Shown here piece by piece: positions 1 to 64,000 of a stretch of DNA of 64,000 nucleotides. The notes beneath the pieces are model-generated. The model was not told where the DNA came from. It worked only from the letters and a program-made list of their open reading frames with translations, and did not search any database. The translations under genes and the position numbers were made by a program. The DNA is from an uncultured Stakelama sp. (GTDB lineage Bacteria > Pseudomonadota > Alphaproteobacteria > Sphingomonadales > Sphingomonadaceae): assembly GCA_964413495.1 (NCBI GenBank), contig CAYPRW010000006.1, positions 15,603 to 79,602 of the forward strand, given 5' to 3'. Position 1 is the stretch's first letter; every line of letters starts with the position of its first letter.

Positions 1-788
1 TAGAGGTCAATCAATCGCTGATATTGGACGCGATCGGACTTGTCGATCCGGCCGTGAATGGTGACGCCGGGCAGGCCGCGCGCCGCATGCGGACGCGCGC
101 CGACGATGTGCAATTCGGTGTCGCCCGTCCGCCGCCGCAATTCGCGCCACACCTCCAGCAGCAGGGGCCCGCCCTTACGCTCCCAGTCATAACCGACGAA
201 CAGCAACCGCAACGGACCGTCGAGCGTCGGCTGATGAAAGCCCGGATCGATATCGAGATTCGCGCCCATCGGCACCGCCCGGAACATCGCCGGCTGCATG
301 CCATAGGTCTGGCAAGCCGCATCGACCGCCCATTGCGAGCACAGCAGCGCGCGATCGATCCGTTCCAGCAATGCGCGCTGCACCGTTTCGCCCTGGTTGC
401 GGGCGCGTTGGTGAAGGCTGTGATATTTGCGGTAATGCGCGATCACCGTCGCATACATCGCATCGGCGGCGTAGACGATCGGCCATTTCGGATCGATATA
501 GGCGATCTTGTGCGCCGCCGCGACCGCCACGATCGCATCGGGTTGCAGCTTTTGAAGTTGCCGGTCGATGACCTTGCTGTAATGCTGTGCGACGACGTGA
601 CGACGCCGTACCGCGAACCCAACCCGTTCAAGCATCGCCGCCCTGGTCGTGATCCAATCCAGCGAGGGTGTCTCGACCACGTGCGTGTCGGGGAAACGAC
701 GCAGCACTTCGCGATGGCTGTACCACGGAATGCCACTCCACGAGCTTCGCGAGAATGGCGTCGCGAGGGAGATATAGGCGATACGCAA
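1..788 (-). CDS. Glycosyltransferase family 4 (3' end runs off the window)
   Basis: Not in ORF track; hand translation from TTG at 788 (GAGGA upstream): MRIAYISLATPF...VPMGANLD...LRLLFVGYDWERKGG...LHIVG, typical GT-B/GT4 motifs; open to base 1. Confidence 0.85.
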   Translation of the reverse strand, partial: MRIAYISLATPFSRSSWSGIPWYSHREVLRRFPDTHVVETPSLDWITTRAAMLERVGFAVRRRHVVAQHYSKVIDRQLQKLQPDAIVAVAAAHKIAYIDPKWPIVYAADAMYATVIAHYRKYHSLHQRARNQGETVQRALLERIDRALLCSQWAVDAACQTYGMQPAMFRAVPMGANLDIDPGFHQPTLDGPLRLLFVGYDWERKGGPLLLEVWRELRRRTGDTELHIVGARPHAARGLPGVTIHGRIDKSDRVQYQRLIDL

Positions 789-877
789 TTCGGCCGTTCC
801 TCATGCCAGCGATCCGAATGTCGCCATTTGCCGGGTTCCTATCACCATATGCTGAATTTTCGCCTGATAATCACGCG

Positions 878-1909
878 ATGAACCACACGGTCTCGGTCAT
901 CATCCCCGCATTCGACGCGGCCGACTGGATTGCCGCCGCCGTGGCGTCGGCATGCGCGCAGAGCCATCGCGATCTGCAGGTGATCGTCGTGGACGACGGA
1001 TCGCGCGACGAAACGGCGGCGATCGTGACGGAAATGGCGCGCCATGACGGCCGCATCCTGCTGATCCGGCAGGCCAATGGCGGGGTCGCGCGGGCGCGCA
1101 ACGCCGGGATCGACGCGGCGGTGGGATCGTTCATCGCGCCGCTCGACGCCGACGATATCTGGGCGCCGCGCAAGATCGAGCTTCAGCTCGACGCATTGAT
1201 GCGCGCGCCGGCGGGGACCGCGCTGGCGTATGGCTGGTATCGGCGGATCGATGCGGCGAACCGCGTCCTGCCGGTCTCGCCCTATCCGCGGGTCGAGGGC
1301 CATGTGTTGCTGCGCCATCTGGAATGGAACTTCATCTCCAACGGCAGTACGCCGCTGGTGCGCGCCGAGGTCGCCCGCGCGATCCGCTATGATCCCGCGT
1401 TGCGCGACGCCGGGAATGAGGGGACCGAGGATTATCTGTTTCAACTGCAGGTCGCGCGCGATCACCGGTTCGTGTGCGTGCCCTGCTTTCTCACCGGCTA
1501 TCGCGCATTGCCGTCGTCGATGGGCGCGAACGCGCTGCGCATGGCGCGATCGCATCTTCAGACATTCGCGATTCTGGCGCGCGACGCCCCGCCTCACGCC
1601 CGGCCGATCATCGCACGGCGGCGCGCCGACTATCGGCTGACGATCGCGGGATTGCTGGCGCGCGCGCGCGACATGCGGGCGGCGGCGGCGTTCACGCACG
1701 CCGCCGTCACCCATCCGCGTGCGCTGTTGCGCGCCACCCTGCGCAAGCTCCGTCCGCCGTCGCCCTTCGTGGCGGCGGCGGGTTCGGCCGTGGATTTTGC
1801 AAGCAGCGACATCACCCTGCCCGACGGCGCGTGGGAAACGCGGCGATCGCCACGGATGCTGGCCCGGCTGGCGGAACTGGACGCGAACGCCGATCCATAC
1901 GCCCGCTAG
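878..1909 (+). CDS. Glycosyltransferase family 2
   Basis: MNHTVSVIIPAF...VVDDGS...GVARARNAG...PLDADD; start trimmed from ORF 668..1909. Confidence 0.92.
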   Translation: MNHTVSVIIPAFDAADWIAAAVASACAQSHRDLQVIVVDDGSRDETAAIVTEMARHDGRILLIRQANGGVARARNAGIDAAVGSFIAPLDADDIWAPRKIELQLDALMRAPAGTALAYGWYRRIDAANRVLPVSPYPRVEGHVLLRHLEWNFISNGSTPLVRAEVARAIRYDPALRDAGNEGTEDYLFQLQVARDHRFVCVPCFLTGYRALPSSMGANALRMARSHLQTFAILARDAPPHARPIIARRRADYRLTIAGLLARARDMRAAAAFTHAAVTHPRALLRATLRKLRPPSPFVAAAGSAVDFASSDITLPDGAWETRRSPRMLARLAELDANADPYAR

Positions 1910-1919
1910 CGTCAAAAAC

Positions 1920-2912
1920 TCAGTCGTTCAGGCGGACCGGCGACGGGGCCAGAGTATCGGCGCCCTGCTGGATCTGCTCACGGAACCAGTCGAGTGTGCG
2001 CTTCACGCCGTCCTCATAGCTGATATTGGCCTGCCAACCCGGAAGCACCTGCCGACAGATGGTCAGATCGGGCCGCCGATTGGTGGGGTCCTGCGGGATC
2101 GGCGGACACCGCTTGATCCGCGCGCCAGGCACCAGGCTGACGATATAGTGCGCCACTTCGGCCACCGAAATCTCGCGATCGTTGCCGACATTGAGGGGGC
2201 CGCCATAAGTGATGCCCGTATCGCGCCAGAAGAACCGTTCGAGCGCATCGACGATGTCGTCGACCTAGCCCCAGCTGCGCGTCTGATCCCCTTCGCCATA
2301 CAGCGTCAGTTCGCCATGGGTGAGCGCCTGGCTGAGGAAGTTCGAGACGGCGCGGCCATCGTCGGGGCGCGTACGCGGACCATAGACGTTGAACAGGCGG
2401 ACCACGCGGATCTGGATGCCGCGCGTGCGCTGGCATTCGAACAACAGCGCCTCGGTACAGCGTTTGCTTTCGTCATAGGACGAACGCGGGCCGGTGCAGT
2501 CGACAAAGCCGCGATAGGATTCAGGCTGTGGCGTCACCAGCGGATCGCCATAGACTTCCGATGTCGAGGCAAAGCTGATGCGTCCGCCCGGCACCAGCAT
2601 CTCGACCAGGTTGAGCGCGCCGACCAGATTTGCCCGGATCGTGCGGATCGGCTCGCGCATGTACCAAGGCGGCGAGGCGGGCGAGGCGAGATGCACGATC
2701 TCGTCGAATTTCTCTGCGGTCGCGAAATCCTCGACATTGCTGTCGACCAGATTCAATCGCCGGTCGGCAATATGCGAGAGATTGGACGCCAGGCCAGTCC
2801 AGAAATTGTCCACGACCACCAGCGTTTCCAGATCGGACCTGCGCAGCAGCCGATCGACGATGTGCGATCCGATGAACCCCGCGCCACCCGAAACGAGAAC
2901 TTTCTTACCCAT
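1920..2912 (-). pseudogene. UDP-glucuronate decarboxylase (UDP-xylose synthase, extended SDR) interrupted by in-frame TAG at 2265-2267
   Basis: GGAGFIGSH, HLASPASP, STSEVYGDP, YDESKR, FNVYGPR; after TRSWG-TAG the same frame continues VDDIVDAL...PLNVGNDREIS...DPTNRRPD to stop at 1920. Confidence 0.85.
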
Positions 2913-3026
2913 AGACCACCCCCACCGAGACATGAGCCTTGGCCCGGTTGATCGTTTGTTCAAACCATTTGCCGTGAAAAGCAATGGATGTTGCGGCGCA
3001 TTGTACCGAAGTGACGCACCGATGGA

Positions 3027-4232
3027 TCATGCGCGACCCAGCGCGATCACCGCGTTGAGCCCGCCAAATGCGAACGAATTGGACAATGCCGCCCCGAATG
3101 CCAGCTTGCGAGCGCCCTCTGGCACCATGTCGATGCCAAGCGCCAGATCGGGCTCGTCGCAATTCGCGGTCGGCGGTGCGATCTGCTGGTGCAGTGCCAT
3201 GACCGTGACCACCGCCTCAAGCGCACCGGCCGCGCCCAGGGCGTGGCCCAGCACCGCCTTGGACGAAGATACCAGCGGCAGCGTCGCCCCGTCGAACACC
3301 GCGCGGATCGCCGCACTTTCGACCTGATCGTTCATCAAGGTGCCCGTGCCATGGGCGTTGACATAGCCTACCTCGTCCGGCCGCAACCCGGCATCGGCGA
3401 GTGCAAGGCGCATGGCGGCGGCGGCGCCTTCGATATCGGGCGAGGTCAGGTCGCCGGCATCGGCATTGGCCCCGAAACCCCGCAATTCGGCCAGGATGGT
3501 CGCGCCGCGGGCGGCGGCATGATCCCAATCCTCAAGCACGAGCATGCCCGCCCCCTCGCCCAGGACAAGGCCGGACCGGGTCCTGGAAAACGGCCGGCAG
3601 GTATCGTTGGCCAGCACCCTCAGCGCCTCCCAGCCGAGCAGGGTGCCCGGCGTCACGCACGCCTCTGCCCCCCCGGCCAGCGCCACCTTCACCGCGCCGG
3701 CGCGCACCAGCTGGCCCGCGACGCCGATCGCATGCGTGCCCGAGGCACAGGCGCTGGCGATGGCATAGGCGATGCCGTGCGTGCCAAGATCCATCGAAAC
3801 CTGGCTCGCCGCCGCGTTGCACATCAGCTTTGGAATGGTAAGCGGATGCGCACGCCGGCTGTGCTCGCCATACATGCGATGGAATGAGTCATCGAGCGTG
3901 CCCATCCCGCCCACGCCGATGCCGACGATCGCCGCCGCGGCCTTCAGCGCCGGATCGTCCGACGCCAGGCCCGATTGCGCCACTGCTTCGCGCGCGGCAA
4001 CCACCGCCATCTGCGAAAATCGATCGAGCGCCGATCCACGCCGCGCATCGAAATGCCGATCGGGGTCGAAATCCAGCGCCTGCGCGGCGATCCGGGTCGA
4101 AATCGTTTCCATCCGCACGCAATCGAGCGGGCCGATCCCGCTCCGACCGTCCCGCACGGCGGACCAGGTGTCCAACGCATTCAATCCGGCGGCGGAAATG
4201 GCGCCGACGCCGGTGACGGCAACTCGATTCAA
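3027..4232 (-). CDS. Beta-ketoacyl-ACP synthase II family, NodE-like
   Basis: RVAVTGVG, catalytic SACASG, NAHGTGT, GHALGAAG, SNSFAFGG; WEALRVLANDTCRPFS recalls NodE; TTG start overlaps the ACP stop. Confidence 0.9.
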   Translation of the reverse strand: MNRVAVTGVGAISAAGLNALDTWSAVRDGRSGIGPLDCVRMETISTRIAAQALDFDPDRHFDARRGSALDRFSQMAVVAAREAVAQSGLASDDPALKAAAAIVGIGVGGMGTLDDSFHRMYGEHSRRAHPLTIPKLMCNAAASQVSMDLGTHGIAYAIASACASGTHAIGVAGQLVRAGAVKVALAGGAEACVTPGTLLGWEALRVLANDTCRPFSRTRSGLVLGEGAGMLVLEDWDHAAARGATILAELRGFGANADAGDLTSPDIEGAAAAMRLALADAGLRPDEVGYVNAHGTGTLMNDQVESAAIRAVFDGATLPLVSSSKAVLGHALGAAGALEAVVTVMALHQQIAPPTANCDEPDLALGIDMVPEGARKLAFGAALSNSFAFGGLNAVIALGRA

Positions 4233-4486
4233 GCCGCACCCTTGACGGTCAGCGCCTGTTCCACCAGCGCCACCACGTCGCTCACCTTCTTGAACTGATC
4301 GAGGTTTTCGGTGTTCGCGTTGAAGTTGATATCGATGCCCCAATGATCCTCGATCTCGAACACCGTTTCTATCACGTCGAGCGATTCGAAACCGGCCGCC
4401 TCCAGATCGAGGTCGAGCGTGATCGACGCCGGGTCGCGCTTCAGCTGTTTAGCGATGATCTCGACCACCTGATCCGCAACCGACAT
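4229..4486 (-). CDS. Acyl carrier protein, NodF-like
   Basis: 85 aa acidic protein with GFESLDVIE (phosphopantetheine Ser) and EIEDHWGIDI; translationally coupled to the ketosynthase. Confidence 0.88.
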   Translation of the reverse strand: MSVADQVVEIIAKQLKRDPASITLDLDLEAAGFESLDVIETVFEIEDHWGIDINFNANTENLDQFKKVSDVVALVEQALTVKGAA

Positions 4487-4547
4487 GAACGCTCCCTTCG
4501 ATTCAAGTCATATGCGTAGCCCGTCCGTGTTGCAATGCAACATCGCA

Positions 4548-5885
4548 TCATTCGCGGAATGCGCGGTTGAACTGATCGAAAAGCGGCTTGAGCAGATAGG
4601 AAAGCAGCGAACGCTTGCCGGTCGAGAAAAAGATTTCGGCCGGCATGCCGGACTTCAGCTTCATGCCCCGCAGCCGTTGCAATTCGGCTTCCGATACGCG
4701 GACCCGGACCGGGAAATAGGATGCGCCGGTCCGCTCATCGACGGTCGGTTCGGCCGCAATGTAATAAAGCGTACCCTGCAGTTCGGGTGTCGTCTGGCGG
4801 TTCAGCGTGGTGAACATCACCGTCGAGGATTGGCCCATGTGGATCTGGTCGATATCGTTGGGGCTGACCGCGGCCTCCACGATCAGCGGTTCGCCGTCGG
4901 GCACCACTTCGGCAATCATCTGCGCCGGCGGGACGACGCCGCCGATCGTCTTGTACGCCAGTTTTTCGACGACGCCGGGATGCGGCGCGCGCAACAGCGA
5001 TCGTTCGGCGGCGTCGGTCGCCGCGATCGACCGGATCTTCTGATCGCTCAACTGCGCGTTGATCGCGGCGAGCTCCTGCGCGGCCTGTGTGCGTCCCGTC
5101 TGCTGGATTTCTAGCGCGGATACACGCAGTTCGCCCACGCGCGCGCGCAGCCGCGCGATGTTCGACGCGGCGGATGCGGCGGACGCATCCAGTTCGGCGG
5201 CAGTGCGCTCCATCTGGTTGAGCCGCGTGACGGTGACCAGCTTGCGGTCGTAAAGCGAGCGGACCGAATCAAGCTCGGGTCCGATCAGCGCGCTTTGCTT
5301 GCGCGCCGAATCCATTTGCGATCGGGTGGCCGCGGCCTCCTGTTCGGTCTGCGAGATGCGCTGGCGAATCGCGGCATCCTCTGCCAGGCGCAATTGCGTG
5401 CGGACCTGGAACTGCCGCTGCGCCTCCTGCATCGCCGCAACGGCACTGGGCGAGGGATTGTTGCGCAGCTCGGGCGGGAAATCGATGCTGGCCGCCCCGT
5501 CGCGTTCGGCGGTCAACCGCGCCCGCGCGGCCAGCAGCTGTTCCAGCGACTGGCCCAGCATGGACGCGCTGCCCCCGCTGACGGTGCTGTCGAACCGCAT
5601 GATCGGATCACCCTTGCGCACCCGATCGCCCTCCTTGACGAAAATCTCGGCGATCACGCCGCCGGTCGGATGGGCCAGATGCTTGACGCTCGATTCGACC
5701 GACAATTTGCCCAGGCCGATCACGGCCCCGCTGGTCTGGATCACCGACGCCATCAGGATCAGGCCGATAACCAGCCCGGCAATGACCATATAGGTCACGC
5801 GCAGGCTGCGCCGCAGCTGATGCTGGGGGTCCTCGAACTCGATGATCTCCGCTGGCGTCGCGACGACGGGAGCTTGGAACGACAT
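4548..5885 (-). CDS. HlyD/PrsE-family type I secretion periplasmic adaptor
   Basis: N-terminal TM, HPTGGVIAEIFVKEGDRV, long coiled coil, LRAPHPGVV, GMPAEIF...RSLLSYLLKP. Confidence 0.93.
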   Translation of the reverse strand: MSFQAPVVATPAEIIEFEDPQHQLRRSLRVTYMVIAGLVIGLILMASVIQTSGAVIGLGKLSVESSVKHLAHPTGGVIAEIFVKEGDRVRKGDPIMRFDSTVSGGSASMLGQSLEQLLAARARLTAERDGAASIDFPPELRNNPSPSAVAAMQEAQRQFQVRTQLRLAEDAAIRQRISQTEQEAAATRSQMDSARKQSALIGPELDSVRSLYDRKLVTVTRLNQMERTAAELDASAASAASNIARLRARVGELRVSALEIQQTGRTQAAQELAAINAQLSDQKIRSIAATDAAERSLLRAPHPGVVEKLAYKTIGGVVPPAQMIAEVVPDGEPLIVEAAVSPNDIDQIHMGQSSTVMFTTLNRQTTPELQGTLYYIAAEPTVDERTGASYFPVRVRVSEAELQRLRGMKLKSGMPAEIFFSTGKRSLLSYLLKPLFDQFNRAFRE

Positions 5886-5888
5886 AGG

Positions 5889-7631
5889 CTACTCCGCGGG
5901 GGCCGCGGCGATCGCGGCGTCCGGCTTGGGTTGGTTCTTGATCCGCTCGCGCGCGAGCATGCGGCCGCGCACATCGTCCTTGGGACCGAAATCGGCGATC
6001 CCGCCCTTGCGCAATACCATGGCCAGATTGGCTGCGTCGATGACCGCTCCGGCTTCGCCGACAACCAGGACGATGGCGCCGCGCGCGCGCGCCGCCTGAA
6101 GCGATTCGCCCAACGCCGCCAGACCGTGACTGTCCTGAAAACTGTCCGGCCGGTCGAGCAGCAGCAGGAACGGGTCGCCGAAAAACGCGCTGGCGAGGTT
6201 GATTCGCTGGCGAGTCGATTGCGGCAGGCTGCAATCCACGCCACCGACCAGCGTGTCGTAACCCTGGGGCAGGCGCACGATCAGATCGTGAGCGCCCGTG
6301 ATCTGCGCCGCGCGGACGATCGCGTCGGGATCGACCGTATCGCTGAACCCGGCGATATTCTGGCTGATCGTTCCGGGCAACAATCCGCAATCCTGCGACA
6401 TATAGCCGATATGCCGCGCTCGTCCGCCTTCGCCATATTGCGCCAGCGTCGCGCCATCCAGCCGGACATTGCCGATCGCGTTCGGCGCCAACCCGGCAAG
6501 CGCCCGCAACAACATCGATTTTCCGCTGTCGGACGGGCCGACCACGATCGCGACGTCGCCCGCCGTCATTTCGAACGTGCCGCCCTGAAGCACGACGCGG
6601 CGTTCGCCCGGCGCGGCGATCGCGATCGCTTCGGCATTCAGGGTCTGGCGTGGCGCGGGCAACGGCAGCACATCATCGTCGAGCGGCGGGCGATCCAGTG
6701 TTTCCGCGATCCGCCGCCACGCCGCGCGGCCGCGCAGCAGATCGGCCTGACGCGCGGCGGCTTCGCGCAGCGGCCACAGGGCAAAACCGGCAAGGACGAG
6801 CGCCGCGGCGATGGTGCCCACCCCGGCGCGATCCTGGGCGGCGCGCCAGACGGTGAGCGCGCCGATCGCAATGGTCGCCATCGCCAGCAACGCGCCGATC
6901 GCGATCCGGCTGCGCTGGGTCAGGCGATCCAGCGCCTCGATCGGATCGATCGCCGCCAGCTCCGCATATCTTTCACGCGCCCGCATCGGATGGAGGATGC
7001 CGAGCTGGCGGATGCGCTGGTGCGCGGACATATTCGCGCGCAACAGTTCGTCGCGATCGGCGCCGGCCTGGTCGGCCGCGTCGACCGCGCGGTCGACCGC
7101 AGCGCGGATGACCAGCAACAGCGTCACGCCCACCCCGCCGCCGATCAGCAAGGCGATCGCCATCGGCCAGCCGAGCAGGATCATGACGATCGCATGGATC
7201 GGCAGCACTGCCAGGTCGGCCAGAGCGGCGACGCCACCACCGGTGAGCGCCGTCCGCACCCGATCCATATCGCGCCCGTCCGCCAGGGCCTGCCGCTGAT
7301 CGGCGCCAAGACGATGGGCAGCGGTGACCTGGGCGGCACGAAACGCGATCATGCGCCCCGCCTGGCCGAGCAGGCGCTGTCGCAGCGCAAGCCCGCCGAC
7401 CAGCAGCGCAAGCGTGCCCGCCGCCATGAGGAGGAGACCCGCGATCGTTTCGCCACTGCGACCGGGCAGGGCGATGTCGAGCATCAGCATCGCTTCGACG
7501 GCAAAGGCCACATGCGCCAACAGGCACAGCAACGTGATCGCGACGACCGTGAACGAGACCGGGCGAAGCGCCTGGCGCAGCGGCCGGCCGGCGCGCCAAG
7601 TCTGGATATCGGGCCGATCCGGCGCGCTCAT
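5889..7631 (-). CDS. Type I secretion ABC protein (PrtD/PrsD-like) with degenerate ATPase motifs
   Basis: TMD+NBD layout parallel to 8447..10153; Walker A GPSDSGKS, signature LPQST, Walker B LLLLDR, no switch His. Confidence 0.8.
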   Translation of the reverse strand: MSAPDRPDIQTWRAGRPLRQALRPVSFTVVAITLLCLLAHVAFAVEAMLMLDIALPGRSGETIAGLLLMAAGTLALLVGGLALRQRLLGQAGRMIAFRAAQVTAAHRLGADQRQALADGRDMDRVRTALTGGGVAALADLAVLPIHAIVMILLGWPMAIALLIGGGVGVTLLLVIRAAVDRAVDAADQAGADRDELLRANMSAHQRIRQLGILHPMRARERYAELAAIDPIEALDRLTQRSRIAIGALLAMATIAIGALTVWRAAQDRAGVGTIAAALVLAGFALWPLREAAARQADLLRGRAAWRRIAETLDRPPLDDDVLPLPAPRQTLNAEAIAIAAPGERRVVLQGGTFEMTAGDVAIVVGPSDSGKSMLLRALAGLAPNAIGNVRLDGATLAQYGEGGRARHIGYMSQDCGLLPGTISQNIAGFSDTVDPDAIVRAAQITGAHDLIVRLPQGYDTLVGGVDCSLPQSTRQRINLASAFFGDPFLLLLDRPDSFQDSHGLAALGESLQAARARGAIVLVVGEAGAVIDAANLAMVLRKGGIADFGPKDDVRGRMLARERIKNQPKPDAAIAAAPAE

Positions 7632-7708
7632 CGGAAAATCCTGTAAGGCTTTATGGCGATCCCTATACCCATAGCCTTAAAAAGTCGGAAAACATCTTTC
7701 GGTGACGT

Positions 7709-7736
7709 AAAAAAGGGCGCCGCGAGCGACGCCCTT
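7709..7736 (-). terminator. Rho-independent terminator after small RTX gene
   Basis: Minus strand GGGCGTCGC-TC-GCGGCGCCC followed by TTTTTT. Confidence 0.75.
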
Positions 7737-7774
7737 CTTCACATTGCCGTTGCCGCCGAAACGGCAGGCCGACT

Positions 7775-8293
7775 TCACACCGGGATCGAATCGCCGAGCG
7801 CGGCCTGGAACGCCGTATAGCCATTGCTGATGCGCAGCGTCTGGGTCTGGCCGCTGCCATTGTCGAACGAGATGAACAGCAGGTCGGTCGACGTGCTGCC
7901 GCTATAGGTGATGCGGCCGTTCGAAGCCTCGTACGCATTGGCGAGACCTTCCCAGCTGCTGATGATGGCCGAATCGCCATTGTCGAAGGCGTTGATGCCG
8001 TCGCCGTCCTCGAAGAGGCCGTCAAACTTGCCGAACACGATCCAGTCGCCGTCGCCGAAGTTGAGGTCGAACAGGCGATCGGTGTCCGAAGCGCCTTCGA
8101 TCTGGTCGCCGAAGAACCGGAACTGGTCGGCGCCACCGCCGCCCCACAGCTGGTCATCGCCAGCCCCGCCGATCAGAACGTCGTCGCCCTTGTTACCGCG
8201 AAGGATGTCGTTGCCGGCACCGGCCGAAACGCGCGAACCGTCCGAAAGCGCCTTCAGATCGTCGTCGCCAGCCGTTCCATTCACATTGCTCAT
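7775..8293 (-). CDS. Small RTX (hemolysin-type Ca-binding) protein, likely T1SS substrate
   Basis: Nonapeptides AGAGNDILR, GNKGDDVLI, GGAGDDQLW, GGGGADQFR; no signal peptide; GGAGG before ATG 8293. Confidence 0.85.
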   Translation of the reverse strand: MSNVNGTAGDDDLKALSDGSRVSAGAGNDILRGNKGDDVLIGGAGDDQLWGGGGADQFRFFGDQIEGASDTDRLFDLNFGDGDWIVFGKFDGLFEDGDGINAFDNGDSAIISSWEGLANAYEASNGRITYSGSTSTDLLFISFDNGSGQTQTLRISNGYTAFQAALGDSIPV

Positions 8294-8446
8294 ATTAAGA
8301 CCTCCAAAAAAGACATCAGACTCGACTGAGCGCACTGCTAGCACGCGTCAGCGCAATCATAAATAGAATATTAAGAAATTAAATCGCCTTACCGATTCTG
8401 ACATTGTGCCGGAACGGGATGGCGGCGTCGAGCGCCATCGCAGCTA

Positions 8447-10153
8447 TCAGGCCGGCGAAATCGCCGGTGTCGCGCCCGTCATGTCGAGGATGCGTTCCTT
8501 GCGCTCATAGGCGCGCGGCGCGCCGTTCTGAAGCAGCAGGATATTGTCGATCGCCTGAAGGATCGCCGGTCGATGCGCCACGGCGATGACGATCGCGCCG
8601 CGTGCCTTGGCGGCGCGGATCGCCTCGATCAGCGCGGTTTCACCGACATCGTCGAGGTTGGAATTGGGCTCGTCGAGCAGGATCAGGAACGGATCGCCAT
8701 AGAGCGCGCGGGCCAGCGCGATCCGCTGGCGCTGGCCGCCCGAAAAGAACCGGCCGTCGGTCCCCACATCGCTGTTATAGCCGTCGGGAAGACGCTGGAT
8801 CATCTCGTGCACGCCGGCCTGCCGAGCGGCGTGGATGATCGCTTCGGGTGCGGCGTCGGGATCGAACCGCGCGATATTCTGCGCCACGGTGCCCTGCAGC
8901 AGTTCGACATTCTGCGGCAGATAGCCGATGCACCGGCCAAGCCGGTCGCGCGGCCATTGGTCGAGTTCGGCACCGTCCAGCCGAACGCTGCCGGCGGCGG
9001 CGGGCAGGATGCCGGCGAGCCCGCGGATCAGGGTCGACTTGCCCGATCCGCTTGGCCCCATGATCGCGATCGCCTCGCCGGCGAACGCCAGGAACGAAAC
9101 GTTGCGCACGATCGTCGCCTTGCCGCCGGGCGCGGTCAGCGCGAGCGCCTCGACCGACAATGCCGCCTTGGGCAGCGGCAAGGGCTGGAGCGGAACCGGC
9201 TGCTCGAAATGGCCGAACGCTTCCTTGAGCCGTTCCCAGCTCTTGCGCGTCGAGATGTAGCCTCGCCAGTTCGCGATCACCAGTTCGATCGGGGCCAGCG
9301 CGCGCGAGGACAGGATCGAGCTGGCGAAAATCACCCCGGCGCTCGCCTTGTTCTCGATGACGAGGATCGCGCCGACCGAAAGCACCACCGACTGGAGGAA
9401 CATCCGGAACACCTTGCCGATACTGCCGAGCGTGGCGGCGCTGCTGCTGATCTGCGTGTGCGCGGCGAGATAGTCGCGATTGGATCTGCGCCACATGTTG
9501 CGCAGCCGGTGATCCATGCCCATCGCATACAGCGCCTCGGCATGACGTCGGCTGGTGTCGATCACATCCTGACGCTGGCGCGACAGGTTCAGCATCTTTT
9601 CCATGCCGGGGCGCGTGACCCGATCGGTGATCAAGGTGAGCACCACCAGCAGCGCCGCGCCGACCAGAACGGTGACCCCGATCCAGGGATGCAGCAGGAA
9701 CAGGATGGCGATGAAGAACAACACCCAGGGAAGATCGACAAAGGCGGTCGGCCCGGTGCCGGACAGAAATCCGCGAATCTGGTCGAGATCGCGCACCGGC
9801 TGATTCGCATCGACGTTCGGCAACCGGCGCGCGGCGGTGACGACGGCGCCATGCACGCGGTTCTCCAGCGCCGAATCGACCGCGCCCGCCATATGGATGA
9901 GCACGCGCCCGCGGATCACCTCAAGCACCGCCTGGAACGAATAGGCCGCGATGACCAGCAGCAGCAGGCCGGCCAGCGTCGCCTCGCTCCGGCCCGGAAT
10001 GACCAGATCATAAACGAGCATCATGTAGATCGAACCGGCCAGCAACAGGATGTTGAGCAGCGCGCTCGCAACCGTGACCCCCATCATCGCCGAACGGATC
10101 TGTCGCCGGATGGGCTGAAGCGGTGACGGCGTGACGTTGCGGTTTCGGATCAT
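8447..10153 (-). CDS. Type I secretion ABC permease/ATPase (PrtD/PrsD family), canonical
   Basis: YMMLVYDLV, GPSGSGKST, FSGGQRQRIALARA, LLDEPNSNLD, VAHRP. Confidence 0.95.
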   Translation of the reverse strand: MIRNRNVTPSPLQPIRRQIRSAMMGVTVASALLNILLLAGSIYMMLVYDLVIPGRSEATLAGLLLLVIAAYSFQAVLEVIRGRVLIHMAGAVDSALENRVHGAVVTAARRLPNVDANQPVRDLDQIRGFLSGTGPTAFVDLPWVLFFIAILFLLHPWIGVTVLVGAALLVVLTLITDRVTRPGMEKMLNLSRQRQDVIDTSRRHAEALYAMGMDHRLRNMWRRSNRDYLAAHTQISSSAATLGSIGKVFRMFLQSVVLSVGAILVIENKASAGVIFASSILSSRALAPIELVIANWRGYISTRKSWERLKEAFGHFEQPVPLQPLPLPKAALSVEALALTAPGGKATIVRNVSFLAFAGEAIAIMGPSGSGKSTLIRGLAGILPAAAGSVRLDGAELDQWPRDRLGRCIGYLPQNVELLQGTVAQNIARFDPDAAPEAIIHAARQAGVHEMIQRLPDGYNSDVGTDGRFFSGGQRQRIALARALYGDPFLILLDEPNSNLDDVGETALIEAIRAAKARGAIVIAVAHRPAILQAIDNILLLQNGAPRAYERKERILDMTGATPAISPA

Positions 10154-10332
10154 GAACGGCTTTTCGATGTGATTGAGCGCCCAGGCGCACGATCCCTATC
10201 GCATATCATGGTTAAATTCCCGCTCCCATCCGGGCTTCCGCGCCGCCCGCACGAAAAAACTTTCCTACATCGATGGAACAAAACTAGAACATTGACGCCG
10301 AAGCATCCCGGCGGCAGGAAAGGATCCATGCG

Positions 10333-10593
10333 ATGACCGACACATTTTCCCACAATTACGATTCGCCGATTTCACCGGCGCGACGTTGTTTCGAGATCAC
10401 GCCGCATGACGGCAATGCCCTGCCCTTTGTGACCAAGGCGTTGCGCGCGGGCGGCAACGGCACCATCACCTTGCGGGCCATCGACGGCGAAGCCGATGTG
10501 GCGCACCCGGTCAAGGACGGCGAGCGGATCGACGTCCGGGCAACCCATGTCCGTCAGACCGGCACCACCGTTTCCGTGATCGGATATGCATGA
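10333..10593 (+). CDS. Head-spike base protein, Rcc01079 (RcGTA GhsA)-like
   Basis: 86 aa; D.F...S.ISPARRCFEITPHD...L...KALR.G..GTITLR...GE.IDVRA..V..TGTT..V.GY matches my recollection of this family in length and pattern. Confidence 0.75.
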   Translation: MTDTFSHNYDSPISPARRCFEITPHDGNALPFVTKALRAGGNGTITLRAIDGEADVAHPVKDGERIDVRATHVRQTGTTVSVIGYA

Positions 10594-12923
10594 TGTACGG
10601 CTTTTCGATCGGATTCGCGCAGGCCCGGCGGCTGGCCGGACCTGCGCCAACCCCCACCCCCGGTCCGGTTCAATCGGCGTCGATCGAGGCGGATGGGACG
10701 GTGCTGGCGCTTGTCCTCAACGGAGTGGGCGCGGGCAGTTGGACCGGCTATGGCGTCAACGCGCCGACCGATACGATGCCGGGCGTGGCGTTGGCCACCA
10801 CCACTGCCGGGTTCGACCGCAGCGGCGGCCAGGCAGTGGCCAATGCTGCGCGCGCACGGCCGCTGATCGCGCTCAAGCCATGCCGCAAGACCCCGATCGT
10901 GCCGAGCGCGATCGGCGTGCCGAACAGCGCACTGCTGGATGAAGTGGATAACGGCAACGGCACGCGCACGGTGCGGCTGCGCCTGTCGCGCTATGTCTAT
11001 CAGGGCGACGGCTGCACGCTCTCGCTCGGCGTGGGCTGGCGCGCGGGGGCAAGCGCACAGAGTGGCATCGCGGTGACCAACGGATCGACGCGAACCGCAG
11101 CGCCAGTGGTCGGCGGACGCTGGCTGACCGTGCCCAAGCAGCGCGTGACGGGCAGCTTCCGCGTCGATGTGATGGCCGGCAGCGTCAATCCCGAGGGCAG
11201 GAGCGGCCTGGCGGCGGTCAAGTTCGAGGTAACCGACGGCACCACGACCAAGACGGTGTGGGCCGCGGCGCCATCGACCAGCACCGCCCATGGCGATGCC
11301 GTGCGCTGCTGGGGCGCGGACATCGATCCCTCAGGGCTCAACGCCGGGCTCATCACGGTGCACAAGACGCTCTATCCCTGGGTAGGACCTTCGCGCAGCT
11401 CGGGCAGCGGGCAGAGCAGCGCGGCGGGCAGCTTCGTCAACGCTGCCGATGCGCCGTTGGTCATGGCCTATGACCCGGCCGGTACGCGCTATGCCCCCGC
11501 CTATGTCATGTGCGATCCGGTGAACGGCACGCTGACCGCCTCGGCCGCGATGGTGCAGTCGAGCCTTGCCGCCGCCAAGGCGGTGGCGGGCGCGAGCAAG
11601 CCCGCTTCGGTGTCGACCGCGGTGCAGGCGATCTATCTCGCCAATCGTGCCGCGACGGCGGCGAACGGGCAAGCGGCGCTGACCCGCATGGCCGACAATG
11701 CGATCATCGTGGTGCCGGCGGGCGTGACGCCTGAAGCCGGCACGTCGATCACCACGGGATTGACCGCGACCGAATGCTGGCCGCTGGTGATCGGCGACCC
11801 GGACGACGCCAATCCGCGCGCCAATTGCATCGTGTCGGCCCCGGCCACCTCGATCAACTGGCGCATGACGCATCTGGCGTTTCAGAACCTCACCTTGCGC
11901 CTGGGCGCGGCGGTGGTCGCGCCGGTCAACGGCTGGGTCCATAATGTGCAGGTCGAGGCGGCAAGCGGATCGGAATCCACCGCCGCTTTCCTATCCACCT
12001 CGTCCGCCAGCTGGTGCTATGCCACGTCGAGCGCGATCGGTTCGACACTCACCGTCGTGAGCTTCGCGCAGGCGGGGACGGGCAACCGCTTCGCGCTGGT
12101 GCGCAGTTGCACCTCGCCGCGCGGCATCACGGCGCTGGCCATCGTCAACTGCACGGGCAAAGCGTTCGGCGGCTGGGCGAATATCGGCGACGCCGACAGC
12201 CAGGCCGATTGGACGTGCGTGCAGAATTCGGCGCTGGCCGCAACCGGGGCATGCCTGTCCTGGCCGTTCTTCAATACCGGCAGCTATAACCAATGCGTCC
12301 GGCCGCTGGTGGTCAACCTGCTGATGGAGCGTGTCGGCACCGGCGGGCTGCCGTTCTGTCAACAGGGCGAAAACGCCCTTGAGCGGTTCACGCATGGCGT
12401 TCTGGAAGGTATTTCGGCCATCGGCCAGCGTTGCAACATATTCTACAACGATCCGCTCGACCTCACCTCGCACAATGCGCATGTCGATTGCCGGGTGGCG
12501 AACTGTTTCTTCGACTGGATGCCGACCAAGCAGGACGATTTCGCCGATGACGGCAATCCGTCGAACGATGGCGCGCCCAATTATCGCTATCGCCCGTGGC
12601 TGACCGACAATCTGTGGTTCCAGGACGGCACCAATTGCGAGGGCAATGTCCATGCCCGGCGCGTCGGATCGGGCGACTTCGCACCGCATGGCTTCGGACG
12701 GGGCGCGGTGGTCAATCCCTCCACTTCCGCGAGCCAGGGCAATGCGTGGACGAAGTTCACCGACGACCGGTCGGCGCTGGGCGCGGATGGCGGCGGCGGC
12801 GACTATCGCCCGGCCGGCGGATCGCCGCTGATCGGGACCGCCAGCATCGCCAACCTTGACGTGGACCGCGCCGGCGTGGCGCGCGGGACGACGTTCGCCG
12901 CCGGCGCATTTGAGACGGCGTGA
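10590..12923 (+). CDS. Putative head-spike fibre / carbohydrate-binding protein (positional equivalent of Rcc01080), 777 aa
   Basis: ATGA overlap with spike base; short MMYGFSIGF N-peptide then PAPTPTP linker; Ala/Gly/Thr-rich beta content; C-terminal DYRPAGGSPLIG...D.AG..R...AGAFE. Confidence 0.6.
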   Translation: MMYGFSIGFAQARRLAGPAPTPTPGPVQSASIEADGTVLALVLNGVGAGSWTGYGVNAPTDTMPGVALATTTAGFDRSGGQAVANAARARPLIALKPCRKTPIVPSAIGVPNSALLDEVDNGNGTRTVRLRLSRYVYQGDGCTLSLGVGWRAGASAQSGIAVTNGSTRTAAPVVGGRWLTVPKQRVTGSFRVDVMAGSVNPEGRSGLAAVKFEVTDGTTTKTVWAAAPSTSTAHGDAVRCWGADIDPSGLNAGLITVHKTLYPWVGPSRSSGSGQSSAAGSFVNAADAPLVMAYDPAGTRYAPAYVMCDPVNGTLTASAAMVQSSLAAAKAVAGASKPASVSTAVQAIYLANRAATAANGQAALTRMADNAIIVVPAGVTPEAGTSITTGLTATECWPLVIGDPDDANPRANCIVSAPATSINWRMTHLAFQNLTLRLGAAVVAPVNGWVHNVQVEAASGSESTAAFLSTSSASWCYATSSAIGSTLTVVSFAQAGTGNRFALVRSCTSPRGITALAIVNCTGKAFGGWANIGDADSQADWTCVQNSALAATGACLSWPFFNTGSYNQCVRPLVVNLLMERVGTGGLPFCQQGENALERFTHGVLEGISAIGQRCNIFYNDPLDLTSHNAHVDCRVANCFFDWMPTKQDDFADDGNPSNDGAPNYRYRPWLTDNLWFQDGTNCEGNVHARRVGSGDFAPHGFGRGAVVNPSTSASQGNAWTKFTDDRSALGADGGGGDYRPAGGSPLIGTASIANLDVDRAGVARGTTFAAGAFETA

Positions 12924-12927
12924 AGAA

Positions 12928-12982
12928 CGCGGTGGGGCCGGCCCTGAAGTCGAATCCAGAAAAACGAACCGGCCCTACCGCG
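12928..12982 (+). terminator. Inverted repeat downstream of the fibre gene
   Basis: CGCGGTGGGGCCGG ... CCGGCCCTACCGCG with one G-U pair, long loop, short T run. Confidence 0.4.
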
Positions 12983-13191
12983 CCTTTGCAGATTGCCGAT
13001 GCGGGAACTTCTGACAAATTGCCCCGCCCGGCACAGAATGATCCATTTCCGATCCAGTGCAGCGTACGGCGATCCCGGCATTTGCCGCAACTGCGAACAT
13101 TGCCGTTTGGCGCCCCCCCGCCTAAGGCATTGCTGGATTGGATAAGGCGGGGCGCTCGATCCGCGGTCGCCGGCACTGTCAGGGGTGATCC

Positions 13192-13824
13192 GTGATCGGA
13201 CTTGCAAAAAGCCTTATCGAACGCGGCAGATTGTGGCGGTGGCGGCGCGATCCCTTTGAGAATCGCGAGCTGCGGCGATGGTTTCTCGAACGGCATCGGA
13301 TCGATGTCGGCCTGTACAGCTATGGCTGTTTCGATCCGTGGCGGATGCCCGGCCCGCTGGTGATCGGCCGTTATTGCTCGATCGCGAAGACGGTGCGCTC
13401 GGCCCCGATCAATCATCCGTTCGAGGCCCTCTCGACCCATCCCGCGCTGTACGAGCGCAAGTTCGGGGTCGTGCCCGACGACATCCGTTATGACGATCCG
13501 CAAGTGATCGAGGACGATGTGTGGATCGGCCACAATGCCGTCATCCTGCCGTCGTGCCGCCGGATCGGGCGGGGCGCGATCGTCGGCGCGGGCGCGATCG
13601 TCACGCGCGATGTGCCGCGCTATACGATCGTGGCCGGCAATCCGGCCAAGGTGCTGCGCGAGCGTTTTTCCACCGAACTGCAGGCGGCGCTGGAGGCGAG
13701 TCGCTGGTGGACGCTCGACCTGGCCGGCTTGCGCGAGCTGGTGCGGGCGAATCCCGATCTGGTGTTCCACCCCACGACGGCGCGGGTGCGCGACGGGTTC
13801 GGCCTGGCGGAAGCCGCCGGCTGA
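13192..13824 (+). CDS. CatB/Vat-like hexapeptide-repeat O-acetyltransferase
   Basis: [54 protein letters not shown]. Confidence 0.9.
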
Positions 13825-14693
13825 TGCCCGAAATCTCCGTCATCGTCCCGCATTATGCCGATCTCGAACGGCTCGACCGCTGCCTGGCGGCGCTGACAGC
13901 GCAGACGGTGCCGGCGGCGCGTTACGAGATCGTTGTCGCCGACAATATGAGTCCGGCCGGCGAGGCGGCGGTGGAACGGACGATTGCCGGACGCGCGCGG
14001 CTGGTGCTGGCGGCCGAAAAGGGCGCCGGCCCGGCGCGCAACGCCGGGGTGGCCGCGTCCGGCGGCCGCCTGCTCGCCTTTACCGACGCCGATTGCCTGC
14101 CCGAGCCGGAATGGCTGGCCGCCGGGATCGCCGCGCTCGACCGTTGCGACTTCGCCGGCGGGCGGATGGTGGTCATCGCCGAGCATGACGGGCCGCGCAG
14201 CGGCGCGGAGGCGTTCGAGACGGTGTTCGCGTTCGACAATGAAAGCTATGTCCGCGACAAGGGTTTCACCGTCACCGCCAACCTGTTCTGCCCGCGCGCG
14301 GTGTTCGACCGGGTGGGACCGTTCCAGACCGGCGTGTCCGAGGATTATGACTGGTGCCTGCGCGCGCGCGCCGCGGGCTTTCGCATCGGCTATGCCGAAA
14401 ATGCGGTCGCGGGGCACCCTCCCCGCGCCGACTGGCCGGCACTGCGCAGGAAATGGCTGCGGCTGAATGCCGAGATGTTCGAGCTGGCGCTGCAGCGCCC
14501 CGGCGGCCATTGGCGCTGGCTGGCGCACACGCTGGCGCTGCCGCTGTCGGTGCCGGTCCATGCCCCGCGCGTGCTGCGCAGCCCGCGGCTGGCCGATCGC
14601 GGCGAGCGGCTGCGCGGCCTTGCCACATTGGCGCGATTGCGGCTGTGGCGCGTCGCGGACGGGCTGTGGCGCGCGGCCGGATGGCGCAGATGA
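13824..14693 (+). CDS. Glycosyltransferase family 2
   Basis: [37 protein letters not shown] overlap. Confidence 0.9.
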   Translation: MPEISVIVPHYADLERLDRCLAALTAQTVPAARYEIVVADNMSPAGEAAVERTIAGRARLVLAAEKGAGPARNAGVAASGGRLLAFTDADCLPEPEWLAAGIAALDRCDFAGGRMVVIAEHDGPRSGAEAFETVFAFDNESYVRDKGFTVTANLFCPRAVFDRVGPFQTGVSEDYDWCLRARAAGFRIGYAENAVAGHPPRADWPALRRKWLRLNAEMFELALQRPGGHWRWLAHTLALPLSVPVHAPRVLRSPRLADRGERLRGLATLARLRLWRVADGLWRAAGWRR

Positions 14694-15676
14694 CCGGCAG
14701 CGCGCCCGTCAGTGTTATCGTCCCCGCCTATAATGCGGCATGCTGGATCGAGGCGACGCTGGCAAGCGTCGCCGCGCAGACCCATCGCGCGCTCGAGGTG
14801 ATCGTCGTTGACGACGGATCGAGCGATGCGACGGTCGCGATCGCGGAAACCTTTGCCCGTCGCGATCCGCGCTTCCGGGTGGTGCGGCAGGCCAATGCCG
14901 GGGTGGCGGCAGCGCGCAACCACGGCGCGTCGCTGGCGCGTTCGGACCTGCTCGCCTTTGTCGACGCCGACGATCTGTGGACCCCCGACAAGATCGAGCG
15001 GCAGCTGGCGGCGCTGGCGGCCGCCGGTCCGGAAGCGGGGCTGTGCTATAGCTGGTATGTGATGATCGACGGCACCGATACCGTCATCTATCGCGAACCG
15101 GGCCGCGCGATCGCCGGGCGGGTGCTCGACACGCTGTTCGTCGAGAATTTCGTCGGCAACGGCAGCGCGGCGCTGGTCCGGCGGGCGGCGTTCGACCGCG
15201 CCGGCGGGTTCGAGCCGGCGCTGCGCAACGCCGGCGCGCAGGGGTGCGAGGACATCCTGTTCTATTGCCGGGTCGCCGAGCATTTCGAGTTCGCGCTCGC
15301 GCCGGATTATCACATCGGCTATCGTCAGCTGCCCGACAACATGTCGAGCGACCTTGCCCGCATGCTGCGATCCTGGTTCATGGTGGTCGACGAGATGGCG
15401 GCGCGGCATCCGGACAAGCGCGCGCTGCTCAACGTCGGCGTGCGGCGCTATGCCCGCTGGGTGGTCCGGCGGGCCGTGCATCGCAAGCGGCCGGGCGCGC
15501 TGTTGAAATTGCTGGCGCTGCTGGCGCGGCGCGATCCGCGGCTCGCGCTGCGCATGGGGCTGGTCGAGGCGCCCAAGACCCTGTTCGAACCGCTGCGCCG
15601 ACGCCCCGCCCCGGCCGATGTGGCGGCGCCGGCGATGGACGATGCGTTGGCGTACGGCCGCCGGTTCAACGGCTAG
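14690..15676 (+). CDS. Glycosyltransferase family 2 (paralogue of 878..1909)
   Basis: VSVIVPAYNA, VVDDGSSD, FVDADDLW, NFVGNGS, GCED; ATGA overlap. Confidence 0.92.
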   Translation: MTGSAPVSVIVPAYNAACWIEATLASVAAQTHRALEVIVVDDGSSDATVAIAETFARRDPRFRVVRQANAGVAAARNHGASLARSDLLAFVDADDLWTPDKIERQLAALAAAGPEAGLCYSWYVMIDGTDTVIYREPGRAIAGRVLDTLFVENFVGNGSAALVRRAAFDRAGGFEPALRNAGAQGCEDILFYCRVAEHFEFALAPDYHIGYRQLPDNMSSDLARMLRSWFMVVDEMAARHPDKRALLNVGVRRYARWVVRRAVHRKRPGALLKLLALLARRDPRLALRMGLVEAPKTLFEPLRRRPAPADVAAPAMDDALAYGRRFNG

Positions 15677-15682
15677 GTCGTA

Positions 15683-15747
15683 TCGACATTCGGTTCGGGT
15701 GACGCCCGAAAGGCGCCCGTTGCAGGCCGGGAGGGGCTGAATGTCGA
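15683..15747. terminator. Stem-loop between convergent genes
   Basis: TCGACATTCGGTTC pairs with GGGCTGAATGTCGA (3 G-U) around an inner CGCC-CGAAA-GGCG hairpin. Confidence 0.35.
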
Positions 15748-15770
15748 CCCGCCCCTGGCATCGCGCCGCC

Positions 15771-18700
15771 CTATCGTCCGGCAAGCAGCGCAGCGAAGCG
15801 CGTGAGGTCGATGCCGCCCATGACCTCGCGCCGGAACAACACCATCGGATCGGCGCAATCGGAAATGCGCCCGTCCAGGCAGGTGAAGCCGAACTGATAC
15901 CCGACGTCCTCGGCTGCCTGACGGATCAGCGGGTCGAACGCGCCATAGGGATAGGCGATACTCGTGACCGGCTGACCCAATTCCCGCTCAAGGCGGAAGC
16001 GGCTGCCCGCCAGTTCGCGGATGACGGTTTCGGGATCCAGTGCCGGAAGCGGGCGGTGGGTGACGCCATGCGCACAGATCGCGACGTCGCAATGGCGCAG
16101 CGCGCGGAGCTGATCCCAGTCGAGCAACGCTGCCGGATCGCCATGCGCCGCATCCCATTGCGCCACACCGCCAACATGGTCGGTCGGGACGAACAGCGTC
16201 GCGGGATATCCATGGCGGTGCAGCAGCGGCAGCGCGAAATTCAGGAAATCGCGCGTCGCATCGTCAAAGGTGAGCATCACGCTGCGATCCGGCAACGCCC
16301 GGCCATGATGCAATGCCTCCACCAGCCGATCGAGCGAGATGCCCTGCCATCCGCCGTCGCGCAGATGGCGCAGCTGCGCCTCGAACGCCGCCGGCGTGGT
16401 CCGCCAGCGGGCGAGCGTCGCCGGTCCGTCGTCGGCGATGCGGTGGTACATCAGGATCGGAAAATCATGCCATGCCGCGGCGACCGGCGCTTCGCTGCCG
16501 CCGCGCCATTTGACCTGGCTGGCGACCCGTTCGGGCAGGATCGGCGCGGCGTCGGCCACGATATGCATCGCCAGCGGCGCGGTTTCGGGCGCGGCCTTGC
16601 GAAAGCGCAGGATACGATACAGCGGCGTCCACAATTCGGTCTCGAGCGCAAAGCCGCCATGGTCGGCGATGATCGATCCGATCCCCTTGGCGCCGAAATG
16701 ATGCGGCCAGCCGAACCCGGTGCGGTCCGGTTCGTCGACCAGCAGGTTGGCGTGCGCCGTCAGGAAGATACCGCCCAGCCTCAGATGCCGCGCAACCTTG
16801 GCGACGAACGCCTGCATCGCCGCCGGATCAAGATAATAGAGCACCTCGCTGGCGACGATCAGGTCATAGCTGCCCGGCGGCTCCTCGGTCAGCAGATCCA
16901 GGCGCTGGAAGCTGCAATTGGAAAGGTCGGCACAGGCCTGGGCGGCACGCGCGACCGCGGTGGGGGCGATATCGGTGGCCAGCACCTGCCCGGCATGCGC
17001 GGCGAGGCGGCGCGTGAACTCGCCCTCGGCACAGGCGATTTCCAGCGCCGTACCGATTTCGGCATCGCGGATCAGGTCCAGCGTCTGCTCGTATTTCAGC
17101 GTCTCGTAATCGTTGCGATAGCCCCATGGATCGACGCGGGCGAACACGCCTTCCCAATAATCCTCACGCGCATAATCGGGTTCGACCCAGGGCGCGGCTC
17201 GATCGGGTTCGTCCGCGACCTGCGCCGGCATCGCCAGGGCGCGCTCCTCCGCCACGATTCGCGCCAGCCGCGTGTCGGCATCCAGGCCGGCGGGCCCGTC
17301 GGGCGCGGCGCGCATGAACAGATCGCTCACATCCTCATGCGGCAATCTGGCGTGACGGTGGACATTGGGCTGCCGTGCCGAACGCACCAGCCGGGCATAT
17401 TGCTTCAGCGCCTGGAACAACGGCAGCCCCAGCGCGAACGGCCCGCGCCGCACCATCGCGCGGACCAGGTCGCCGCGCAACACCGCCGTATCGGGCAGCG
17501 TCCGCGCCATCGCGAGCTGCCGACTGGCGGACAGCGCGCCGAACGCGAACTGCGTACCCATGTCCGCCAGCGGCTTCCCGTCGACAACGACCGTCGCATG
17601 GACGCGGCGGACGCCCGGCAACGTCCGGTCGCGCATCAGCCCGGCGACATCGACCGCGACCTTGGCCAGGCCGCCGATCCGGGCTTCCCAGCCCGGCGGG
17701 ACCGTAGCTGCCACCTCGTCCTCCAGCGCGCGGCCGATCTGATCGGCCAGGACCGACGATCCGGCGCGCGCGCCCAGATGGCGGCACAGGGCGGACGCCC
17801 CGGCCGCGAATTCGGGCCATCGCGCGTGCAGCGGGGCCCCGGCCGGCCCTGCGCCGATCGCCAGCCCGTCCTCGATCAGCGCGGCGAGCACGGGGGGATC
17901 GAAATCCGCCGGCGCGGGAAGCCCGGCCTGTTCGAGCAGCATGACGGGATCGCCGCCGCGCCCCAGTGCCGCGGCGGCGACCCAGATGGCAAAGCGCCAC
18001 ACCGCCGCGGCAAACGCATCGGCGGGAACGCCATGCACGAACGCGACATCGGCCGGCAGCCGGCGATCGGCGGCATGGCCGCGGCGCATGACGGCCATCC
18101 CGTCGGCAAGATGCCGTGCGCTGTCGCTGGACAGCGAACCGGGCTCGACATGGACGTCGACGGTCAGGTCGGGGACAGCGGCAAAGGCGACGCCGATCCG
18201 GGCCAGGCGCTGCCACAGGTCCCAATCCTCGGCGATGCGCAGCGCCGGATCGAATCCGCCCGCTGCCGCGATGTCGCTGCGCCGCGTCAACGCCGCATGG
18301 ATCGCGAACGGGCAGGTTCGCGCCGTCTCGCGCATCGGATCGGCGATCGGCCGGGCGGGATGGCGTGCCCGCCATGGCTTGCCCGCGGCCACGCGCTGCC
18401 AGCCGCAATGCAGCAGCCCCGCGTCCGGCGCCCCGGCGGCCGCGTCCAGCATGGCGGCAAGATGCCCGGGCCGCAGCGTGTCGTCGGCATCCAGAAACAC
18501 GATCCATTCGCCTTGCGCCACGGCAAGGCCCGCATTGCGCGCTGCGGAGACCCCGCGCTGCTGCTGGCAAACAAGGCGGATCCGCGGATCGTCCTTGCCA
18601 TGCGCCCGCGCGATGCGGGGCGAACGGTCGGACGAGCCATCGTCGATGACGATCGCCTCCCAGCCGCGAAACGTCTGCGCGCGCAGGCTGGCCAGCGTCC

Positions 18701-18776
18701 GGTCGAGCGTCATGGCCGCATTGTGCGCCGGGACGATCACCGAAATGACGGTCAATTGTTCCTCATCCACCGACAT
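15771..18776 (-). CDS. Trifunctional GT2 / NodS-like SAM methyltransferase / polysaccharide deacetylase
   Basis: N: SVIVPAHN, FLDADD, AEDWDLW; middle: DPWGY, LEIACAEGEFT, DLIVASEVLYY; C: ILMYHRI, LTFDD, AHGVTH, IAYPYG. Confidence 0.9.
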   Translation of the reverse strand: MSVDEEQLTVISVIVPAHNAAMTLDRTLASLRAQTFRGWEAIVIDDGSSDRSPRIARAHGKDDPRIRLVCQQQRGVSAARNAGLAVAQGEWIVFLDADDTLRPGHLAAMLDAAAGAPDAGLLHCGWQRVAAGKPWRARHPARPIADPMRETARTCPFAIHAALTRRSDIAAAGGFDPALRIAEDWDLWQRLARIGVAFAAVPDLTVDVHVEPGSLSSDSARHLADGMAVMRRGHAADRRLPADVAFVHGVPADAFAAAVWRFAIWVAAAALGRGGDPVMLLEQAGLPAPADFDPPVLAALIEDGLAIGAGPAGAPLHARWPEFAAGASALCRHLGARAGSSVLADQIGRALEDEVAATVPPGWEARIGGLAKVAVDVAGLMRDRTLPGVRRVHATVVVDGKPLADMGTQFAFGALSASRQLAMARTLPDTAVLRGDLVRAMVRRGPFALGLPLFQALKQYARLVRSARQPNVHRHARLPHEDVSDLFMRAAPDGPAGLDADTRLARIVAEERALAMPAQVADEPDRAAPWVEPDYAREDYWEGVFARVDPWGYRNDYETLKYEQTLDLIRDAEIGTALEIACAEGEFTRRLAAHAGQVLATDIAPTAVARAAQACADLSNCSFQRLDLLTEEPPGSYDLIVASEVLYYLDPAAMQAFVAKVARHLRLGGIFLTAHANLLVDEPDRTGFGWPHHFGAKGIGSIIADHGGFALETELWTPLYRILRFRKAAPETAPLAMHIVADAAPILPERVASQVKWRGGSEAPVAAAWHDFPILMYHRIADDGPATLARWRTTPAAFEAQLRHLRDGGWQGISLDRLVEALHHGRALPDRSVMLTFDDATRDFLNFALPLLHRHGYPATLFVPTDHVGGVAQWDAAHGDPAALLDWDQLRALRHCDVAICAHGVTHRPLPALDPETVIRELAGSRFRLERELGQPVTSIAYPYGAFDPLIRQAAEDVGYQFGFTCLDGRISDCADPMVLFRREVMGGIDLTRFAALLAGR

Positions 18777-18915
18777 CTGGTCCGATTTCTCCCGATCGCG
18801 CCGGATCATCTTGCAGCGGATCGCCGGCACAAGCGATAACCACGAAATACGTTGCACTGCGGCAATGCGACAGGCATGCAACATCCGAAGCGTGGAGGCC
18901 AGCCGGATCGACAAG

Positions 18916-19689
18916 ATGCATGCGGCATTGCGGTATCAATACTGGCGCGATCTGCTGATCGAACTCGTCGCGCGCGATCTGAAGGTCAGATATCAAAGAT
19001 CGTTCATCGGCATTGGCTGGTCGCTGATGAAGCCGCTGATGCAGCTTGCCGTCTTTTCGTTCGTATTCGGCCAGATCCTGCCGCTGAATATCGAACATTA
19101 CACCACCTTCGTCTTTGCCGGCGTGCTCATCTGGAGCTGGTTCAGCGCGGCGCTGGGTGCGGGGACGATCGCCGTCTCGGGCAGCAGGGAACTGGTCCGC
19201 CGCCCCGGCTTTCCGGTCAAGCTGCTGCCGATGCTGGCGGTGCTGGGCCAGGGCGTCCATTTCGTCCTCGCGCTGCCGCTGCTGCTGATCTGCGCGATGA
19301 TCGACGTCGGCACGCCGGGTGCGCCGCTGCTCGCGCTGCCGGCGATGGTGCTGCTGCAATTGCTGCTGACCATGGGGCTGGTCTATTTCCTGGCGGCCGC
19401 CCATGTCTATTTTCGCGATACCGAACATCTGGTCGCATTGGTGCTGTCGATCGCCTTCTATGTGACGCCGGTTTTCTACCGCCCGCTCCAGCGCGCGCAC
19501 GATTTCGCCTTTCTCAACACCTGGAATCCGATGGCCTGGCTGCTCGAGGGGTATCGCGCCATCCTGGTCCATGGACAGTGGCCGCCGCTCGACACGATGG
19601 GCAAGACCCTGGCGTTCGGGCTGGTGATGCTGACGGCCGGCCTGTGGTGGTTCGCACGCCTCAGCACGCGGTTCGACGAGGAGCTGTGA
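18916..19689 (+). CDS. wzm: ABC-2 polysaccharide exporter permease
   Basis: RDLKVRYQRSFIGIGWSLMKPL, YFRD.EH, FYVTPVFY, WNP. Confidence 0.92.
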   Translation: MHAALRYQYWRDLLIELVARDLKVRYQRSFIGIGWSLMKPLMQLAVFSFVFGQILPLNIEHYTTFVFAGVLIWSWFSAALGAGTIAVSGSRELVRRPGFPVKLLPMLAVLGQGVHFVLALPLLLICAMIDVGTPGAPLLALPAMVLLQLLLTMGLVYFLAAAHVYFRDTEHLVALVLSIAFYVTPVFYRPLQRAHDFAFLNTWNPMAWLLEGYRAILVHGQWPPLDTMGKTLAFGLVMLTAGLWWFARLSTRFDEEL

Positions 19690-20966
19690 TGGGCAGCGCG
19701 ATCATGGTCCGGAACCTGGGCAAGGCCTATCGCCCGCGTGACCGTGGACGGCCGACCTCGCTCAAGGGGCGTATCCTGTCGGGCTATCGCGCCCCACCGC
19801 GCGCGCCGTTCTGGGCGCTGCGCAACGTCAGTTTCAGCATTCCGCGCGGCCGCGCGGTCGGCGTCGTCGGCCTGAACGGCGCCGGCAAGTCGACGCTGTT
19901 GCGGCTGATCGGCGGCGTCGGCGCGCCGGACGAGGGTTCGATCAAGGTCAATGGACGGATCGGCGCGCTGCTCGACATCGGCGCCGGCCTGACCGAAGAT
20001 CTGACGGGACGCGAGAACCTGTTCCTGCTCGGCGTCATCTCCGGCATGCTGCGAAGCGAGATCAAGGCGAAGTTCGACGACATCGTCGAGTTCGCCGAGC
20101 TGGCGGACTTCATCGAACAGCCCGTCCGCACCTACAGCACCGGGATGCGCATGCGCCTGGCCTTTGCGGTGGCGGTGCACATGTCGCCCGACATCCTGCT
20201 GATCGACGAGGCGCTGGCGGTGGGCGATCAGGCGTTCCAGCACAAATGCCTGAAGCGGGTGAGCGAGATCCGCGAAACCGGCTGCACGATCTTCCTGGTG
20301 TCACATGACGAATCGCAGATCGAGGCGCTGTGCGACGATGTGATCCTGCTCGATCACGGCCGGCTGGTCGCCTATGGCCCGCTGGCGGAAACCATGGCGC
20401 TGTACACCGCCTCGGTCGATGCCAAGGTGGCGGAAACCGACGCGGCCGCCGTGCGCCTGCCGCCCCGCGCCGCCGACGCCGTGCTCCAGCCCGAGGTCAA
20501 CCGGTTCGGATCCGGCGAGATGCTGATCGAAGCGGTCACGCTGACCGACGGCGAGGGCAACGGGATCGCGACGCATACCGCCGGCCAGGGGCTCAACATC
20601 TCGTTTCGCTACACCACGCGCGGGCAGGATACGCCGCCGATCGCACTGGTCGGCATTTATGCCGAAGACGACACGGCCGTGTTCGAAACGCATAGCGAGC
20701 TTGCCGGGCTGAAGCTGGCGCCGCACGGCGATCAGGGCGAACTGATGCTCGAGATCGCCCGGCTGGACCTGGCGCCGGGCACCTATCGCCTCACCGTCGG
20801 GCTGTTCTCGCCCGACTGGCACACCGCATATGATTATCACGCGGAGGTCTATACCCTGCCGGTCGCCGGCGCCACCCCGGATGCACGGCCGAGCAAGGGC
20901 TATCTCAACCCGCCGATCGCCTGGCATCAGGGGCCGTTCGCAAACGGCCGGTGGACCGGCGCCTGA
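19689..20966 (+). CDS. wzt: Polysaccharide ABC exporter ATPase with C-terminal Wzt_C domain
   Basis: FWALRNVSF, GLNGAGKST, YSTGMRMRLAF, DEALAVGD; extension RFGSGE...LAPGTYRLTVG. Confidence 0.93.
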   Translation: MGSAIMVRNLGKAYRPRDRGRPTSLKGRILSGYRAPPRAPFWALRNVSFSIPRGRAVGVVGLNGAGKSTLLRLIGGVGAPDEGSIKVNGRIGALLDIGAGLTEDLTGRENLFLLGVISGMLRSEIKAKFDDIVEFAELADFIEQPVRTYSTGMRMRLAFAVAVHMSPDILLIDEALAVGDQAFQHKCLKRVSEIRETGCTIFLVSHDESQIEALCDDVILLDHGRLVAYGPLAETMALYTASVDAKVAETDAAAVRLPPRAADAVLQPEVNRFGSGEMLIEAVTLTDGEGNGIATHTAGQGLNISFRYTTRGQDTPPIALVGIYAEDDTAVFETHSELAGLKLAPHGDQGELMLEIARLDLAPGTYRLTVGLFSPDWHTAYDYHAEVYTLPVAGATPDARPSKGYLNPPIAWHQGPFANGRWTGA

Positions 20967-22135
20967 TGCCGCTGGCCGTTCTCGACATCGATATCGGCGA
21001 CCTGCCCGATCGGCTGCCCGGCGGAACGGATTGCGCCGGCGCGGTGGTGCTGTTGCGGATCGACGGGCTGCCGGTGGGCCAGGCGGTGCTACCGGGTCCG
21101 CTCGACCTGACCGGCGAGGCATTGCGAGCCCAGCTCTACGACCATGCCGATTCGGCCTTTTGGGAGGCGCTGCTGCGGCACCGGCTGGACGCGCCGGCCG
21201 AGATCGGCACACCGGTCCGGCTGCCCGACGCCACCGTCGCGATTTGCACGCGCGATCGGACCGAAGATCTCGAACGCTGCCTCGACGGGCTGCGGCGCAT
21301 GACGCATCGCGCGCCGATCCTGGTCATCGACAACGCGCCCAGCACCGAGGATACAAGGTTGCTGGTCGAACGATATGACGATGTCGACTATGTGCGCGAA
21401 CCCAGGCCCGGCCTCGACAATGCGCGCAACACCGCGCTGCGCGAGGCGCGGGGCGAGGTCATCGCATTCATCGACGACGATGCGACGCCCGATCCCGCTT
21501 GGCTGGCGACGCTGCTCCGCAATTTTCAGGATCCCACGATCCTGGCAGTCACCGGCCTCACCATGGCGCTGGAACTCGACAGCGACGCCCAGATCGCGTT
21601 CCAGCGCACCGGCGGCTTCGTGCGCGGCTTCAAGCGCAAGGTGTTCGACGCGGGTAATTGCGATCCCTATCACGCCTGGCACGCCGGCGCCGGGGTCAAC
21701 ATGGCGCTGCGGCGATCGGCGATCGACCTGGTCGGCGGGTTCGATCCCGCGCTCGACGCGGGGACGCGCGCGCTGGCCGGGGGTGATACCGATTATTTCC
21801 GCCGCCTGCTGCTGCGCGGACACCGGATCGCCTATGATCCACAGGCGTTGAACTGGCACCGCCACCGCCGCAGCATGGCCGAGCTGGAACAACAGATCTT
21901 CGGCTATGAAGCGGCCGCCTTTGCGGTGTGGACCAAGGCATTGCTGTTCGAGCGTGACCTGCGCGTGCTGGCCGTTTTCGCCCGATGGTTCCGCCATCAA
22001 ATCCCCGAGCTGCTCCGCACGCGCTCGGGCGAGCGCCACCCGCTGCCGTTCAACGTCGCGAGGACGCAGGCGCGCGGCGCGATGAGCGGCCCGCGTCGCT
22101 ATTTCCAGGCGCGCGGAAAGGCACGGCATGGCTGA
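20966..22135 (+). CDS. Glycosyltransferase family 2
   Basis: TVAICTRDR, VIDNAP, GLDNARN, FIDDD, GVNMA, GGDTD. Confidence 0.9.
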   Translation: MPLAVLDIDIGDLPDRLPGGTDCAGAVVLLRIDGLPVGQAVLPGPLDLTGEALRAQLYDHADSAFWEALLRHRLDAPAEIGTPVRLPDATVAICTRDRTEDLERCLDGLRRMTHRAPILVIDNAPSTEDTRLLVERYDDVDYVREPRPGLDNARNTALREARGEVIAFIDDDATPDPAWLATLLRNFQDPTILAVTGLTMALELDSDAQIAFQRTGGFVRGFKRKVFDAGNCDPYHAWHAGAGVNMALRRSAIDLVGGFDPALDAGTRALAGGDTDYFRRLLLRGHRIAYDPQALNWHRHRRSMAELEQQIFGYEAAAFAVWTKALLFERDLRVLAVFARWFRHQIPELLRTRSGERHPLPFNVARTQARGAMSGPRRYFQARGKARHG

Positions 22136-23459
22136 ACCCGTCCCGCCCCGCCCGCCGATCGTCAGCGTGATCGTGCCCACGCACAACCGGCGCGCGCTGA
22201 TGGTCGAGATGCTGCGTGCGCTGGAGGCACAGGGCCCGGAAACCCCGCCGTTCGAGCTGATCGCCGTGGCCGATGGCTGTATCGACGGCACCGCCGCGAT
22301 GCTGGCCGCGCATTCCGCCTCGTTTCCGATCGCGGTCATCGAACTGCCCGGCAGCGGACCGGCGGTGGCGCGCAATGCCGGCGCGGCGGCCGCCCGAGCC
22401 GACCTGCTGCTGTTCCTGGACGACGATGTGCTGCCGCTGCCCGGCACCGTCGCGGCGCATTGGCATGCGCATGCCGATGCGCCGGACGGTGCGGTCATCG
22501 GCCCCTATCCGCCCGCACCGCATGCCTCGGAGGATATCTTCCGGCTGCGCATTCGGGGCTGGTGGATGCGTCATTTCGCGGCGCTGGCGCGGCCGGGACA
22601 CCGGTTCGGCTTCCGCGACGTGCTGACCGGCAACCTTTCCATGCCGCGCCGGCTGTGGGACGAGATCGGCGGCCTCGACCCGCAATTCGCCCGCGCGCGC
22701 GAGGATCTTGAGCTTGGCGCGCGCCTGATCGCGCGCGGCGTGCCGCTGCGCTATGCGCCCCAGGCGTTCGGCTGGCATCACGAACATGCCACCTCGTCGC
22801 TCGCCAGCGCCTGTCGCCGCGCCTTCGAAGAGGGCCGGTCGGACGCGCGCATGCTGCTCAAACATCCGCATCTGCACGGCGCGCTCGACATCGCGCGTTT
22901 CGCGCGCCGCCGCCGCGGACGGCTCAACCGGTTCGTGCTGACCGATCGGCGCGCGCAATTTCTGGAGCGGTCGATGCCGCTTGCGCGCGCGGCGCTGGCG
23001 CTGCTGCGCGCGCTGTATCTGCACGCCGCCTATGACCGGCTGTTCGCGTGGATTCACCGCTATCACTATCATCGCGGCGCGGTGGCCGGCGTGGACGGCA
23101 AATGGTGGAAGCTGGCCGTCATCGTCCCGCCGCAGCCCGCGACGGCGCTGGTCATCGATCTGGGCAAGGGCATCGACTTGGCGGAACGGGCGATCACGGC
23201 TGCACGGCCGATGGCCGTCCGATTGCTGCTGGATGGCGAGGAACTCGGCATGCTGCCCGAACAGGCCGGCGCCGAGCCGTGGCACGGCGGTCACCTGCGC
23301 GCCGCGCTGATCGATCTGTTCGGCCCCCGGCTGCTCGAAAGCCTGTTCGGCGGCGGTCGTCCGGCTGCGCCCCCGCCGGGCTGGCAGCATTACGGCACCC
23401 GCGATTTCCACGCGCAGCATGGCGAATTCCGGCGGCAATGGGCACGCGCGGGCATATGA
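22128..23459 (+). CDS. Glycosyltransferase family 2
   Basis: VSVIVPTHNR, GPAVARNAG, FLDDD, TGNLS, REDLELG. Confidence 0.9.
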   Translation: MAEPVPPRPPIVSVIVPTHNRRALMVEMLRALEAQGPETPPFELIAVADGCIDGTAAMLAAHSASFPIAVIELPGSGPAVARNAGAAAARADLLLFLDDDVLPLPGTVAAHWHAHADAPDGAVIGPYPPAPHASEDIFRLRIRGWWMRHFAALARPGHRFGFRDVLTGNLSMPRRLWDEIGGLDPQFARAREDLELGARLIARGVPLRYAPQAFGWHHEHATSSLASACRRAFEEGRSDARMLLKHPHLHGALDIARFARRRRGRLNRFVLTDRRAQFLERSMPLARAALALLRALYLHAAYDRLFAWIHRYHYHRGAVAGVDGKWWKLAVIVPPQPATALVIDLGKGIDLAERAITAARPMAVRLLLDGEELGMLPEQAGAEPWHGGHLRAALIDLFGPRLLESLFGGGRPAAPPPGWQHYGTRDFHAQHGEFRRQWARAGI

Positions 23460-24613
23460 TCGAAGCCGCCCCGGCCATCCAGCGTGGCCATCGCCAGGCG
23501 ATCGCGCGCGGCTATCTGCTGATCTGCGTCTTCTATGTCCATGCCATGTACGGCGTGTTCCAGGGCCTGGGCGGTAATCCGGCCCATGCGATGCTGACCG
23601 GGGTGCAGATCAAGCTGCTCGCCCCGGCGGTGTCGGCATTCTTCTTCCTCAGCGGCATGAGCGCGCCGCATTTCCATCGCAAGAGGTGGTTGTCCGCGCT
23701 CAAGCCGTCGCTAACGCTGCTCGTGCTTGCGGCGATCGGCCATGTCGTCGCGGTGCTGCTCGACATGGCGATCCAGCAGCATTGGTACGGCACGATATGG
23801 TTCGTGCGGCGCATGTTCAAACCGATCGTGTACGGCACGGGATATACCAATTTCGTCTCGTGGTTTCTGGTTGTCCTCGCCTTTGCCCGCATCTTCGCCT
23901 ATGCCTTCATGCGGTCGTGGCGGGTTTTCGTGCCGATCGTCGCCCTCGCCGCGGCGGCAGTACTGGCGAGCCGCGTCGCGGGCCTGCCGGACAATCTGTA
24001 CGAATGGCGCAACTGGCCCACCGCGACCTTGTTCTTCCTGCTCGGGATGCGCGTGCCGCGCGGGTGGCGGATCGGTCGCATCTGGGGCGTGCTGGCGCTG
24101 CCGGCGACGATCGCGCTCGCCTGGTTCAACCGCCCCGCACTGCTGACCGAGGGGCCGTGCCTGACGTGCGATCTCGGCTTTGTGGCCCAGCCGATGATTG
24201 GCCAATATGGCGCGCTGCCGATCTATATCGTTCAGCAGATCCTGTTCCTGATCTTCCTGCTCTGGTCGGCCGATTGGTCGCTGGGCAAGATGCCGGGGCG
24301 CGTGGCGACCTATTTCGGCGTCGATTCGCTCTCGATGCTGCTGATGCACGGCTGGGTGCTGGTGACGCTCTATCCCCTGGCCGCCCGCGCGGTGCCGCCG
24401 CAGGAAAGCGTGTTCCTGTTCATCTCGATCCTGTCGACCGGGATCGTGATTCACGCCGCGCTCTATTTCTATCTGCGGCCGGTGCTGCACGGGTTGAACG
24501 CGTTCAGTTTCAAGCTCAGTTCGGTCGTGATCGATATCGGCGAACGCGGCATCGCCGGCCTGCGGCGCAGGCGCGCGCGCATCGGGTCGCCGGGTTCGGA
24601 AAGGGTGCAATGA
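23456..24613 (+). CDS. Integral-membrane acyltransferase family 3-like protein
   Basis: About 10 hydrophobic segments; IARGYLLICVFYVH, AFFFLSG, WFLVVL, SMLLMH. Confidence 0.7.
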   Translation: MIEAAPAIQRGHRQAIARGYLLICVFYVHAMYGVFQGLGGNPAHAMLTGVQIKLLAPAVSAFFFLSGMSAPHFHRKRWLSALKPSLTLLVLAAIGHVVAVLLDMAIQQHWYGTIWFVRRMFKPIVYGTGYTNFVSWFLVVLAFARIFAYAFMRSWRVFVPIVALAAAAVLASRVAGLPDNLYEWRNWPTATLFFLLGMRVPRGWRIGRIWGVLALPATIALAWFNRPALLTEGPCLTCDLGFVAQPMIGQYGALPIYIVQQILFLIFLLWSADWSLGKMPGRVATYFGVDSLSMLLMHGWVLVTLYPLAARAVPPQESVFLFISILSTGIVIHAALYFYLRPVLHGLNAFSFKLSSVVIDIGERGIAGLRRRRARIGSPGSERVQ

Positions 24614-25530
24614 CCCCGGTTGCCGTCTGCATCGTCTCGTTTCGCCACCCCGAACAGATCGTGGCGTGCCTTGGCGCGCTGCGCGAAAGCGATTTCGCCG
24701 ATTACGAGGTGGTGATCTGCGAAAATGGCGGAGACGCGGCATTCGACGCGCTCAAGGCGGCGCTGCCTGCCCGGATGCCAGGCGGACAGGCGGTCACGTC
24801 GGTCAATGCCGGCGCGAATCTGGGTTATGCCGGCGGTGTCAACGTCTGCATGCGGGCGCGCCCCGACGCGCGCGCATGGTGGGTGCTCAATCCCGATACG
24901 CAGGTCGAACGCGGCGCGCTCGGCGCGCTCGTCCACCGGCTGGAGCGCGGCGATTGCGACGCCGCGGGCGGCATCCTCTACCATCCCGACGGCGTGGTGC
25001 AGGGCTATGGCGGGCGCTGGCATGCGATGCTCGCGCGCGCCGAATCGATCGGGCACGGCGCCGCGCTGGACACCCCGCCGGACGTAGCCGCGATCGAACG
25101 CGACATGAACTATCTGCTCGGCGCGTCGATGCTGGTCGGCCCCCGGTTCCGGGCGACCGCCGGGCTGATGCAAGACGATTATTTCCTCTATGCCGAGGAG
25201 GTCGAATGGTGCCTGCGCGGCATCGCGCGCGGCATGCGCCTGGGCTTTGCACCGGAAGCGCGGATCTGTCACGGCCAGGGCGGCACGACCGGATCGGCAA
25301 GTTCGATCCGCGAACGGCCACGGCTGCCGATCTATATGGACGAACGCAACAAGCTGCTGGTGGTTCGCGATACCACGCCGGGGCTGCTGCCGCTGGCGAT
25401 TCCGGCAAGCTTCGGCCTCGCCGTCCTGCGCTTTGCGCGGCGCGGCGCATGGCGCCAATGGGGCTATGCGCTTGCCGGCTGGTGGGCGGGCATCCGCAAC
25501 CGGCGCGGCATGCCGCCCTGGCTGCGTTGA
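24610..25530 (+). CDS. Glycosyltransferase family 2 (rhamnosyltransferase-like)
   Basis: NLGYAGGVN, WVLNPD, GASML, YFLYAEEVEW. Confidence 0.9.
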   Translation: MTPVAVCIVSFRHPEQIVACLGALRESDFADYEVVICENGGDAAFDALKAALPARMPGGQAVTSVNAGANLGYAGGVNVCMRARPDARAWWVLNPDTQVERGALGALVHRLERGDCDAAGGILYHPDGVVQGYGGRWHAMLARAESIGHGAALDTPPDVAAIERDMNYLLGASMLVGPRFRATAGLMQDDYFLYAEEVEWCLRGIARGMRLGFAPEARICHGQGGTTGSASSIRERPRLPIYMDERNKLLVVRDTTPGLLPLAIPASFGLAVLRFARRGAWRQWGYALAGWWAGIRNRRGMPPWLR

Positions 25531-25540
25531 GGCAGCAACG

Positions 25541-26791
25541 TCACAGTCGCAGCGACACTCCGATCGAACCGCGGAACAAGCGATAGTCATAGAGCGCGAT
25601 ATCGGCCGTACGCGACTGATAGCTGGCGTTGAGATTGACGGTGATGCGCTGGCCCAGCGTATAGGCCAGCCGCCCGCCGATCTCGACCAGTCGATCGTCG
25701 CCCAGCAGCACGATCGGTGTCAGCGCGGGGTCGCTTTCGAAATCGCGGTCGCGGATCGATGCGCCAAGCCCGCCGCGCAACAACGGCGAGAAGGCATAGT
25801 CGAACTGGGCGGAATAGAGGCTGATCTGTGCCGTGCGCAGGTTGAACGCCGCCGTTGCGTCGATCTGGCGCAATACCGACACGGTGACCTGCGCGCGCTC
25901 GCCCACGCGCAGCGCCGCCGAGGCATCCCAGTTCAGGCCGTCGAACCTGTCGCTGGCCGCGCCGGCCCCGCTGACGTCGACATAGGTGACCTGCCCATGC
26001 ACCTGCAGCCGCGCGCCCAGCCGCCGGTCGAGCCGCAATCCCCATGTCGTGACCTTGAACGCCTGCAATGCCGTGGCAATGCCGGCGCGTTCCGGGAAAT
26101 CATATTCATAGCGGCCGACAAAGGCGGTGAGGACGCCGAACCGTTCATTGGAATAGCTGAGGCCGCCGCCATAGCCGAGCATGTCCACGTCGGAGATCCG
26201 ACGCTGCGCCGCGCTGTTTTCGGTGGTGCGATACTGGACGAAGGCGGTGGGGCGGATCGCGGTGCCACAGGCGATCGTCCCGCCGGCGCGCATCGTATCC
26301 TGCACGTTGACCGTCGAAAGAGTTGGATTGCCCGCCACGATCGACAGGTCGGCCAGGTCGTTCTGCCCGCGCGAATAGCCCAGCTGTCCCCCGACATCGC
26401 AGATCGCGAGTTTCGTGCCGGCCCCGGCAAGCAGGTCGAGCCGTTCGCGGTTCAGCCGTTTGTTGCGAAGATAGAAATCATAACCCACGCTGCCGGTCAG
26501 CGTCAGCACGGCGGCGGGCGTCGGCAGGACGATGTCGGCGCGCGCCGTCGGCGTCAGGCGGACATCCTCCTGGTCGATCCCGCGCGCGCTCGCCCCGGCG
26601 TCGCTGCTGCGCGAAATGTTGGAATCATAGGTGGCCGTGCCCGACAGCTCGATATCGAGCTGGCGCGTCGGCGGGCCAAAGGTGGTGCCCGTCGCCTCGA
26701 ACTGCTGCGCGCTGGCCTGGCCGGCCCAGACCATTGCGATTGCCGCCGCCAGGCCCGACCGCGTCGTCCGCATCCACATCCGCTGGTTCAT
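25541..26791 (-). CDS. Outer-membrane beta-barrel protein, polysaccharide-export associated
   Basis: Signal peptide (AGQASA), YDSNI motif, alternating beta strands, C-terminal GVSLRL. Confidence 0.75.
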   Translation of the reverse strand: MNQRMWMRTTRSGLAAAIAMVWAGQASAQQFEATGTTFGPPTRQLDIELSGTATYDSNISRSSDAGASARGIDQEDVRLTPTARADIVLPTPAAVLTLTGSVGYDFYLRNKRLNRERLDLLAGAGTKLAICDVGGQLGYSRGQNDLADLSIVAGNPTLSTVNVQDTMRAGGTIACGTAIRPTAFVQYRTTENSAAQRRISDVDMLGYGGGLSYSNERFGVLTAFVGRYEYDFPERAGIATALQAFKVTTWGLRLDRRLGARLQVHGQVTYVDVSGAGAASDRFDGLNWDASAALRVGERAQVTVSVLRQIDATAAFNLRTAQISLYSAQFDYAFSPLLRGGLGASIRDRDFESDPALTPIVLLGDDRLVEIGGRLAYTLGQRITVNLNASYQSRTADIALYDYRLFRGSIGVSLRL

Positions 26792-26842
26792 CTGTGCCCC
26801 CTTAACAATCGATATCGGTCGGTCGTCATCCGATATGGCCGA

Positions 26843-28060
26843 TCAACGTCTGGCCCTAATTATACGCGAAAGCGTTCCAAGGAAATTGCGGATCTTCAGC
26901 GACCATGGCGCCATCCGCGATGCCCGCGCCACATCCAGTCCGCGCATGTCGGGCACCGGGCGCAGCAACACCCGGCATGCCGCCGATCGCACCGCGACCA
27001 GCCGCTTGCGATTGGCCTGGGACGGCTGCATCAGCTCGATCTCGCCGATATCGAGCGGCTCGGCGTTCAATACCCCCGCCGCCACGGCCGAACGGAACAG
27101 CGCCTCGCCGGCATCGGTTCGCGTCTGGATCAGGCTGCGGCCGTCCTGCTCCTCGAAACTGGGATAGCCACTCTCGTCGCCATACCAGGCATCGGCGCAG
27201 GCGATGTCCGCGACCGCGCCGACCGCGTCGGGACAGATCTTGCATCGGAACTGCACCTCGCGGCTGAGGTGCCTGCCCCAGCTGTCGGCATAGCGCATCT
27301 CGCCGGTGGCGCCGGCGCCGGTCTCGGCCACGGTCAGGCCCGGCCAGCCATTGCCCCGATAGCGGAACCGCACGACATCGGCCGGATCGAGGCCCATCGA
27401 ACGGATCACGCGATCCGCGCCGCCGCGGCTGGGCAGGCCGCCGCAATAGAAGGACAGCTGCAACGGCACATGCCGATCGACGCGCGCGTCGTGCCGGGCA
27501 AGCTGGCGCAGCGCCGATACGTCGCACGGCTTGCCGATGAAGACGAAGCGCCCGCCCTCGTCCAGCGCGGCATCGATGAATTCGAGCGGGGACGAAGCGG
27601 CATAGCGCGATCCCGCGCCGCTCGACACCTCGTCCGGCGTGCGCGACCAGCGCATGCGGTTGCCGGTCGGCTGGGCCGGGTCGGCCTCGACATGCAGCAC
27701 GCGATCGGCCAGGCCGATCTGCAGCGCATGCGCGGCCAATGCCGACAATGCGCCGCCCGATGCGCCGGCATGGCGCATCCCGCCATCGACCGCGAATCCG
27801 GTCAGCGTCGCGATCGCCGGGCCCCAATAGGGATTGCGGCCCGGATCGTCGGCCCAAGGTGCGACCCGCGAACCCGGACATGAATCGGCGATCGCGCGCT
27901 CCGCCTCGGCGGTGATCGGCGCCGACTGCACCGGACGGGCAAAACCGGGGGGTGCCATGCGCATGGCGATGGCGCCGCCGGAAATCCCCGCGCACAGCCC
28001 ACAGCCGCTGCACAGGTCGCCGTTCAACACCTTGGCCAGCGTGGGGGAACGGGCGATCAT
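26843..28060 (-). CDS. Coenzyme F420 hydrogenase/dehydrogenase beta-subunit (FrhB)-like Fe-S protein
   Basis: CSGCGLC, SCPG, GASGG, FIGKPCD, SFYCGG, YRGNGWPG, RCKICPD, ADIACADAW. Confidence 0.85.
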   Translation of the reverse strand: MIARSPTLAKVLNGDLCSGCGLCAGISGGAIAMRMAPPGFARPVQSAPITAEAERAIADSCPGSRVAPWADDPGRNPYWGPAIATLTGFAVDGGMRHAGASGGALSALAAHALQIGLADRVLHVEADPAQPTGNRMRWSRTPDEVSSGAGSRYAASSPLEFIDAALDEGGRFVFIGKPCDVSALRQLARHDARVDRHVPLQLSFYCGGLPSRGGADRVIRSMGLDPADVVRFRYRGNGWPGLTVAETGAGATGEMRYADSWGRHLSREVQFRCKICPDAVGAVADIACADAWYGDESGYPSFEEQDGRSLIQTRTDAGEALFRSAVAAGVLNAEPLDIGEIELMQPSQANRKRLVAVRSAACRVLLRPVPDMRGLDVARASRMAPWSLKIRNFLGTLSRIIRARR

Positions 28061-29292
28061 CCGCGCATGCCCGCCACCTGGCGGAACAACGCCCGCAATT
28101 CGTCGCGATACACGTCGAGCAAGGCATCGACGCGCGCCATGCCCCGCTTCGCCTTGGCGACAAGCGAATCGCGATCGGCAAGCGACCGCAACACCAGGTC
28201 CAGCGCCCCGTCGGTATCGAGCCCGGCCACCGGCACCATCACGTCATAGCCCAGCAGGCCGAACAAGCCGCTGAACTTGCGGCTATAGGCGACGGGCACG
28301 ACCGGGGTTCCGGCGGAATAGGCGCCGATGCACGCATGCATCCGCCCTGCGACCAAGAAATCCAGGCTTGAAATATAGCTCTTGGCCTCCACAGGTCCGG
28401 GAAAGTTGGCGACGCGGATCGCGCCGGGGAATTCCGCCGCCAGCCGGTCGGCGGCCGCCCCGTCGTCGTCGGTGCTGTCGCGGTTGCTCGTCGCATGCGG
28501 CACCAGATGCACCTCGACATCGCCACGCGCAATCAGCGCCGCGATCAGCCTGCGGGTGAACGCGGCATAATCATAGGACAGGCCAAAGCGGTTGCGGCCG
28601 GTTTCGGCCTCGTGCATCAACAGGCCCGAAGCGTTGACGCCGACGCGCAGCTTCGGCCCGCCGCGCAGGCCGGCGCGGTCCTCGAACGGCAGCACGAACG
28701 CCACGTCGACCGACAGTTTCACATTCGCGCCCGGCGCCATCTGCAACGCCACGTCGCGCGATGTCTCGTCGCGCGCCAGCACCACCCGGCTCCTGCACAT
28801 CGTCCAGGCGGCCGGCGCCTTGTACGCCGCCCTGGTAAAGGGGCCGATCGTCTGCGGCGACAGCACCAGCGGCACGCCGCGCGCGATGCCGATCGCCTTG
28901 GTCAGCCACAGAAAGGCGAATCGGCGCGGGCCATAGATATCGGCGAAGCTGTCGCCCGCGCCGATATCGAGCACGCAATCGACATCGCCCACCGTCCGCC
29001 AGAATCCGTGCCTTCCGGTCATCGACTTGCGGTCGATCTCGAACACCTGGGTATCGGGGATCGGGATCGCGGGCGTATCGCGGTCGCGCGGCGCCATCAC
29101 CACGAAACGCGGCTTCAGCCCCAGCCCCTCGGCGACCTGCCGCGCGATCGCCAGATTGGCGATCGTCAGCGCGCCGACCCCCAGATTGCCGGAATTGAGC
29201 GAATGCCAGGCCAGCCCGATGCGGATCTGCGCGCGATCGGCGGCCAGGCCGCCGGCGTCCGGATCATGCGGGCCTGCCCTGTGTCGCGTCAA
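28057..29292 (-). CDS. Polysaccharide pyruvyl-transferase family protein
   Basis: NLGVGAL, GDSFADIYG, PQTIGPF, ARD, DVAF, GRMHACI, VAYSRK; TTG start behind AAGGGGGA (alternative 29322). Confidence 0.85.
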   Translation of the reverse strand: MTRHRAGPHDPDAGGLAADRAQIRIGLAWHSLNSGNLGVGALTIANLAIARQVAEGLGLKPRFVVMAPRDRDTPAIPIPDTQVFEIDRKSMTGRHGFWRTVGDVDCVLDIGAGDSFADIYGPRRFAFLWLTKAIGIARGVPLVLSPQTIGPFTRAAYKAPAAWTMCRSRVVLARDETSRDVALQMAPGANVKLSVDVAFVLPFEDRAGLRGGPKLRVGVNASGLLMHEAETGRNRFGLSYDYAAFTRRLIAALIARGDVEVHLVPHATSNRDSTDDDGAAADRLAAEFPGAIRVANFPGPVEAKSYISSLDFLVAGRMHACIGAYSAGTPVVPVAYSRKFSGLFGLLGYDVMVPVAGLDTDGALDLVLRSLADRDSLVAKAKRGMARVDALLDVYRDELRALFRQVAGMRG

Positions 29293-29547
29293 CTCAGATC
29301 CCCCTTGGCAAGACCGGTTCAACGACCGTCCGGCCGCCCTGCGCCGCGATCGCGCGCGCCGATGTCAGGACGCTCGGGTGGCTCATCCTGTTCGCAAATG
29401 CAACAAAAAGCCGGCGTGCCAACGCGGAACATGCCAATATTCGGAGAGGGTTAATGTCCCAGGATGCGAATAGGCGCGCGTGCAGTGCGGCAAACGCAGC
29501 TTGCGTCCCGCAGCCGCGAATGGGATATGGACGAATGGAGGTTCAGC

Positions 29548-30375
29548 ATGGCCATGTTTGCAATCCGGCATCTGCCGGCGCTGATCGCGCTGGTCGCGCC
29601 TACGATCGCGACCGCGCAGGTCGTTCAGCCGGCACCGCCCGCCCGCACCGCGCCGGTCGCGGGCGCGCCCGGCGAACGCGACAGCTATGTGCTGGGCAAG
29701 GGTGATACGGTCGAGGTATCGGTGCTGGGTCGCAGCGATTATTCGGCCAAGGTGCAGATCCAGGACGACGGCAATATCGCCCTGCCCTACATCAATGCCG
29801 TCCCGGCGGCCGGGCTGACCGTGCTGCAGCTGCGTGACAATATCGCACGCAGCCTGCAATCGGGCGGCTATTTCACCAATCCGGCGGTGAACGTGGCGGT
29901 GACCGGGTTCGGCAGCCGATATGTCACCGTGCTCGGCCAGGTGCGCACGCCCGGCGTCGTCGCGATCGACCGCGAATATCGGCTGTCCGAGATCATCGCG
30001 CGGTCCGGCGGCGTCGCCGCGCCGGAAATCGACGTCATCACCATCACCCGCGCCGACGGCACCTCCACCGACGTGTCGCTCAGCGCCATCGCCACCGGCG
30101 GCCCGGCCGCCGATCCGGTGGTCCGCGATGGCGACAAGGTGTTCGTCTCGCCCTCCAAGACCTTCTATATCTATGGTCAGGTCAACGCGCCCGGCGTGTT
30201 CCCGGTGGTGCCCAACATGACGATCCGCATGGCGGTTGCCCGCGCCGGCGGCCTGACGGCGCTGGGTTCGGAAAAGCGCATCAAGCTGATCCGCGGCGAG
30301 GCCGAGACCAAGCCCAGCTTGACCGAAGCGTTGCGGCCGGGCGACGTGCTGGTCGTCGGCGAACGCTTCTTCTGA
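29548..30375 (+). CDS. Polysaccharide export protein (OPX, Poly_export + SLBB; SpsD/GelD-like)
   Basis: YVLGKGD, DGNIALPYI, VLGQVRTPG, YGQVNAPG, LRPGDVLVV; GGAGG RBS; Sec signal without lipobox. Confidence 0.9.
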   Translation: MAMFAIRHLPALIALVAPTIATAQVVQPAPPARTAPVAGAPGERDSYVLGKGDTVEVSVLGRSDYSAKVQIQDDGNIALPYINAVPAAGLTVLQLRDNIARSLQSGGYFTNPAVNVAVTGFGSRYVTVLGQVRTPGVVAIDREYRLSEIIARSGGVAAPEIDVITITRADGTSTDVSLSAIATGGPAADPVVRDGDKVFVSPSKTFYIYGQVNAPGVFPVVPNMTIRMAVARAGGLTALGSEKRIKLIRGEAETKPSLTEALRPGDVLVVGERFF

Positions 30376-30388
30376 GGATACCGGTCCT

Positions 30389-31717
30389 ATGAACCCGATG
30401 ACGATCTGGCGGATGCTGCTCGCCCGTCGCGCGCTGATCTTCACGCTCATCCTGCTGGGTGGCGTCGGCGGGATCCTGGTGGCCAAGATCATGCCCAATT
30501 ATTATCAGGCGAGCGCGCGGCTGCTGGTCGACTCGCTCAAGCCTGATCCGGTGACCAACGAAGCATTGCCGCCGCGAACGGTCGATTCCTACATTCGGAC
30601 CCAGGCGGAACTGATCCGCGACTATCGCGTGACGGGCGCGGTGGTCGACGGCTTCGGATGGACGAAGTCGCCGGATCTTCAGGCGGCCTATGCCAACCGC
30701 ACCGGCGGCGAGGATCTCAACATCCGCCAATGGCTGGCCAAGCGCGTCGGCGATGGCACTAACGCCTATATGGACGGGACGCAGCCGATCCTGGTCATCT
30801 CCTACACCGCTCTGTCGCCCGACGTGGCACGACGCACGGTCGAGATGCTGCGAAGCGCGCTGATCGAGCAGACGATCGGCGCCAAGCGGCAGACCGCCGC
30901 CCAGAATGCGCGCTGGTTCAACCAGCAGACCGAACAGCTCAAGGCCAAGCTTGCCGCCGCGGAGGCGCGCAAGGCCGATTTTGAAAAGGCCAACGGGATC
31001 ATCCTGGGCGACGACAATATCGATGCCGAATCGGCAAAGCTGCGCGCATTGGCCGGCGCGGCGGTGGTGCCTCCCACGCCCGCCATGCCGGCCATGCCGG
31101 TGACGGCGCCGTCCCAGGGACAGCTGGCCGGAATCGAGGCGCAACTCGCCACCGCGCGCGCATCGCTCGGGCCCAATCACCCGGAAATCCAGGCGCTGGA
31201 GCGTCAGCGCGCGGCGCTGGCCGCGGCGGTCTCGCGCGAACTGGCGGCCGGCCGCGCCGCCGGCGCGCCGCGCGCCACCGGGCCTTCGATCGCCAGCCAG
31301 TATAATCAACAGGTGCAAAAGGTGCTGGCGCAGCGCGGCCTGATCGGCCAGGCCCAGCGGCTTGCCGGCGAAGTCACCGTACTGCGCGAACAAGTCGCCA
31401 AGACCGCGCAGCGCGCGGCGGATTTCGAGCTTCAGTCGCAGACCACCGAATCGGGTTTCCAGTCGATCGGTCCGGTGGCGACGCCGGCCGAGCCGCTATC
31501 GCCGCCGACCTGGCTGTTCATCGCCGGCGGGCTTGCGGTGGGCGCGGCCCTGGGCCTGGCGCTGGCGCTGCTGCTCGAATTCATCTTCCGCCGCGTGCGT
31601 GGCGAGGAAGACCTGATGCTGGAGAACGCCCCGGTGATCGGCACGATGGCCACTCCGATGCGGGCCTCACGCGGCCTGTTGTCCTGGTTGCGGCTGAACG
31701 AGAAGACGGTGCCATGA
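30389..31717 (+). CDS. Polysaccharide co-polymerase (Wzz/GumC; SpsC/GelC-like)
   Basis: Two TM segments flanking coiled coil; YQASARLLV, LGPNHPEI, TPAEPLSP. Confidence 0.85.
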   Translation: MNPMTIWRMLLARRALIFTLILLGGVGGILVAKIMPNYYQASARLLVDSLKPDPVTNEALPPRTVDSYIRTQAELIRDYRVTGAVVDGFGWTKSPDLQAAYANRTGGEDLNIRQWLAKRVGDGTNAYMDGTQPILVISYTALSPDVARRTVEMLRSALIEQTIGAKRQTAAQNARWFNQQTEQLKAKLAAAEARKADFEKANGIILGDDNIDAESAKLRALAGAAVVPPTPAMPAMPVTAPSQGQLAGIEAQLATARASLGPNHPEIQALERQRAALAAAVSRELAAGRAAGAPRATGPSIASQYNQQVQKVLAQRGLIGQAQRLAGEVTVLREQVAKTAQRAADFELQSQTTESGFQSIGPVATPAEPLSPPTWLFIAGGLAVGAALGLALALLLEFIFRRVRGEEDLMLENAPVIGTMATPMRASRGLLSWLRLNEKTVP

Positions 31718-32418
31718 ACGAGACTGTTTCAGCCGACGCGCGTCCCGCAGCGGCGACGACCACCGCGGCGGCGGTGGAGCCCTATCATTTCTCGCGCCGG
31801 ATCGTCTGCCTGTCCGACCCCGACGGGGAAGGCACGGAGAGCATCCGGTCGTTGCGTGCGCATCTGCTTGCCGGGCATGTCCGCGACGGGCGGCGTTCGC
31901 TGGCGATCTGCGCGCCGACCGCTGGCGTGGGGTCGACATTCGTGGCCGTCAATCTGGCGGTCGCCTTTGCGCAATCCGGGCTCAACACGCTGCTGGTCGA
32001 TGCCAATCTCGATGATCCGGGCGTGCATGTCTATATCCAGCCGCAGACGCCTGTTATCGGCCTTGCCCGCATGCTGACCGATGCCGAGGATGCGTCGATG
32101 GACGGGGTGCGGCGTGACGTGCTGCCCAATCTGTCGATCCTTTATGCCGGCGACCGATCGCGGCGCAGTTCCGAATTGCTGGCCAGCCGGCAGTTCAAGA
32201 CCGTGCTCGACGATTGCATGCGCGATTTCGACCTCACCATCATCGATGCGCCGACCGAGCGGGGCTATGCCGACACGCGCCGCGTCGCCACCACCGCGCG
32301 CCATGCGATGATCGTCGCGCGCCGCGACAAGACATTCCTGTCCGAAGTCCGCGAGTTGGCGGATCACTTGACGGCGGATCGCGTCAAGACGGTCGGAACG
32401 TTCCTGACCGATTTCTGA
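31714..32418 (+). CDS. CpsD/CapB tyrosine-kinase-like protein (SpsE/GelE-like), Walker A Lys absent
   Basis: ESIRSLR, APTAGVGSTF, NLAVAFAQ, LLVDANL, TIIDAP. Confidence 0.85.
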   Translation: MNETVSADARPAAATTTAAAVEPYHFSRRIVCLSDPDGEGTESIRSLRAHLLAGHVRDGRRSLAICAPTAGVGSTFVAVNLAVAFAQSGLNTLLVDANLDDPGVHVYIQPQTPVIGLARMLTDAEDASMDGVRRDVLPNLSILYAGDRSRRSSELLASRQFKTVLDDCMRDFDLTIIDAPTERGYADTRRVATTARHAMIVARRDKTFLSEVRELADHLTADRVKTVGTFLTDF

Positions 32419-32467
32419 TCGGCGGCAGGCGTCGCGCCGGGGCGGATGCCCCGATCCCGCCGCAGGT

Positions 32468-33820
32468 TCAGCCGCGCGCCGCCTTCGACCGCATCTTCGG
32501 CAGCACGGTATCCTGCATCAGGCGCAGCCACAGATACTGCGCGACGCCGTCGTCGACAAAGCCATAGGCACCGTTCGGATCGTCCGGAATCGGCGCGATC
32601 AGGCCGAATTCGTTGCGCAGCAGGTGGAGATATTCGTCGGCGGCAAGCGGCGTCTCGACCGCATCCCTGACCGCGCCGTGCGTCAACCTGCCGCTGTGCT
32701 GCAACGCGATCCGCGCGAGCATGCCCATTTCGCGGTTGCGGTGCGAATCGGTCGCGCGGGCGATCTGATGGCGCGCGCTTGGCGCCATGCGCAATTCGAT
32801 CTCGCCCAGCGCCGTCGCCAACGCCGCCTCGACATCGCCGAATTCCACCTCGGTCCGGTCGGCGTCGAGCGCGACCAGCCCGGCATGGTGGCTGATCAAG
32901 CTGGCAAGATAAGGCAGGCCAAGCACGATGTTGCAGATCACGTCGAGCGCGCCGGCGCCGAAATGGATGCCGCTGGCCGCCTCGCCATTGGCGATCAGTT
33001 CTTTGATCTCCTCGTCCGACATGTTGGGCAATTGCAGCCCCAGGATGTTGCGCCGGATCGAGGGGATATGCTCGATGATCTCGTTCAGATTCTGCGCGAC
33101 GCCGGCGATGACCAGTTGCACCCGGCTCGCCCGGTCGGACAGATTCTTGATCAGTTCGGCGACCGATCGCCGAAAACCGGCGTCCCCCGCGCGGTCGAAT
33201 TCGTCAAGCACGACCAACAGCCGCGTGCCCGACACCTTCGAGAACAGGTCGCTGACCATGGTGACCGTCAACGGCGCGTCCCCGACCAGATCCAGAAACG
33301 ACAGCCCTTCCTCGATCTCGTCCGACGTCGGATCATAATTCTCGTGATACAACAACGGCGTGTCGCGCAGGATCGATCGGAACATCTCGTCAAAGCTGGT
33401 GCGTTCGCCGCATGAATCGTAACGCACATGATAACGCGCCTCACGCGCGATATTGCACAGCACATGCAGCGTCGACGTCTTGCCGATCCCGCGGCTACCA
33501 AAGATCACGACGTGAAGCTGCTGGTCCTCGATCGAACTGATCAGTCCGCGCATCACCGCTTCGCGGCCGGCATACATCGCCGGTTCGACCACCGGGCGGG
33601 ACGGCGTGAACGCCTTGCGCAGTTTCAGGCGAACGACGTCGGAACGCCGGCCGCCGGGCCGCAGCTTGTCGATGGCGGTGCCGCGAAACCGGGGCAAGCC
33701 CGGCTTGCGCCGGCCGGCGGGCGCGGGAGGGGCAATTACCGGATCGCCCGCCTCCACGTCGGCGGCGGCCTCCGCTTCCTCGTCCGCAGCGCGCCGGAAC
33801 CAATTCGAGAACCAAGCCAT
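32468..33820 (-). CDS. P-loop AAA-type ATPase (possibly SpsJ/GelJ-like)
   Basis: AFTPSRP, YAGR, GSRGIGKTS, LVVLDEFD, GLPY. Confidence 0.8.
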   Translation of the reverse strand: MAWFSNWFRRAADEEAEAAADVEAGDPVIAPPAPAGRRKPGLPRFRGTAIDKLRPGGRRSDVVRLKLRKAFTPSRPVVEPAMYAGREAVMRGLISSIEDQQLHVVIFGSRGIGKTSTLHVLCNIAREARYHVRYDSCGERTSFDEMFRSILRDTPLLYHENYDPTSDEIEEGLSFLDLVGDAPLTVTMVSDLFSKVSGTRLLVVLDEFDRAGDAGFRRSVAELIKNLSDRASRVQLVIAGVAQNLNEIIEHIPSIRRNILGLQLPNMSDEEIKELIANGEAASGIHFGAGALDVICNIVLGLPYLASLISHHAGLVALDADRTEVEFGDVEAALATALGEIELRMAPSARHQIARATDSHRNREMGMLARIALQHSGRLTHGAVRDAVETPLAADEYLHLLRNEFGLIAPIPDDPNGAYGFVDDGVAQYLWLRLMQDTVLPKMRSKAARG

Positions 33821-33946
33821 GAAAGCCTCTCAGAAACGCGCGACCGCTCTCCAGCAAAATGGTGCGGCGCGCAAGATATCGTCGGTGCGGAATTGCCGTA
33901 AATGCAGATGCCGACGTCGCCTTCATCGCCGGCAGGCGGATCGGCC

Positions 33947-33986
33947 GCACGAAAAGGGCGCGGCTTGCACCGCGCCCTTTTCGTGC
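33947..33986. terminator. Bidirectional rho-independent terminator
   Basis: GCACGAAAAGGGCGCGG-CTTGCA-CCGCGCCCTTTTCGTGC perfect inverted repeat. Confidence 0.8.
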
Positions 33987-34010
33987 CCCGCATGTCCGCC
34001 TTGCAGGACC

Positions 34011-35957
34011 TTAAAGGTAGAAGTCCTTGGCGACGACGCTCGACACGCCCAGCAGCGCGATCGACAGGTCGGCGACACCGTCCCCATTGACGTCGCCCTC
34101 GACCAGGATTCCGCCCTTGATCGTCGAATAGCGCAGTTCGCCCGCAACCTTGCTGAACGCGCCGGCGCCGATGAACCGGAACCCGTCGTCCTTCGCCGTC
34201 GCGGTGTTGGCGTCGATCAGCGAGAGCGCGATGCGGTCGCCTTCGGCGGCATTGAAGTCGGTGATCGTGTCGCGCCCGCCCAGGTCGCCCTGGCGATAAT
34301 AGAAATTGTCCTTGCCCGCGCCGCCCGTCAGCAGATCCGCCCCGGCGCCGCCTTCCAGCCAATCATCCCCCTCGCCGCCGCTCAGCCGATCGTCGCCAAG
34401 GTCGCCCAGCAGCTTGTCGTTGCCGCGCCCGCCGATCAGGACGTCAAGCCCTTCGCCCCCGGACAGCTGATCGTCGCCATCGCCGCCGTCGAGCATGTCG
34501 TCGCCGCCCATGCCCATCAGCGAATCGACGCCGGCCTCGCCGAACATGGTGTCCCGACCTTCCGAACCAACTATCCGGTTATCGCCGGCATTGCCGTGGA
34601 CGGTCAGGTTGCTTGCCGAAAGGCGCAGCTGTTCCACATGATCGGTCAGCGTATAATCGATCGTCGTATAGACGGTGTCGTTCCCGCCGCCGTCCTTCTC
34701 GATCACGAAATCGCGTGAGGCGTTGACATAATAGATGTCGTTGCCGTTGCCGCCGTCCATATGGGTCTTGCCCGCGCCGCCGGTGAATTGGTCGTTGCCT
34801 TCACCGCCGACCAGCACGAAATCGCCGATCTTGCCGGCTTTGAGCCGATCGGCACCGTCGGTGCCGTCGATGGTGGTGAATTTGGGCGCCTCGACCACGG
34901 GCATCGCCTGCACGATGCTGGCAACCTGCTCCAGCGCGAGGTTGGATGAAGTCGAGATCCGCTGCGCCAGCGCCGGGCTTTGATGCTCGGCCAGCCAGTC
35001 GACCAGGATCGCACGGCCGTTATCCACCACCGGTGCGAGATATTCATTGCCCGCCGGCAGCCCCACATTGGTGCGATCGAGGATATAGGTTTCCGCCTTG
35101 TTGCCGCTGACGACATCCGCGCCGCTGACATAGATCCAGGAATCCTGGTCGCCGATGCTGCCCACGGTGTTGTTGGTCACTTGCAGCTGTTCGGCGCTGG
35201 CGACCGAAATGCCGCTATACATGCCGCCGATCACGACATTCCCGTCGATCACGACGTTCTGATAGGGCAGGCCCGCCTCGTCGCCCATGAAGATGCCCTG
35301 GATCGCGCCGCCATCACCGCGCAGGATGACATTGTCGGTGATGACGATGTTCTTCGCGCTGGCCGTCTCGCCGGTGGTCCAGAACTGGATCGCATCGGGA
35401 TGGTCGCCCGCGACGGGCGAGAAATCCGTGAAGAGATTGCCCGAGATCGTGACGTTCGAATTGCCGCCCCCGCGAATGCCGTCGGTGCGGATGTCGTGCA
35501 GATAGTTATTGGTCAGCGTGATGCCGTCACTGTTCAGCATTGCGATGCCGTAACGGACATTGGTTATCTCCGAATTGGTGACGGAGACGTTGCTGCTGTC
35601 GCGGATCATGAACGGCTTGGCCGTCAATTCGCCGGTTTCGGTGCCCTGGATCAGCACATGGTCGAAATGAATGTCGCTCGATTCCCTGATCAGGAAATCA
35701 TATGCGACGTCAGGCGTCTTGTCGGTAAGGACCAGGTTCGAGAAGGTCAACCCTTCCGCACCCCGCATCCGCAGGCCGGTCAGTTCGGCCGGCGCGGACA
35801 CGTCGAGCGACGTGATCGTAAGACCACCGGCAAACTTGAAATTGCTCAGCGTGATGTCACCGTAAGAGCCGCTTGCCAGTTTGATGGTATCACCGCCGGC
35901 AGCTTTCTTGACGGCATTCATCAATTCTGCCGCATTCGAAACGATATATTCGCTCAT
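34011..35957 (-). CDS. Right-handed beta-helix protein with C-terminal RTX repeats; polysaccharide lyase-like (SpsR/GelR-like), likely T1SS substrate
   Basis: GGDTIKLASGSYG, TDGIRGGG, HPDAIQFW; many GGxGxDxLx repeats; C-terminal DTITDF...GDVNGDGVAD...DFYL. Confidence 0.85.
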   Translation of the reverse strand: MSEYIVSNAAELMNAVKKAAGGDTIKLASGSYGDITLSNFKFAGGLTITSLDVSAPAELTGLRMRGAEGLTFSNLVLTDKTPDVAYDFLIRESSDIHFDHVLIQGTETGELTAKPFMIRDSSNVSVTNSEITNVRYGIAMLNSDGITLTNNYLHDIRTDGIRGGGNSNVTISGNLFTDFSPVAGDHPDAIQFWTTGETASAKNIVITDNVILRGDGGAIQGIFMGDEAGLPYQNVVIDGNVVIGGMYSGISVASAEQLQVTNNTVGSIGDQDSWIYVSGADVVSGNKAETYILDRTNVGLPAGNEYLAPVVDNGRAILVDWLAEHQSPALAQRISTSSNLALEQVASIVQAMPVVEAPKFTTIDGTDGADRLKAGKIGDFVLVGGEGNDQFTGGAGKTHMDGGNGNDIYYVNASRDFVIEKDGGGNDTVYTTIDYTLTDHVEQLRLSASNLTVHGNAGDNRIVGSEGRDTMFGEAGVDSLMGMGGDDMLDGGDGDDQLSGGEGLDVLIGGRGNDKLLGDLGDDRLSGGEGDDWLEGGAGADLLTGGAGKDNFYYRQGDLGGRDTITDFNAAEGDRIALSLIDANTATAKDDGFRFIGAGAFSKVAGELRYSTIKGGILVEGDVNGDGVADLSIALLGVSSVVAKDFYL

Positions 35958-36243
35958 GCCCCGCCTCTGTTTAACCCCGTGGCAGAACCCTGCTTTCCGC
36001 CACCCGCAGGACCATGTTATTATTGTCCAACCACTAACTTGTGTTTGGCATCGCTGGTTAATCCGCAGGAAACCACGGTCCGTGCCGCGTGCCGGCCTGA
36101 CGCGGTCTGAAGACGTTTTGAGGAATATGTCTGGTAGCGCGGTCGGCAGCCATTGGCGGGCAGGCGGCTGGTCCCGCATCCGCAATGGCATTGGCAATGG
36201 CCGGGCGGGGCACTAGATCGGCAGGATCGCAAACGAGGGTGCC

Positions 36244-37419
36244 ATGCCACGAACAGCGTTTCGCCACGCGATCATCGTCAACGGCTGCATGGCGGTTGCA
36301 CTGGGCGCCTGTTCGGCCGCCCCCGCATCCGATTCGCCGCGGGGCCGGGAATATCGGGTCGCGACGGCCGCCGAACTGACCCGCGCCCTTGCCGATCCGG
36401 CGCCCGGCACCGTCATCCGGCTGGCACCGGGCGACTATGGCGCCGTGGTGTTGAGCCGGAAACATACGCCGGAGGCGCTGAGGGCGGGGCTGACATTGAC
36501 CTCGGCCGACCCCGCCAATCCCGCGCGCCTGGCCGAACTTGCCATCAACGGCGCGACGGGCCTGACCGTCCGTAACCTGCGCGTAGGCTGCTCCGCGACG
36601 ATCCAGCCCTGCGCCATGTACCTGCTATCGGTCACCAATTCGAGCGCCGTCACGCTGCAGGGCGTGCGCCTCACCGGAATCGGCGGGGGCGAGCGCGGGC
36701 GGCAATATGGCGTTTTCATCCGCGGCAGCCAGAATATCAAGCTGGTCGACAGCAGCGTCACGGCAACCCGCTATGGGGTCGGCATGCTGGACGATCGGGC
36801 GGTGACGATCATCGGCAATGAATTCCAGGGACTGCAGACCGACGGCATCCGTGGCGGCGGCGTCAGCGACCTGCTGGTCGCCGAGAATATTCTGGGCGGC
36901 TTCACGCCAAAGCCCAAGGAACATCCCGACGGCATCCAGCTATGGTCGACCGGCCAGTCCGAGCCCGGAAGGCGGATCACCATCCGCGACAACCTGATCG
37001 TGCGCGGCGAGGGTGGAATCATTCAGGGCATCTTCGTGCGCGACACCAATCGCCAGCTGCCGTTCGAGGATCTTAAGATCACCGGCAATCTGGTGATCGG
37101 GGCGATGTATAACGGCGTCGCGGCAGCCGGGGTCAGGGGCGGCGAGATTTCCGACAATAGCGTCTTCGCCTATCCCGACATGAAATCCTATATCGTGTTG
37201 CGCGATGGCCAGGGGGTGAGGTTCAGCGGCAATCGCGCGATGCTGTTCCTGTTTCCCGACCGCAAGCCCGACGACATGTCGGACAACCGGGAAATCTCGC
37301 GGCTCCGGCAGGGCGATCTGGCCGCGATCGACGGCTGGCTTCGCGCCCGGCCCGCAATCGCCGGGCGCGGCGGACGCTTCCTCAGGGAACTGACGGGTAA
37401 GGCATCGGCCACGCGCTGA
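36244..37419 (+). CDS. Right-handed beta-helix lipoprotein, paralogue of the adjacent RTX protein's N-domain
   Basis: Lipobox-like VALGAC; PGTVIRLAPGDYG, TDGIRGGG, HPDGIQLW, IQGIF, GAMYNG. Confidence 0.8.
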   Translation: MPRTAFRHAIIVNGCMAVALGACSAAPASDSPRGREYRVATAAELTRALADPAPGTVIRLAPGDYGAVVLSRKHTPEALRAGLTLTSADPANPARLAELAINGATGLTVRNLRVGCSATIQPCAMYLLSVTNSSAVTLQGVRLTGIGGGERGRQYGVFIRGSQNIKLVDSSVTATRYGVGMLDDRAVTIIGNEFQGLQTDGIRGGGVSDLLVAENILGGFTPKPKEHPDGIQLWSTGQSEPGRRITIRDNLIVRGEGGIIQGIFVRDTNRQLPFEDLKITGNLVIGAMYNGVAAAGVRGGEISDNSVFAYPDMKSYIVLRDGQGVRFSGNRAMLFLFPDRKPDDMSDNREISRLRQGDLAAIDGWLRARPAIAGRGGRFLRELTGKASATR

Positions 37420-37425
37420 TACCGG

Positions 37426-39378
37426 TCATTTCGTCGCGCCGGCCGACAGGATATCGCGCAGCTGGCCGGTCAGCAGCGCCGATCCCACCAGGGTCAGGTG
37501 CGTTTCGTCCATGAAGACCGCACCCTCCGCAACCCGGCTTCGGCAACGGGCGCCGTCACAGAACGCACCATGCGCGCTGACCACCACAAGCTTGGGATCG
37601 TCCGCGGGCAGGCCGTTCAGGATCGTGGCGGACACCTGCCGCTGCAGCGTGGCGGCGCGACGCGAATCAAAGCTGTCGCACCGCGAACCGTCCCAGCCGT
37701 TGAACTGCGCGGTCCGCTGGCACACGAACGGATCGCTGGGCGGCGAGGGAATTTCGTTGAAGATCACCACGGTGATCCCGCGTGCGCGCATCGCCGCAAC
37801 GGCGCGCGCGATGCTGGCCGATGCAAAGCGCAACGATTGTGCCGTCGTAGCGGATGCGCGGTCCGACACCAGGATCTCGCCATTGACGATCTTTTCCCAG
37901 CGCGCGGCGATCAGCACCGTGCGGACCGCCGGATCGCCCAGGATGGCGTCGAGCGCGGCGGCATTGAACGCGCCGCATTCGCGCCGCAACGGATTGCGCG
38001 GCAGATAGTCGCCGCCCGGAAAGGGCGGGCAGCCCGCCTTGGTGATTTGGCGAATGCCCACGCCACGTTCCTTGCCCAGCGCGTCGAGCGCGGCGGCAAG
38101 CTGTGCCGCGTGCGAATCGCCCCACAAGATCACGTCGGGCTGCGATGCGCGGCCCAGGATGCATTCGCCCGGCGCGGGGATGGCGCCGCCCAGCTTCAGG
38201 CAGGGCGAGCGATTGAACCGCGCCAATTCGCCGCTGGTCGCGTCGGCCACGCGTGCCGCCTCAGCGTTGCGAAATGCCATGCCGTTGGTGGCAAGCGCGG
38301 TGAGCGACACCGCGCCGAGCAGGGCGGCAGACACGCCCGCCAGCGCGAAAAGCCGGTGCCGTCCGATCGCGCCCCGGCGCCTGAACGGGGTTTCGACGCA
38401 GTGATAGGAAAGCGACGCAAGCGCGAAGGACGCGGCAACGCAGATCAGCGGCGTCCACGGTCCGAACTCGAAAAGCTCCCAATAACGGGCAAAGACGATG
38501 ACCGGCCAATGCCACAGGTAAAGCGAATAAGAGATGCGGCCGACATAGACGACCCCGCGGTTCGAGAGCAGCCGGCCGACGCTGGTATGTTCGGCAAGGC
38601 CGATGATGAGCACCGAACCGAGTGTCGGCGGGATCGCGGCCAGGCCGGGAAAGGGCGTCTGCGCAGTGTACAGGAAGCACGGCACGATCAGCAGCGCCAG
38701 CGCGACGAGCGACAACGGGCCCGCGAACGGTTTGAGCCTTGCCGTGGGGAAGATGCCGGCGGCGAGCAGCGCGCCCAGCATCAATTCCCATGCGCGGGTG
38801 AAGGGCAGATAGAAATTGAAGGCCGGCGCCCGGCTGGTCGCCCAGATGCTCAGCACGAACGAGGCGACGGTAAGGCCGATCAGGACCGGCCGGGTCGCCC
38901 GCCTGGCCCTGGTCAGCGCCGCCAGGATCAGCGGGAAGACGATGTAGAATTGTTCCTCGACCGCCAGCGACCAGCTATGCAGCAACGGTTGCAGTTCAGC
39001 GGTGGGCGCGAAATAGCCGGCCTCGCGAAAGAACAGGATGTTGGATGCGAAGGCAAGCGTCGCGACGACGCCTTTCGACAGCCGGATCAGATCGAGGTTC
39101 GACAAGATCAACGCAAACGCCGCGAAGGTGACGCTGAGCATCACGAACAGCGCCGGGAAGATGCGCCGCACCCGCCGCTCGTAAAAGCCGACCAGCGACA
39201 GCCGCCCGCCCTCCATCTCCTGAAGCAGCCCCTTGCCGATGAGGAAGCCCGAAATGACGAAGAAGACGTCGACGCCGACATAGCCGCCGGAAAACGGACC
39301 CAATCCGGCGTGGAACAGGACGACGGATACGACCGCGATCGCGCGCAACCCGTCTATATCGGCCCTGTAGCGCAACAT
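37426..39378 (-). CDS. OafA-type acyltransferase 3 with C-terminal SGNH domain
   Basis: YRADIDGLRAIAV, GVDVFFVISG, HSWSLAVEEQFY, GDSHA, DETH. Confidence 0.93.
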   Translation of the reverse strand: MLRYRADIDGLRAIAVVSVVLFHAGLGPFSGGYVGVDVFFVISGFLIGKGLLQEMEGGRLSLVGFYERRVRRIFPALFVMLSVTFAAFALILSNLDLIRLSKGVVATLAFASNILFFREAGYFAPTAELQPLLHSWSLAVEEQFYIVFPLILAALTRARRATRPVLIGLTVASFVLSIWATSRAPAFNFYLPFTRAWELMLGALLAAGIFPTARLKPFAGPLSLVALALLIVPCFLYTAQTPFPGLAAIPPTLGSVLIIGLAEHTSVGRLLSNRGVVYVGRISYSLYLWHWPVIVFARYWELFEFGPWTPLICVAASFALASLSYHCVETPFRRRGAIGRHRLFALAGVSAALLGAVSLTALATNGMAFRNAEAARVADATSGELARFNRSPCLKLGGAIPAPGECILGRASQPDVILWGDSHAAQLAAALDALGKERGVGIRQITKAGCPPFPGGDYLPRNPLRRECGAFNAAALDAILGDPAVRTVLIAARWEKIVNGEILVSDRASATTAQSLRFASASIARAVAAMRARGITVVIFNEIPSPPSDPFVCQRTAQFNGWDGSRCDSFDSRRAATLQRQVSATILNGLPADDPKLVVVSAHGAFCDGARCRSRVAEGAVFMDETHLTLVGSALLTGQLRDILSAGATK

Positions 39379-39459
39379 TCCCGTCCCCCCAAGCACGCGC
39401 CCGGACGGGCGATCGGCATTTCCCGGCGATCGGCGGCGCGATCCCGCGCCGGTTCGCCT

Positions 39460-40305
39460 TCAATCGATGTCGGACTTTTTACCGATCAGCCGCTTCAGGC
39501 TGTCCATCGCGATCGTGAAGCGGGAGGGCGCGACATCGTTGCTTCCCGGCCGGGCACGGAAACGGGTGGTGTGCGGCACGATCAGCGACGAGGAAGGCAG
39601 CGTGTAATAATAAAGCGCGATCGACCGCCGCATCACCTCCGGCGGGCATAGCAGCGGATCGGGATGCCCATGATAGCTGTTGGAATCGGTGTTGAAGATC
39701 ACGGCCCGCGCCATCACCGGCGCCACGCTCTTGCGGCACGCCTTCATGTCCTGGTCCCACAATTCAAGCGAGCCGCCCCAGCTTTCCTCCCAATCGTCGT
39801 TCAGGAACAGGATGAGGTTCAGCCGCCGCTGCAGCTTGGTATGGGGATGGATGTTGAAATCGGCATGGATCGCCAGATGGCCGCCACGCGCCGTCTCGTG
39901 CAGGCCGCCGCCGGTATAGTGCGCGTCCGACACCAGCCCGCGAATGCCCGTCAGCTTTTGAAGAAACATCAAAAAGGGCGCGGAATTGAGGGCGTTGAGC
40001 AAATCCTGGACAAAGGCGCTGCGGATCTGGCCGTGCGTGTATCCGGTCTTCAATTGCGAATAGGCGTCAGAGAAACGCCCCTTTTCCCTGCCCGGAAATT
40101 CGTCCACCACGCGGCGCAGCACGGCGGGATCGATGAAATTGTCGATCACGATATGCGGAAAGGGCGAAGCGTTGACATAATTGTCGTGCAGCGCATCGCC
40201 CAACCTCTTGCAGGCGTCGCGATCGAGTTCGAAAAATCCGTCGGCGCGGGTAAGCTGGAGTGCCGGCGCGGCCCCTGCAGTTTCGAAACTAGCCAGACTT
40301 GCCAT
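39460..40305 (-). CDS. 2-oxoglutarate/Fe(II) oxygenase
   Basis: PFPHIVIDNF, GGGLH, HADFN, WGGSLELW, SYHGHP, RRSIALYYY. Confidence 0.88.
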   Translation of the reverse strand: MASLASFETAGAAPALQLTRADGFFELDRDACKRLGDALHDNYVNASPFPHIVIDNFIDPAVLRRVVDEFPGREKGRFSDAYSQLKTGYTHGQIRSAFVQDLLNALNSAPFLMFLQKLTGIRGLVSDAHYTGGGLHETARGGHLAIHADFNIHPHTKLQRRLNLILFLNDDWEESWGGSLELWDQDMKACRKSVAPVMARAVIFNTDSNSYHGHPDPLLCPPEVMRRSIALYYYTLPSSSLIVPHTTRFRARPGSNDVAPSRFTIAMDSLKRLIGKKSDID

Positions 40306-40553
40306 GTTACATCCGATCACATGTTCGGGAAGAACGATATTGCGACGCAACAATATCCATACATAGCTGCGGTCGGCAGCGCCATCGCAATATCAGCCCC
40401 CAAGCCCGAATGAAAGCGGCTCGACCTGTCCCCGCCATCCCATCGGGAGACTGAGAACGACGCTGCAGCGCAATATGGCCGCGTTGCGGAACGCGCATGA
40501 TTGCGGCATAGGATCGGGCAGATTCCCCAGCCGAGCATATTCGGTGCAGAGAG

Positions 40554-42107
40554 ATGGCCGCGAATGCCCCAGATCCCGCCGATCACCCGCATCGCCGCCC
40601 GCAGGCCCGGGAACCGCGCACGAGCATGAGCAGCGGCGGCTCCGTCACCGGCGGCACACGGGCGCGCGTCCATTTGCGCCGCGGCCGCCTGGTCGCGGCG
40701 GACGCGGACCCCTCGGGTGCCGGGGATGAAGGGGCGGCGCGCATCGCCCAACGTCGCGGCAAGCTCGTTCGCCTGCGCCCGTCCATCCCCGGCGCGGTAT
40801 CGGAACCGGTGGCCGAACCAGCCGCCGATCCGGCGACCGGCACGCGCACCGGTCGCGTCGAAACCGCGCTGATCACCATTTTCATCCTGACGCTGCTGGT
40901 GCCGGTCAGCTGGCCGGCCGGCCCGCTCCGGCTCACGCCGTATCTGGTGTTTCTCGTGATCGGTTTCGTGCCGCTGGTCGGACTGTGGCTGGCGCGCAGC
41001 AAGACGCAGATGATGCTGCCCGATTTCATGATGCTGATCTTCTGTTGCTGGTCTTCGGCCGCGCTCGGCCTGAACGGCGGCTGGGGCCCCAGCGGCGAAC
41101 CGATCGGCATCCAGTGGCTTACGACCTTCGGCGCCTATCTTGCCGGACGGCTGCTGGTGCGCGACCCGCGATCGATGCGCTGGATGGTCACCGTGATGGC
41201 GGTGATCGCCGTCACCCTTTTGCCGCTGCTGATCGTAGAGGCGCTGACCGGCGCAAAGCCGCTGCTCAAGATCGCATCGATGCTCGGGCGATCGGTTCCG
41301 GCCTTGCATATCGGCCAACGCTTCGGGCTGGAGCGGGCACAGGGCCCGTTCGAACATCCAATCGCCGCCGGCATCTTCATGGCGAGCATGTTTTCGCCGG
41401 TGGTCTATGTCATCGGTGGCACGTCGCTTGTGCGCAGGATCCTGGCGGGCATCGTCACCGCCATGGCCGCCATCTGTTCGGTATCGACCGCGGCCCTGCT
41501 GTCGCTCAACACCCAATTGGGCCTTATGCTGTGGTCCAGGGTGTTTCGCGCGATCAGGCATCGCTGGCGCATTCTGACGGCGTTGCTGATCACCGTGTAT
41601 GTCGTGGTGGACATGCTGTCGACCGCCACGCCGTTCCACGTTTTTGTCAACTATGCGACGCTTAGCCACGGCTCGTCCTACAATCGCATCATCATCTGGC
41701 AATATGGATCGGCTGAGGCGCTGCGCCATCCGTTCTTCGGCATCGGCATGAACGATTGGACGCGACCGCGCTGGATGTCGTCCAGCATGGACAATTTCTG
41801 GCTGTTGCAAGCCGTGCGTTACGGGATTCCGTCCTTCCTGCTGCTGGCGGGTGCGGTCGTCGCGCTGCTGTGGCGGATGGGCCGGATCGAACATACCGAC
41901 ACCCGATTGATCCTGATCCGGCGGGCCATGACCTTCTCGATCATCGGCACGATGATCACCGTGTGCAGCGCCCATCTATGGAATGCGGCTTATGTGTGGT
42001 TCATGTTCTTCGTCGGGTCCGCAGGCTGGCTCGCCTCGCGTCAGGGGACCGCGGCGGGATCGGGACCGGATGCGACCGGCAAGGCGACACGGCGTGCCGA
42101 TCCCTGA
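40554..42107 (+). CDS. Wzy polymerase / O-antigen ligase family membrane protein
   Basis: Multiple TM; RAQGPFEHPI, R..IW, HPFFGIG, SMDNFWL; start uncertain. Confidence 0.8.
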   Translation: MAANAPDPADHPHRRPQAREPRTSMSSGGSVTGGTRARVHLRRGRLVAADADPSGAGDEGAARIAQRRGKLVRLRPSIPGAVSEPVAEPAADPATGTRTGRVETALITIFILTLLVPVSWPAGPLRLTPYLVFLVIGFVPLVGLWLARSKTQMMLPDFMMLIFCCWSSAALGLNGGWGPSGEPIGIQWLTTFGAYLAGRLLVRDPRSMRWMVTVMAVIAVTLLPLLIVEALTGAKPLLKIASMLGRSVPALHIGQRFGLERAQGPFEHPIAAGIFMASMFSPVVYVIGGTSLVRRILAGIVTAMAAICSVSTAALLSLNTQLGLMLWSRVFRAIRHRWRILTALLITVYVVVDMLSTATPFHVFVNYATLSHGSSYNRIIIWQYGSAEALRHPFFGIGMNDWTRPRWMSSSMDNFWLLQAVRYGIPSFLLLAGAVVALLWRMGRIEHTDTRLILIRRAMTFSIIGTMITVCSAHLWNAAYVWFMFFVGSAGWLASRQGTAAGSGPDATGKATRRADP

Positions 42108-42152
42108 ACCGCGCCATCCCGGACCGCACTGCCCGGCGCGCACGGCGGCGGC

Positions 42153-43553
42153 ATGAACAAGCGCAAGGCCATGCTGTCGGGGGCGATGATCTTTGCCGCC
42201 AACATCACCGAGATCCTGGTAAACACGGTGCGGAACATCGTCCTCGCGCGGTTGCTGAGCATCGAGGATTTCGGCATCGCGGCAACGTTCACGCTGCTCG
42301 CGACGATGCTCGATTTCGTCAACCAGGCGGGATTGGCGCGAATGGGCGTGCAGGCGCGCGACCATGACGATCCGCATCTTCAGGCGACGCTTCACACCGT
42401 CCAGGCGGCACTGGGACTTGCCGCGGGACTGGCCGTCCTGCTGATCGCGTGGCCCTATGCCGCCTTGATGACCACGCCCAGCCTGGGTTGGGCCTATGCG
42501 ATGCTGGCGTTCATTCCATTGATGCGCGGCCTTGCCCATCTGGACAGCCATCGCCTGCAACGGCACGGCCGCTTTGGACCCTGGGCGATCCGCCAGACAA
42601 TACCGCCGATCCTCTCGTTGATCGCCATCTATCCGGCCTTTCTGTGGCTGGGCGACTATCGCACGGCGCTGGTGTCGATTTTCGTTCAGCAGATCGGATT
42701 GGTCGCCGCGACCTTCATCGGCGCGGAACGGCCGTTCCGGTTCGGGCACGACCGCGCGATCGCCAGGCGGGCATGGGCGTTCGGCATGCCGACCATGCTG
42801 AATTCGCTGCTGATCTACTTCATCGTCAATGGCGATCGGCTGGTGGTCGGCAATCAGTTCGGCGTGGCGTCACTGGCGTGGTTCAGCGCCGCGGTGACGC
42901 TGACGCTGATGCCGATGAACTTCGTGGCCAAGACGATCCAGACCGCCTTGTTGCCCACATTGGCGCGCAACCAGGACGATCGCGACGCGCTGCAACGCTA
43001 TCACGATCTGATGATCGTCGCAGCGGCGGCGATCACCGTCGGCTTCACTACCGGGCTCGCGCTGGTGGGCTGGCTGGTGCTGCGCCTGACCTTCGGTCCG
43101 AAATTCGAACCGGCCGAGCCGTTCCTGCTGCTGCTGGGCTTCACCCAGGGCCTGCGACTGATCCGCGCCGTGCCGGCACTGATCGCGCTGGCCAAGGCGG
43201 AAACGACCAACCCGCTCTATTCCAATATCGTGCGCGGGCTGTTCATCCTGGCGGCGCTGGCGGTGGCGATCGTCACGCGGAACATCTATGCGATGCTGCT
43301 GGTCGGGGTGGCGGGCGAAGTGGTGTCCACGGCCGTCGCCATCTGGCTGCTCCGGCGCAAGCTGAACCTGCGCGGCGGCGGCGGCCATGCCGCGCTGTTG
43401 GGCAGCGTGATCCTGTGCGGGGCGATCTGCGGGGTGTCGCTGGCCGGCTGGCCGGCGATGATCCTGCTGCCCGCCGCGTTGCCATTTGCGCTGATCCTGA
43501 TCGGAACGGCGATCCGCCAATTCCCGGTCCTGCGCCGGTCGTCCAGGGCCTGA
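42153..43553 (+). CDS. wzx: Oligosaccharide flippase
   Basis: LARLLSIEDFG, many TM segments, NGDRLVVG, FGPKF. Confidence 0.85.
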   Translation: MNKRKAMLSGAMIFAANITEILVNTVRNIVLARLLSIEDFGIAATFTLLATMLDFVNQAGLARMGVQARDHDDPHLQATLHTVQAALGLAAGLAVLLIAWPYAALMTTPSLGWAYAMLAFIPLMRGLAHLDSHRLQRHGRFGPWAIRQTIPPILSLIAIYPAFLWLGDYRTALVSIFVQQIGLVAATFIGAERPFRFGHDRAIARRAWAFGMPTMLNSLLIYFIVNGDRLVVGNQFGVASLAWFSAAVTLTLMPMNFVAKTIQTALLPTLARNQDDRDALQRYHDLMIVAAAAITVGFTTGLALVGWLVLRLTFGPKFEPAEPFLLLLGFTQGLRLIRAVPALIALAKAETTNPLYSNIVRGLFILAALAVAIVTRNIYAMLLVGVAGEVVSTAVAIWLLRRKLNLRGGGGHAALLGSVILCGAICGVSLAGWPAMILLPAALPFALILIGTAIRQFPVLRRSSRA

Positions 43554-43571
43554 TCGCGACGCGCCGGGATC

Positions 43572-44801
43572 TCAGGCGGCCAGCGGTCGCGCGATCCGCC
43601 GATAGAGATCGACGAAGAAATCGACCATTTCCTCGATGCTGTGATCGTCCTGCGCGGCCTTGACGGCATTGCGGCCCATCGATGCGCGCAATTCGGCCGA
43701 ACCGCCCAGCCGCATGATGGCCGCGGCCAGGCCGTCGACGAACCCCTGCGGCGACGCGACGGGCACGCGCACGCCATAGTCATCCTTCACATGCGTCGCC
43801 GGGCCACCATAATCGGCGGCGATGATCGGCAATCCCCAGCTCATGCACTCGAAGGTGACGGTGCCGCTCGGCTCCCGGATGGTCGGGAACAGGAACATGT
43901 CGGCGTCCCGGTAGAATCCGTCCACCTCGCCGCGCGGTCGGTGCCCATGGAAATGCACCCGGTCTGAAAGGCCCAGCGATTGCGACAGCCGTTCAAGCTC
44001 GCCGCGATAGACGCCTTCCCCCAGGATATCGAGCCGCCATTCGGGCAGCGTGTCCTGGATCGCGCCCAATGCCTGGAGCAGATAGTGCAGCCCCTTGCTG
44101 TAGATCAGCCGCGACACCGCCAGCAGGCGAAGCGGCCCGGTGCGCCGGGCCCGCGCCTCGATCAACCCGGCGACGTCCGCATTCACCGGCGGCGCGATCC
44201 GCTGGGAATGCATGACAAATCGCTTGAGCGACATGTCGGACAGCACGCCCTCGACATAATTCCCGGCGCCGACCAGATATTCGGCGTTCTGATAGCTGGC
44301 TCTCAGCGCGGGATCGAACCGAAAGCGAAGCCGGTCGAATTCGCGCAGCTTGTAATACCATGGATCCTGGGTCGATCCCCGGTCGAACCCGGCCGGCAAC
44401 GGCAGGCTGCCGCCGACCGGCCCGACGATATAGGGAATGCCCGTCTTGCGCAGCGGCGTGGGGTAACGCATGCCCAACGGCCCGAACTGATGCGCGCAAC
44501 TGATCGTGCCGGGCGCGATCTTGGTGCGGATGATCTGTTCAGCAAAGCGATAGAATTTCAGATAGTTGGGCTTGACCAATGCCCTGATCCGCTTGTCGAG
44601 AAACGCCAGATCCCAACCCCTGTTCTCATAGACGGTGGCATGCGGAAACAATTCGGCGATCGTCGTGCGGCCATGCACCGGCGTCTGCGAGATGATGATC
44701 GTCTCGATTCGCTCCGAAATCCCCTTCGCCAGGTCATAGCACCAGCGCGGCTCGCCCACGACGTTCGGATCGATGAACGCGCTGGTAATCAACACACGCA
44801 T
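43572..44801 (-). CDS. Glycosyltransferase family 4
   Basis: GPVGG, VSRLIYSKG, FLFPTIREPSGTVTFECMSWGLP. Confidence 0.9.
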   Translation of the reverse strand: MRVLITSAFIDPNVVGEPRWCYDLAKGISERIETIIISQTPVHGRTTIAELFPHATVYENRGWDLAFLDKRIRALVKPNYLKFYRFAEQIIRTKIAPGTISCAHQFGPLGMRYPTPLRKTGIPYIVGPVGGSLPLPAGFDRGSTQDPWYYKLREFDRLRFRFDPALRASYQNAEYLVGAGNYVEGVLSDMSLKRFVMHSQRIAPPVNADVAGLIEARARRTGPLRLLAVSRLIYSKGLHYLLQALGAIQDTLPEWRLDILGEGVYRGELERLSQSLGLSDRVHFHGHRPRGEVDGFYRDADMFLFPTIREPSGTVTFECMSWGLPIIAADYGGPATHVKDDYGVRVPVASPQGFVDGLAAAIMRLGGSAELRASMGRNAVKAAQDDHSIEEMVDFFVDLYRRIARPLAA

Positions 44802-45034
44802 TGCGCACCTTTCGATCGATGGATCCGCAGTCCATGCCGTGACCCGTTCATAACCGCGCCATTCATTGCGTTGCAACGTGCGTATATGCCGGAAACCGAA
44901 AAATGCGCGTGGATCGAGCGATGCAGACCGGGCCGGGATCATGCCGGCGATGGCGAACCGCGTTGCGATCCGTTACGGCTATCATGACGGCGGACGCCGG
45001 GGTATCGGCGCGACGCGTCATCGCATGAACCGCA

Positions 45035-45793
45035 ATGCAGGGATCGGAAGATATCGTGGCACGACCCAAGGGACTGCGCGCGCGCGTGCTCGAGCGGATG
45101 TATCGCAGCAACTATCTGCACTGGCTGTTCCGCAAGCTGGAGCAGCCGGGCGACCGCGCCGAGATGCACTCGCAATTGCTGCGCCACCTGCTTCACAAAT
45201 ATCATGGCGTGACGGTCGGTCTCTACAGCTATGGGCCGCCGCTGCGCCGCGGCCAGGCACCGTCCGGCACCGTGATCGGGCGCTGGTGCTCGTTCGGACG
45301 CGGCCTCGTCATCCGCCGCCGCAACCACCCGATCGAACGGGTCACCCAGCATCCCTATTTCTTCAACGCGGTCCATCGCCTGGTCGATCGCGACACGATC
45401 GAGCGCGAGCAGGACAATCCGCTGGTGATCGGTCACGACGTGTGGACCGGCGATCGCGTCACGATCCTGTCCGGCTGCCGCCAGATCGGCAATGGCGCGG
45501 TGATCGCGGCGGGATCGGTCGTCACGCGTGACGTGCCGCCCTATGCGATCGTCGGGGGCGTGCCGGGCAAGGTGCTGCGCGAACGCTATCCGGCGGCGGT
45601 TCAGGAACGGCTCGAAGCTTCACGCTGGTGGGAATTCGACCTGGCCACGCTCGATCGGCTGCGTCCGATGCTGCTCGAACCGCTGGACGAGGCGCGCGCG
45701 ACCGAATTCGCCCTGGCATGCGATCGGCTGCGCGGCGAGGCGCAGGGGCGCGCACCCGCCACGCCGGCGCACGACCCGGCGGCGCATCGATGA
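45035..45793 (+). CDS. CatB/Vat-like hexapeptide O-acetyltransferase (paralogue of 13192..13824)
   Basis: VGLYSYG, IGRWCS, NHP, IGHDVW, VVTRDVPPYAIVGGVP, RWW. Confidence 0.88.
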   Translation: MQGSEDIVARPKGLRARVLERMYRSNYLHWLFRKLEQPGDRAEMHSQLLRHLLHKYHGVTVGLYSYGPPLRRGQAPSGTVIGRWCSFGRGLVIRRRNHPIERVTQHPYFFNAVHRLVDRDTIEREQDNPLVIGHDVWTGDRVTILSGCRQIGNGAVIAAGSVVTRDVPPYAIVGGVPGKVLRERYPAAVQERLEASRWWEFDLATLDRLRPMLLEPLDEARATEFALACDRLRGEAQGRAPATPAHDPAAHR

Positions 45794-45824
45794 CCGGCGC
45801 CGGATCGCCGCCCGCGCTTCGGCG

Positions 45825-46637
45825 ATGAGCGGCCTGCGCGTCATCGTCCCGGCCTATCGCGGCGCGGCGGTGATTGCCCGCAGCCTCCACTCGCTCGCGT
45901 CGCAACGCTACGACATGCGGCTCGCCCCGGCCGATACCGGCGTCATCGTCGCGGTGAACGACGCCGGCGCCGACACGTTCGACGCGGCCATCGCCTTCGC
46001 CCCGCGCTTCGCGGCGGCCGGCGTGGCGTTTGACGTGATCCGTGCGCCGCGCGGCCGCGTCCACGCGCTGACGGCGGCGGACCGGATCGTCCCCGCCGCG
46101 GCGCATCGCGTCTTCGCGGATCAGGACGCCGCGCTGTCGCCCGGCGCGCTCGCCGCGCTGGCCGGGGCGCTGGACACGCCGGGCATCGAATTCGCGACCC
46201 TCGCGCCGCGCTTCGATCGCAGCGCGTCGCGCTGGGTGCGGATATATTGCAAGGGCTGGTCGCGCCTGCCCTATGTCCGCCGATCGCCGGTCACCATGGG
46301 GCTGTTCGCGGTTTCCGCTGCGGGCCGCCGCCGGTGGGACGAATGGCCGCCGCTGGCCGCGGACGACAAATTCGTCCGGCTGTGCTTCGCCGTGCGGGAA
46401 CGCCGGCTGGTCGCCGACGAAAGCTATACCGTGCTGCCGCCGCCAAGCCGCGGCGCGCTGATCGCCGCGCGGGCGCGTTACCGACGATCGAACCGGCAAT
46501 TGCGTATCGACGGCCATCATGATGCATTGGCGCGTCATGCCGGCCTTGCCGGCGCGGCGGCGGACCCCAGAAACTGGCCGTGGATGGCGATCGTCGCGGC
46601 AACCGAGCTGGCGGCGTTCGTCGCGCCGGCGCCATGA
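45825..46637 (+). CDS. Glycosyltransferase family 2 (divergent)
   Basis: VIVPAY, VAVND, FADQD, ADDKFVR. Confidence 0.7.
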   Translation: MSGLRVIVPAYRGAAVIARSLHSLASQRYDMRLAPADTGVIVAVNDAGADTFDAAIAFAPRFAAAGVAFDVIRAPRGRVHALTAADRIVPAAAHRVFADQDAALSPGALAALAGALDTPGIEFATLAPRFDRSASRWVRIYCKGWSRLPYVRRSPVTMGLFAVSAAGRRRWDEWPPLAADDKFVRLCFAVRERRLVADESYTVLPPPSRGALIAARARYRRSNRQLRIDGHHDALARHAGLAGAAADPRNWPWMAIVAATELAAFVAPAP

Positions 46638-47350
46638 TCGGCGCGCGCCTGCGCGACAGCCGGCTATGGGCGCGCATGCTGCGCCCGCTGGCCTATCGGG
46701 TGCGCGGCTTCCCCGAGCCTGAGATGCGCCTGTTGCCGCTGCTGGTCGATCCCGCCCGTGCCGCGATCGATGTCGGCGCGCATGCCGGCAGCTATACCGC
46801 CGAACTGACCCGGCTGACCCGCCGCGTTATCGCGATCGAGCCCGATCCGGCGTCCGCCCGCCGTCTCGCCGCATCGTTTCCCGACGTGCGGGTGATCGCC
46901 GCCGCCGCCTCGGCCGGTGTCGGGCCGGCAACGCTATATTGCCCACCGGACCAGCCAGGCCTGGGCACGCTGGAACGAGGCATCGGGCGGGATGCGCCCG
47001 GCATATGCGTCCCCGCCATCGCGCTCGACACGATCGACGCCGGTGACGTCGGCTTCATCAAAATCGATGTCGAGGGGCATGAATTGAGCGTGCTGGAAGG
47101 CGCCCGATCCTTGCTCCGCGATTGCCGCCCGGCGCTGCTGATCGAGGCGGAGGCGCGCCACCGCGCCAATGCGGTGGCATCGCTCGCCGACTGGCTCGCG
47201 CCGTTCGGCTATAACGGCCTCTATCTGGATGCCGGGCGGTTGCGGCCCATCGCCCGGTTCGATTGCGCCCGCGACCAGCACGCCGGGGATGCGCCGGCGA
47301 ACGGGCCGCGTTTCGCCCGTTACATCAATAATTTCCTCTTTGTGGGATGA
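46634..47350 (+). CDS. FkbM-family methyltransferase
   Basis: IDVGAHAG, AIEP, FIKIDVEGHELSVLEG. Confidence 0.9.
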   Translation: MIGARLRDSRLWARMLRPLAYRVRGFPEPEMRLLPLLVDPARAAIDVGAHAGSYTAELTRLTRRVIAIEPDPASARRLAASFPDVRVIAAAASAGVGPATLYCPPDQPGLGTLERGIGRDAPGICVPAIALDTIDAGDVGFIKIDVEGHELSVLEGARSLLRDCRPALLIEAEARHRANAVASLADWLAPFGYNGLYLDAGRLRPIARFDCARDQHAGDAPANGPRFARYINNFLFVG

Positions 47351-48465
47351 CGGGCGTGCAACGCTGCCTGTTCGTCACGCCGATCCTGCCCGGCAACCGC
47401 GATACCGGCGGCCTGCTGTTCAGCCAGCTGGTCATCGATATGTTGCGACGGCATGGCCTGCGCGTGCGCGTGCTCGGCTGGCAGGAAGCCGGCGCGCGCG
47501 TGACGATCGACGCCGATACCGTTTCGGCCGGGACGCGCGCGATCGTGACGAGGCAGCATCCGCTGGCGGCGGCGGGGTGGCTGCTGCGCGCGCTGGCACG
47601 CGGCGAGCCCTATTCGCTGGCCAAGTTCCGCGGCGCGCGGTTCGACCGCGAACTCGTCCGCATGCTGGCGGATGCCGATCTGGTCGTCATCGATCACCAA
47701 CTTGACTGGGTTTTCGTCGCGCTGCCGCCGGGCGTCCCGGTCATCCACCTCTCCCACCAACTCGCCTCCGAAATCTATGCGACGCGACGTTCGCCGCTGC
47801 ACCGGCGCGAGGCGCGGCTGCTGCGCCGCGCGGAACGCCGGATCGCGCGCGCCGCCGATCAGATATGGACGATCACGCCCGACGATCGCGACACCTATCG
47901 CATGCTCGGTGCGGCGCAGGTCCTTGATCTTCCCTTCACCCCCGATCCGCCGCCGTCGGTGCGGTATCACCCGCCTGCGCATGACATCGTCCTGCTCGGC
48001 ACCTGGACCTGGGCGCCCAACCGGGTGGGGTTGACCTGGTTCATCGACCGGATCGCGCCACTGCTGCCCGACCTGACAATCGCGGTCGCGGGGCGGGGAG
48101 CGGTCAACGGCGGGATGGACCATGTCACGGCGATCGGCCCGGTGGAGGACGCCGCCGGCTTTCTGCGATCGGGTCGCGCGATCGCCATTCCGTCGCGCGC
48201 CGGCGTCGGCCTGCAGACCAAGTCGCTGCACGCGATCGCCATGGGTCCGCCGGTGGTGGCGACATCGCATGCGCTGCGCCATATCGATGAGCGTCCCGCG
48301 CACCTGTCGCTCGCCGAAACCCCCGAGGCATTCGCCGCCGCCCTCCGCGCCGCCGTCATGCGTCCGCCCGCACAGGCCGGCGACCCGTTCGCCACGCGCC
48401 GGGCCGCATTGCATCGCGCGATGGAACGCGCATTGGCATCGATCGGTGTGCCGGCGTTCGATTGA
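47347..48465 (+). CDS. Glycosyltransferase family 4
   Basis: WAPNRVGLTWF, IPSRAGVGLQTK, PVVAT. Confidence 0.8.
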   Translation: MTGVQRCLFVTPILPGNRDTGGLLFSQLVIDMLRRHGLRVRVLGWQEAGARVTIDADTVSAGTRAIVTRQHPLAAAGWLLRALARGEPYSLAKFRGARFDRELVRMLADADLVVIDHQLDWVFVALPPGVPVIHLSHQLASEIYATRRSPLHRREARLLRRAERRIARAADQIWTITPDDRDTYRMLGAAQVLDLPFTPDPPPSVRYHPPAHDIVLLGTWTWAPNRVGLTWFIDRIAPLLPDLTIAVAGRGAVNGGMDHVTAIGPVEDAAGFLRSGRAIAIPSRAGVGLQTKSLHAIAMGPPVVATSHALRHIDERPAHLSLAETPEAFAAALRAAVMRPPAQAGDPFATRRAALHRAMERALASIGVPAFD

Positions 48466-48478
48466 TACGACCGCGTGG

Positions 48479-48523
48479 GTGCGTCGTTTGCCGGTGCTCG
48501 ATGGAATGCGCGGCATCGCGGTG
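48479..48523 (+). pseudogene. Remnant of an acyltransferase-3 5' end
   Basis: Translates as VRRLPVLDGMRGIAV, the LDGLRG.A start motif of AT3 proteins; no TM helix follows. Confidence 0.5.
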
Positions 48524-48702
48524 CGATCCCGACGACGATGCGGGCAACGTTGCCGTGACGCCGGGCGGCGGTCGCAGGTGGCGCGGCAGCCAGACCGCAT
48601 CCCGCTCCGTTTTGCCCCTCATCGCAAAATCAACCGGTTGCGGCGCATGCGGTTAACGGGCAAGCAGGGCGCCGAAGATCGGCCGATGCCGGGAGTGAGC
48701 GA

Positions 48703-49827
48703 TTGCGATTTCAACTAGCGGCCAGCCTGTCGATGCTCGCGCTGGCAGCATGCGGCGGATCGTCGTCGGGCGGCGGTGGCAGCGTCGTCGTCGTGCCTAC
48801 GCCGACCCCCAGCCCATCGCCTTCGCCAACCCCGTCACCTTCGCCCTCCCCCTCGGCGCTTGGCGGCTTCGTCCCCGCCGCTGCCGCCGAACCCACGACC
48901 GGCATCCGGCTGAAGGTCGGGAAATGCATCAACCTGGGCAATCATCTGGAAACGCCCGACGGCCTCGACTGGGGTCGTGCGCTGGTCGCGGCGGATTTCA
49001 CGATCATCCGCGATGCAGGCTTCAGCACCGTCCGTATCCCAGTAAAATGGTCGGCCCATGCGCTGACGGCGGCGCCGTACACGATCGACGCCGCATGGAT
49101 GGCGAAGGTGCAGGGAATCGTGAATTGGGCAAGCGCGGCGGGCCTCAACGTCATCCTCGACATGCATCATTATGACGAGCTCAACACGAACGCCGCGGCC
49201 CATGCCACGCGCTTTGCCGAGATGTGGCGACAGATCGGGTCGGCGTTCGCATCCGCGCCGGCCAATGTCTGGTTCGAACTCATCAACGAACCCAATAATT
49301 CACTGAACGATTCGAACCTCGTCACCATCCTCGCCCCTGCGCTGGCGGCGATCCGCTCGACCAATCCCACCCGGCGGGTCATCGTCGGCGGCCAGAATAC
49401 CAGCGACGTCAACAGCCTGGCGACACTGGCGCTGCCTTCGGATCCCTATGTCGTGCCGACCTTTCACGACTATGATCCGTTGGCGTTCACGCACCAGGGC
49501 GCGACGTGGATCGGTACCACCTACCCGCTCGGCAGGACCTATGGCACGACGGTCGACCTTGCGCAGCTGCGGAGCAATCTCGACAAGGTTCGCGCCTATA
49601 TCGCGCGGACCGGACGCGTTCCGTTCATGGGCGAATATGGCGCGATCGACATCGGCGGCGTGCCGTTGAGCGAACGCGTCAAATATTACGACACGGTCAG
49701 CGCGGCCTATGCCTCGATCGGGATCCAGGGCTGCGCCTGGGCCTATACCAACACCTTCCGGCTGCGTGAGGGCAGCGCCTGGCTGCCGGGCATGCTCGAC
49801 GCGGTGCGGACCACCACCACGCAATAG
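48703..49827 (+). CDS. Glycoside hydrolase family 5 (endoglucanase-like) lipoprotein
   Basis: Lipobox LAAC, Gly/Ser and PTPS linker, INLGN, VRIPVKW, DMHHY, FELINEP, FHDY, MGEYG. Confidence 0.92.
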   Translation: MRFQLAASLSMLALAACGGSSSGGGGSVVVVPTPTPSPSPSPTPSPSPSPSALGGFVPAAAAEPTTGIRLKVGKCINLGNHLETPDGLDWGRALVAADFTIIRDAGFSTVRIPVKWSAHALTAAPYTIDAAWMAKVQGIVNWASAAGLNVILDMHHYDELNTNAAAHATRFAEMWRQIGSAFASAPANVWFELINEPNNSLNDSNLVTILAPALAAIRSTNPTRRVIVGGQNTSDVNSLATLALPSDPYVVPTFHDYDPLAFTHQGATWIGTTYPLGRTYGTTVDLAQLRSNLDKVRAYIARTGRVPFMGEYGAIDIGGVPLSERVKYYDTVSAAYASIGIQGCAWAYTNTFRLREGSAWLPGMLDAVRTTTTQ

Positions 49828-49891
49828 CGCGGCCCGGACGATGCGACAAAGGCATTGAGCGGACCCGCCGGCGCGCGCAAAGTCTGCCGAG

Positions 49892-50185
49892 ATGATCAAC
49901 CGGATCTTCACTGCCCTGTCGCTGGGCATCGCCGCCGGGATCGCGCGCGCGCTGCTGCCGGACATCAAGACGCGCATCCAGCTTGCGGTCGCCCTGTCGC
50001 TGGCGGCGCTGTTCGAACTGTGCCTGCGCCGCCGGCTGCGGCAGCGGCCGGGCATCGCGGGGTTCGCGCTGAACGCCGCCGCGATCGTCGTCGCCACGAT
50101 CGCGGTCAAGATCGCGATCGATGGCCGCCCGCATTATCCGGAATGGGTGATCGGGGCGGCCGCCGCGATGGGCATCGTGCTTTAG
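49892..50185 (+). CDS. Small hypothetical membrane protein
   Basis: 97 aa with about four hydrophobic segments filling the gap before the ugd stop. Confidence 0.55.
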   Translation: MINRIFTALSLGIAAGIARALLPDIKTRIQLAVALSLAALFELCLRRRLRQRPGIAGFALNAAAIVVATIAVKIAIDGRPHYPEWVIGAAAAMGIVL

Positions 50186-50210
50186 GGTCTGCGCGGATCG
50201 GGACGCGCCC

Positions 50211-51518
50211 TTACCCCTTGCCGATACCGACCAGGGTGAAGCCAGCCTGTCGTGCTTCGTCGGCGGGGTAGATGTTGCGCAGGTCGACCAGCAGCGGGGC
50301 GTTGAGCAGCGATTTCATGCGGGGGAGATCGAGCGCGCGGAACGCGTCCCATTCGGTGACGATGACCAAGGCATCGGCACCGTCGGCAGCGTCATAGGGG
50401 CTGTCGGCGAACACGACGTCGTTGAGCATTGGGCGTGCCTGTTCGACCCCCTCGGGATCATAGGCCTTCACCCTGGCGCCTGCATCCTGCAGCGTCTGGA
50501 TCACCGCGATCGACGGCGCGTCGCGCATGTCGTCGGTGTTCGGTTTGAAGGTGAGGCCAAGGATCGCCACGGTCTTGCCGCGCACCTCGCCGCCCATCGC
50601 CTTGATGACCTTGCGCCCCATCGCGCGCTTGCGGCTGTCATTGACCTGCACCGTCGCCTCGACGATGCGCAACGGCGCCTCGTTGTCGTCGGCGGTCTTC
50701 AGCAGCGCCAGCGTGTCCTTGGGGAAGCATGATCCGCCATAGCCGGGGCCGGCGTTCAGGAACTTGCGCCCGATGCGGTTGTCCATGCCGATGCCGCGCG
50801 ACACCTCCTGCACATCGGCGCCGACCGCCTCGCACAGGTCGGCGATCTCGTTGATGAAGGTGATCTTGACGGCAAGGAAGGCGTTGGCGGCGTATTTGAT
50901 GAGTTCGGCCGTGCGCCGCCCGGTGAACATCACCGGCGCCGACTGATTGAGCGAAAGCGGGCGATAGATGCCGCGCATCACCTCGCTCGCGCGTTCGTCC
51001 TCGCTGCCCACCACCACGCGGTCGGGGCGCTTGAAATCCTCGATCGCCGCGCCCTCGCGCAGGAATTCCGGGTTGGAAACCACCGCGATGCCCTTGTCCG
51101 GGGCGATTCGCGCCACGATCCGCTCGACCTCGTCGCCGGTGCCGACGGGCACGGTCGATTTGGTGACGATCACCGTCGGGCCGTCGACCGCCGCCACGAT
51201 CTCTTCCGCCGCGGCGAAGACATAGGACAGGTCGGCATGGCCATCGCCGCGGCGGCTGGGCGTGCCGACCGCGATGAAGACGGCGTCCGCGCCCTTGACC
51301 CCTTCGGCCAGATCGGTGGTGAACGAAAGCCGGCCCGCCTTCACATTGCTCGCCACCAGCTCGGCCAGACCCGGCTCGAAGATCGGCATCACATTGTCGT
51401 GAAGCAGCTCGATCTTGCGCGCATCCTTGTCGACGCACACCACGTCATGCCCGAAATCCGAAAAACATGCGCCCGACACCAGTCCGACATATCCCGTGCC
51501 GATCATCGCTATGCGCAT
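50211..51518 (-). CDS. ugd: UDP-glucose 6-dehydrogenase
   Basis: IGTGYVG, AVGTP, KSTVPVG, NPEFLREG, GYGGSCFPKD, FKPNTDDMR. Confidence 0.97.
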   Translation of the reverse strand: MRIAMIGTGYVGLVSGACFSDFGHDVVCVDKDARKIELLHDNVMPIFEPGLAELVASNVKAGRLSFTTDLAEGVKGADAVFIAVGTPSRRGDGHADLSYVFAAAEEIVAAVDGPTVIVTKSTVPVGTGDEVERIVARIAPDKGIAVVSNPEFLREGAAIEDFKRPDRVVVGSEDERASEVMRGIYRPLSLNQSAPVMFTGRRTAELIKYAANAFLAVKITFINEIADLCEAVGADVQEVSRGIGMDNRIGRKFLNAGPGYGGSCFPKDTLALLKTADDNEAPLRIVEATVQVNDSRKRAMGRKVIKAMGGEVRGKTVAILGLTFKPNTDDMRDAPSIAVIQTLQDAGARVKAYDPEGVEQARPMLNDVVFADSPYDAADGADALVIVTEWDAFRALDLPRMKSLLNAPLLVDLRNIYPADEARQAGFTLVGIGKG

Positions 51519-51843
51519 CGCTAGAATCTCCAGGCTGGAACCACGAGACAGAACGGCATCGTGATCGAGCCACATCTGCCTTGTTGCGCTGCGGTATGGC
51601 GCGTCAATCCGGAAAGTCCAGCCCTATTGCACGCCGTACGCTGCCTGCGATCCTGCCTTGGCACAGCATGCCGACCGAACGTCGCGCGCATCCTCGTGCC
51701 ACCGATCGGTCGCTGGCAAACGGCATTGCGGCCCGGCGCGCGCCTGGGGCTGAAAACGCTTTTGCACCGCAGCAAGTCGTTTTACCTATTTAAATTATTA
51801 TGCTTCAAGCGGCGGCGAAACTCGCACCAGGGGGACGACGATC

Positions 51844-52713
51844 ATGATATTCAAGCCGATCCGCAAGGCCGTTTTCCCCGTTGCCGGCCTCGGCACGCGC
51901 TTCCTTCCGGCGACCAAGGCGATGCCCAAGGAAATGCTGACCGTCGTCGACAAGCCGCTGATCCAATATGCCGTCGAAGAGGCGCTGGAGGCCGGGGTCG
52001 AGCAGATCATCTTCGTCACCGGACGCGGCAAGGGCGCGCTGGAGGACCATTTCGACATCTCCTACGAGCTGGAGGCGACGATGAAGGCGCGCGGCAAGAG
52101 CCTGGCGCTGATCGAGAACATCCGGCAGAAGCCCGGATCGCCCGTCTATGTCCGCCAGCAGGAGCCGCTGGGCCTGGGTCATGCCGTGTGGTGCGCGCGC
52201 GAGATCGTCGGCGACGAGCCGTTCGCCGTCCTGCTGCCCGACGAGCTGATGGTCGGCACGCCGGGCTTCCTCAAGCAGATGGTTTCGGCCTACGAGAAAG
52301 TCGGCGGCAACGTCATCGGCGCGCTGGAAGTGCCGGACAGCGAGACCGACAAATACGGCATCATCACCCCCGGCACGCGCGACGGCCGCCTGACGCAGGT
52401 GACCGCGCTGGTCGAAAAGCCCAGGGCCGGGACCGCGCCGTCGAACCTGATGATTCCCGGCCGCTACATCCTCCAGCCCGAGGTGATGCGCATCCTCGAC
52501 AATCCCGTCACCGGCGCGGGCGGCGAGATCCAGCTGACCGACGCGATGGCGCAGCTGATCGGCCGACAGGCGTTCCACGGCTATACGTTCGACGGCCAGC
52601 GGTTCGATTGCGGCGACAAGGCCGGCTATATCCAGGCGAACCTGGCGCTCGCGCTCGCCCGCGACGATATCGGCCCGGCGGTGCGCGCCTTTGCGGAGAC
52701 GCTGATCGGCTGA
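51844..52713 (+). CDS. galU: UTP--glucose-1-phosphate uridylyltransferase
   Basis: AGLGTRFLPATKAMPKEML, LGLGHAV, VEKP, GEIQLTDA. Confidence 0.97.
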   Translation: MIFKPIRKAVFPVAGLGTRFLPATKAMPKEMLTVVDKPLIQYAVEEALEAGVEQIIFVTGRGKGALEDHFDISYELEATMKARGKSLALIENIRQKPGSPVYVRQQEPLGLGHAVWCAREIVGDEPFAVLLPDELMVGTPGFLKQMVSAYEKVGGNVIGALEVPDSETDKYGIITPGTRDGRLTQVTALVEKPRAGTAPSNLMIPGRYILQPEVMRILDNPVTGAGGEIQLTDAMAQLIGRQAFHGYTFDGQRFDCGDKAGYIQANLALALARDDIGPAVRAFAETLIG

Positions 52714-52734
52714 GGCGGCGGGCGCCCGCGCCGC

Positions 52735-55155
52735 TTACCGCTCGCCGGTCTGCCAGCTGAAGCGCAGCGCGCTGACGCTGGTGGGTTTCTTGACCGGCCC
52801 GCTGCGCGTGGTCGATCCGACCAGCGCGGCGTCGATCAGATCCTCGACCGCCGTGCCCGCCGCGCCGTTGTTGCGCATCCGCGTGCCGGCCAGCGTCGGC
52901 CCCGCGGCGGCGGCGCACGCCGCGCCGTCCTCCGGCCCCGGCACCACCGGGCATTGCACCAGCCGCGCATAGGAAAGCGGCACGCCGTCGCCGACATCGC
53001 TGACCAGCAGCACGAAATCGTCGCGCAGCTGCGCGCCCGGCTGCGCATCGCTGAGATTATATTGCAGCACGCCGCTTTCGCCCGCGCGCAGCCGCGTGGG
53101 ATTGTCGGCCTTGATCCCCGGCCGCTGGTCGCGTCCGTCGAACAGCAGGATGCCGCCATCGGGCGAGAAGATCAGCGGGTTGACGTACACGTCCTCCTTG
53201 CCGGTGTTGGTCACCTTGACGAACAGCCAGTCGCAACGCTGGAAATTGAAGCTCCCCGCCTCGCTGCCGTCGCCGCCGACGCGCCTGGCCTGCGGATCGA
53301 CCGCATAGAAATCGGCGCCGGTGTCGGGACAGGCCGCGCCCGCGCCCCGCGTCTTGGGCCGCGCGACATAGAATTCGACCTTCACGTCCTTGCCCGGATC
53401 GTTGCCGGGGCCGCCGGTTTCCATCGCCGGGCTCGCCAGCACGCGCTGCAGGCGGCTGAACCGCGTCGCCTTGACCAGCGCGCCGCCGACCACGAAGCGC
53501 GTGCGCAGCGCGGTGTCGCCGCCCGCCGCGGCGATCGGCGCGAGATCGATGTCGCCGAACGCGGCGGTGACCTGGCCCGGCGGCTGGCGCAAGGTCAGCC
53601 GATCCTTGTCGAAGCCCAGGATCAGGTCGGCCGCCTGCCCCGGATCGACGAAGCTCGCGCCGATATCGGCCGGCTTGATCGCCTTGAGCGCGGCCAATGC
53701 CGCCGCCTGCGCCGCGCTCGGGCTGGCGGGCGCGGCGGGCAGCGCGATGCGATAGTCGAGCTGGATCGGCTGCTGCTCGATCGTCGCGACCAGCCGCACC
53801 TCACGCGACAGCGGCTTGCCGTCGAGGTCGCGCACGTCGTTCCATGCCTCGGCGGAAATATCGCCATAGGCGGTCGGGACGAGGATCGCCTTGTAGGCGT
53901 CGGCCTTGTCGACGCGGCCATAGAGGATCGTCTTGTCTCCGCCGGGCGAGGACAGCGCCAGGCCGATCACGGTGCCCTCGACCACGCCCTGCAATTGCCC
54001 CGCGCCCATTTCGAGCCGGTCGAGCTTGACCGGATCGGTGGTCTTGGTCTCGGCGGTGAAGACGCGCGCGGGCTTGTACACCGCCCAGCTGCCGCCGCTC
54101 GACGATGCGGCGGCGGTCTTCATCAGCCCGCCCATCACCGGCCGGTCGAGATCGCCGTCGAACTCGGGGCGCGGCGCCTTGTGCCCATCGATCCCGGCGG
54201 TGATGCGGTTGGCGAGATCGCGATAGGAATAGACGCGCGGGTTGTTCCAATTGGCCATGGTATAGACGGTCAGCAGCCCGTGCGCCGCCTGTTCCAGCGG
54301 ATCGGCATAGCGCGGCGCCTGGTATTGCTTGGCCTGTTCCTTCGACGGCACCGCCAGCAGCCCGACATAGGCGCCCCAGCCGGCCTTGCCCTTCGCCGTC
54401 TCGACCGCGAGGTCGCGAACGAAGTTGCCGTCGCTGACGGTGGCGAACTTGCGGTTGAGCTTGAGCTTCAGCTTGTCGGCGGTCGGCGCGCCATTGTCCT
54501 TGCCCGCCGCGTCGCGGTTCGAATCGCCCGAATGGCAGAAATCGGCGAGATAGGTGACGTTGCCGCCCTTGGCGCGGATCGCGTCGATCACCGCGCCGAT
54601 CTCGTCATCGGTCACCGCGTTCTGGATCTTGTCGCTGCCGTTGGCGGGGCCGGTGTCATAGGGCAGGAACACCTCGTCCAGCCCGTCCGGCTCGGAGCCC
54701 GCCACCGCCTCGTTCTGCTGCATGCCATGGCCCGAGAAGCTCAGGAGCACCTCGTCGCCCGGCTTCGTCGTATCGGCGACACGCTTGAGCGCCGCGAGGA
54801 TGTTGGCGCGCGTGCCGATGCCGTCGGGCACGACCTTGGTCTGGCGCATGCGCGGGTTGCCGCGCGCGGTCATCAGCTCGGGCGTCGGCGGATCGAGCAG
54901 CAGCGTCACGTCGCCGGGCTGCGCGCCCTCACGGATCAGCGTTTCGGCGATCAGCACCGAATCGTTGAACGCGCCGATCATCGGCGTGGCGATGCCCTCC
55001 TTGTAGTTGACCACGCCGATGATCACGGCGCGGATGCGGCCCTTCGCCTCCGGCTTGGCCTGGGGCGGCGCGGGCGGTTGCGGCGGCATCGCCGCGCCGG
55101 ACAACGCAACACCCAGGGCGATCGCCAGACATGCCAGTGCAAGCCGTTTCAACAT
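52735..55155 (-). CDS. Exported caspase-family (C14, metacaspase-like) protease with large C-terminal region (DUF4384-like end)
   Basis: Signal peptide; RAVIIGVVNY, FSGHG, EPDGLDEVFLPYD, ADFCHSG, HGLLT. Confidence 0.88.
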   Translation of the reverse strand: MLKRLALACLAIALGVALSGAAMPPQPPAPPQAKPEAKGRIRAVIIGVVNYKEGIATPMIGAFNDSVLIAETLIREGAQPGDVTLLLDPPTPELMTARGNPRMRQTKVVPDGIGTRANILAALKRVADTTKPGDEVLLSFSGHGMQQNEAVAGSEPDGLDEVFLPYDTGPANGSDKIQNAVTDDEIGAVIDAIRAKGGNVTYLADFCHSGDSNRDAAGKDNGAPTADKLKLKLNRKFATVSDGNFVRDLAVETAKGKAGWGAYVGLLAVPSKEQAKQYQAPRYADPLEQAAHGLLTVYTMANWNNPRVYSYRDLANRITAGIDGHKAPRPEFDGDLDRPVMGGLMKTAAASSSGGSWAVYKPARVFTAETKTTDPVKLDRLEMGAGQLQGVVEGTVIGLALSSPGGDKTILYGRVDKADAYKAILVPTAYGDISAEAWNDVRDLDGKPLSREVRLVATIEQQPIQLDYRIALPAAPASPSAAQAAALAALKAIKPADIGASFVDPGQAADLILGFDKDRLTLRQPPGQVTAAFGDIDLAPIAAAGGDTALRTRFVVGGALVKATRFSRLQRVLASPAMETGGPGNDPGKDVKVEFYVARPKTRGAGAACPDTGADFYAVDPQARRVGGDGSEAGSFNFQRCDWLFVKVTNTGKEDVYVNPLIFSPDGGILLFDGRDQRPGIKADNPTRLRAGESGVLQYNLSDAQPGAQLRDDFVLLVSDVGDGVPLSYARLVQCPVVPGPEDGAACAAAAGPTLAGTRMRNNGAAGTAVEDLIDAALVGSTTRSGPVKKPTSVSALRFSWQTGER

Positions 55156-55179
55156 GTTACGCTCCCGCCCATCCTATTC

Positions 55180-55275
55180 CGTCATTCCCGCGCAGGCGGG
55201 AATCCATTCTGGCTGACCCAACGGCTCAAATCGCGACGGCAGCGGCAAGGGATTCCCGCCTGCGCGGGAATGACG
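55180..55275. repeat. REP-like element: 26-bp inverted repeat pair
   Basis: CGTCATTCCCGCGCAGGCGGGAATCC (55180-55205) and its exact reverse complement (55250-55275); each arm itself palindromic. Confidence 0.85.
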
Positions 55276-55308
55276 AAGAAGAGGGTTCATGAAATCATCG
55301 ATCCACGC

Positions 55309-56004
55309 TCAGTTCGACACCAGGATCGCGCGCGTCCACACGCGGCCCTTGTTCCGCAGGATGATACGATATTCCTCGGTGCGGTTCGGCGTCCAGCGGC
55401 ACGACAGGTCGCGCCGCGCCACCGCCGCGGTGCCGGGCGGCGGGCGATCGATGCACGCCACCCGTCCCTGGGCATCGGTCACCGCCAGCTCCAGCGCCGA
55501 ATCGCCGTCGCCACGCACGCGCACCAGCGCCAGCCGGCCGCCTTCGGCGCGCGCGCGCATCGTCAGCGTGCGATCGGCGGGCAGGTCGTGGGTATAGACG
55601 ATCGCGGCGGGGAGGATGCCCTTGCTCGCCTCGGCCTGCGCCGCTTCGATCGCCGCCAGTCTGTCGGGATCGCCCGCCGCCCAGCCCTGCGCCTCGCGCA
55701 GCAGCGCGGCGGGCTCGGTCACCGGCAGTTCGTCGCTCGTCCGCGCGCGGCCCAGCACCAGCGGTGCGTTCTCGGCCGGCACCAGCACGAAATCGCCCTG
55801 GCGCAGCATGTTGGCGGCGACCAGCATCATCGCCACATCCTTGTCGGCGCGCGCACGGGCGATCAGGTCGCGCACCAGCTCGGCGCGCTCGATCGTCGCG
55901 TCGGAGGCGGCGGCGTCGGGCGTCACAGGGTCGATCGTGCGCGCGGCCGCGCCGGCGGTGCCGAGCGCGGCCAATACGAGAGCAAGAAGAATGTGCAACT
56001 TCAT
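55309..56004 (-). CDS. Secreted protein B: helical domain + PPC-like beta domain
   Basis: Signal MKLHILLALVLAALGTAGAAA; GDGDSALELAVTD.QG...C.D...C.W.P; paralogue of 58282..58974. Confidence 0.75.
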   Translation of the reverse strand: MKLHILLALVLAALGTAGAAARTIDPVTPDAAASDATIERAELVRDLIARARADKDVAMMLVAANMLRQGDFVLVPAENAPLVLGRARTSDELPVTEPAALLREAQGWAAGDPDRLAAIEAAQAEASKGILPAAIVYTHDLPADRTLTMRARAEGGRLALVRVRGDGDSALELAVTDAQGRVACIDRPPPGTAAVARRDLSCRWTPNRTEEYRIILRNKGRVWTRAILVSN

Positions 56005-56062
56005 CACCGCCAGCCTTGAACCCGTTTCGGGGAAGGCGCGAGGGTCAGAGTCTGACGGTAAA

Positions 56063-56194
56063 ATCCTCCCCGGCACGGGGAGGGGGACCGCCCGCACAGC
56101 GGGTGGTGGAGGGGGCGTGCGGCAGGCGTTGCGCTGCGTGGCGCGCGCCCTCCGTCAGCACTGCGTGCTGCCACCTCCCCGTGCCGGGGAGGAT
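56063..56194. repeat. REP-like palindromic element, family 2, copy 1
   Basis: Terminal IR ATCCTCCCCGGCACGGGGAGG / CCTCCCCGTGCCGGGGAGGAT with internal GGGGACC...GGTGGTGGAGGGG. Confidence 0.8.
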
Positions 56195-56218
56195 CGCGGC
56201 GCAACGCCATCTGCACGC

Positions 56219-58012
56219 TTATTTCCCCGGTTCGCCGACCAGCGTGAACGCCGCCCAGTATTTGGGGCTGACGAACTGGCCGGTGCCTTCGTTGCGCACC
56301 GTCTTCATCGCCGCCTGCAACGCGCGGGCGCGGCCGGCGATATCGCCCTTCTGGATGTTGTCGAAGGTCTGCTGCATCAGCAGCGAGGTCGCCGCATCGC
56401 TCACCGCCCAGTGGCTGACCAGCAGCGAGCGCGCGCCGGCGAAGAAGAAGGCGCGGGCCAGGCCCGACAGCCCCTCCGCGCCGGCCTTGCCACTCGACGC
56501 CGCGGTGTTGCACGCCGACAGCGCGACCAGATCGGCGGTCATCTTGAGTCCGGCCACCTCCGACGCGGTGAGCAGCCCGTCGTCCTGCGCCGTCGCCGCC
56601 TTGGGCGGGGTGAAGACCAGGCCCGGCTCGGCATTGTCGCCGACCTCGGTCGCAAGCAGCCCATGGGTCGAAAAGACCACGAAGCGCGCGCCGGGGATCG
56701 ACTTGCTCGCCTTGACCGCGCTCTCGGTCGCGGCGTCGCCCAGCACCACCTCCGCCTTGCTGCCGAAGGTCTTGCCCAGGCTCTCCAGCTCGGCCCTGGC
56801 CTGCGGCAGATAGGCGAGCGCGCGCAGTTTCTCGGTATCGGCAAGCTTGCCCTTGTACATCTGTCCGGCGAGGTCGGGCGTCACCGAACGGCCCGTCGCG
56901 GCGGTATATTGGCCGAGCAATGTCGGCGCGCCATAGGCGGCCAGCGCCACGCCGCCGGTCTTGGCCTGCGCATGGCTGGTCGAGGCGGCCTTGACGTCGC
57001 AGCCGGGATGCGCGTCCGCCGGATTGGCGATCAGCAGGCAGCGCAGCGCACGCAGCGACGACACCGACGGCAGTTCGGCCAGCGCATATCTGTCGATCAG
57101 CCACGGGCTGGTCGCGACCGCGCTGGGATCATTGTCGGCCCCCTGCGGCGGCGCGGTGACCAGCAGCGCGAGCGGCAGCGAAGTCAGCGCGCCGGTGACG
57201 TTGGTGAGCAGCACCTGCTTGCCCTGCAACACCGGTTCGACCGGCGCGATCAGTTCCTTGTAGATCTCGTGCGCCAGCTTGCGGTCGAACGCCTTGCCCT
57301 GCGGCGCGGCGGCGGTGGCGGCGCTCGCGGGCGGCGGCTGGCGGGCGGAGCCGCGCGCGCCGTCGACTTCCATGCTGGCGCGCAGCGACGCGACCTTCTG
57401 TGCCAGCGCGCCTTCCTTCATCGCTTCCGAACGCGACCAGCTCGCCTTCTCGCGCGTGATCGCCCAGGTGTAGCTGGCGTCGTCCGAGACGAGCACCATC
57501 AGCATCGCCTCGTCCGGATTGAGCAGCCGCTGCACCTGCGCGATGTCGAGCGCCTTGGGCCGCGTCAGGTCGAAATATTGCGGGAAATCCTTGCCGATCT
57601 TCGTCTCGATCGCGGTCACCTCGTCGCGGATCGCGGCGCGGCGCTGGGTCAGCGCGCGGCGTTCCTCCTCGGGCACGGCGCTGCCGCGCTCGATCAGCGC
57701 GCTGAACTGGCGATCGACCGCCTCCAGCTCGGCCAATTTCTTGTCGCGTTCCTGTTCGAGCACGGCGAGCGGGCCGCCGCCCGAGGCGAAGCGCGCCGTC
57801 ACGCGATCGACCGCGGCGGCCGCGCCCGAGATCAGCGCATATTGCGCGGCGACAAAGGCTTCGGAACGCAGCACCTCGGGTGAGGGCACCGGCTCGGCCT
57901 GGACATCGCTAGCGGGTGCGGGGGCGGCGGGTGCGGGCGCAGGGGCGCTCTGGGCGGTGAGCATCGCGGCCAGCACGGGCAGCGCGACGAATTTGCGGAA
58001 CTTGGCCTTCAT
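56219..58012 (-). CDS. Exported CHAT-domain (caspase HetF-associated) protease without TPR array
   Basis: Start MKAKFRKFVALPVLAAML + PAPA linker; coiled coil, FPQYFDL, LYLPQARAEL-type segment, FSTHG, DGLLTASEV, LSACNT, VSHWAVSD, PKYWAAF. Confidence 0.9.
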   Translation of the reverse strand: MKAKFRKFVALPVLAAMLTAQSAPAPAPAAPAPASDVQAEPVPSPEVLRSEAFVAAQYALISGAAAAVDRVTARFASGGGPLAVLEQERDKKLAELEAVDRQFSALIERGSAVPEEERRALTQRRAAIRDEVTAIETKIGKDFPQYFDLTRPKALDIAQVQRLLNPDEAMLMVLVSDDASYTWAITREKASWSRSEAMKEGALAQKVASLRASMEVDGARGSARQPPPASAATAAAPQGKAFDRKLAHEIYKELIAPVEPVLQGKQVLLTNVTGALTSLPLALLVTAPPQGADNDPSAVATSPWLIDRYALAELPSVSSLRALRCLLIANPADAHPGCDVKAASTSHAQAKTGGVALAAYGAPTLLGQYTAATGRSVTPDLAGQMYKGKLADTEKLRALAYLPQARAELESLGKTFGSKAEVVLGDAATESAVKASKSIPGARFVVFSTHGLLATEVGDNAEPGLVFTPPKAATAQDDGLLTASEVAGLKMTADLVALSACNTAASSGKAGAEGLSGLARAFFFAGARSLLVSHWAVSDAATSLLMQQTFDNIQKGDIAGRARALQAAMKTVRNEGTGQFVSPKYWAAFTLVGEPGK

Positions 58013-58046
58013 GTCAGCCCCCACACTATCCGGGCCGCTGTTCCCG

Positions 58047-58226
58047 ACCCTCCCCGGTGCGGGGAGATGGCATCGCCCTTCGACGTCGTCTGCGGCGTCG
58101 TTCAGAACGAACTGCGCCTCAGGAGCAGCGATGACGGAGGGGGCGGGCCGCACGTGTTGCGTTTCGTGGCGGGCCCCCTCCACCACCGCCTGCGGCGGCG
58201 GTCCCCCTCCCCGTGCCGGGGAGGAT
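58047..58226. repeat. REP-like palindromic element, family 2, copy 2 (inverted)
   Basis: CCCTCCACCACC...GGTCCCCCTCCCCGTGCCGGGGAGGAT mirrors the left half of copy 1; degenerate other arm CCCTCCCCGGTGCGGGGAG. Confidence 0.75.
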
Positions 58227-58236
58227 CGAAGAACCG

Positions 58237-58266
58237 CCGCCCCGGATGCGCGGGCATCCGGGGCGG
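58237..58266 (-). terminator. Hairpin after secreted protein A
   Basis: CCGCCCCGGATGC-GCGG-GCATCCGGGGCGG 13-bp perfect stem, weak U tract. Confidence 0.55.
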
Positions 58267-58281
58267 ACGGCAATTTTTGGC

Positions 58282-58974
58282 TTAGTTGGTCACCAGCGCG
58301 ATGCCGGTGCCGCTGTCGCCATGGTTGATCGCCTGGACCGAGAACGGACCGGTCCAGATCGGGTTCACGCGGCAATAGAGCGTGACGTTGTGCGACATGT
58401 CCTGGCAGACCAGATTGCCGTTTTCGTCGAAGATCTTGAGATCGACCGGCGTCGCCGAATCGCGGCGCGCGCCGACGACCAGCGGTTCACCGCCGCGCGC
58501 GGCGAAGCGCACGGTCCAGGTGGTCTGGCCCGGCACGTACTGCACGGTGCGGATCGCGCCGCCGACCACGCCCTTCGACGTTTCGGCCTGCGCCGCCTCG
58601 ACCGCCGCCAGGATGTCGGCATCGCCATTGGCGAGCGACTTGGCTTCGGCGAACAGGTCGGCCGCGGTCGCGCCCTTGGCTTCGCCGGTGCCCTTGCCGG
58701 TGCCCTCGATCTTGCCCTTGTCGGTGCCTTCCTTGACGGTGATCGAATCGACCATCTTGGCCGCGACGATCATCGCGCGCGCGTCCTTGTTGGTGCGCGC
58801 ATAGTCGGCCAGGCGATAGCCCAGCGCCAGCGTGTCGACCGCCTTCGAGCTTTCGGTCGCCGGCACGTCCTTGTCGCCAAGGTTCGTACCCTTCTTGTCC
58901 TGCGCGATCGACGGCGCGGCAATCATGCTCGCGGCGGCGAGCGCCAGCGCCATCTTCTTGTTAAGCTTAACCAT
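58282..58974 (-). CDS. Secreted protein A: helical domain + PPC-like beta domain
   Basis: GAGGAG RBS; signal KKMALALAAASMIAAPSIA; VDLKIFDENGNLVCQD...YCRVNPIWTGPF...N.G; ends LVTN. Confidence 0.85.
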   Translation of the reverse strand: MVKLNKKMALALAAASMIAAPSIAQDKKGTNLGDKDVPATESSKAVDTLALGYRLADYARTNKDARAMIVAAKMVDSITVKEGTDKGKIEGTGKGTGEAKGATAADLFAEAKSLANGDADILAAVEAAQAETSKGVVGGAIRTVQYVPGQTTWTVRFAARGGEPLVVGARRDSATPVDLKIFDENGNLVCQDMSHNVTLYCRVNPIWTGPFSVQAINHGDSGTGIALVTN

Positions 58975-59192
58975 TACCACGTCTCCTCACTCTCCAGGCA
59001 CTGCTTCCCGAGCAGGCCGTGCAAAACTGATCCCTCGATCAGGCAGGTTCTTCTGTAAGGTGGCCCCCGCCGCGGCGACACTAACAGTTTCAGTCGCCTT
59101 TTCCAGCCGATTCGTCGCAATTCGCTTGCCCCGCCGCGCGACGATATCGGTCGATTTGCAACCACTTGCGCCGCACGCCGACAAGGCCGGGG

Positions 59193-60620
59193 CTAGCGCG
59201 CCAGGCGCAACTGGATCAGGCTGTTGCCGCGCGCGACGAACAGCACCGCGCCGCCGGCGACGTTCTGGAAGGCGCGGGCGAGCTGCGCCGCGCTCTGCAC
59301 CTGTTCGCCATTGACGCCGACGATGATGTCGCCCGCGACCAGGCCGGAACGCGCCGCCGCCGAATCCGGCTGGACCGTGGCGACCACCGCGCCGCGCAGT
59401 TGCGGCGGCACCTTGTCGCCGGCGTTGACGTCGCGGAACGTCGCGCCCAGCGCCGCCAGCCCGCCGCCGCCCGCCGGCGGGCGCGTGACGACCACCGGCC
59501 GGGGCGTCTCGACCGTCACCGTCGTCCGCGCGGTCTGGCCGGCGCGGCGATAGCCGAGCGCCACGCTCTTGCCCGGCTCCAGCGTGCCGAAGATCGCGGT
59601 CAAGTTGCCCGGTCCCTCGATCTGGCGGCCGTCGATCTCGGTGATGACGTCGCCGGCCTTGAGCCCCGCGCGCGCCGCCGGGCTGTCCGCCTGCACTTCC
59701 GACACCAGCGCGCCGCGCGTCGAACCGCTGCCCGCCGCCTCGCGCGTCACCGGGCCGACCGTCACGCCGATGCGCCCGCGCCGGACGGTGCCGTTGCGGC
59801 GCAACTGGTCGGCGATCGCCAGCGCCATGTTGACCGGAATCGCAAAGGCGATGCCGGCATTGTCGCCCGATTTCGACCAGATCGCGGTGTTGATGCCGAT
59901 CAGCCGCCCGCGGCTGTCGATCAGCGCGCCGCCCGAATTGCCGCTGTTCACCGCGGCGTCGGTCTGGATGAAGTCCTGGAACCCGTCGCCGATGCCGGTG
60001 CGGCCGAGCCCCGAGATCACGCCCATCGTCAGCGTCTGGTCGAAGCCGAAGGGATAGCCGACCGCGAAGGCGAGGTCGCCGACCTGGATCTTCGCGCTGT
60101 CGCCGATCGCCATCGCCGTCAGGTTCGGCGCGTTGATCCGGATCAGCGCGATGTCGGTCTGCGGATCGCGGCCGACCAGCGTCGCATCGACCACGCGGCC
60201 GTCATAGAGCTGGACCTGGAACGCCTGTCCCTTTTCGACGACATGGTTGTTGGTCAGGATCTCGCCCCGCGCCGCGTCGATGATGACGCCCGAACCGCTG
60301 CCGATCGGGGTCGGCGCGGGCTGGCCGGGCTGGCGCGGCTGCACGCCGGGGACCGCCGACTGGCCGCGAAAGGGGTCGTCGTCGGGCGCCTGTTGCGGCT
60401 GTTCCTGCTGCTGTTGCGCCTGTTGCTGCGGCGGCTGGCCCAGCACGATCACCTTGACCACCGTGGGCGCGACCGCGCGCAGATCCTTGGCATAGGAATA
60501 GACGCCGCGTTCGGCATCGTACGGCACGGTCTGCGCCGCGACGCCGGCCGGCGTCAGGCTCGATGCCACCATCGCCGCCGCCGCGACCCCGGCGAGCATC
60601 GAATGCAGTTTACGCTTCAT
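59193..60620 (-). CDS. HtrA/DegP-family serine protease with two PDZ domains
   Basis: Signal peptide; GSGSG, TNNHV, DIAL, IQTDAAVNSGNSGG, DSPAARAGLKAGD. Confidence 0.95.
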   Translation of the reverse strand: MKRKLHSMLAGVAAAAMVASSLTPAGVAAQTVPYDAERGVYSYAKDLRAVAPTVVKVIVLGQPPQQQAQQQQEQPQQAPDDDPFRGQSAVPGVQPRQPGQPAPTPIGSGSGVIIDAARGEILTNNHVVEKGQAFQVQLYDGRVVDATLVGRDPQTDIALIRINAPNLTAMAIGDSAKIQVGDLAFAVGYPFGFDQTLTMGVISGLGRTGIGDGFQDFIQTDAAVNSGNSGGALIDSRGRLIGINTAIWSKSGDNAGIAFAIPVNMALAIADQLRRNGTVRRGRIGVTVGPVTREAAGSGSTRGALVSEVQADSPAARAGLKAGDVITEIDGRQIEGPGNLTAIFGTLEPGKSVALGYRRAGQTARTTVTVETPRPVVVTRPPAGGGGLAALGATFRDVNAGDKVPPQLRGAVVATVQPDSAAARSGLVAGDIIVGVNGEQVQSAAQLARAFQNVAGGAVLFVARGNSLIQLRLAR

Positions 60621-60635
60621 GCTGAATCAATCCCC

Positions 60636-62027
60636 TCAATCCCCGGCGCCTTCCTTGACGCATGGCAGCGAAATCTCAATGCGGAATCCGTTTGCGGTGT
60701 TGAAAGCGTGGACATCGCCACCCGCGCGCAACGCCACCGTCTTGACGAAGGCGAGGCCCAGGCCGTGGCTGTCGGCGCCGCCGGTCGAATAGCCGGGTTC
60801 GAAGATGCGCTCGATCCGGGCGGGGTCGATGCCCGGCCCGTCATTCTCCACCGCGATGCGCACCGTTTCGCCGTCATCGGCCACCCCGCAACGAATCGCG
60901 GTTGCCGGTGTGGCGAACTTGACCGCATTGCCCAGGACATTCTCGATCATCCGGTCGAACAGGTCGCCCGCCACCCGCACCTGCGCCGGCCGCGCGTCCA
61001 GATCGAACGCCAGATCCTTGTCGTCGCCCAGATAGACGAACATGTCGTCGATCAGCCGGCGCACCCGCTCGGCCGGGTCGACGATGTCCGCCCCGGCCCC
61101 GCGCGACACCTCCGCATCGATGATGCCCAGCAGCATGCGGCAGCGTTTGTCCACGGTCCCCAGCTTGGCGTCGGCCTCGGCGATCAGCGGTTCGCCCGGC
61201 GTCTTCGCCTCGAGCGCCTCCAGATGCCGCCGCGCGACCATCACCGGGCCGCGCAGATCGTGCGCGACGTGGCGATGCAATCGCCGCAGCCCGCCGATCA
61301 TGTCCTGCGACCGCCCCAGCAGCGCGTTGAGGTGGTGCGCCAGCAGGCGGAATTCGGGCTGGCCCGCATCCGCCCCGGCACGTTCGGAAAAGCCGCTGCG
61401 GTCGGCGCGGTCGAGCAGCGCGTTGAACCGGTCGAGCCGCGCGCGCCAGCCGCGCAGCAGCGCCCAGGCGAGCAGCCCGGCAAGCAGCACGAACGCCAGC
61501 GCCACCCCGGCCGCGAGGAAATATGCCCGCATCACCAGCCGTGGGTCGGGCGAATAGATGCGCGCGCTCAGGAACGTGCCCGCCCCGCCGGCATCCGCGA
61601 TCACGCCGATCGCCGTGGCGTCCGCGCGCTGGCAGGCGGTGCCGGCCGGCACCCCGAAGCGCAGCTCGCCCGATCCGCCGGGCCAGGCGAGCCGCGGCGT
61701 CCCGCTCACGGCGCCGTCCGCCCTGCGATAGAGGAACAGCGCCCGCGCCCGCTCGCCGCTGTCGCAGCGCCCGCCATCGGTCGCCTCCTGCGCGCGCGCC
61801 GCGACCAGCGTCAGCACCTCCGCCGTTCGCGCTTCCGCCGACATTCCGCGCGGCAGGCTGGCGATCTTGCTCGACAGCACCGCCGCATCGGCCTGGGCGC
61901 GCACCAGCGCCAGTTCGCGCGCGTTCATCGCCACCATCTGCAACAGGCCCAGCGTCAGCCCGGCCAGCGCCACCGCCGCCAGCGCGCCGATGACCAGGGT
62001 GGTGCGGAGCGGAAGCCAGCGGAGCAT
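60636..62027 (-). CDS. Membrane sensor histidine kinase (HAMP, HisKA, HATPase)
   Basis: Two TM, H-box VAHDLRGP, NVLGNAVKF, NDGPGI, GLGL. Confidence 0.9.
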   Translation of the reverse strand: MLRWLPLRTTLVIGALAAVALAGLTLGLLQMVAMNARELALVRAQADAAVLSSKIASLPRGMSAEARTAEVLTLVAARAQEATDGGRCDSGERARALFLYRRADGAVSGTPRLAWPGGSGELRFGVPAGTACQRADATAIGVIADAGGAGTFLSARIYSPDPRLVMRAYFLAAGVALAFVLLAGLLAWALLRGWRARLDRFNALLDRADRSGFSERAGADAGQPEFRLLAHHLNALLGRSQDMIGGLRRLHRHVAHDLRGPVMVARRHLEALEAKTPGEPLIAEADAKLGTVDKRCRMLLGIIDAEVSRGAGADIVDPAERVRRLIDDMFVYLGDDKDLAFDLDARPAQVRVAGDLFDRMIENVLGNAVKFATPATAIRCGVADDGETVRIAVENDGPGIDPARIERIFEPGYSTGGADSHGLGLAFVKTVALRAGGDVHAFNTANGFRIEISLPCVKEGAGD

Positions 62028-62032
62028 CGCGC

Positions 62033-62842
62033 CTAGCGTCCGCCCTCCAGCCCGGCCAGGTTGCGCAGTGCGAAGCCCTGCGCCCAGATATTCGTCACCA
62101 GCGGATGATAGTCGTCCGGAATGTCGGGGCACTGGCGCTTGAGCGACTTGCGCAGCCGCTTGATCGCCTGATCGACGGTATTGGCGAATTCCTCGGGGAA
62201 ATGGCTCCACCCCTTGCCGATCCAGCAACGGTCCCACAGCATCGACTGGGACAGCGGATTGCCGCGTTCCTTGTAAAGCTCGACCAATATGTCCGCCTCG
62301 CGGCTGGTCAGCTGAAGCAGCCGGCCGTTGCAGCGCACGTCCCTGGTGTCGGCATCGACCTCCAGCGGCGCGCAGGTCCAGCCCTTGCTGCGCATCGTCG
62401 GCTTGCGGCGGCGCAGCTGCGCGGCGACGCGCGCGACCAGTTCCTCGCTGGTCGCGGGCTTGGGGACGTAATCGTCGGCGCCGCGCGCGATCAGGCCGTG
62501 GATGCGCTGATCCTCGCCGCCGAGCAGCGAATAGACCAGCGCGGGCACGTCCGGATCGGTCTTCATCCCGTTCGGCCGGCGGCGCACACGGTCAAGCACC
62601 TCCAGCCCCTCGACCCCCGGATTGATGCGGTCGAGCACGATCACATCATAGGCCTGCGCCGCCAGCGCCGCGAGCGCGGCGTCGCCGGTCTCGACCAGAT
62701 CGACCGCCGCGCAGCCCGCCGCCTCCAGCGCGGCCTTCATCTCCGCGCCGATCTCGTCCTCAAGGATCAGCGCGCGACAGCCGGCAAAGGTGTCGGCGAT
62801 GCCCTGCGCCGCCTCGGCGTCCAGCCTGAGCGCGGCCATCAC
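62033..62842 (-). CDS. OmpR-family response regulator
   Basis: LILEDE, VIVLDR, GADDYVPKP, LTSRE, VDQAIKRLRK, WAQGF. Confidence 0.88.
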   Translation of the reverse strand: MMAALRLDAEAAQGIADTFAGCRALILEDEIGAEMKAALEAAGCAAVDLVETGDAALAALAAQAYDVIVLDRINPGVEGLEVLDRVRRRPNGMKTDPDVPALVYSLLGGEDQRIHGLIARGADDYVPKPATSEELVARVAAQLRRRKPTMRSKGWTCAPLEVDADTRDVRCNGRLLQLTSREADILVELYKERGNPLSQSMLWDRCWIGKGWSHFPEEFANTVDQAIKRLRKSLKRQCPDIPDDYHPLVTNIWAQGFALRNLAGLEGGR

Positions 62843-64000
62843 AGCGGCCCCCGCGGAAAGCGGCGCGGCACGCCGGGGCGGCGCGCCTTGGCCGCCTGCG
62901 CGCTCAGCGGCAGCGCGACATGCAGCGTGCCCTGACCGCCGCGCCGGATGCGCAGCACCGCCACGCCGCGCCTCGATCCGGTGATCGCGGCCATCGCCGC
63001 CGCCGGATCGCCGACCGCCGCGCCGTCGATCGCGAGCAGTTCGTCGCCTTCATACAGGCCATAGATCTGACCCACCGATGCATCCTCCATCTTGCCCACC
63101 AGCAGCCTGCCGGCGGCGTCCTTGCGAAATTCGAATCCCAGCCTGAAGCGGCCGTCGCTGTCCAGCCCGCCCGACAGCGCCAGCGCCGCCGCCTTGCCGC
63201 GCTCGCCGGCGATGTCGTCATCGGCCTCCAGCGCAACGGCGAGGTCGAGCGGCTTGCCGCCGCGCACGATCCGGATGCCGACCCGGTCGCCCGGCCGCGT
63301 CTCGATCAACGCCAGCGACAGGTCGCGCACCACGTCGAGCTTGCGGCCTTCGACCGACAGCAGCAGGTCGCCGATCTTCACGCCTGCCCGATCCGCGGCG
63401 CCGCCAGGGGTCACCGCGTCGATGATGAGGCCGCTGTTGCCCGGCGCGCCCAGCGCCTCGGCCATGCCCGCGTCGGCGCTGCTCGCGGTGACGCCCAGCC
63501 GTCCGCGCACGACCTTGCCGTCGGCGATCAGCCGGGGCGCGATCCTGGCCGCCAGTTCGGCGGGAATCGCAAGGCCGATGCCGATGTCGAAGATGGTTTC
63601 CGGCGGCGTCGCGGTGTTGATGCCGATCACTTCCCCCTCCTCGGTGATCAGCGGCCCCCCACTGTTGCCCGGATTCAGCGCGGCGTCATGCTGGATGAAA
63701 TCGACCGGCCACGCAACGTCATAGGCGCGGTCATAGCCGCTGACGATGCCCGAAGTGACCGAAAACCGGTTCCCCAGCGGATTGCCGATCGCATAGACTT
63801 TCGTGCCCAGCGGCAGCCGGGACGACGATGCGAGCCTGAGCACCGGCAGCGGTGCGTCGGGCACGATCCGCACGATCGCCAGGTCGGTGCGCCCGTCGCG
63901 GCCGATCACCGTGCCGGCATAGCGTTTGCCGTCGGCAAAGGTCACCTCGACCCGGTCGAGCCCGGCAACGACATGCGCGTTGGTGAGAATGAGGCCGGAA
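62839..64000 (-). CDS. Second HtrA/DegP-family serine protease (5' end beyond window)
   Basis: Frame open to window end: SGLILTNAHVV, TDLAIV, IQHDAALNPGNSGGPL, PDZ GGAADRAGVKIGD. Confidence 0.92.
   Translation of the reverse strand, partial: SGLILTNAHVVAGLDRVEVTFADGKRYAGTVIGRDGRTDLAIVRIVPDAPLPVLRLASSSRLPLGTKVYAIGNPLGNRFSVTSGIVSGYDRAYDVAWPVDFIQHDAALNPGNSGGPLITEEGEVIGINTATPPETIFDIGIGLAIPAELAARIAPRLIADGKVVRGRLGVTASSADAGMAEALGAPGNSGLIIDAVTPGGAADRAGVKIGDLLLSVEGRKLDVVRDLSLALIETRPGDRVGIRIVRGGKPLDLAVALEADDDIAGERGKAAALALSGGLDSDGRFRLGFEFRKDAAGRLLVGKMEDASVGQIYGLYEGDELLAIDGAAVGDPAAAMAAITGSRRGVAVLRIRRGGQGTLHVALPLSAQAAKARRPGVPRRFPRGPL

Follow-up and report, generated by a model that had tools for sequence, protein, structure and literature searches.

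The window, as we call the 64,000-nucleotide stretch of DNA analysed here, carries eight minus-strand genes that encode an HtrA protease (HtrA1), a response regulator (RR), a histidine kinase (HK), a second HtrA (HtrA2), protein A, a CHAT protease, protein B and a caspase, in the order given in a preliminary description of the sequence (Table 1). All eight genes are real, but the module comprises nine: a TPR gene lying just beyond the window edge was missed, as were the separation of the TPR and CHAT parts into different chains and the conserved site in A and B. Similarly, HtrA2 had been considered the one complete HtrA, whereas HtrA1 is also complete in the contig and has a signal-like start. 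Comparison of each ORF with Pfam, a check suggested at that stage, yielded matches to Peptidase_C14 (E = 7.7e-12), CHAT (E = 1.6e-49), Trypsin_2 plus PDZ (twice), HisKA/HATPase and Response_reg/Trans_reg_C, and none for A and B.

Table 1. Features of the protease module; positions are those of the window unless indicated otherwise
Feature	Position	Strand	Characteristics
TPR-only protein, 558 aa	G000:C6:79969-81645 (window-equivalent 64367-66043, beyond window edge 64000)	-	TPR_12 E 9e-39, without CHAT
HtrA1, 477 aa	62839..64000, on to window-equivalent 64272	-	Signal-like segment, trypsin domain GNSGG, PDZ
Response regulator, OmpR type	62033..62842	-	Receiver + Trans_reg_C
Sensor histidine kinase, 463 aa	60636..62027	-	Two membrane helices, H-box HVAHDLRGP
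HtrA2, 475 aa	59193..60620	-	Signal-like segment, trypsin domain GNSGG, two PDZ
Conserved non-coding elements before A	59027..59094	-	GACTGAAACTGTTAGTGT + palindrome CTGATC-N4-GATCAG
Protein A, 230 aa	58282..58974	-	Signal-like segment, helical domain 41-130, linker, PPC-like jelly roll 140-230, Cys pair
Candidate cleavage site of A, S133-K134-G135, cut after K134	58570..58578	-	Family conservation
CHAT protease, 597 aa	56219..58012	-	Signal-like segment, H450/C501, loop R220, without TPR array
Protein B, 231 aa, A paralogue	55309..56004	-	S127-K128-G129 kept at 55618-55626
Metacaspase-type protease, 806 aa	52735..55155	-	Signal-like segment; D65, S141, H143, D205, C207; loop R214, R761
Three intergenic palindromic repeats	55180-55275, 56063-56194, 58045-58226	.	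Dispersed genome repeats

The likely starts of CHAT, A, B and HK are at 58012, 58974, 56004 and 62027, respectively; longer CHAT and B ORFs were rejected because they run through the palindromic repeats, which recur at about 74 and 13 places in the genome and probably lie outside the mechanism. The RR ORF overlaps the HtrA1 stop by 4 nt. The CHAT and the caspase are the sole matches to their respective families in the 2.87-Mb genome. The module is flanked by housekeeping genes, and its GC content (0.69-0.71 versus 0.677 for the contig), together with the upstream flank shared in close loci, led us to reject a recent foreign island. In line with the reported lack of gasdermin, Cas and NLR-like genes, there is no Cas1 match in the 99.9% complete genome, NACHT matches are below the cut-off only, and no gasdermin is present among the flanking ORFs. 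Thus, a defence-island context was not found; PADLOC returned only generic caspase and protease matches for the module, and Rfam none.

The four proteases retain the catalytic motifs attributed to them, namely, THG450...SAC501 in CHAT, GHG143...DFC207 in the caspase and GNSGG in both HtrAs. The caspase matches PF00656 with 45.8 bits (cut-off, 21.4); among solved proteins, it is closest to metacaspases (Yca1, E = 3e-29), which Foldseek also retrieves (E = 7e-10). In an alignment of 61 sequences, H143 and C207 are invariant, as are D65 and D205, which align with the GCIND and DSCHSG motifs of Yca1. D65, S141 and D205 occupy the motif positions of D95, S156 and D211 of TbMCA2, which the available part of PMC4357240 gives as substrate residues, along with the preference of metacaspases for Arg/Lys. 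A metacaspase-type, Arg/Lys-specific pocket is accordingly predicted from the sequence. Two further arginines, R214 and R761, are invariant in the same alignment and lie in or beside loops with pLDDT below 50. The C-terminal region displays DUF4384-like features, which serve as a lead only, and the caspase_w_EACC1 profile scored 18.5 bits against a cut-off of 140. The CHAT domain (PF12770, 169 bits) has its THG and SAC motifs and loop R220 each conserved in 21 of the 21 aligned sequences, with no match to SAVED and no meaningful relative among solved sequences. Both HtrAs combine the GNSGG-bearing trypsin domain with PDZ, although they score below the TIGR02037 cut-off (399.6 and 303.2 versus 416.2).

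The module proteases and their partners are very probably exported to the periplasm. The Sec-type signal sequences previously ascribed to CHAT, caspase, A, B and HtrA are supported by signal-like segments that visual inspection and a simple hydrophobicity rule, rather than SignalP, picked out. This rule flagged seven of the nine module proteins, the flag on HK being its first membrane helix, and also 156 of 560 ordinary ORFs of the genome (28%); RR and TPR were unflagged, the latter being signal-like by eye. Among orthologues, with several candidate starts allowed per gene, the flagged fractions were 15/15 for the caspase, 16/16 for CHAT, 24/24 for A, 14/16 for B, 14/14 for HtrA1, 15/15 for HtrA2, 21/25 for TPR and 0/14 for RR. 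Furthermore, cysteine pairs in A and the caspase co-occur in a disulphide-like manner: C190 and C201 of A are both present in 110, both absent in 32 and single in 8 of 150 family members, and the corresponding counts for C609/C641 and C735/C747 of the caspase (n = 61) are 42, 18 and 1, and 27, 34 and 0.

Proteins A and B, which share 33% identity over 181 aa, belong to a large, unnamed family of 997 clusters, with members in Pseudomonadota and Bacteroidota (according to the Atlas and, for distant relatives, record titles and GC). In this family, a signal peptide precedes a helical part, which a linker connects to a PPC-like jelly roll. Across 150 members, the linker contains Arg/Lys in 146 and the following Gly in 142, with the dipeptide in 139, whereas the commonest residue in the flanking columns reaches only 0.22-0.48. 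In the predicted structure of A, this site is in coil, within the lowest-pLDDT block past residue 30 (80 versus 94-98), and is followed by a conserved G-x-V-G-G-P and a jelly roll conserved throughout. We consider it likely that A and B are cut at this arginine/lysine-glycine site, with CHAT or the caspase, the two clan CD proteases, probably cutting after the Arg/Lys. An R-G dipeptide can, however, be structural, given that a second one, R160-G161, inside the folded domain of A, is kept in 89 of the 150 members. The complex prediction of caspase 36-803 with A 25-230 (score 0.00, controls not folded) carries no weight here.

The predicted jelly roll resembles C-terminal domains of proteases, with the best fits to Tk-SP (Z 9.6, rmsd 1.6, 94 aligned residues) and the ColH binding domain (Z 9.2), tied with GOLD domains; at the sequence level, PPC (PF04151) matches 21 of the 150 members at E <= 0.01 but neither A nor B, and 11% of the Atlas cluster. 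No catalytic or pore-forming signature was found in A, nor any EACC1/Pepco effector-type Pfam family among the 150 members. A phage collection contained no match to the A family, a search of viral folds returned generic jelly-roll matches only, and one metagenome scan with a single protein yielded nothing. A looks like the abundant product, being preceded by a conserved element of its own and showing, by a crude index, stronger codon bias than any other gene of the genome.

The CHAT ORF contains no recognizable TPR array, the repeats being encoded by the separate TPR-only gene. This is the most variable gene of the module, with a median identity to orthologues of 57%, compared to 77-93% for the others, and extra TPR-only genes are present in 10 of the 15 close loci, and four in locus L023. 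Because these genes are so variable and lack the CHAT half, they might be plug-in sensors, as this pattern suggests. There are 59 longer relatives with TPR-family matches, whose similarity to the window CHAT starts only at residue ~490, and the TPR and CHAT chains rebuild such a TPR-CHAT protein in trans with fair probability. A profile of the TPR C-termini produced no significant match ahead of the CHAT part in any of the 59 fused proteins, and their F..V..AW helix lines up with the fused proteins by eye only.

The module was found in 15 of 300 genomes of the genus. As anticipated in the preliminary description, the gene neighbourhood is conserved: of 15 close Sphingomonas-type loci, 13 maintain the full order and two are truncated by contig ends, and A-CHAT-B-caspase is present in all 15. 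Distant loci were chosen by A alone and dereplicated into 31 groups, with neighbours defined as lying within 6 kb. A clan CD protease is close to A in 23 groups (CHAT in 16, caspase in 12) and an HtrA/trypsin in 15; none of the three occurs in seven groups, four of which derive from genomes with another A-caspase locus. The order in close loci and the linkage in distant groups led us to reject chance clustering. CHAT and caspase are both near A in only five groups, so that an obligatory CHAT-then-caspase order cannot hold everywhere. In two Rhodobacterales-type loci, a trypsin zymogen with R-[IV]IGG adjoins the caspase.

RR is the most conserved gene of the module (median identity, 93%). Elsewhere, the kinase/regulator pair is replaced by an ECF sigma/anti-sigma pair, with ECF sigma genes present in several loci. 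All eight candidate anti-sigmas, which represent two families and include two near-duplicate pairs, carry an R-G within about 25 aa past the membrane helix, just outside the membrane. The periplasmic domain of HK (about 130 aa) has no conserved R-G, and the link to HK is therefore unexplained. The elements preceding A, which emerged from an alignment of 11 intergenic regions and a genome scan, represent a candidate promoter or regulator site. Allowing one mismatch, TGACA-N5-TGTCA, a box derived from four of the loci scored, precedes 5 of 12 A genes with RR nearby and 2 of 88 without, and occurs in 3 of 1500 random windows; it is also present in two of three regions on a plasmid not used for its derivation. 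The site in the window itself fits with three mismatches, which is at chance level, as was a scan for sigma-70 promoters.

A periplasmic, arginine/lysine-specific cascade leading from TPR to CHAT to caspase to A/B, with transcriptional feedback, is likely the best reading of these sequence comparisons, although taken as a whole we hold it with slightly less than even confidence. In such a cascade, activation would start with the variable TPR protein acting on the CHAT protease, which would in turn activate the caspase; the latter would cut A and B at the conserved [ST][RK]-G linker, freeing a small jelly-roll binding domain. The chances that CHAT acts before the caspase, cutting its loop at R214, appear about equal either way, and it is reasonably probable that HK/RR, aided by the HtrAs, converts the event into higher expression of the module. 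An exported cascade tied to HK/RR had been proposed at the outset; the linkage, the Arg/Lys-Gly site, the Arg/Lys-type pocket and the palindromic box before A in RR-bearing relatives give it genuine, though circumstantial, support. Tentatively, the purpose might be surveillance of foreign or damaged envelope proteins, as during attack by phages or competitors. With proteases predicted to be exported and a two-part protein that is likely cut, the module would be a cell-envelope version of the protease cascades of bacterial immunity. It is doubtful, but conceivable, that it exemplifies a widespread 'humoral' immune-like system with the logic of complement or clotting, with swappable TPR receptors on one shared CHAT. 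Cutting at Arg-Gly, started by CHAT, would then pass through a caspase and trypsin/HtrA proteases to A, the abundant pro-protein, whose jelly roll, once freed, would coat, tag or polymerise on the intruder; the response would be amplified by an exchangeable transducer, either HK/RR or an anti-sigma that can be cleaved.

An unlikely alternative is that A and B are substrate-like inhibitors, or baits, that restrain the exported proteases, the true targets being other envelope proteins, such as HtrA/trypsin zymogens or anti-sigmas. There is a precedent in PCi, which, according to the available part of the report, is both cut by PCaspase and an inhibitor of it (bioRxiv 2023.06.23.546230). The predicted abundance of A and its median identity of 86% to orthologues fit this possibility, and A accompanies either CHAT or caspase as well as differing output modules; therefore, its partner may be a protease and not a receptor. 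Baits are harder to reconcile with up to three divergent A paralogues per locus, with the conserved residues after the site and the jelly roll, which suggest a product with its own function, and with locus L046, where the A-type domain occurs as tandem repeats devoid of the helical part and of a nearby protease.

Alternatively, A and B could be pro-subunits of a surface fibre, coat or adhesin, from which the proteases remove the helical pro-part so that the jelly rolls polymerise, in parallel to the maturation of type V pili by Arg-gingipain. The codon bias of A, the paralogues resembling major and minor subunits, some with Cys-rich segments directly after the site, the short strands in the pro-part and the jelly roll, common to collagen-binding domains and, weakly, Ena2A fibres (E = 7e-4), all point in this direction. 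Nevertheless, such a role appears improbable: the module includes no outer-membrane export, anchor or lipoprotein gene, the fold matches are generic (Z <= 9.6), and neither the variable TPR genes nor the anti-sigma R-G sites are explained. An HtrA gene beside a two-component pair is a standard stress arrangement, and the locus might, with rather low probability, be an envelope-stress or protein-turnover regulon without an ordered cascade. HK/RR would then induce the two HtrAs along with accessory proteases, A would serve as a chaperone or binding protein, and the R/K-G motif would have a structural role. The standard arrangement is present here between housekeeping flanks, R160-G161 exemplifies a structural R-G, and the best NCBIfam matches of HK, all below cut-off, are stress and metal sensors. 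Such a regulon leaves unexplained why unrelated proteins have the same R-[GSA] in their loops, as well as the clan CD linkage, the rarity of the module and the diversification of TPR genes.

To our knowledge, substrates or triggers are known for almost none of the exported caspase-like and TPR-CHAT proteins, common as these are among bacteria. The module offers about 1000 clusters of candidate substrates that share a single predicted cut site, together with sensor and protease chains that are separate and predicted to be soluble, so that they could be combined in vitro. With Sphingomonas tagetis, Blastomonas marina and Pseudosulfitobacter as cultured hosts, the role of periplasmic clan CD proteases becomes open to direct tests. 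Should the TPR genes prove to be interchangeable receptors, the module would double as a programmable protease switch.

We found no published description of such a module, in agreement with the preliminary description, although supplementary gene-neighbourhood tables could list it; the available part of PMC8195603 contains nothing on exported systems of this kind, and that of PMC3501461 counted signal-peptide-like metacaspases already in 2012. The claim that all characterised bacterial CHAT and caspase proteases are cytoplasmic stands for the published CHAT-to-caspase cascade but not for the TPR-CHAT protein DdvA, periplasmic according to the available part of PMC11506125. In that cascade, from the Haliangium type III-B CRISPR system, SAVED-CHAT activates PCaspase (bioRxiv 2023.06.23.546230). 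As far as the available text goes, SAVED-CHAT/PCaspase/PCi/PCc-sigma resembles the module in that a single locus encodes CHAT and caspase along with small partners and a component acting in transcription; there, CHAT activates the caspase, and the partner is both substrate and inhibitor. However, that system is nucleotide-triggered and CRISPR-linked, whereas the module, with neither SAVED nor Cas1, has signal-like ends on all proteases, a separate TPR candidate sensor, HtrAs and HK/RR.

DdvA of the Myxococcus xanthus DdvA-DdvS pair is, in the available parts of PMC11506125 and PMC6061681, a periplasmic TPR-CHAT that has a His-Cys dyad and is proposed to relay a sensed protein signal across the membrane to transcription; it is a single membrane anti-sigma chain, whose signal and CHAT activity are still open. 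The module CHAT differs from this type in starting with a signal-like segment, and no sigma gene is present in the module. TPR and CHAT are here separate, predicted soluble chains encoded alongside a caspase, HtrAs and A/B; HK/RR is the presumed output, its place being taken by an ECF pair in some relatives. According to the available part of the report, LcCaspase cuts its partner LcHydrolase at putative R-G sites (bioRxiv 2025.11.14.688446), and likewise, cutting of a neighbouring gene product by the caspase, at putative conserved Arg-Gly sites, is predicted for the module. The terms signal peptide, periplasm, secreted, CHAT, HtrA and two-component never occur in that paper, and the ten effector families named in its available part include no helical plus PPC protein.

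With metacaspases and orthocaspases (Yca1, TbMCA2, MaOC1), as covered by the available parts of PMC4357240, PMC7475262 and PMC3501461, the module caspase shares the fold, dyad, acidic pocket and, likely, activation by cutting after Arg. Unlike them, it is predicted to be exported, extends a further 450 aa at the C-terminus, carries disulphide-like Cys pairs and belongs to a gene cluster of its own. HtrA stress modules of the DegP/DegS type come with a two-component system. The present locus similarly couples PDZ-bearing HtrA genes to an OmpR-type pair, but here two HtrAs, both below the TIGR02037 cut-off, bracket the pair among clan CD proteases.

The nine co-oriented genes constitute a real and conserved module. 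Reading of ORFs and domains bore out the eight minus-strand genes of the preliminary description, and the contig beyond the window supplied both the beginning of HtrA1 and one more gene, the ninth, encoding a TPR-only protein of 558 aa, which gives the order TPR, HtrA1, RR, HK, HtrA2, A, CHAT, B, caspase. Tight spacing (-4, 5 and 15 nt) couples HtrA1-RR-HK-HtrA2. One flank is occupied by a galU-like nucleotidyltransferase gene and the other by what we take, from its motifs, to be hppD. CHAT and the caspase are the sole matches to either family in the genome (2.87 Mb, 99.9% complete; the window is G000:C6:15603-79602). A single genome scan yielded 19 loci, 15 of them close, including a Sphingomonas tagetis locus with 98% identity in protein A, which places the host in Sphingomonas or very close to it. 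The co-location presupposed by the preliminary description holds: all nine genes occur in order in 13 of the 15 close loci, the remaining two ending at contig ends, and A-CHAT-B-caspase is present in 15/15. Beyond these, a Blastomonas locus (L023) comprises, up to its end, HtrA1-RR-HK-HtrA2-A-CHAT with four TPR-only genes and B; the arrangement in L024 and L025 is HK-A-A-caspase fusion, and L026 carries A alone. One locus (L013), although labelled Prosthecochloris, is 87% identical to the Sphingomonas A and has the same flanks; it is probably a mis-binned contig.

The A family is rare, being found in 15/300 genus genomes (12 of the 15 with close orthologues), at least 6/400 class and at least 9/400 phylum genomes, the last two possibly undercounts given the few candidates scored per genome. 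It is also broad, with 997 clusters at E ≤ 1e-10, and its Atlas clusters span Pseudomonadota and Bacteroidota. The distant set (L023-L126 pooled, minus L036, L037 and the 15 close loci) comprised 96 loci with full-length A, falling into 59 groups, 31 of which had 4 kb or more of flanking sequence in both directions. Counting genes up to 6 kb from A, CHAT occurs in 16 of these 31 groups, a caspase in 12, either in 23, HtrA/trypsin in 15 and none of these in 7. On one Pseudosulfitobacter plasmid, caspase-A is divergent from HtrA-RR-HK, and the same plasmid carries caspase-trypsin-helical repeat protein-A-CHAT. In eight loci of lower GC (L055, L065-L068, L078, L115, L123), A stands beside a set of four genes (unknown, trypsin, unknown, CHAT), with genes for RyR, TIR, Macro and FGE-sulfatase domains nearby, a conflict-system flavour absent from the window.

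Putative signal peptides, such as the preliminary description claimed for five of the proteins, were flagged across orthologues by a simple rule allowing several starts per gene; this rule also flags 156/560 ordinary ORFs (compared with 39/42 caspase relatives). It was positive for all orthologues of HtrA1, HtrA2, A, CHAT and the caspase, for B in 14/16, TPR in 21/25 and RR in 0/14, as well as for 140/150 A relatives; the TPR protein of the window is signal-like only by eye. The cysteines of A and of the caspase occur as co-varying pairs, which fits an oxidising compartment. Since the module contains no secretion gene, the periplasm would be the default location of its proteins.

The predicted structure of A (mean pLDDT 92) consists of helices (41-130), a coil (131-139) and eight strands from 140 onwards, the strand domain of the model resembling C-terminal jelly rolls of proteases and GOLD domains (Z 8-9.6 in a fold search); 21/150 family members match Pfam PPC. 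In the linker, R/K is kept in 146/150 members and the next G in 142/150, beside seven columns (126-132) in which the commonest residue reaches only 0.22-0.48. However, R160-G161, inside the fold, is also kept in 89/150, which cautions against over-reading the linker site. The caspase is metacaspase-like by sequence and structure comparison, and, by motif position, its D65, S141 and D205 match substrate residues of TbMCA2, a member of a family that prefers Arg/Lys (PMC4357240). Two arginines of the caspase, R214 (seven residues past the catalytic Cys) and R761, do not vary across 61 sequences and are located within or next to disordered loops, and a further R-small residue pair occurs at 777-792 in 60/61; R220 of CHAT is kept in 21/21 sequences, mostly close relatives. 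MaOC1 becomes active through a cut after Arg219 (PMC7475262), and LcCaspase cleaves its partner protein at putative sites with conserved R-G (bioRxiv 2025.11.14.688446). Enzyme pocket and conserved sites thus agree, which would make the latter candidate cleavage sites, and A and B are probably cut at the linker. A third A/B paralogue is present in 8/15 close loci, and A tops a crude codon index whose reference set comprises four genes (with six of the ten motifs, no gene was found).

Conservation within the module is lowest for the TPR gene (57% versus 77-93% for the others). Extra TPR-only genes occur in 10/15 close loci, and copies within one close locus are 25-38% identical; a constant protease paired with variable repeat proteins suggests a pattern of swappable receptors. 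Fifty-nine longer relatives with TPR-family matches align to the CHAT of the window only from about residue 490 on. All TPR-only proteins end in an F..V..AW-like helix, which, judged by eye, lies ahead of the CHAT part in several of the fusions; a profile of the TPR C-termini gave no significant match among the 59 fused TPR-CHATs.

Many loci of alphaproteobacterial type place HK/RR genes beside A, frequently in divergent orientation to A-caspase. The motif TGACA-N5-TGTCA, derived from four of the loci on which it was scored, precedes, with at most one mismatch, 5/12 A genes with RR nearby and 2/88 without, and occurs in 3/1500 random windows; three plasmid regions provided two further matches. 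The position-conserved element upstream of A in the window fits it with three mismatches, that is, at chance level. Elsewhere, ECF sigma genes and single-pass partners take the place of HK/RR; 8/8 partners (two families, two near-duplicate pairs) carry R-G no more than about 25 residues past the helix, and HK has no comparable conserved R-G site.

The likeliest arrangement of these observations is a cascade, the whole of which we consider somewhat less than an even bet. Having bound a foreign or damaged protein in the periplasm, a TPR protein would activate CHAT, which in turn would cleave the loop of the caspase; A/B would then be cut by the caspase, freeing the jelly roll, and the event would be passed on by the HtrAs and HK/RR, which would also increase expression. 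Because only 5/31 groups combine the two clan CD proteases within 6 kb, the CHAT-then-caspase order cannot be universal. The same proteins could be read differently: A and B might be inhibitors, which is unlikely, or pro-subunits of a fibre, which is rather improbable; slightly more improbable still, the co-located genes might represent an unordered stress regulon. A defence role is without direct support, considering the housekeeping genes on the flanks, the generic nature of the PADLOC hits and the lack of a Cas1 match in the genome.

SAVED-CHAT/PCaspase (bioRxiv 2023.06.23.546230) shares a similar working logic, here displaced outside the cytoplasm, and the module resembles DdvA (PMC11506125) divided into soluble parts, but the features that define either system are missing from it. 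A 2012 count of metacaspases that look exported assigned them no function (PMC3501461). Like the preliminary description, which knew of no such module, our search of the main text of mostly open-access papers found no description of the module or of the A family. Judged by its sequence, the module would be a variant, predicted to be exported, on the themes of SAVED-CHAT/PCaspase and DdvA, and the combination is new as far as searched.

Additional features observed in the window, its genome and related loci
Feature	Coordinates	Strand	Observation
Polysaccharide-type cluster	window 43572-52713		adjoins the module; ugd, galU; glycosyltransferase-, acetyltransferase- and glycoside-hydrolase-like ORFs by eye
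Palindromic dispersed repeats	window 55180-55275, 56063-56194, 58045-58226		about 13 and 74 places in the genome; two of the three lie where L008, the nearest relative, has one more A paralogue and one more TPR gene
Gln-rich insertion of HtrA2	window 60390-60420		before the protease core; varies among orthologues, absent in L023 and L047
Second A-like pair, same genome	G000:C8:66700-67600 (L037 4705-5597)	minus	unlinked, behind a large membrane-protein gene; 141-aa helical protein without signal segment and ~155-aa signal-bearing protein keeping S-R-G and jelly roll; similar short match in at least 11/12 genus genomes having the close orthologue
Tandem jelly rolls	L046 9411-11441		676-aa signal-bearing protein with tandem A jelly-roll copies (about five by eye), without helical part or nearby protease
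Proteins between two A genes	L029 8953-11104		signal-bearing protein with Hint/intein-like segment and Gly-Ser tail; Sel1/TPR-like protein (by eye)
Trypsin-type zymogens	L041 6197-7270; L127 9997-11043		exported, directly beside the caspase; R-IIGG / R-VIGG, a eukaryote-like activation site
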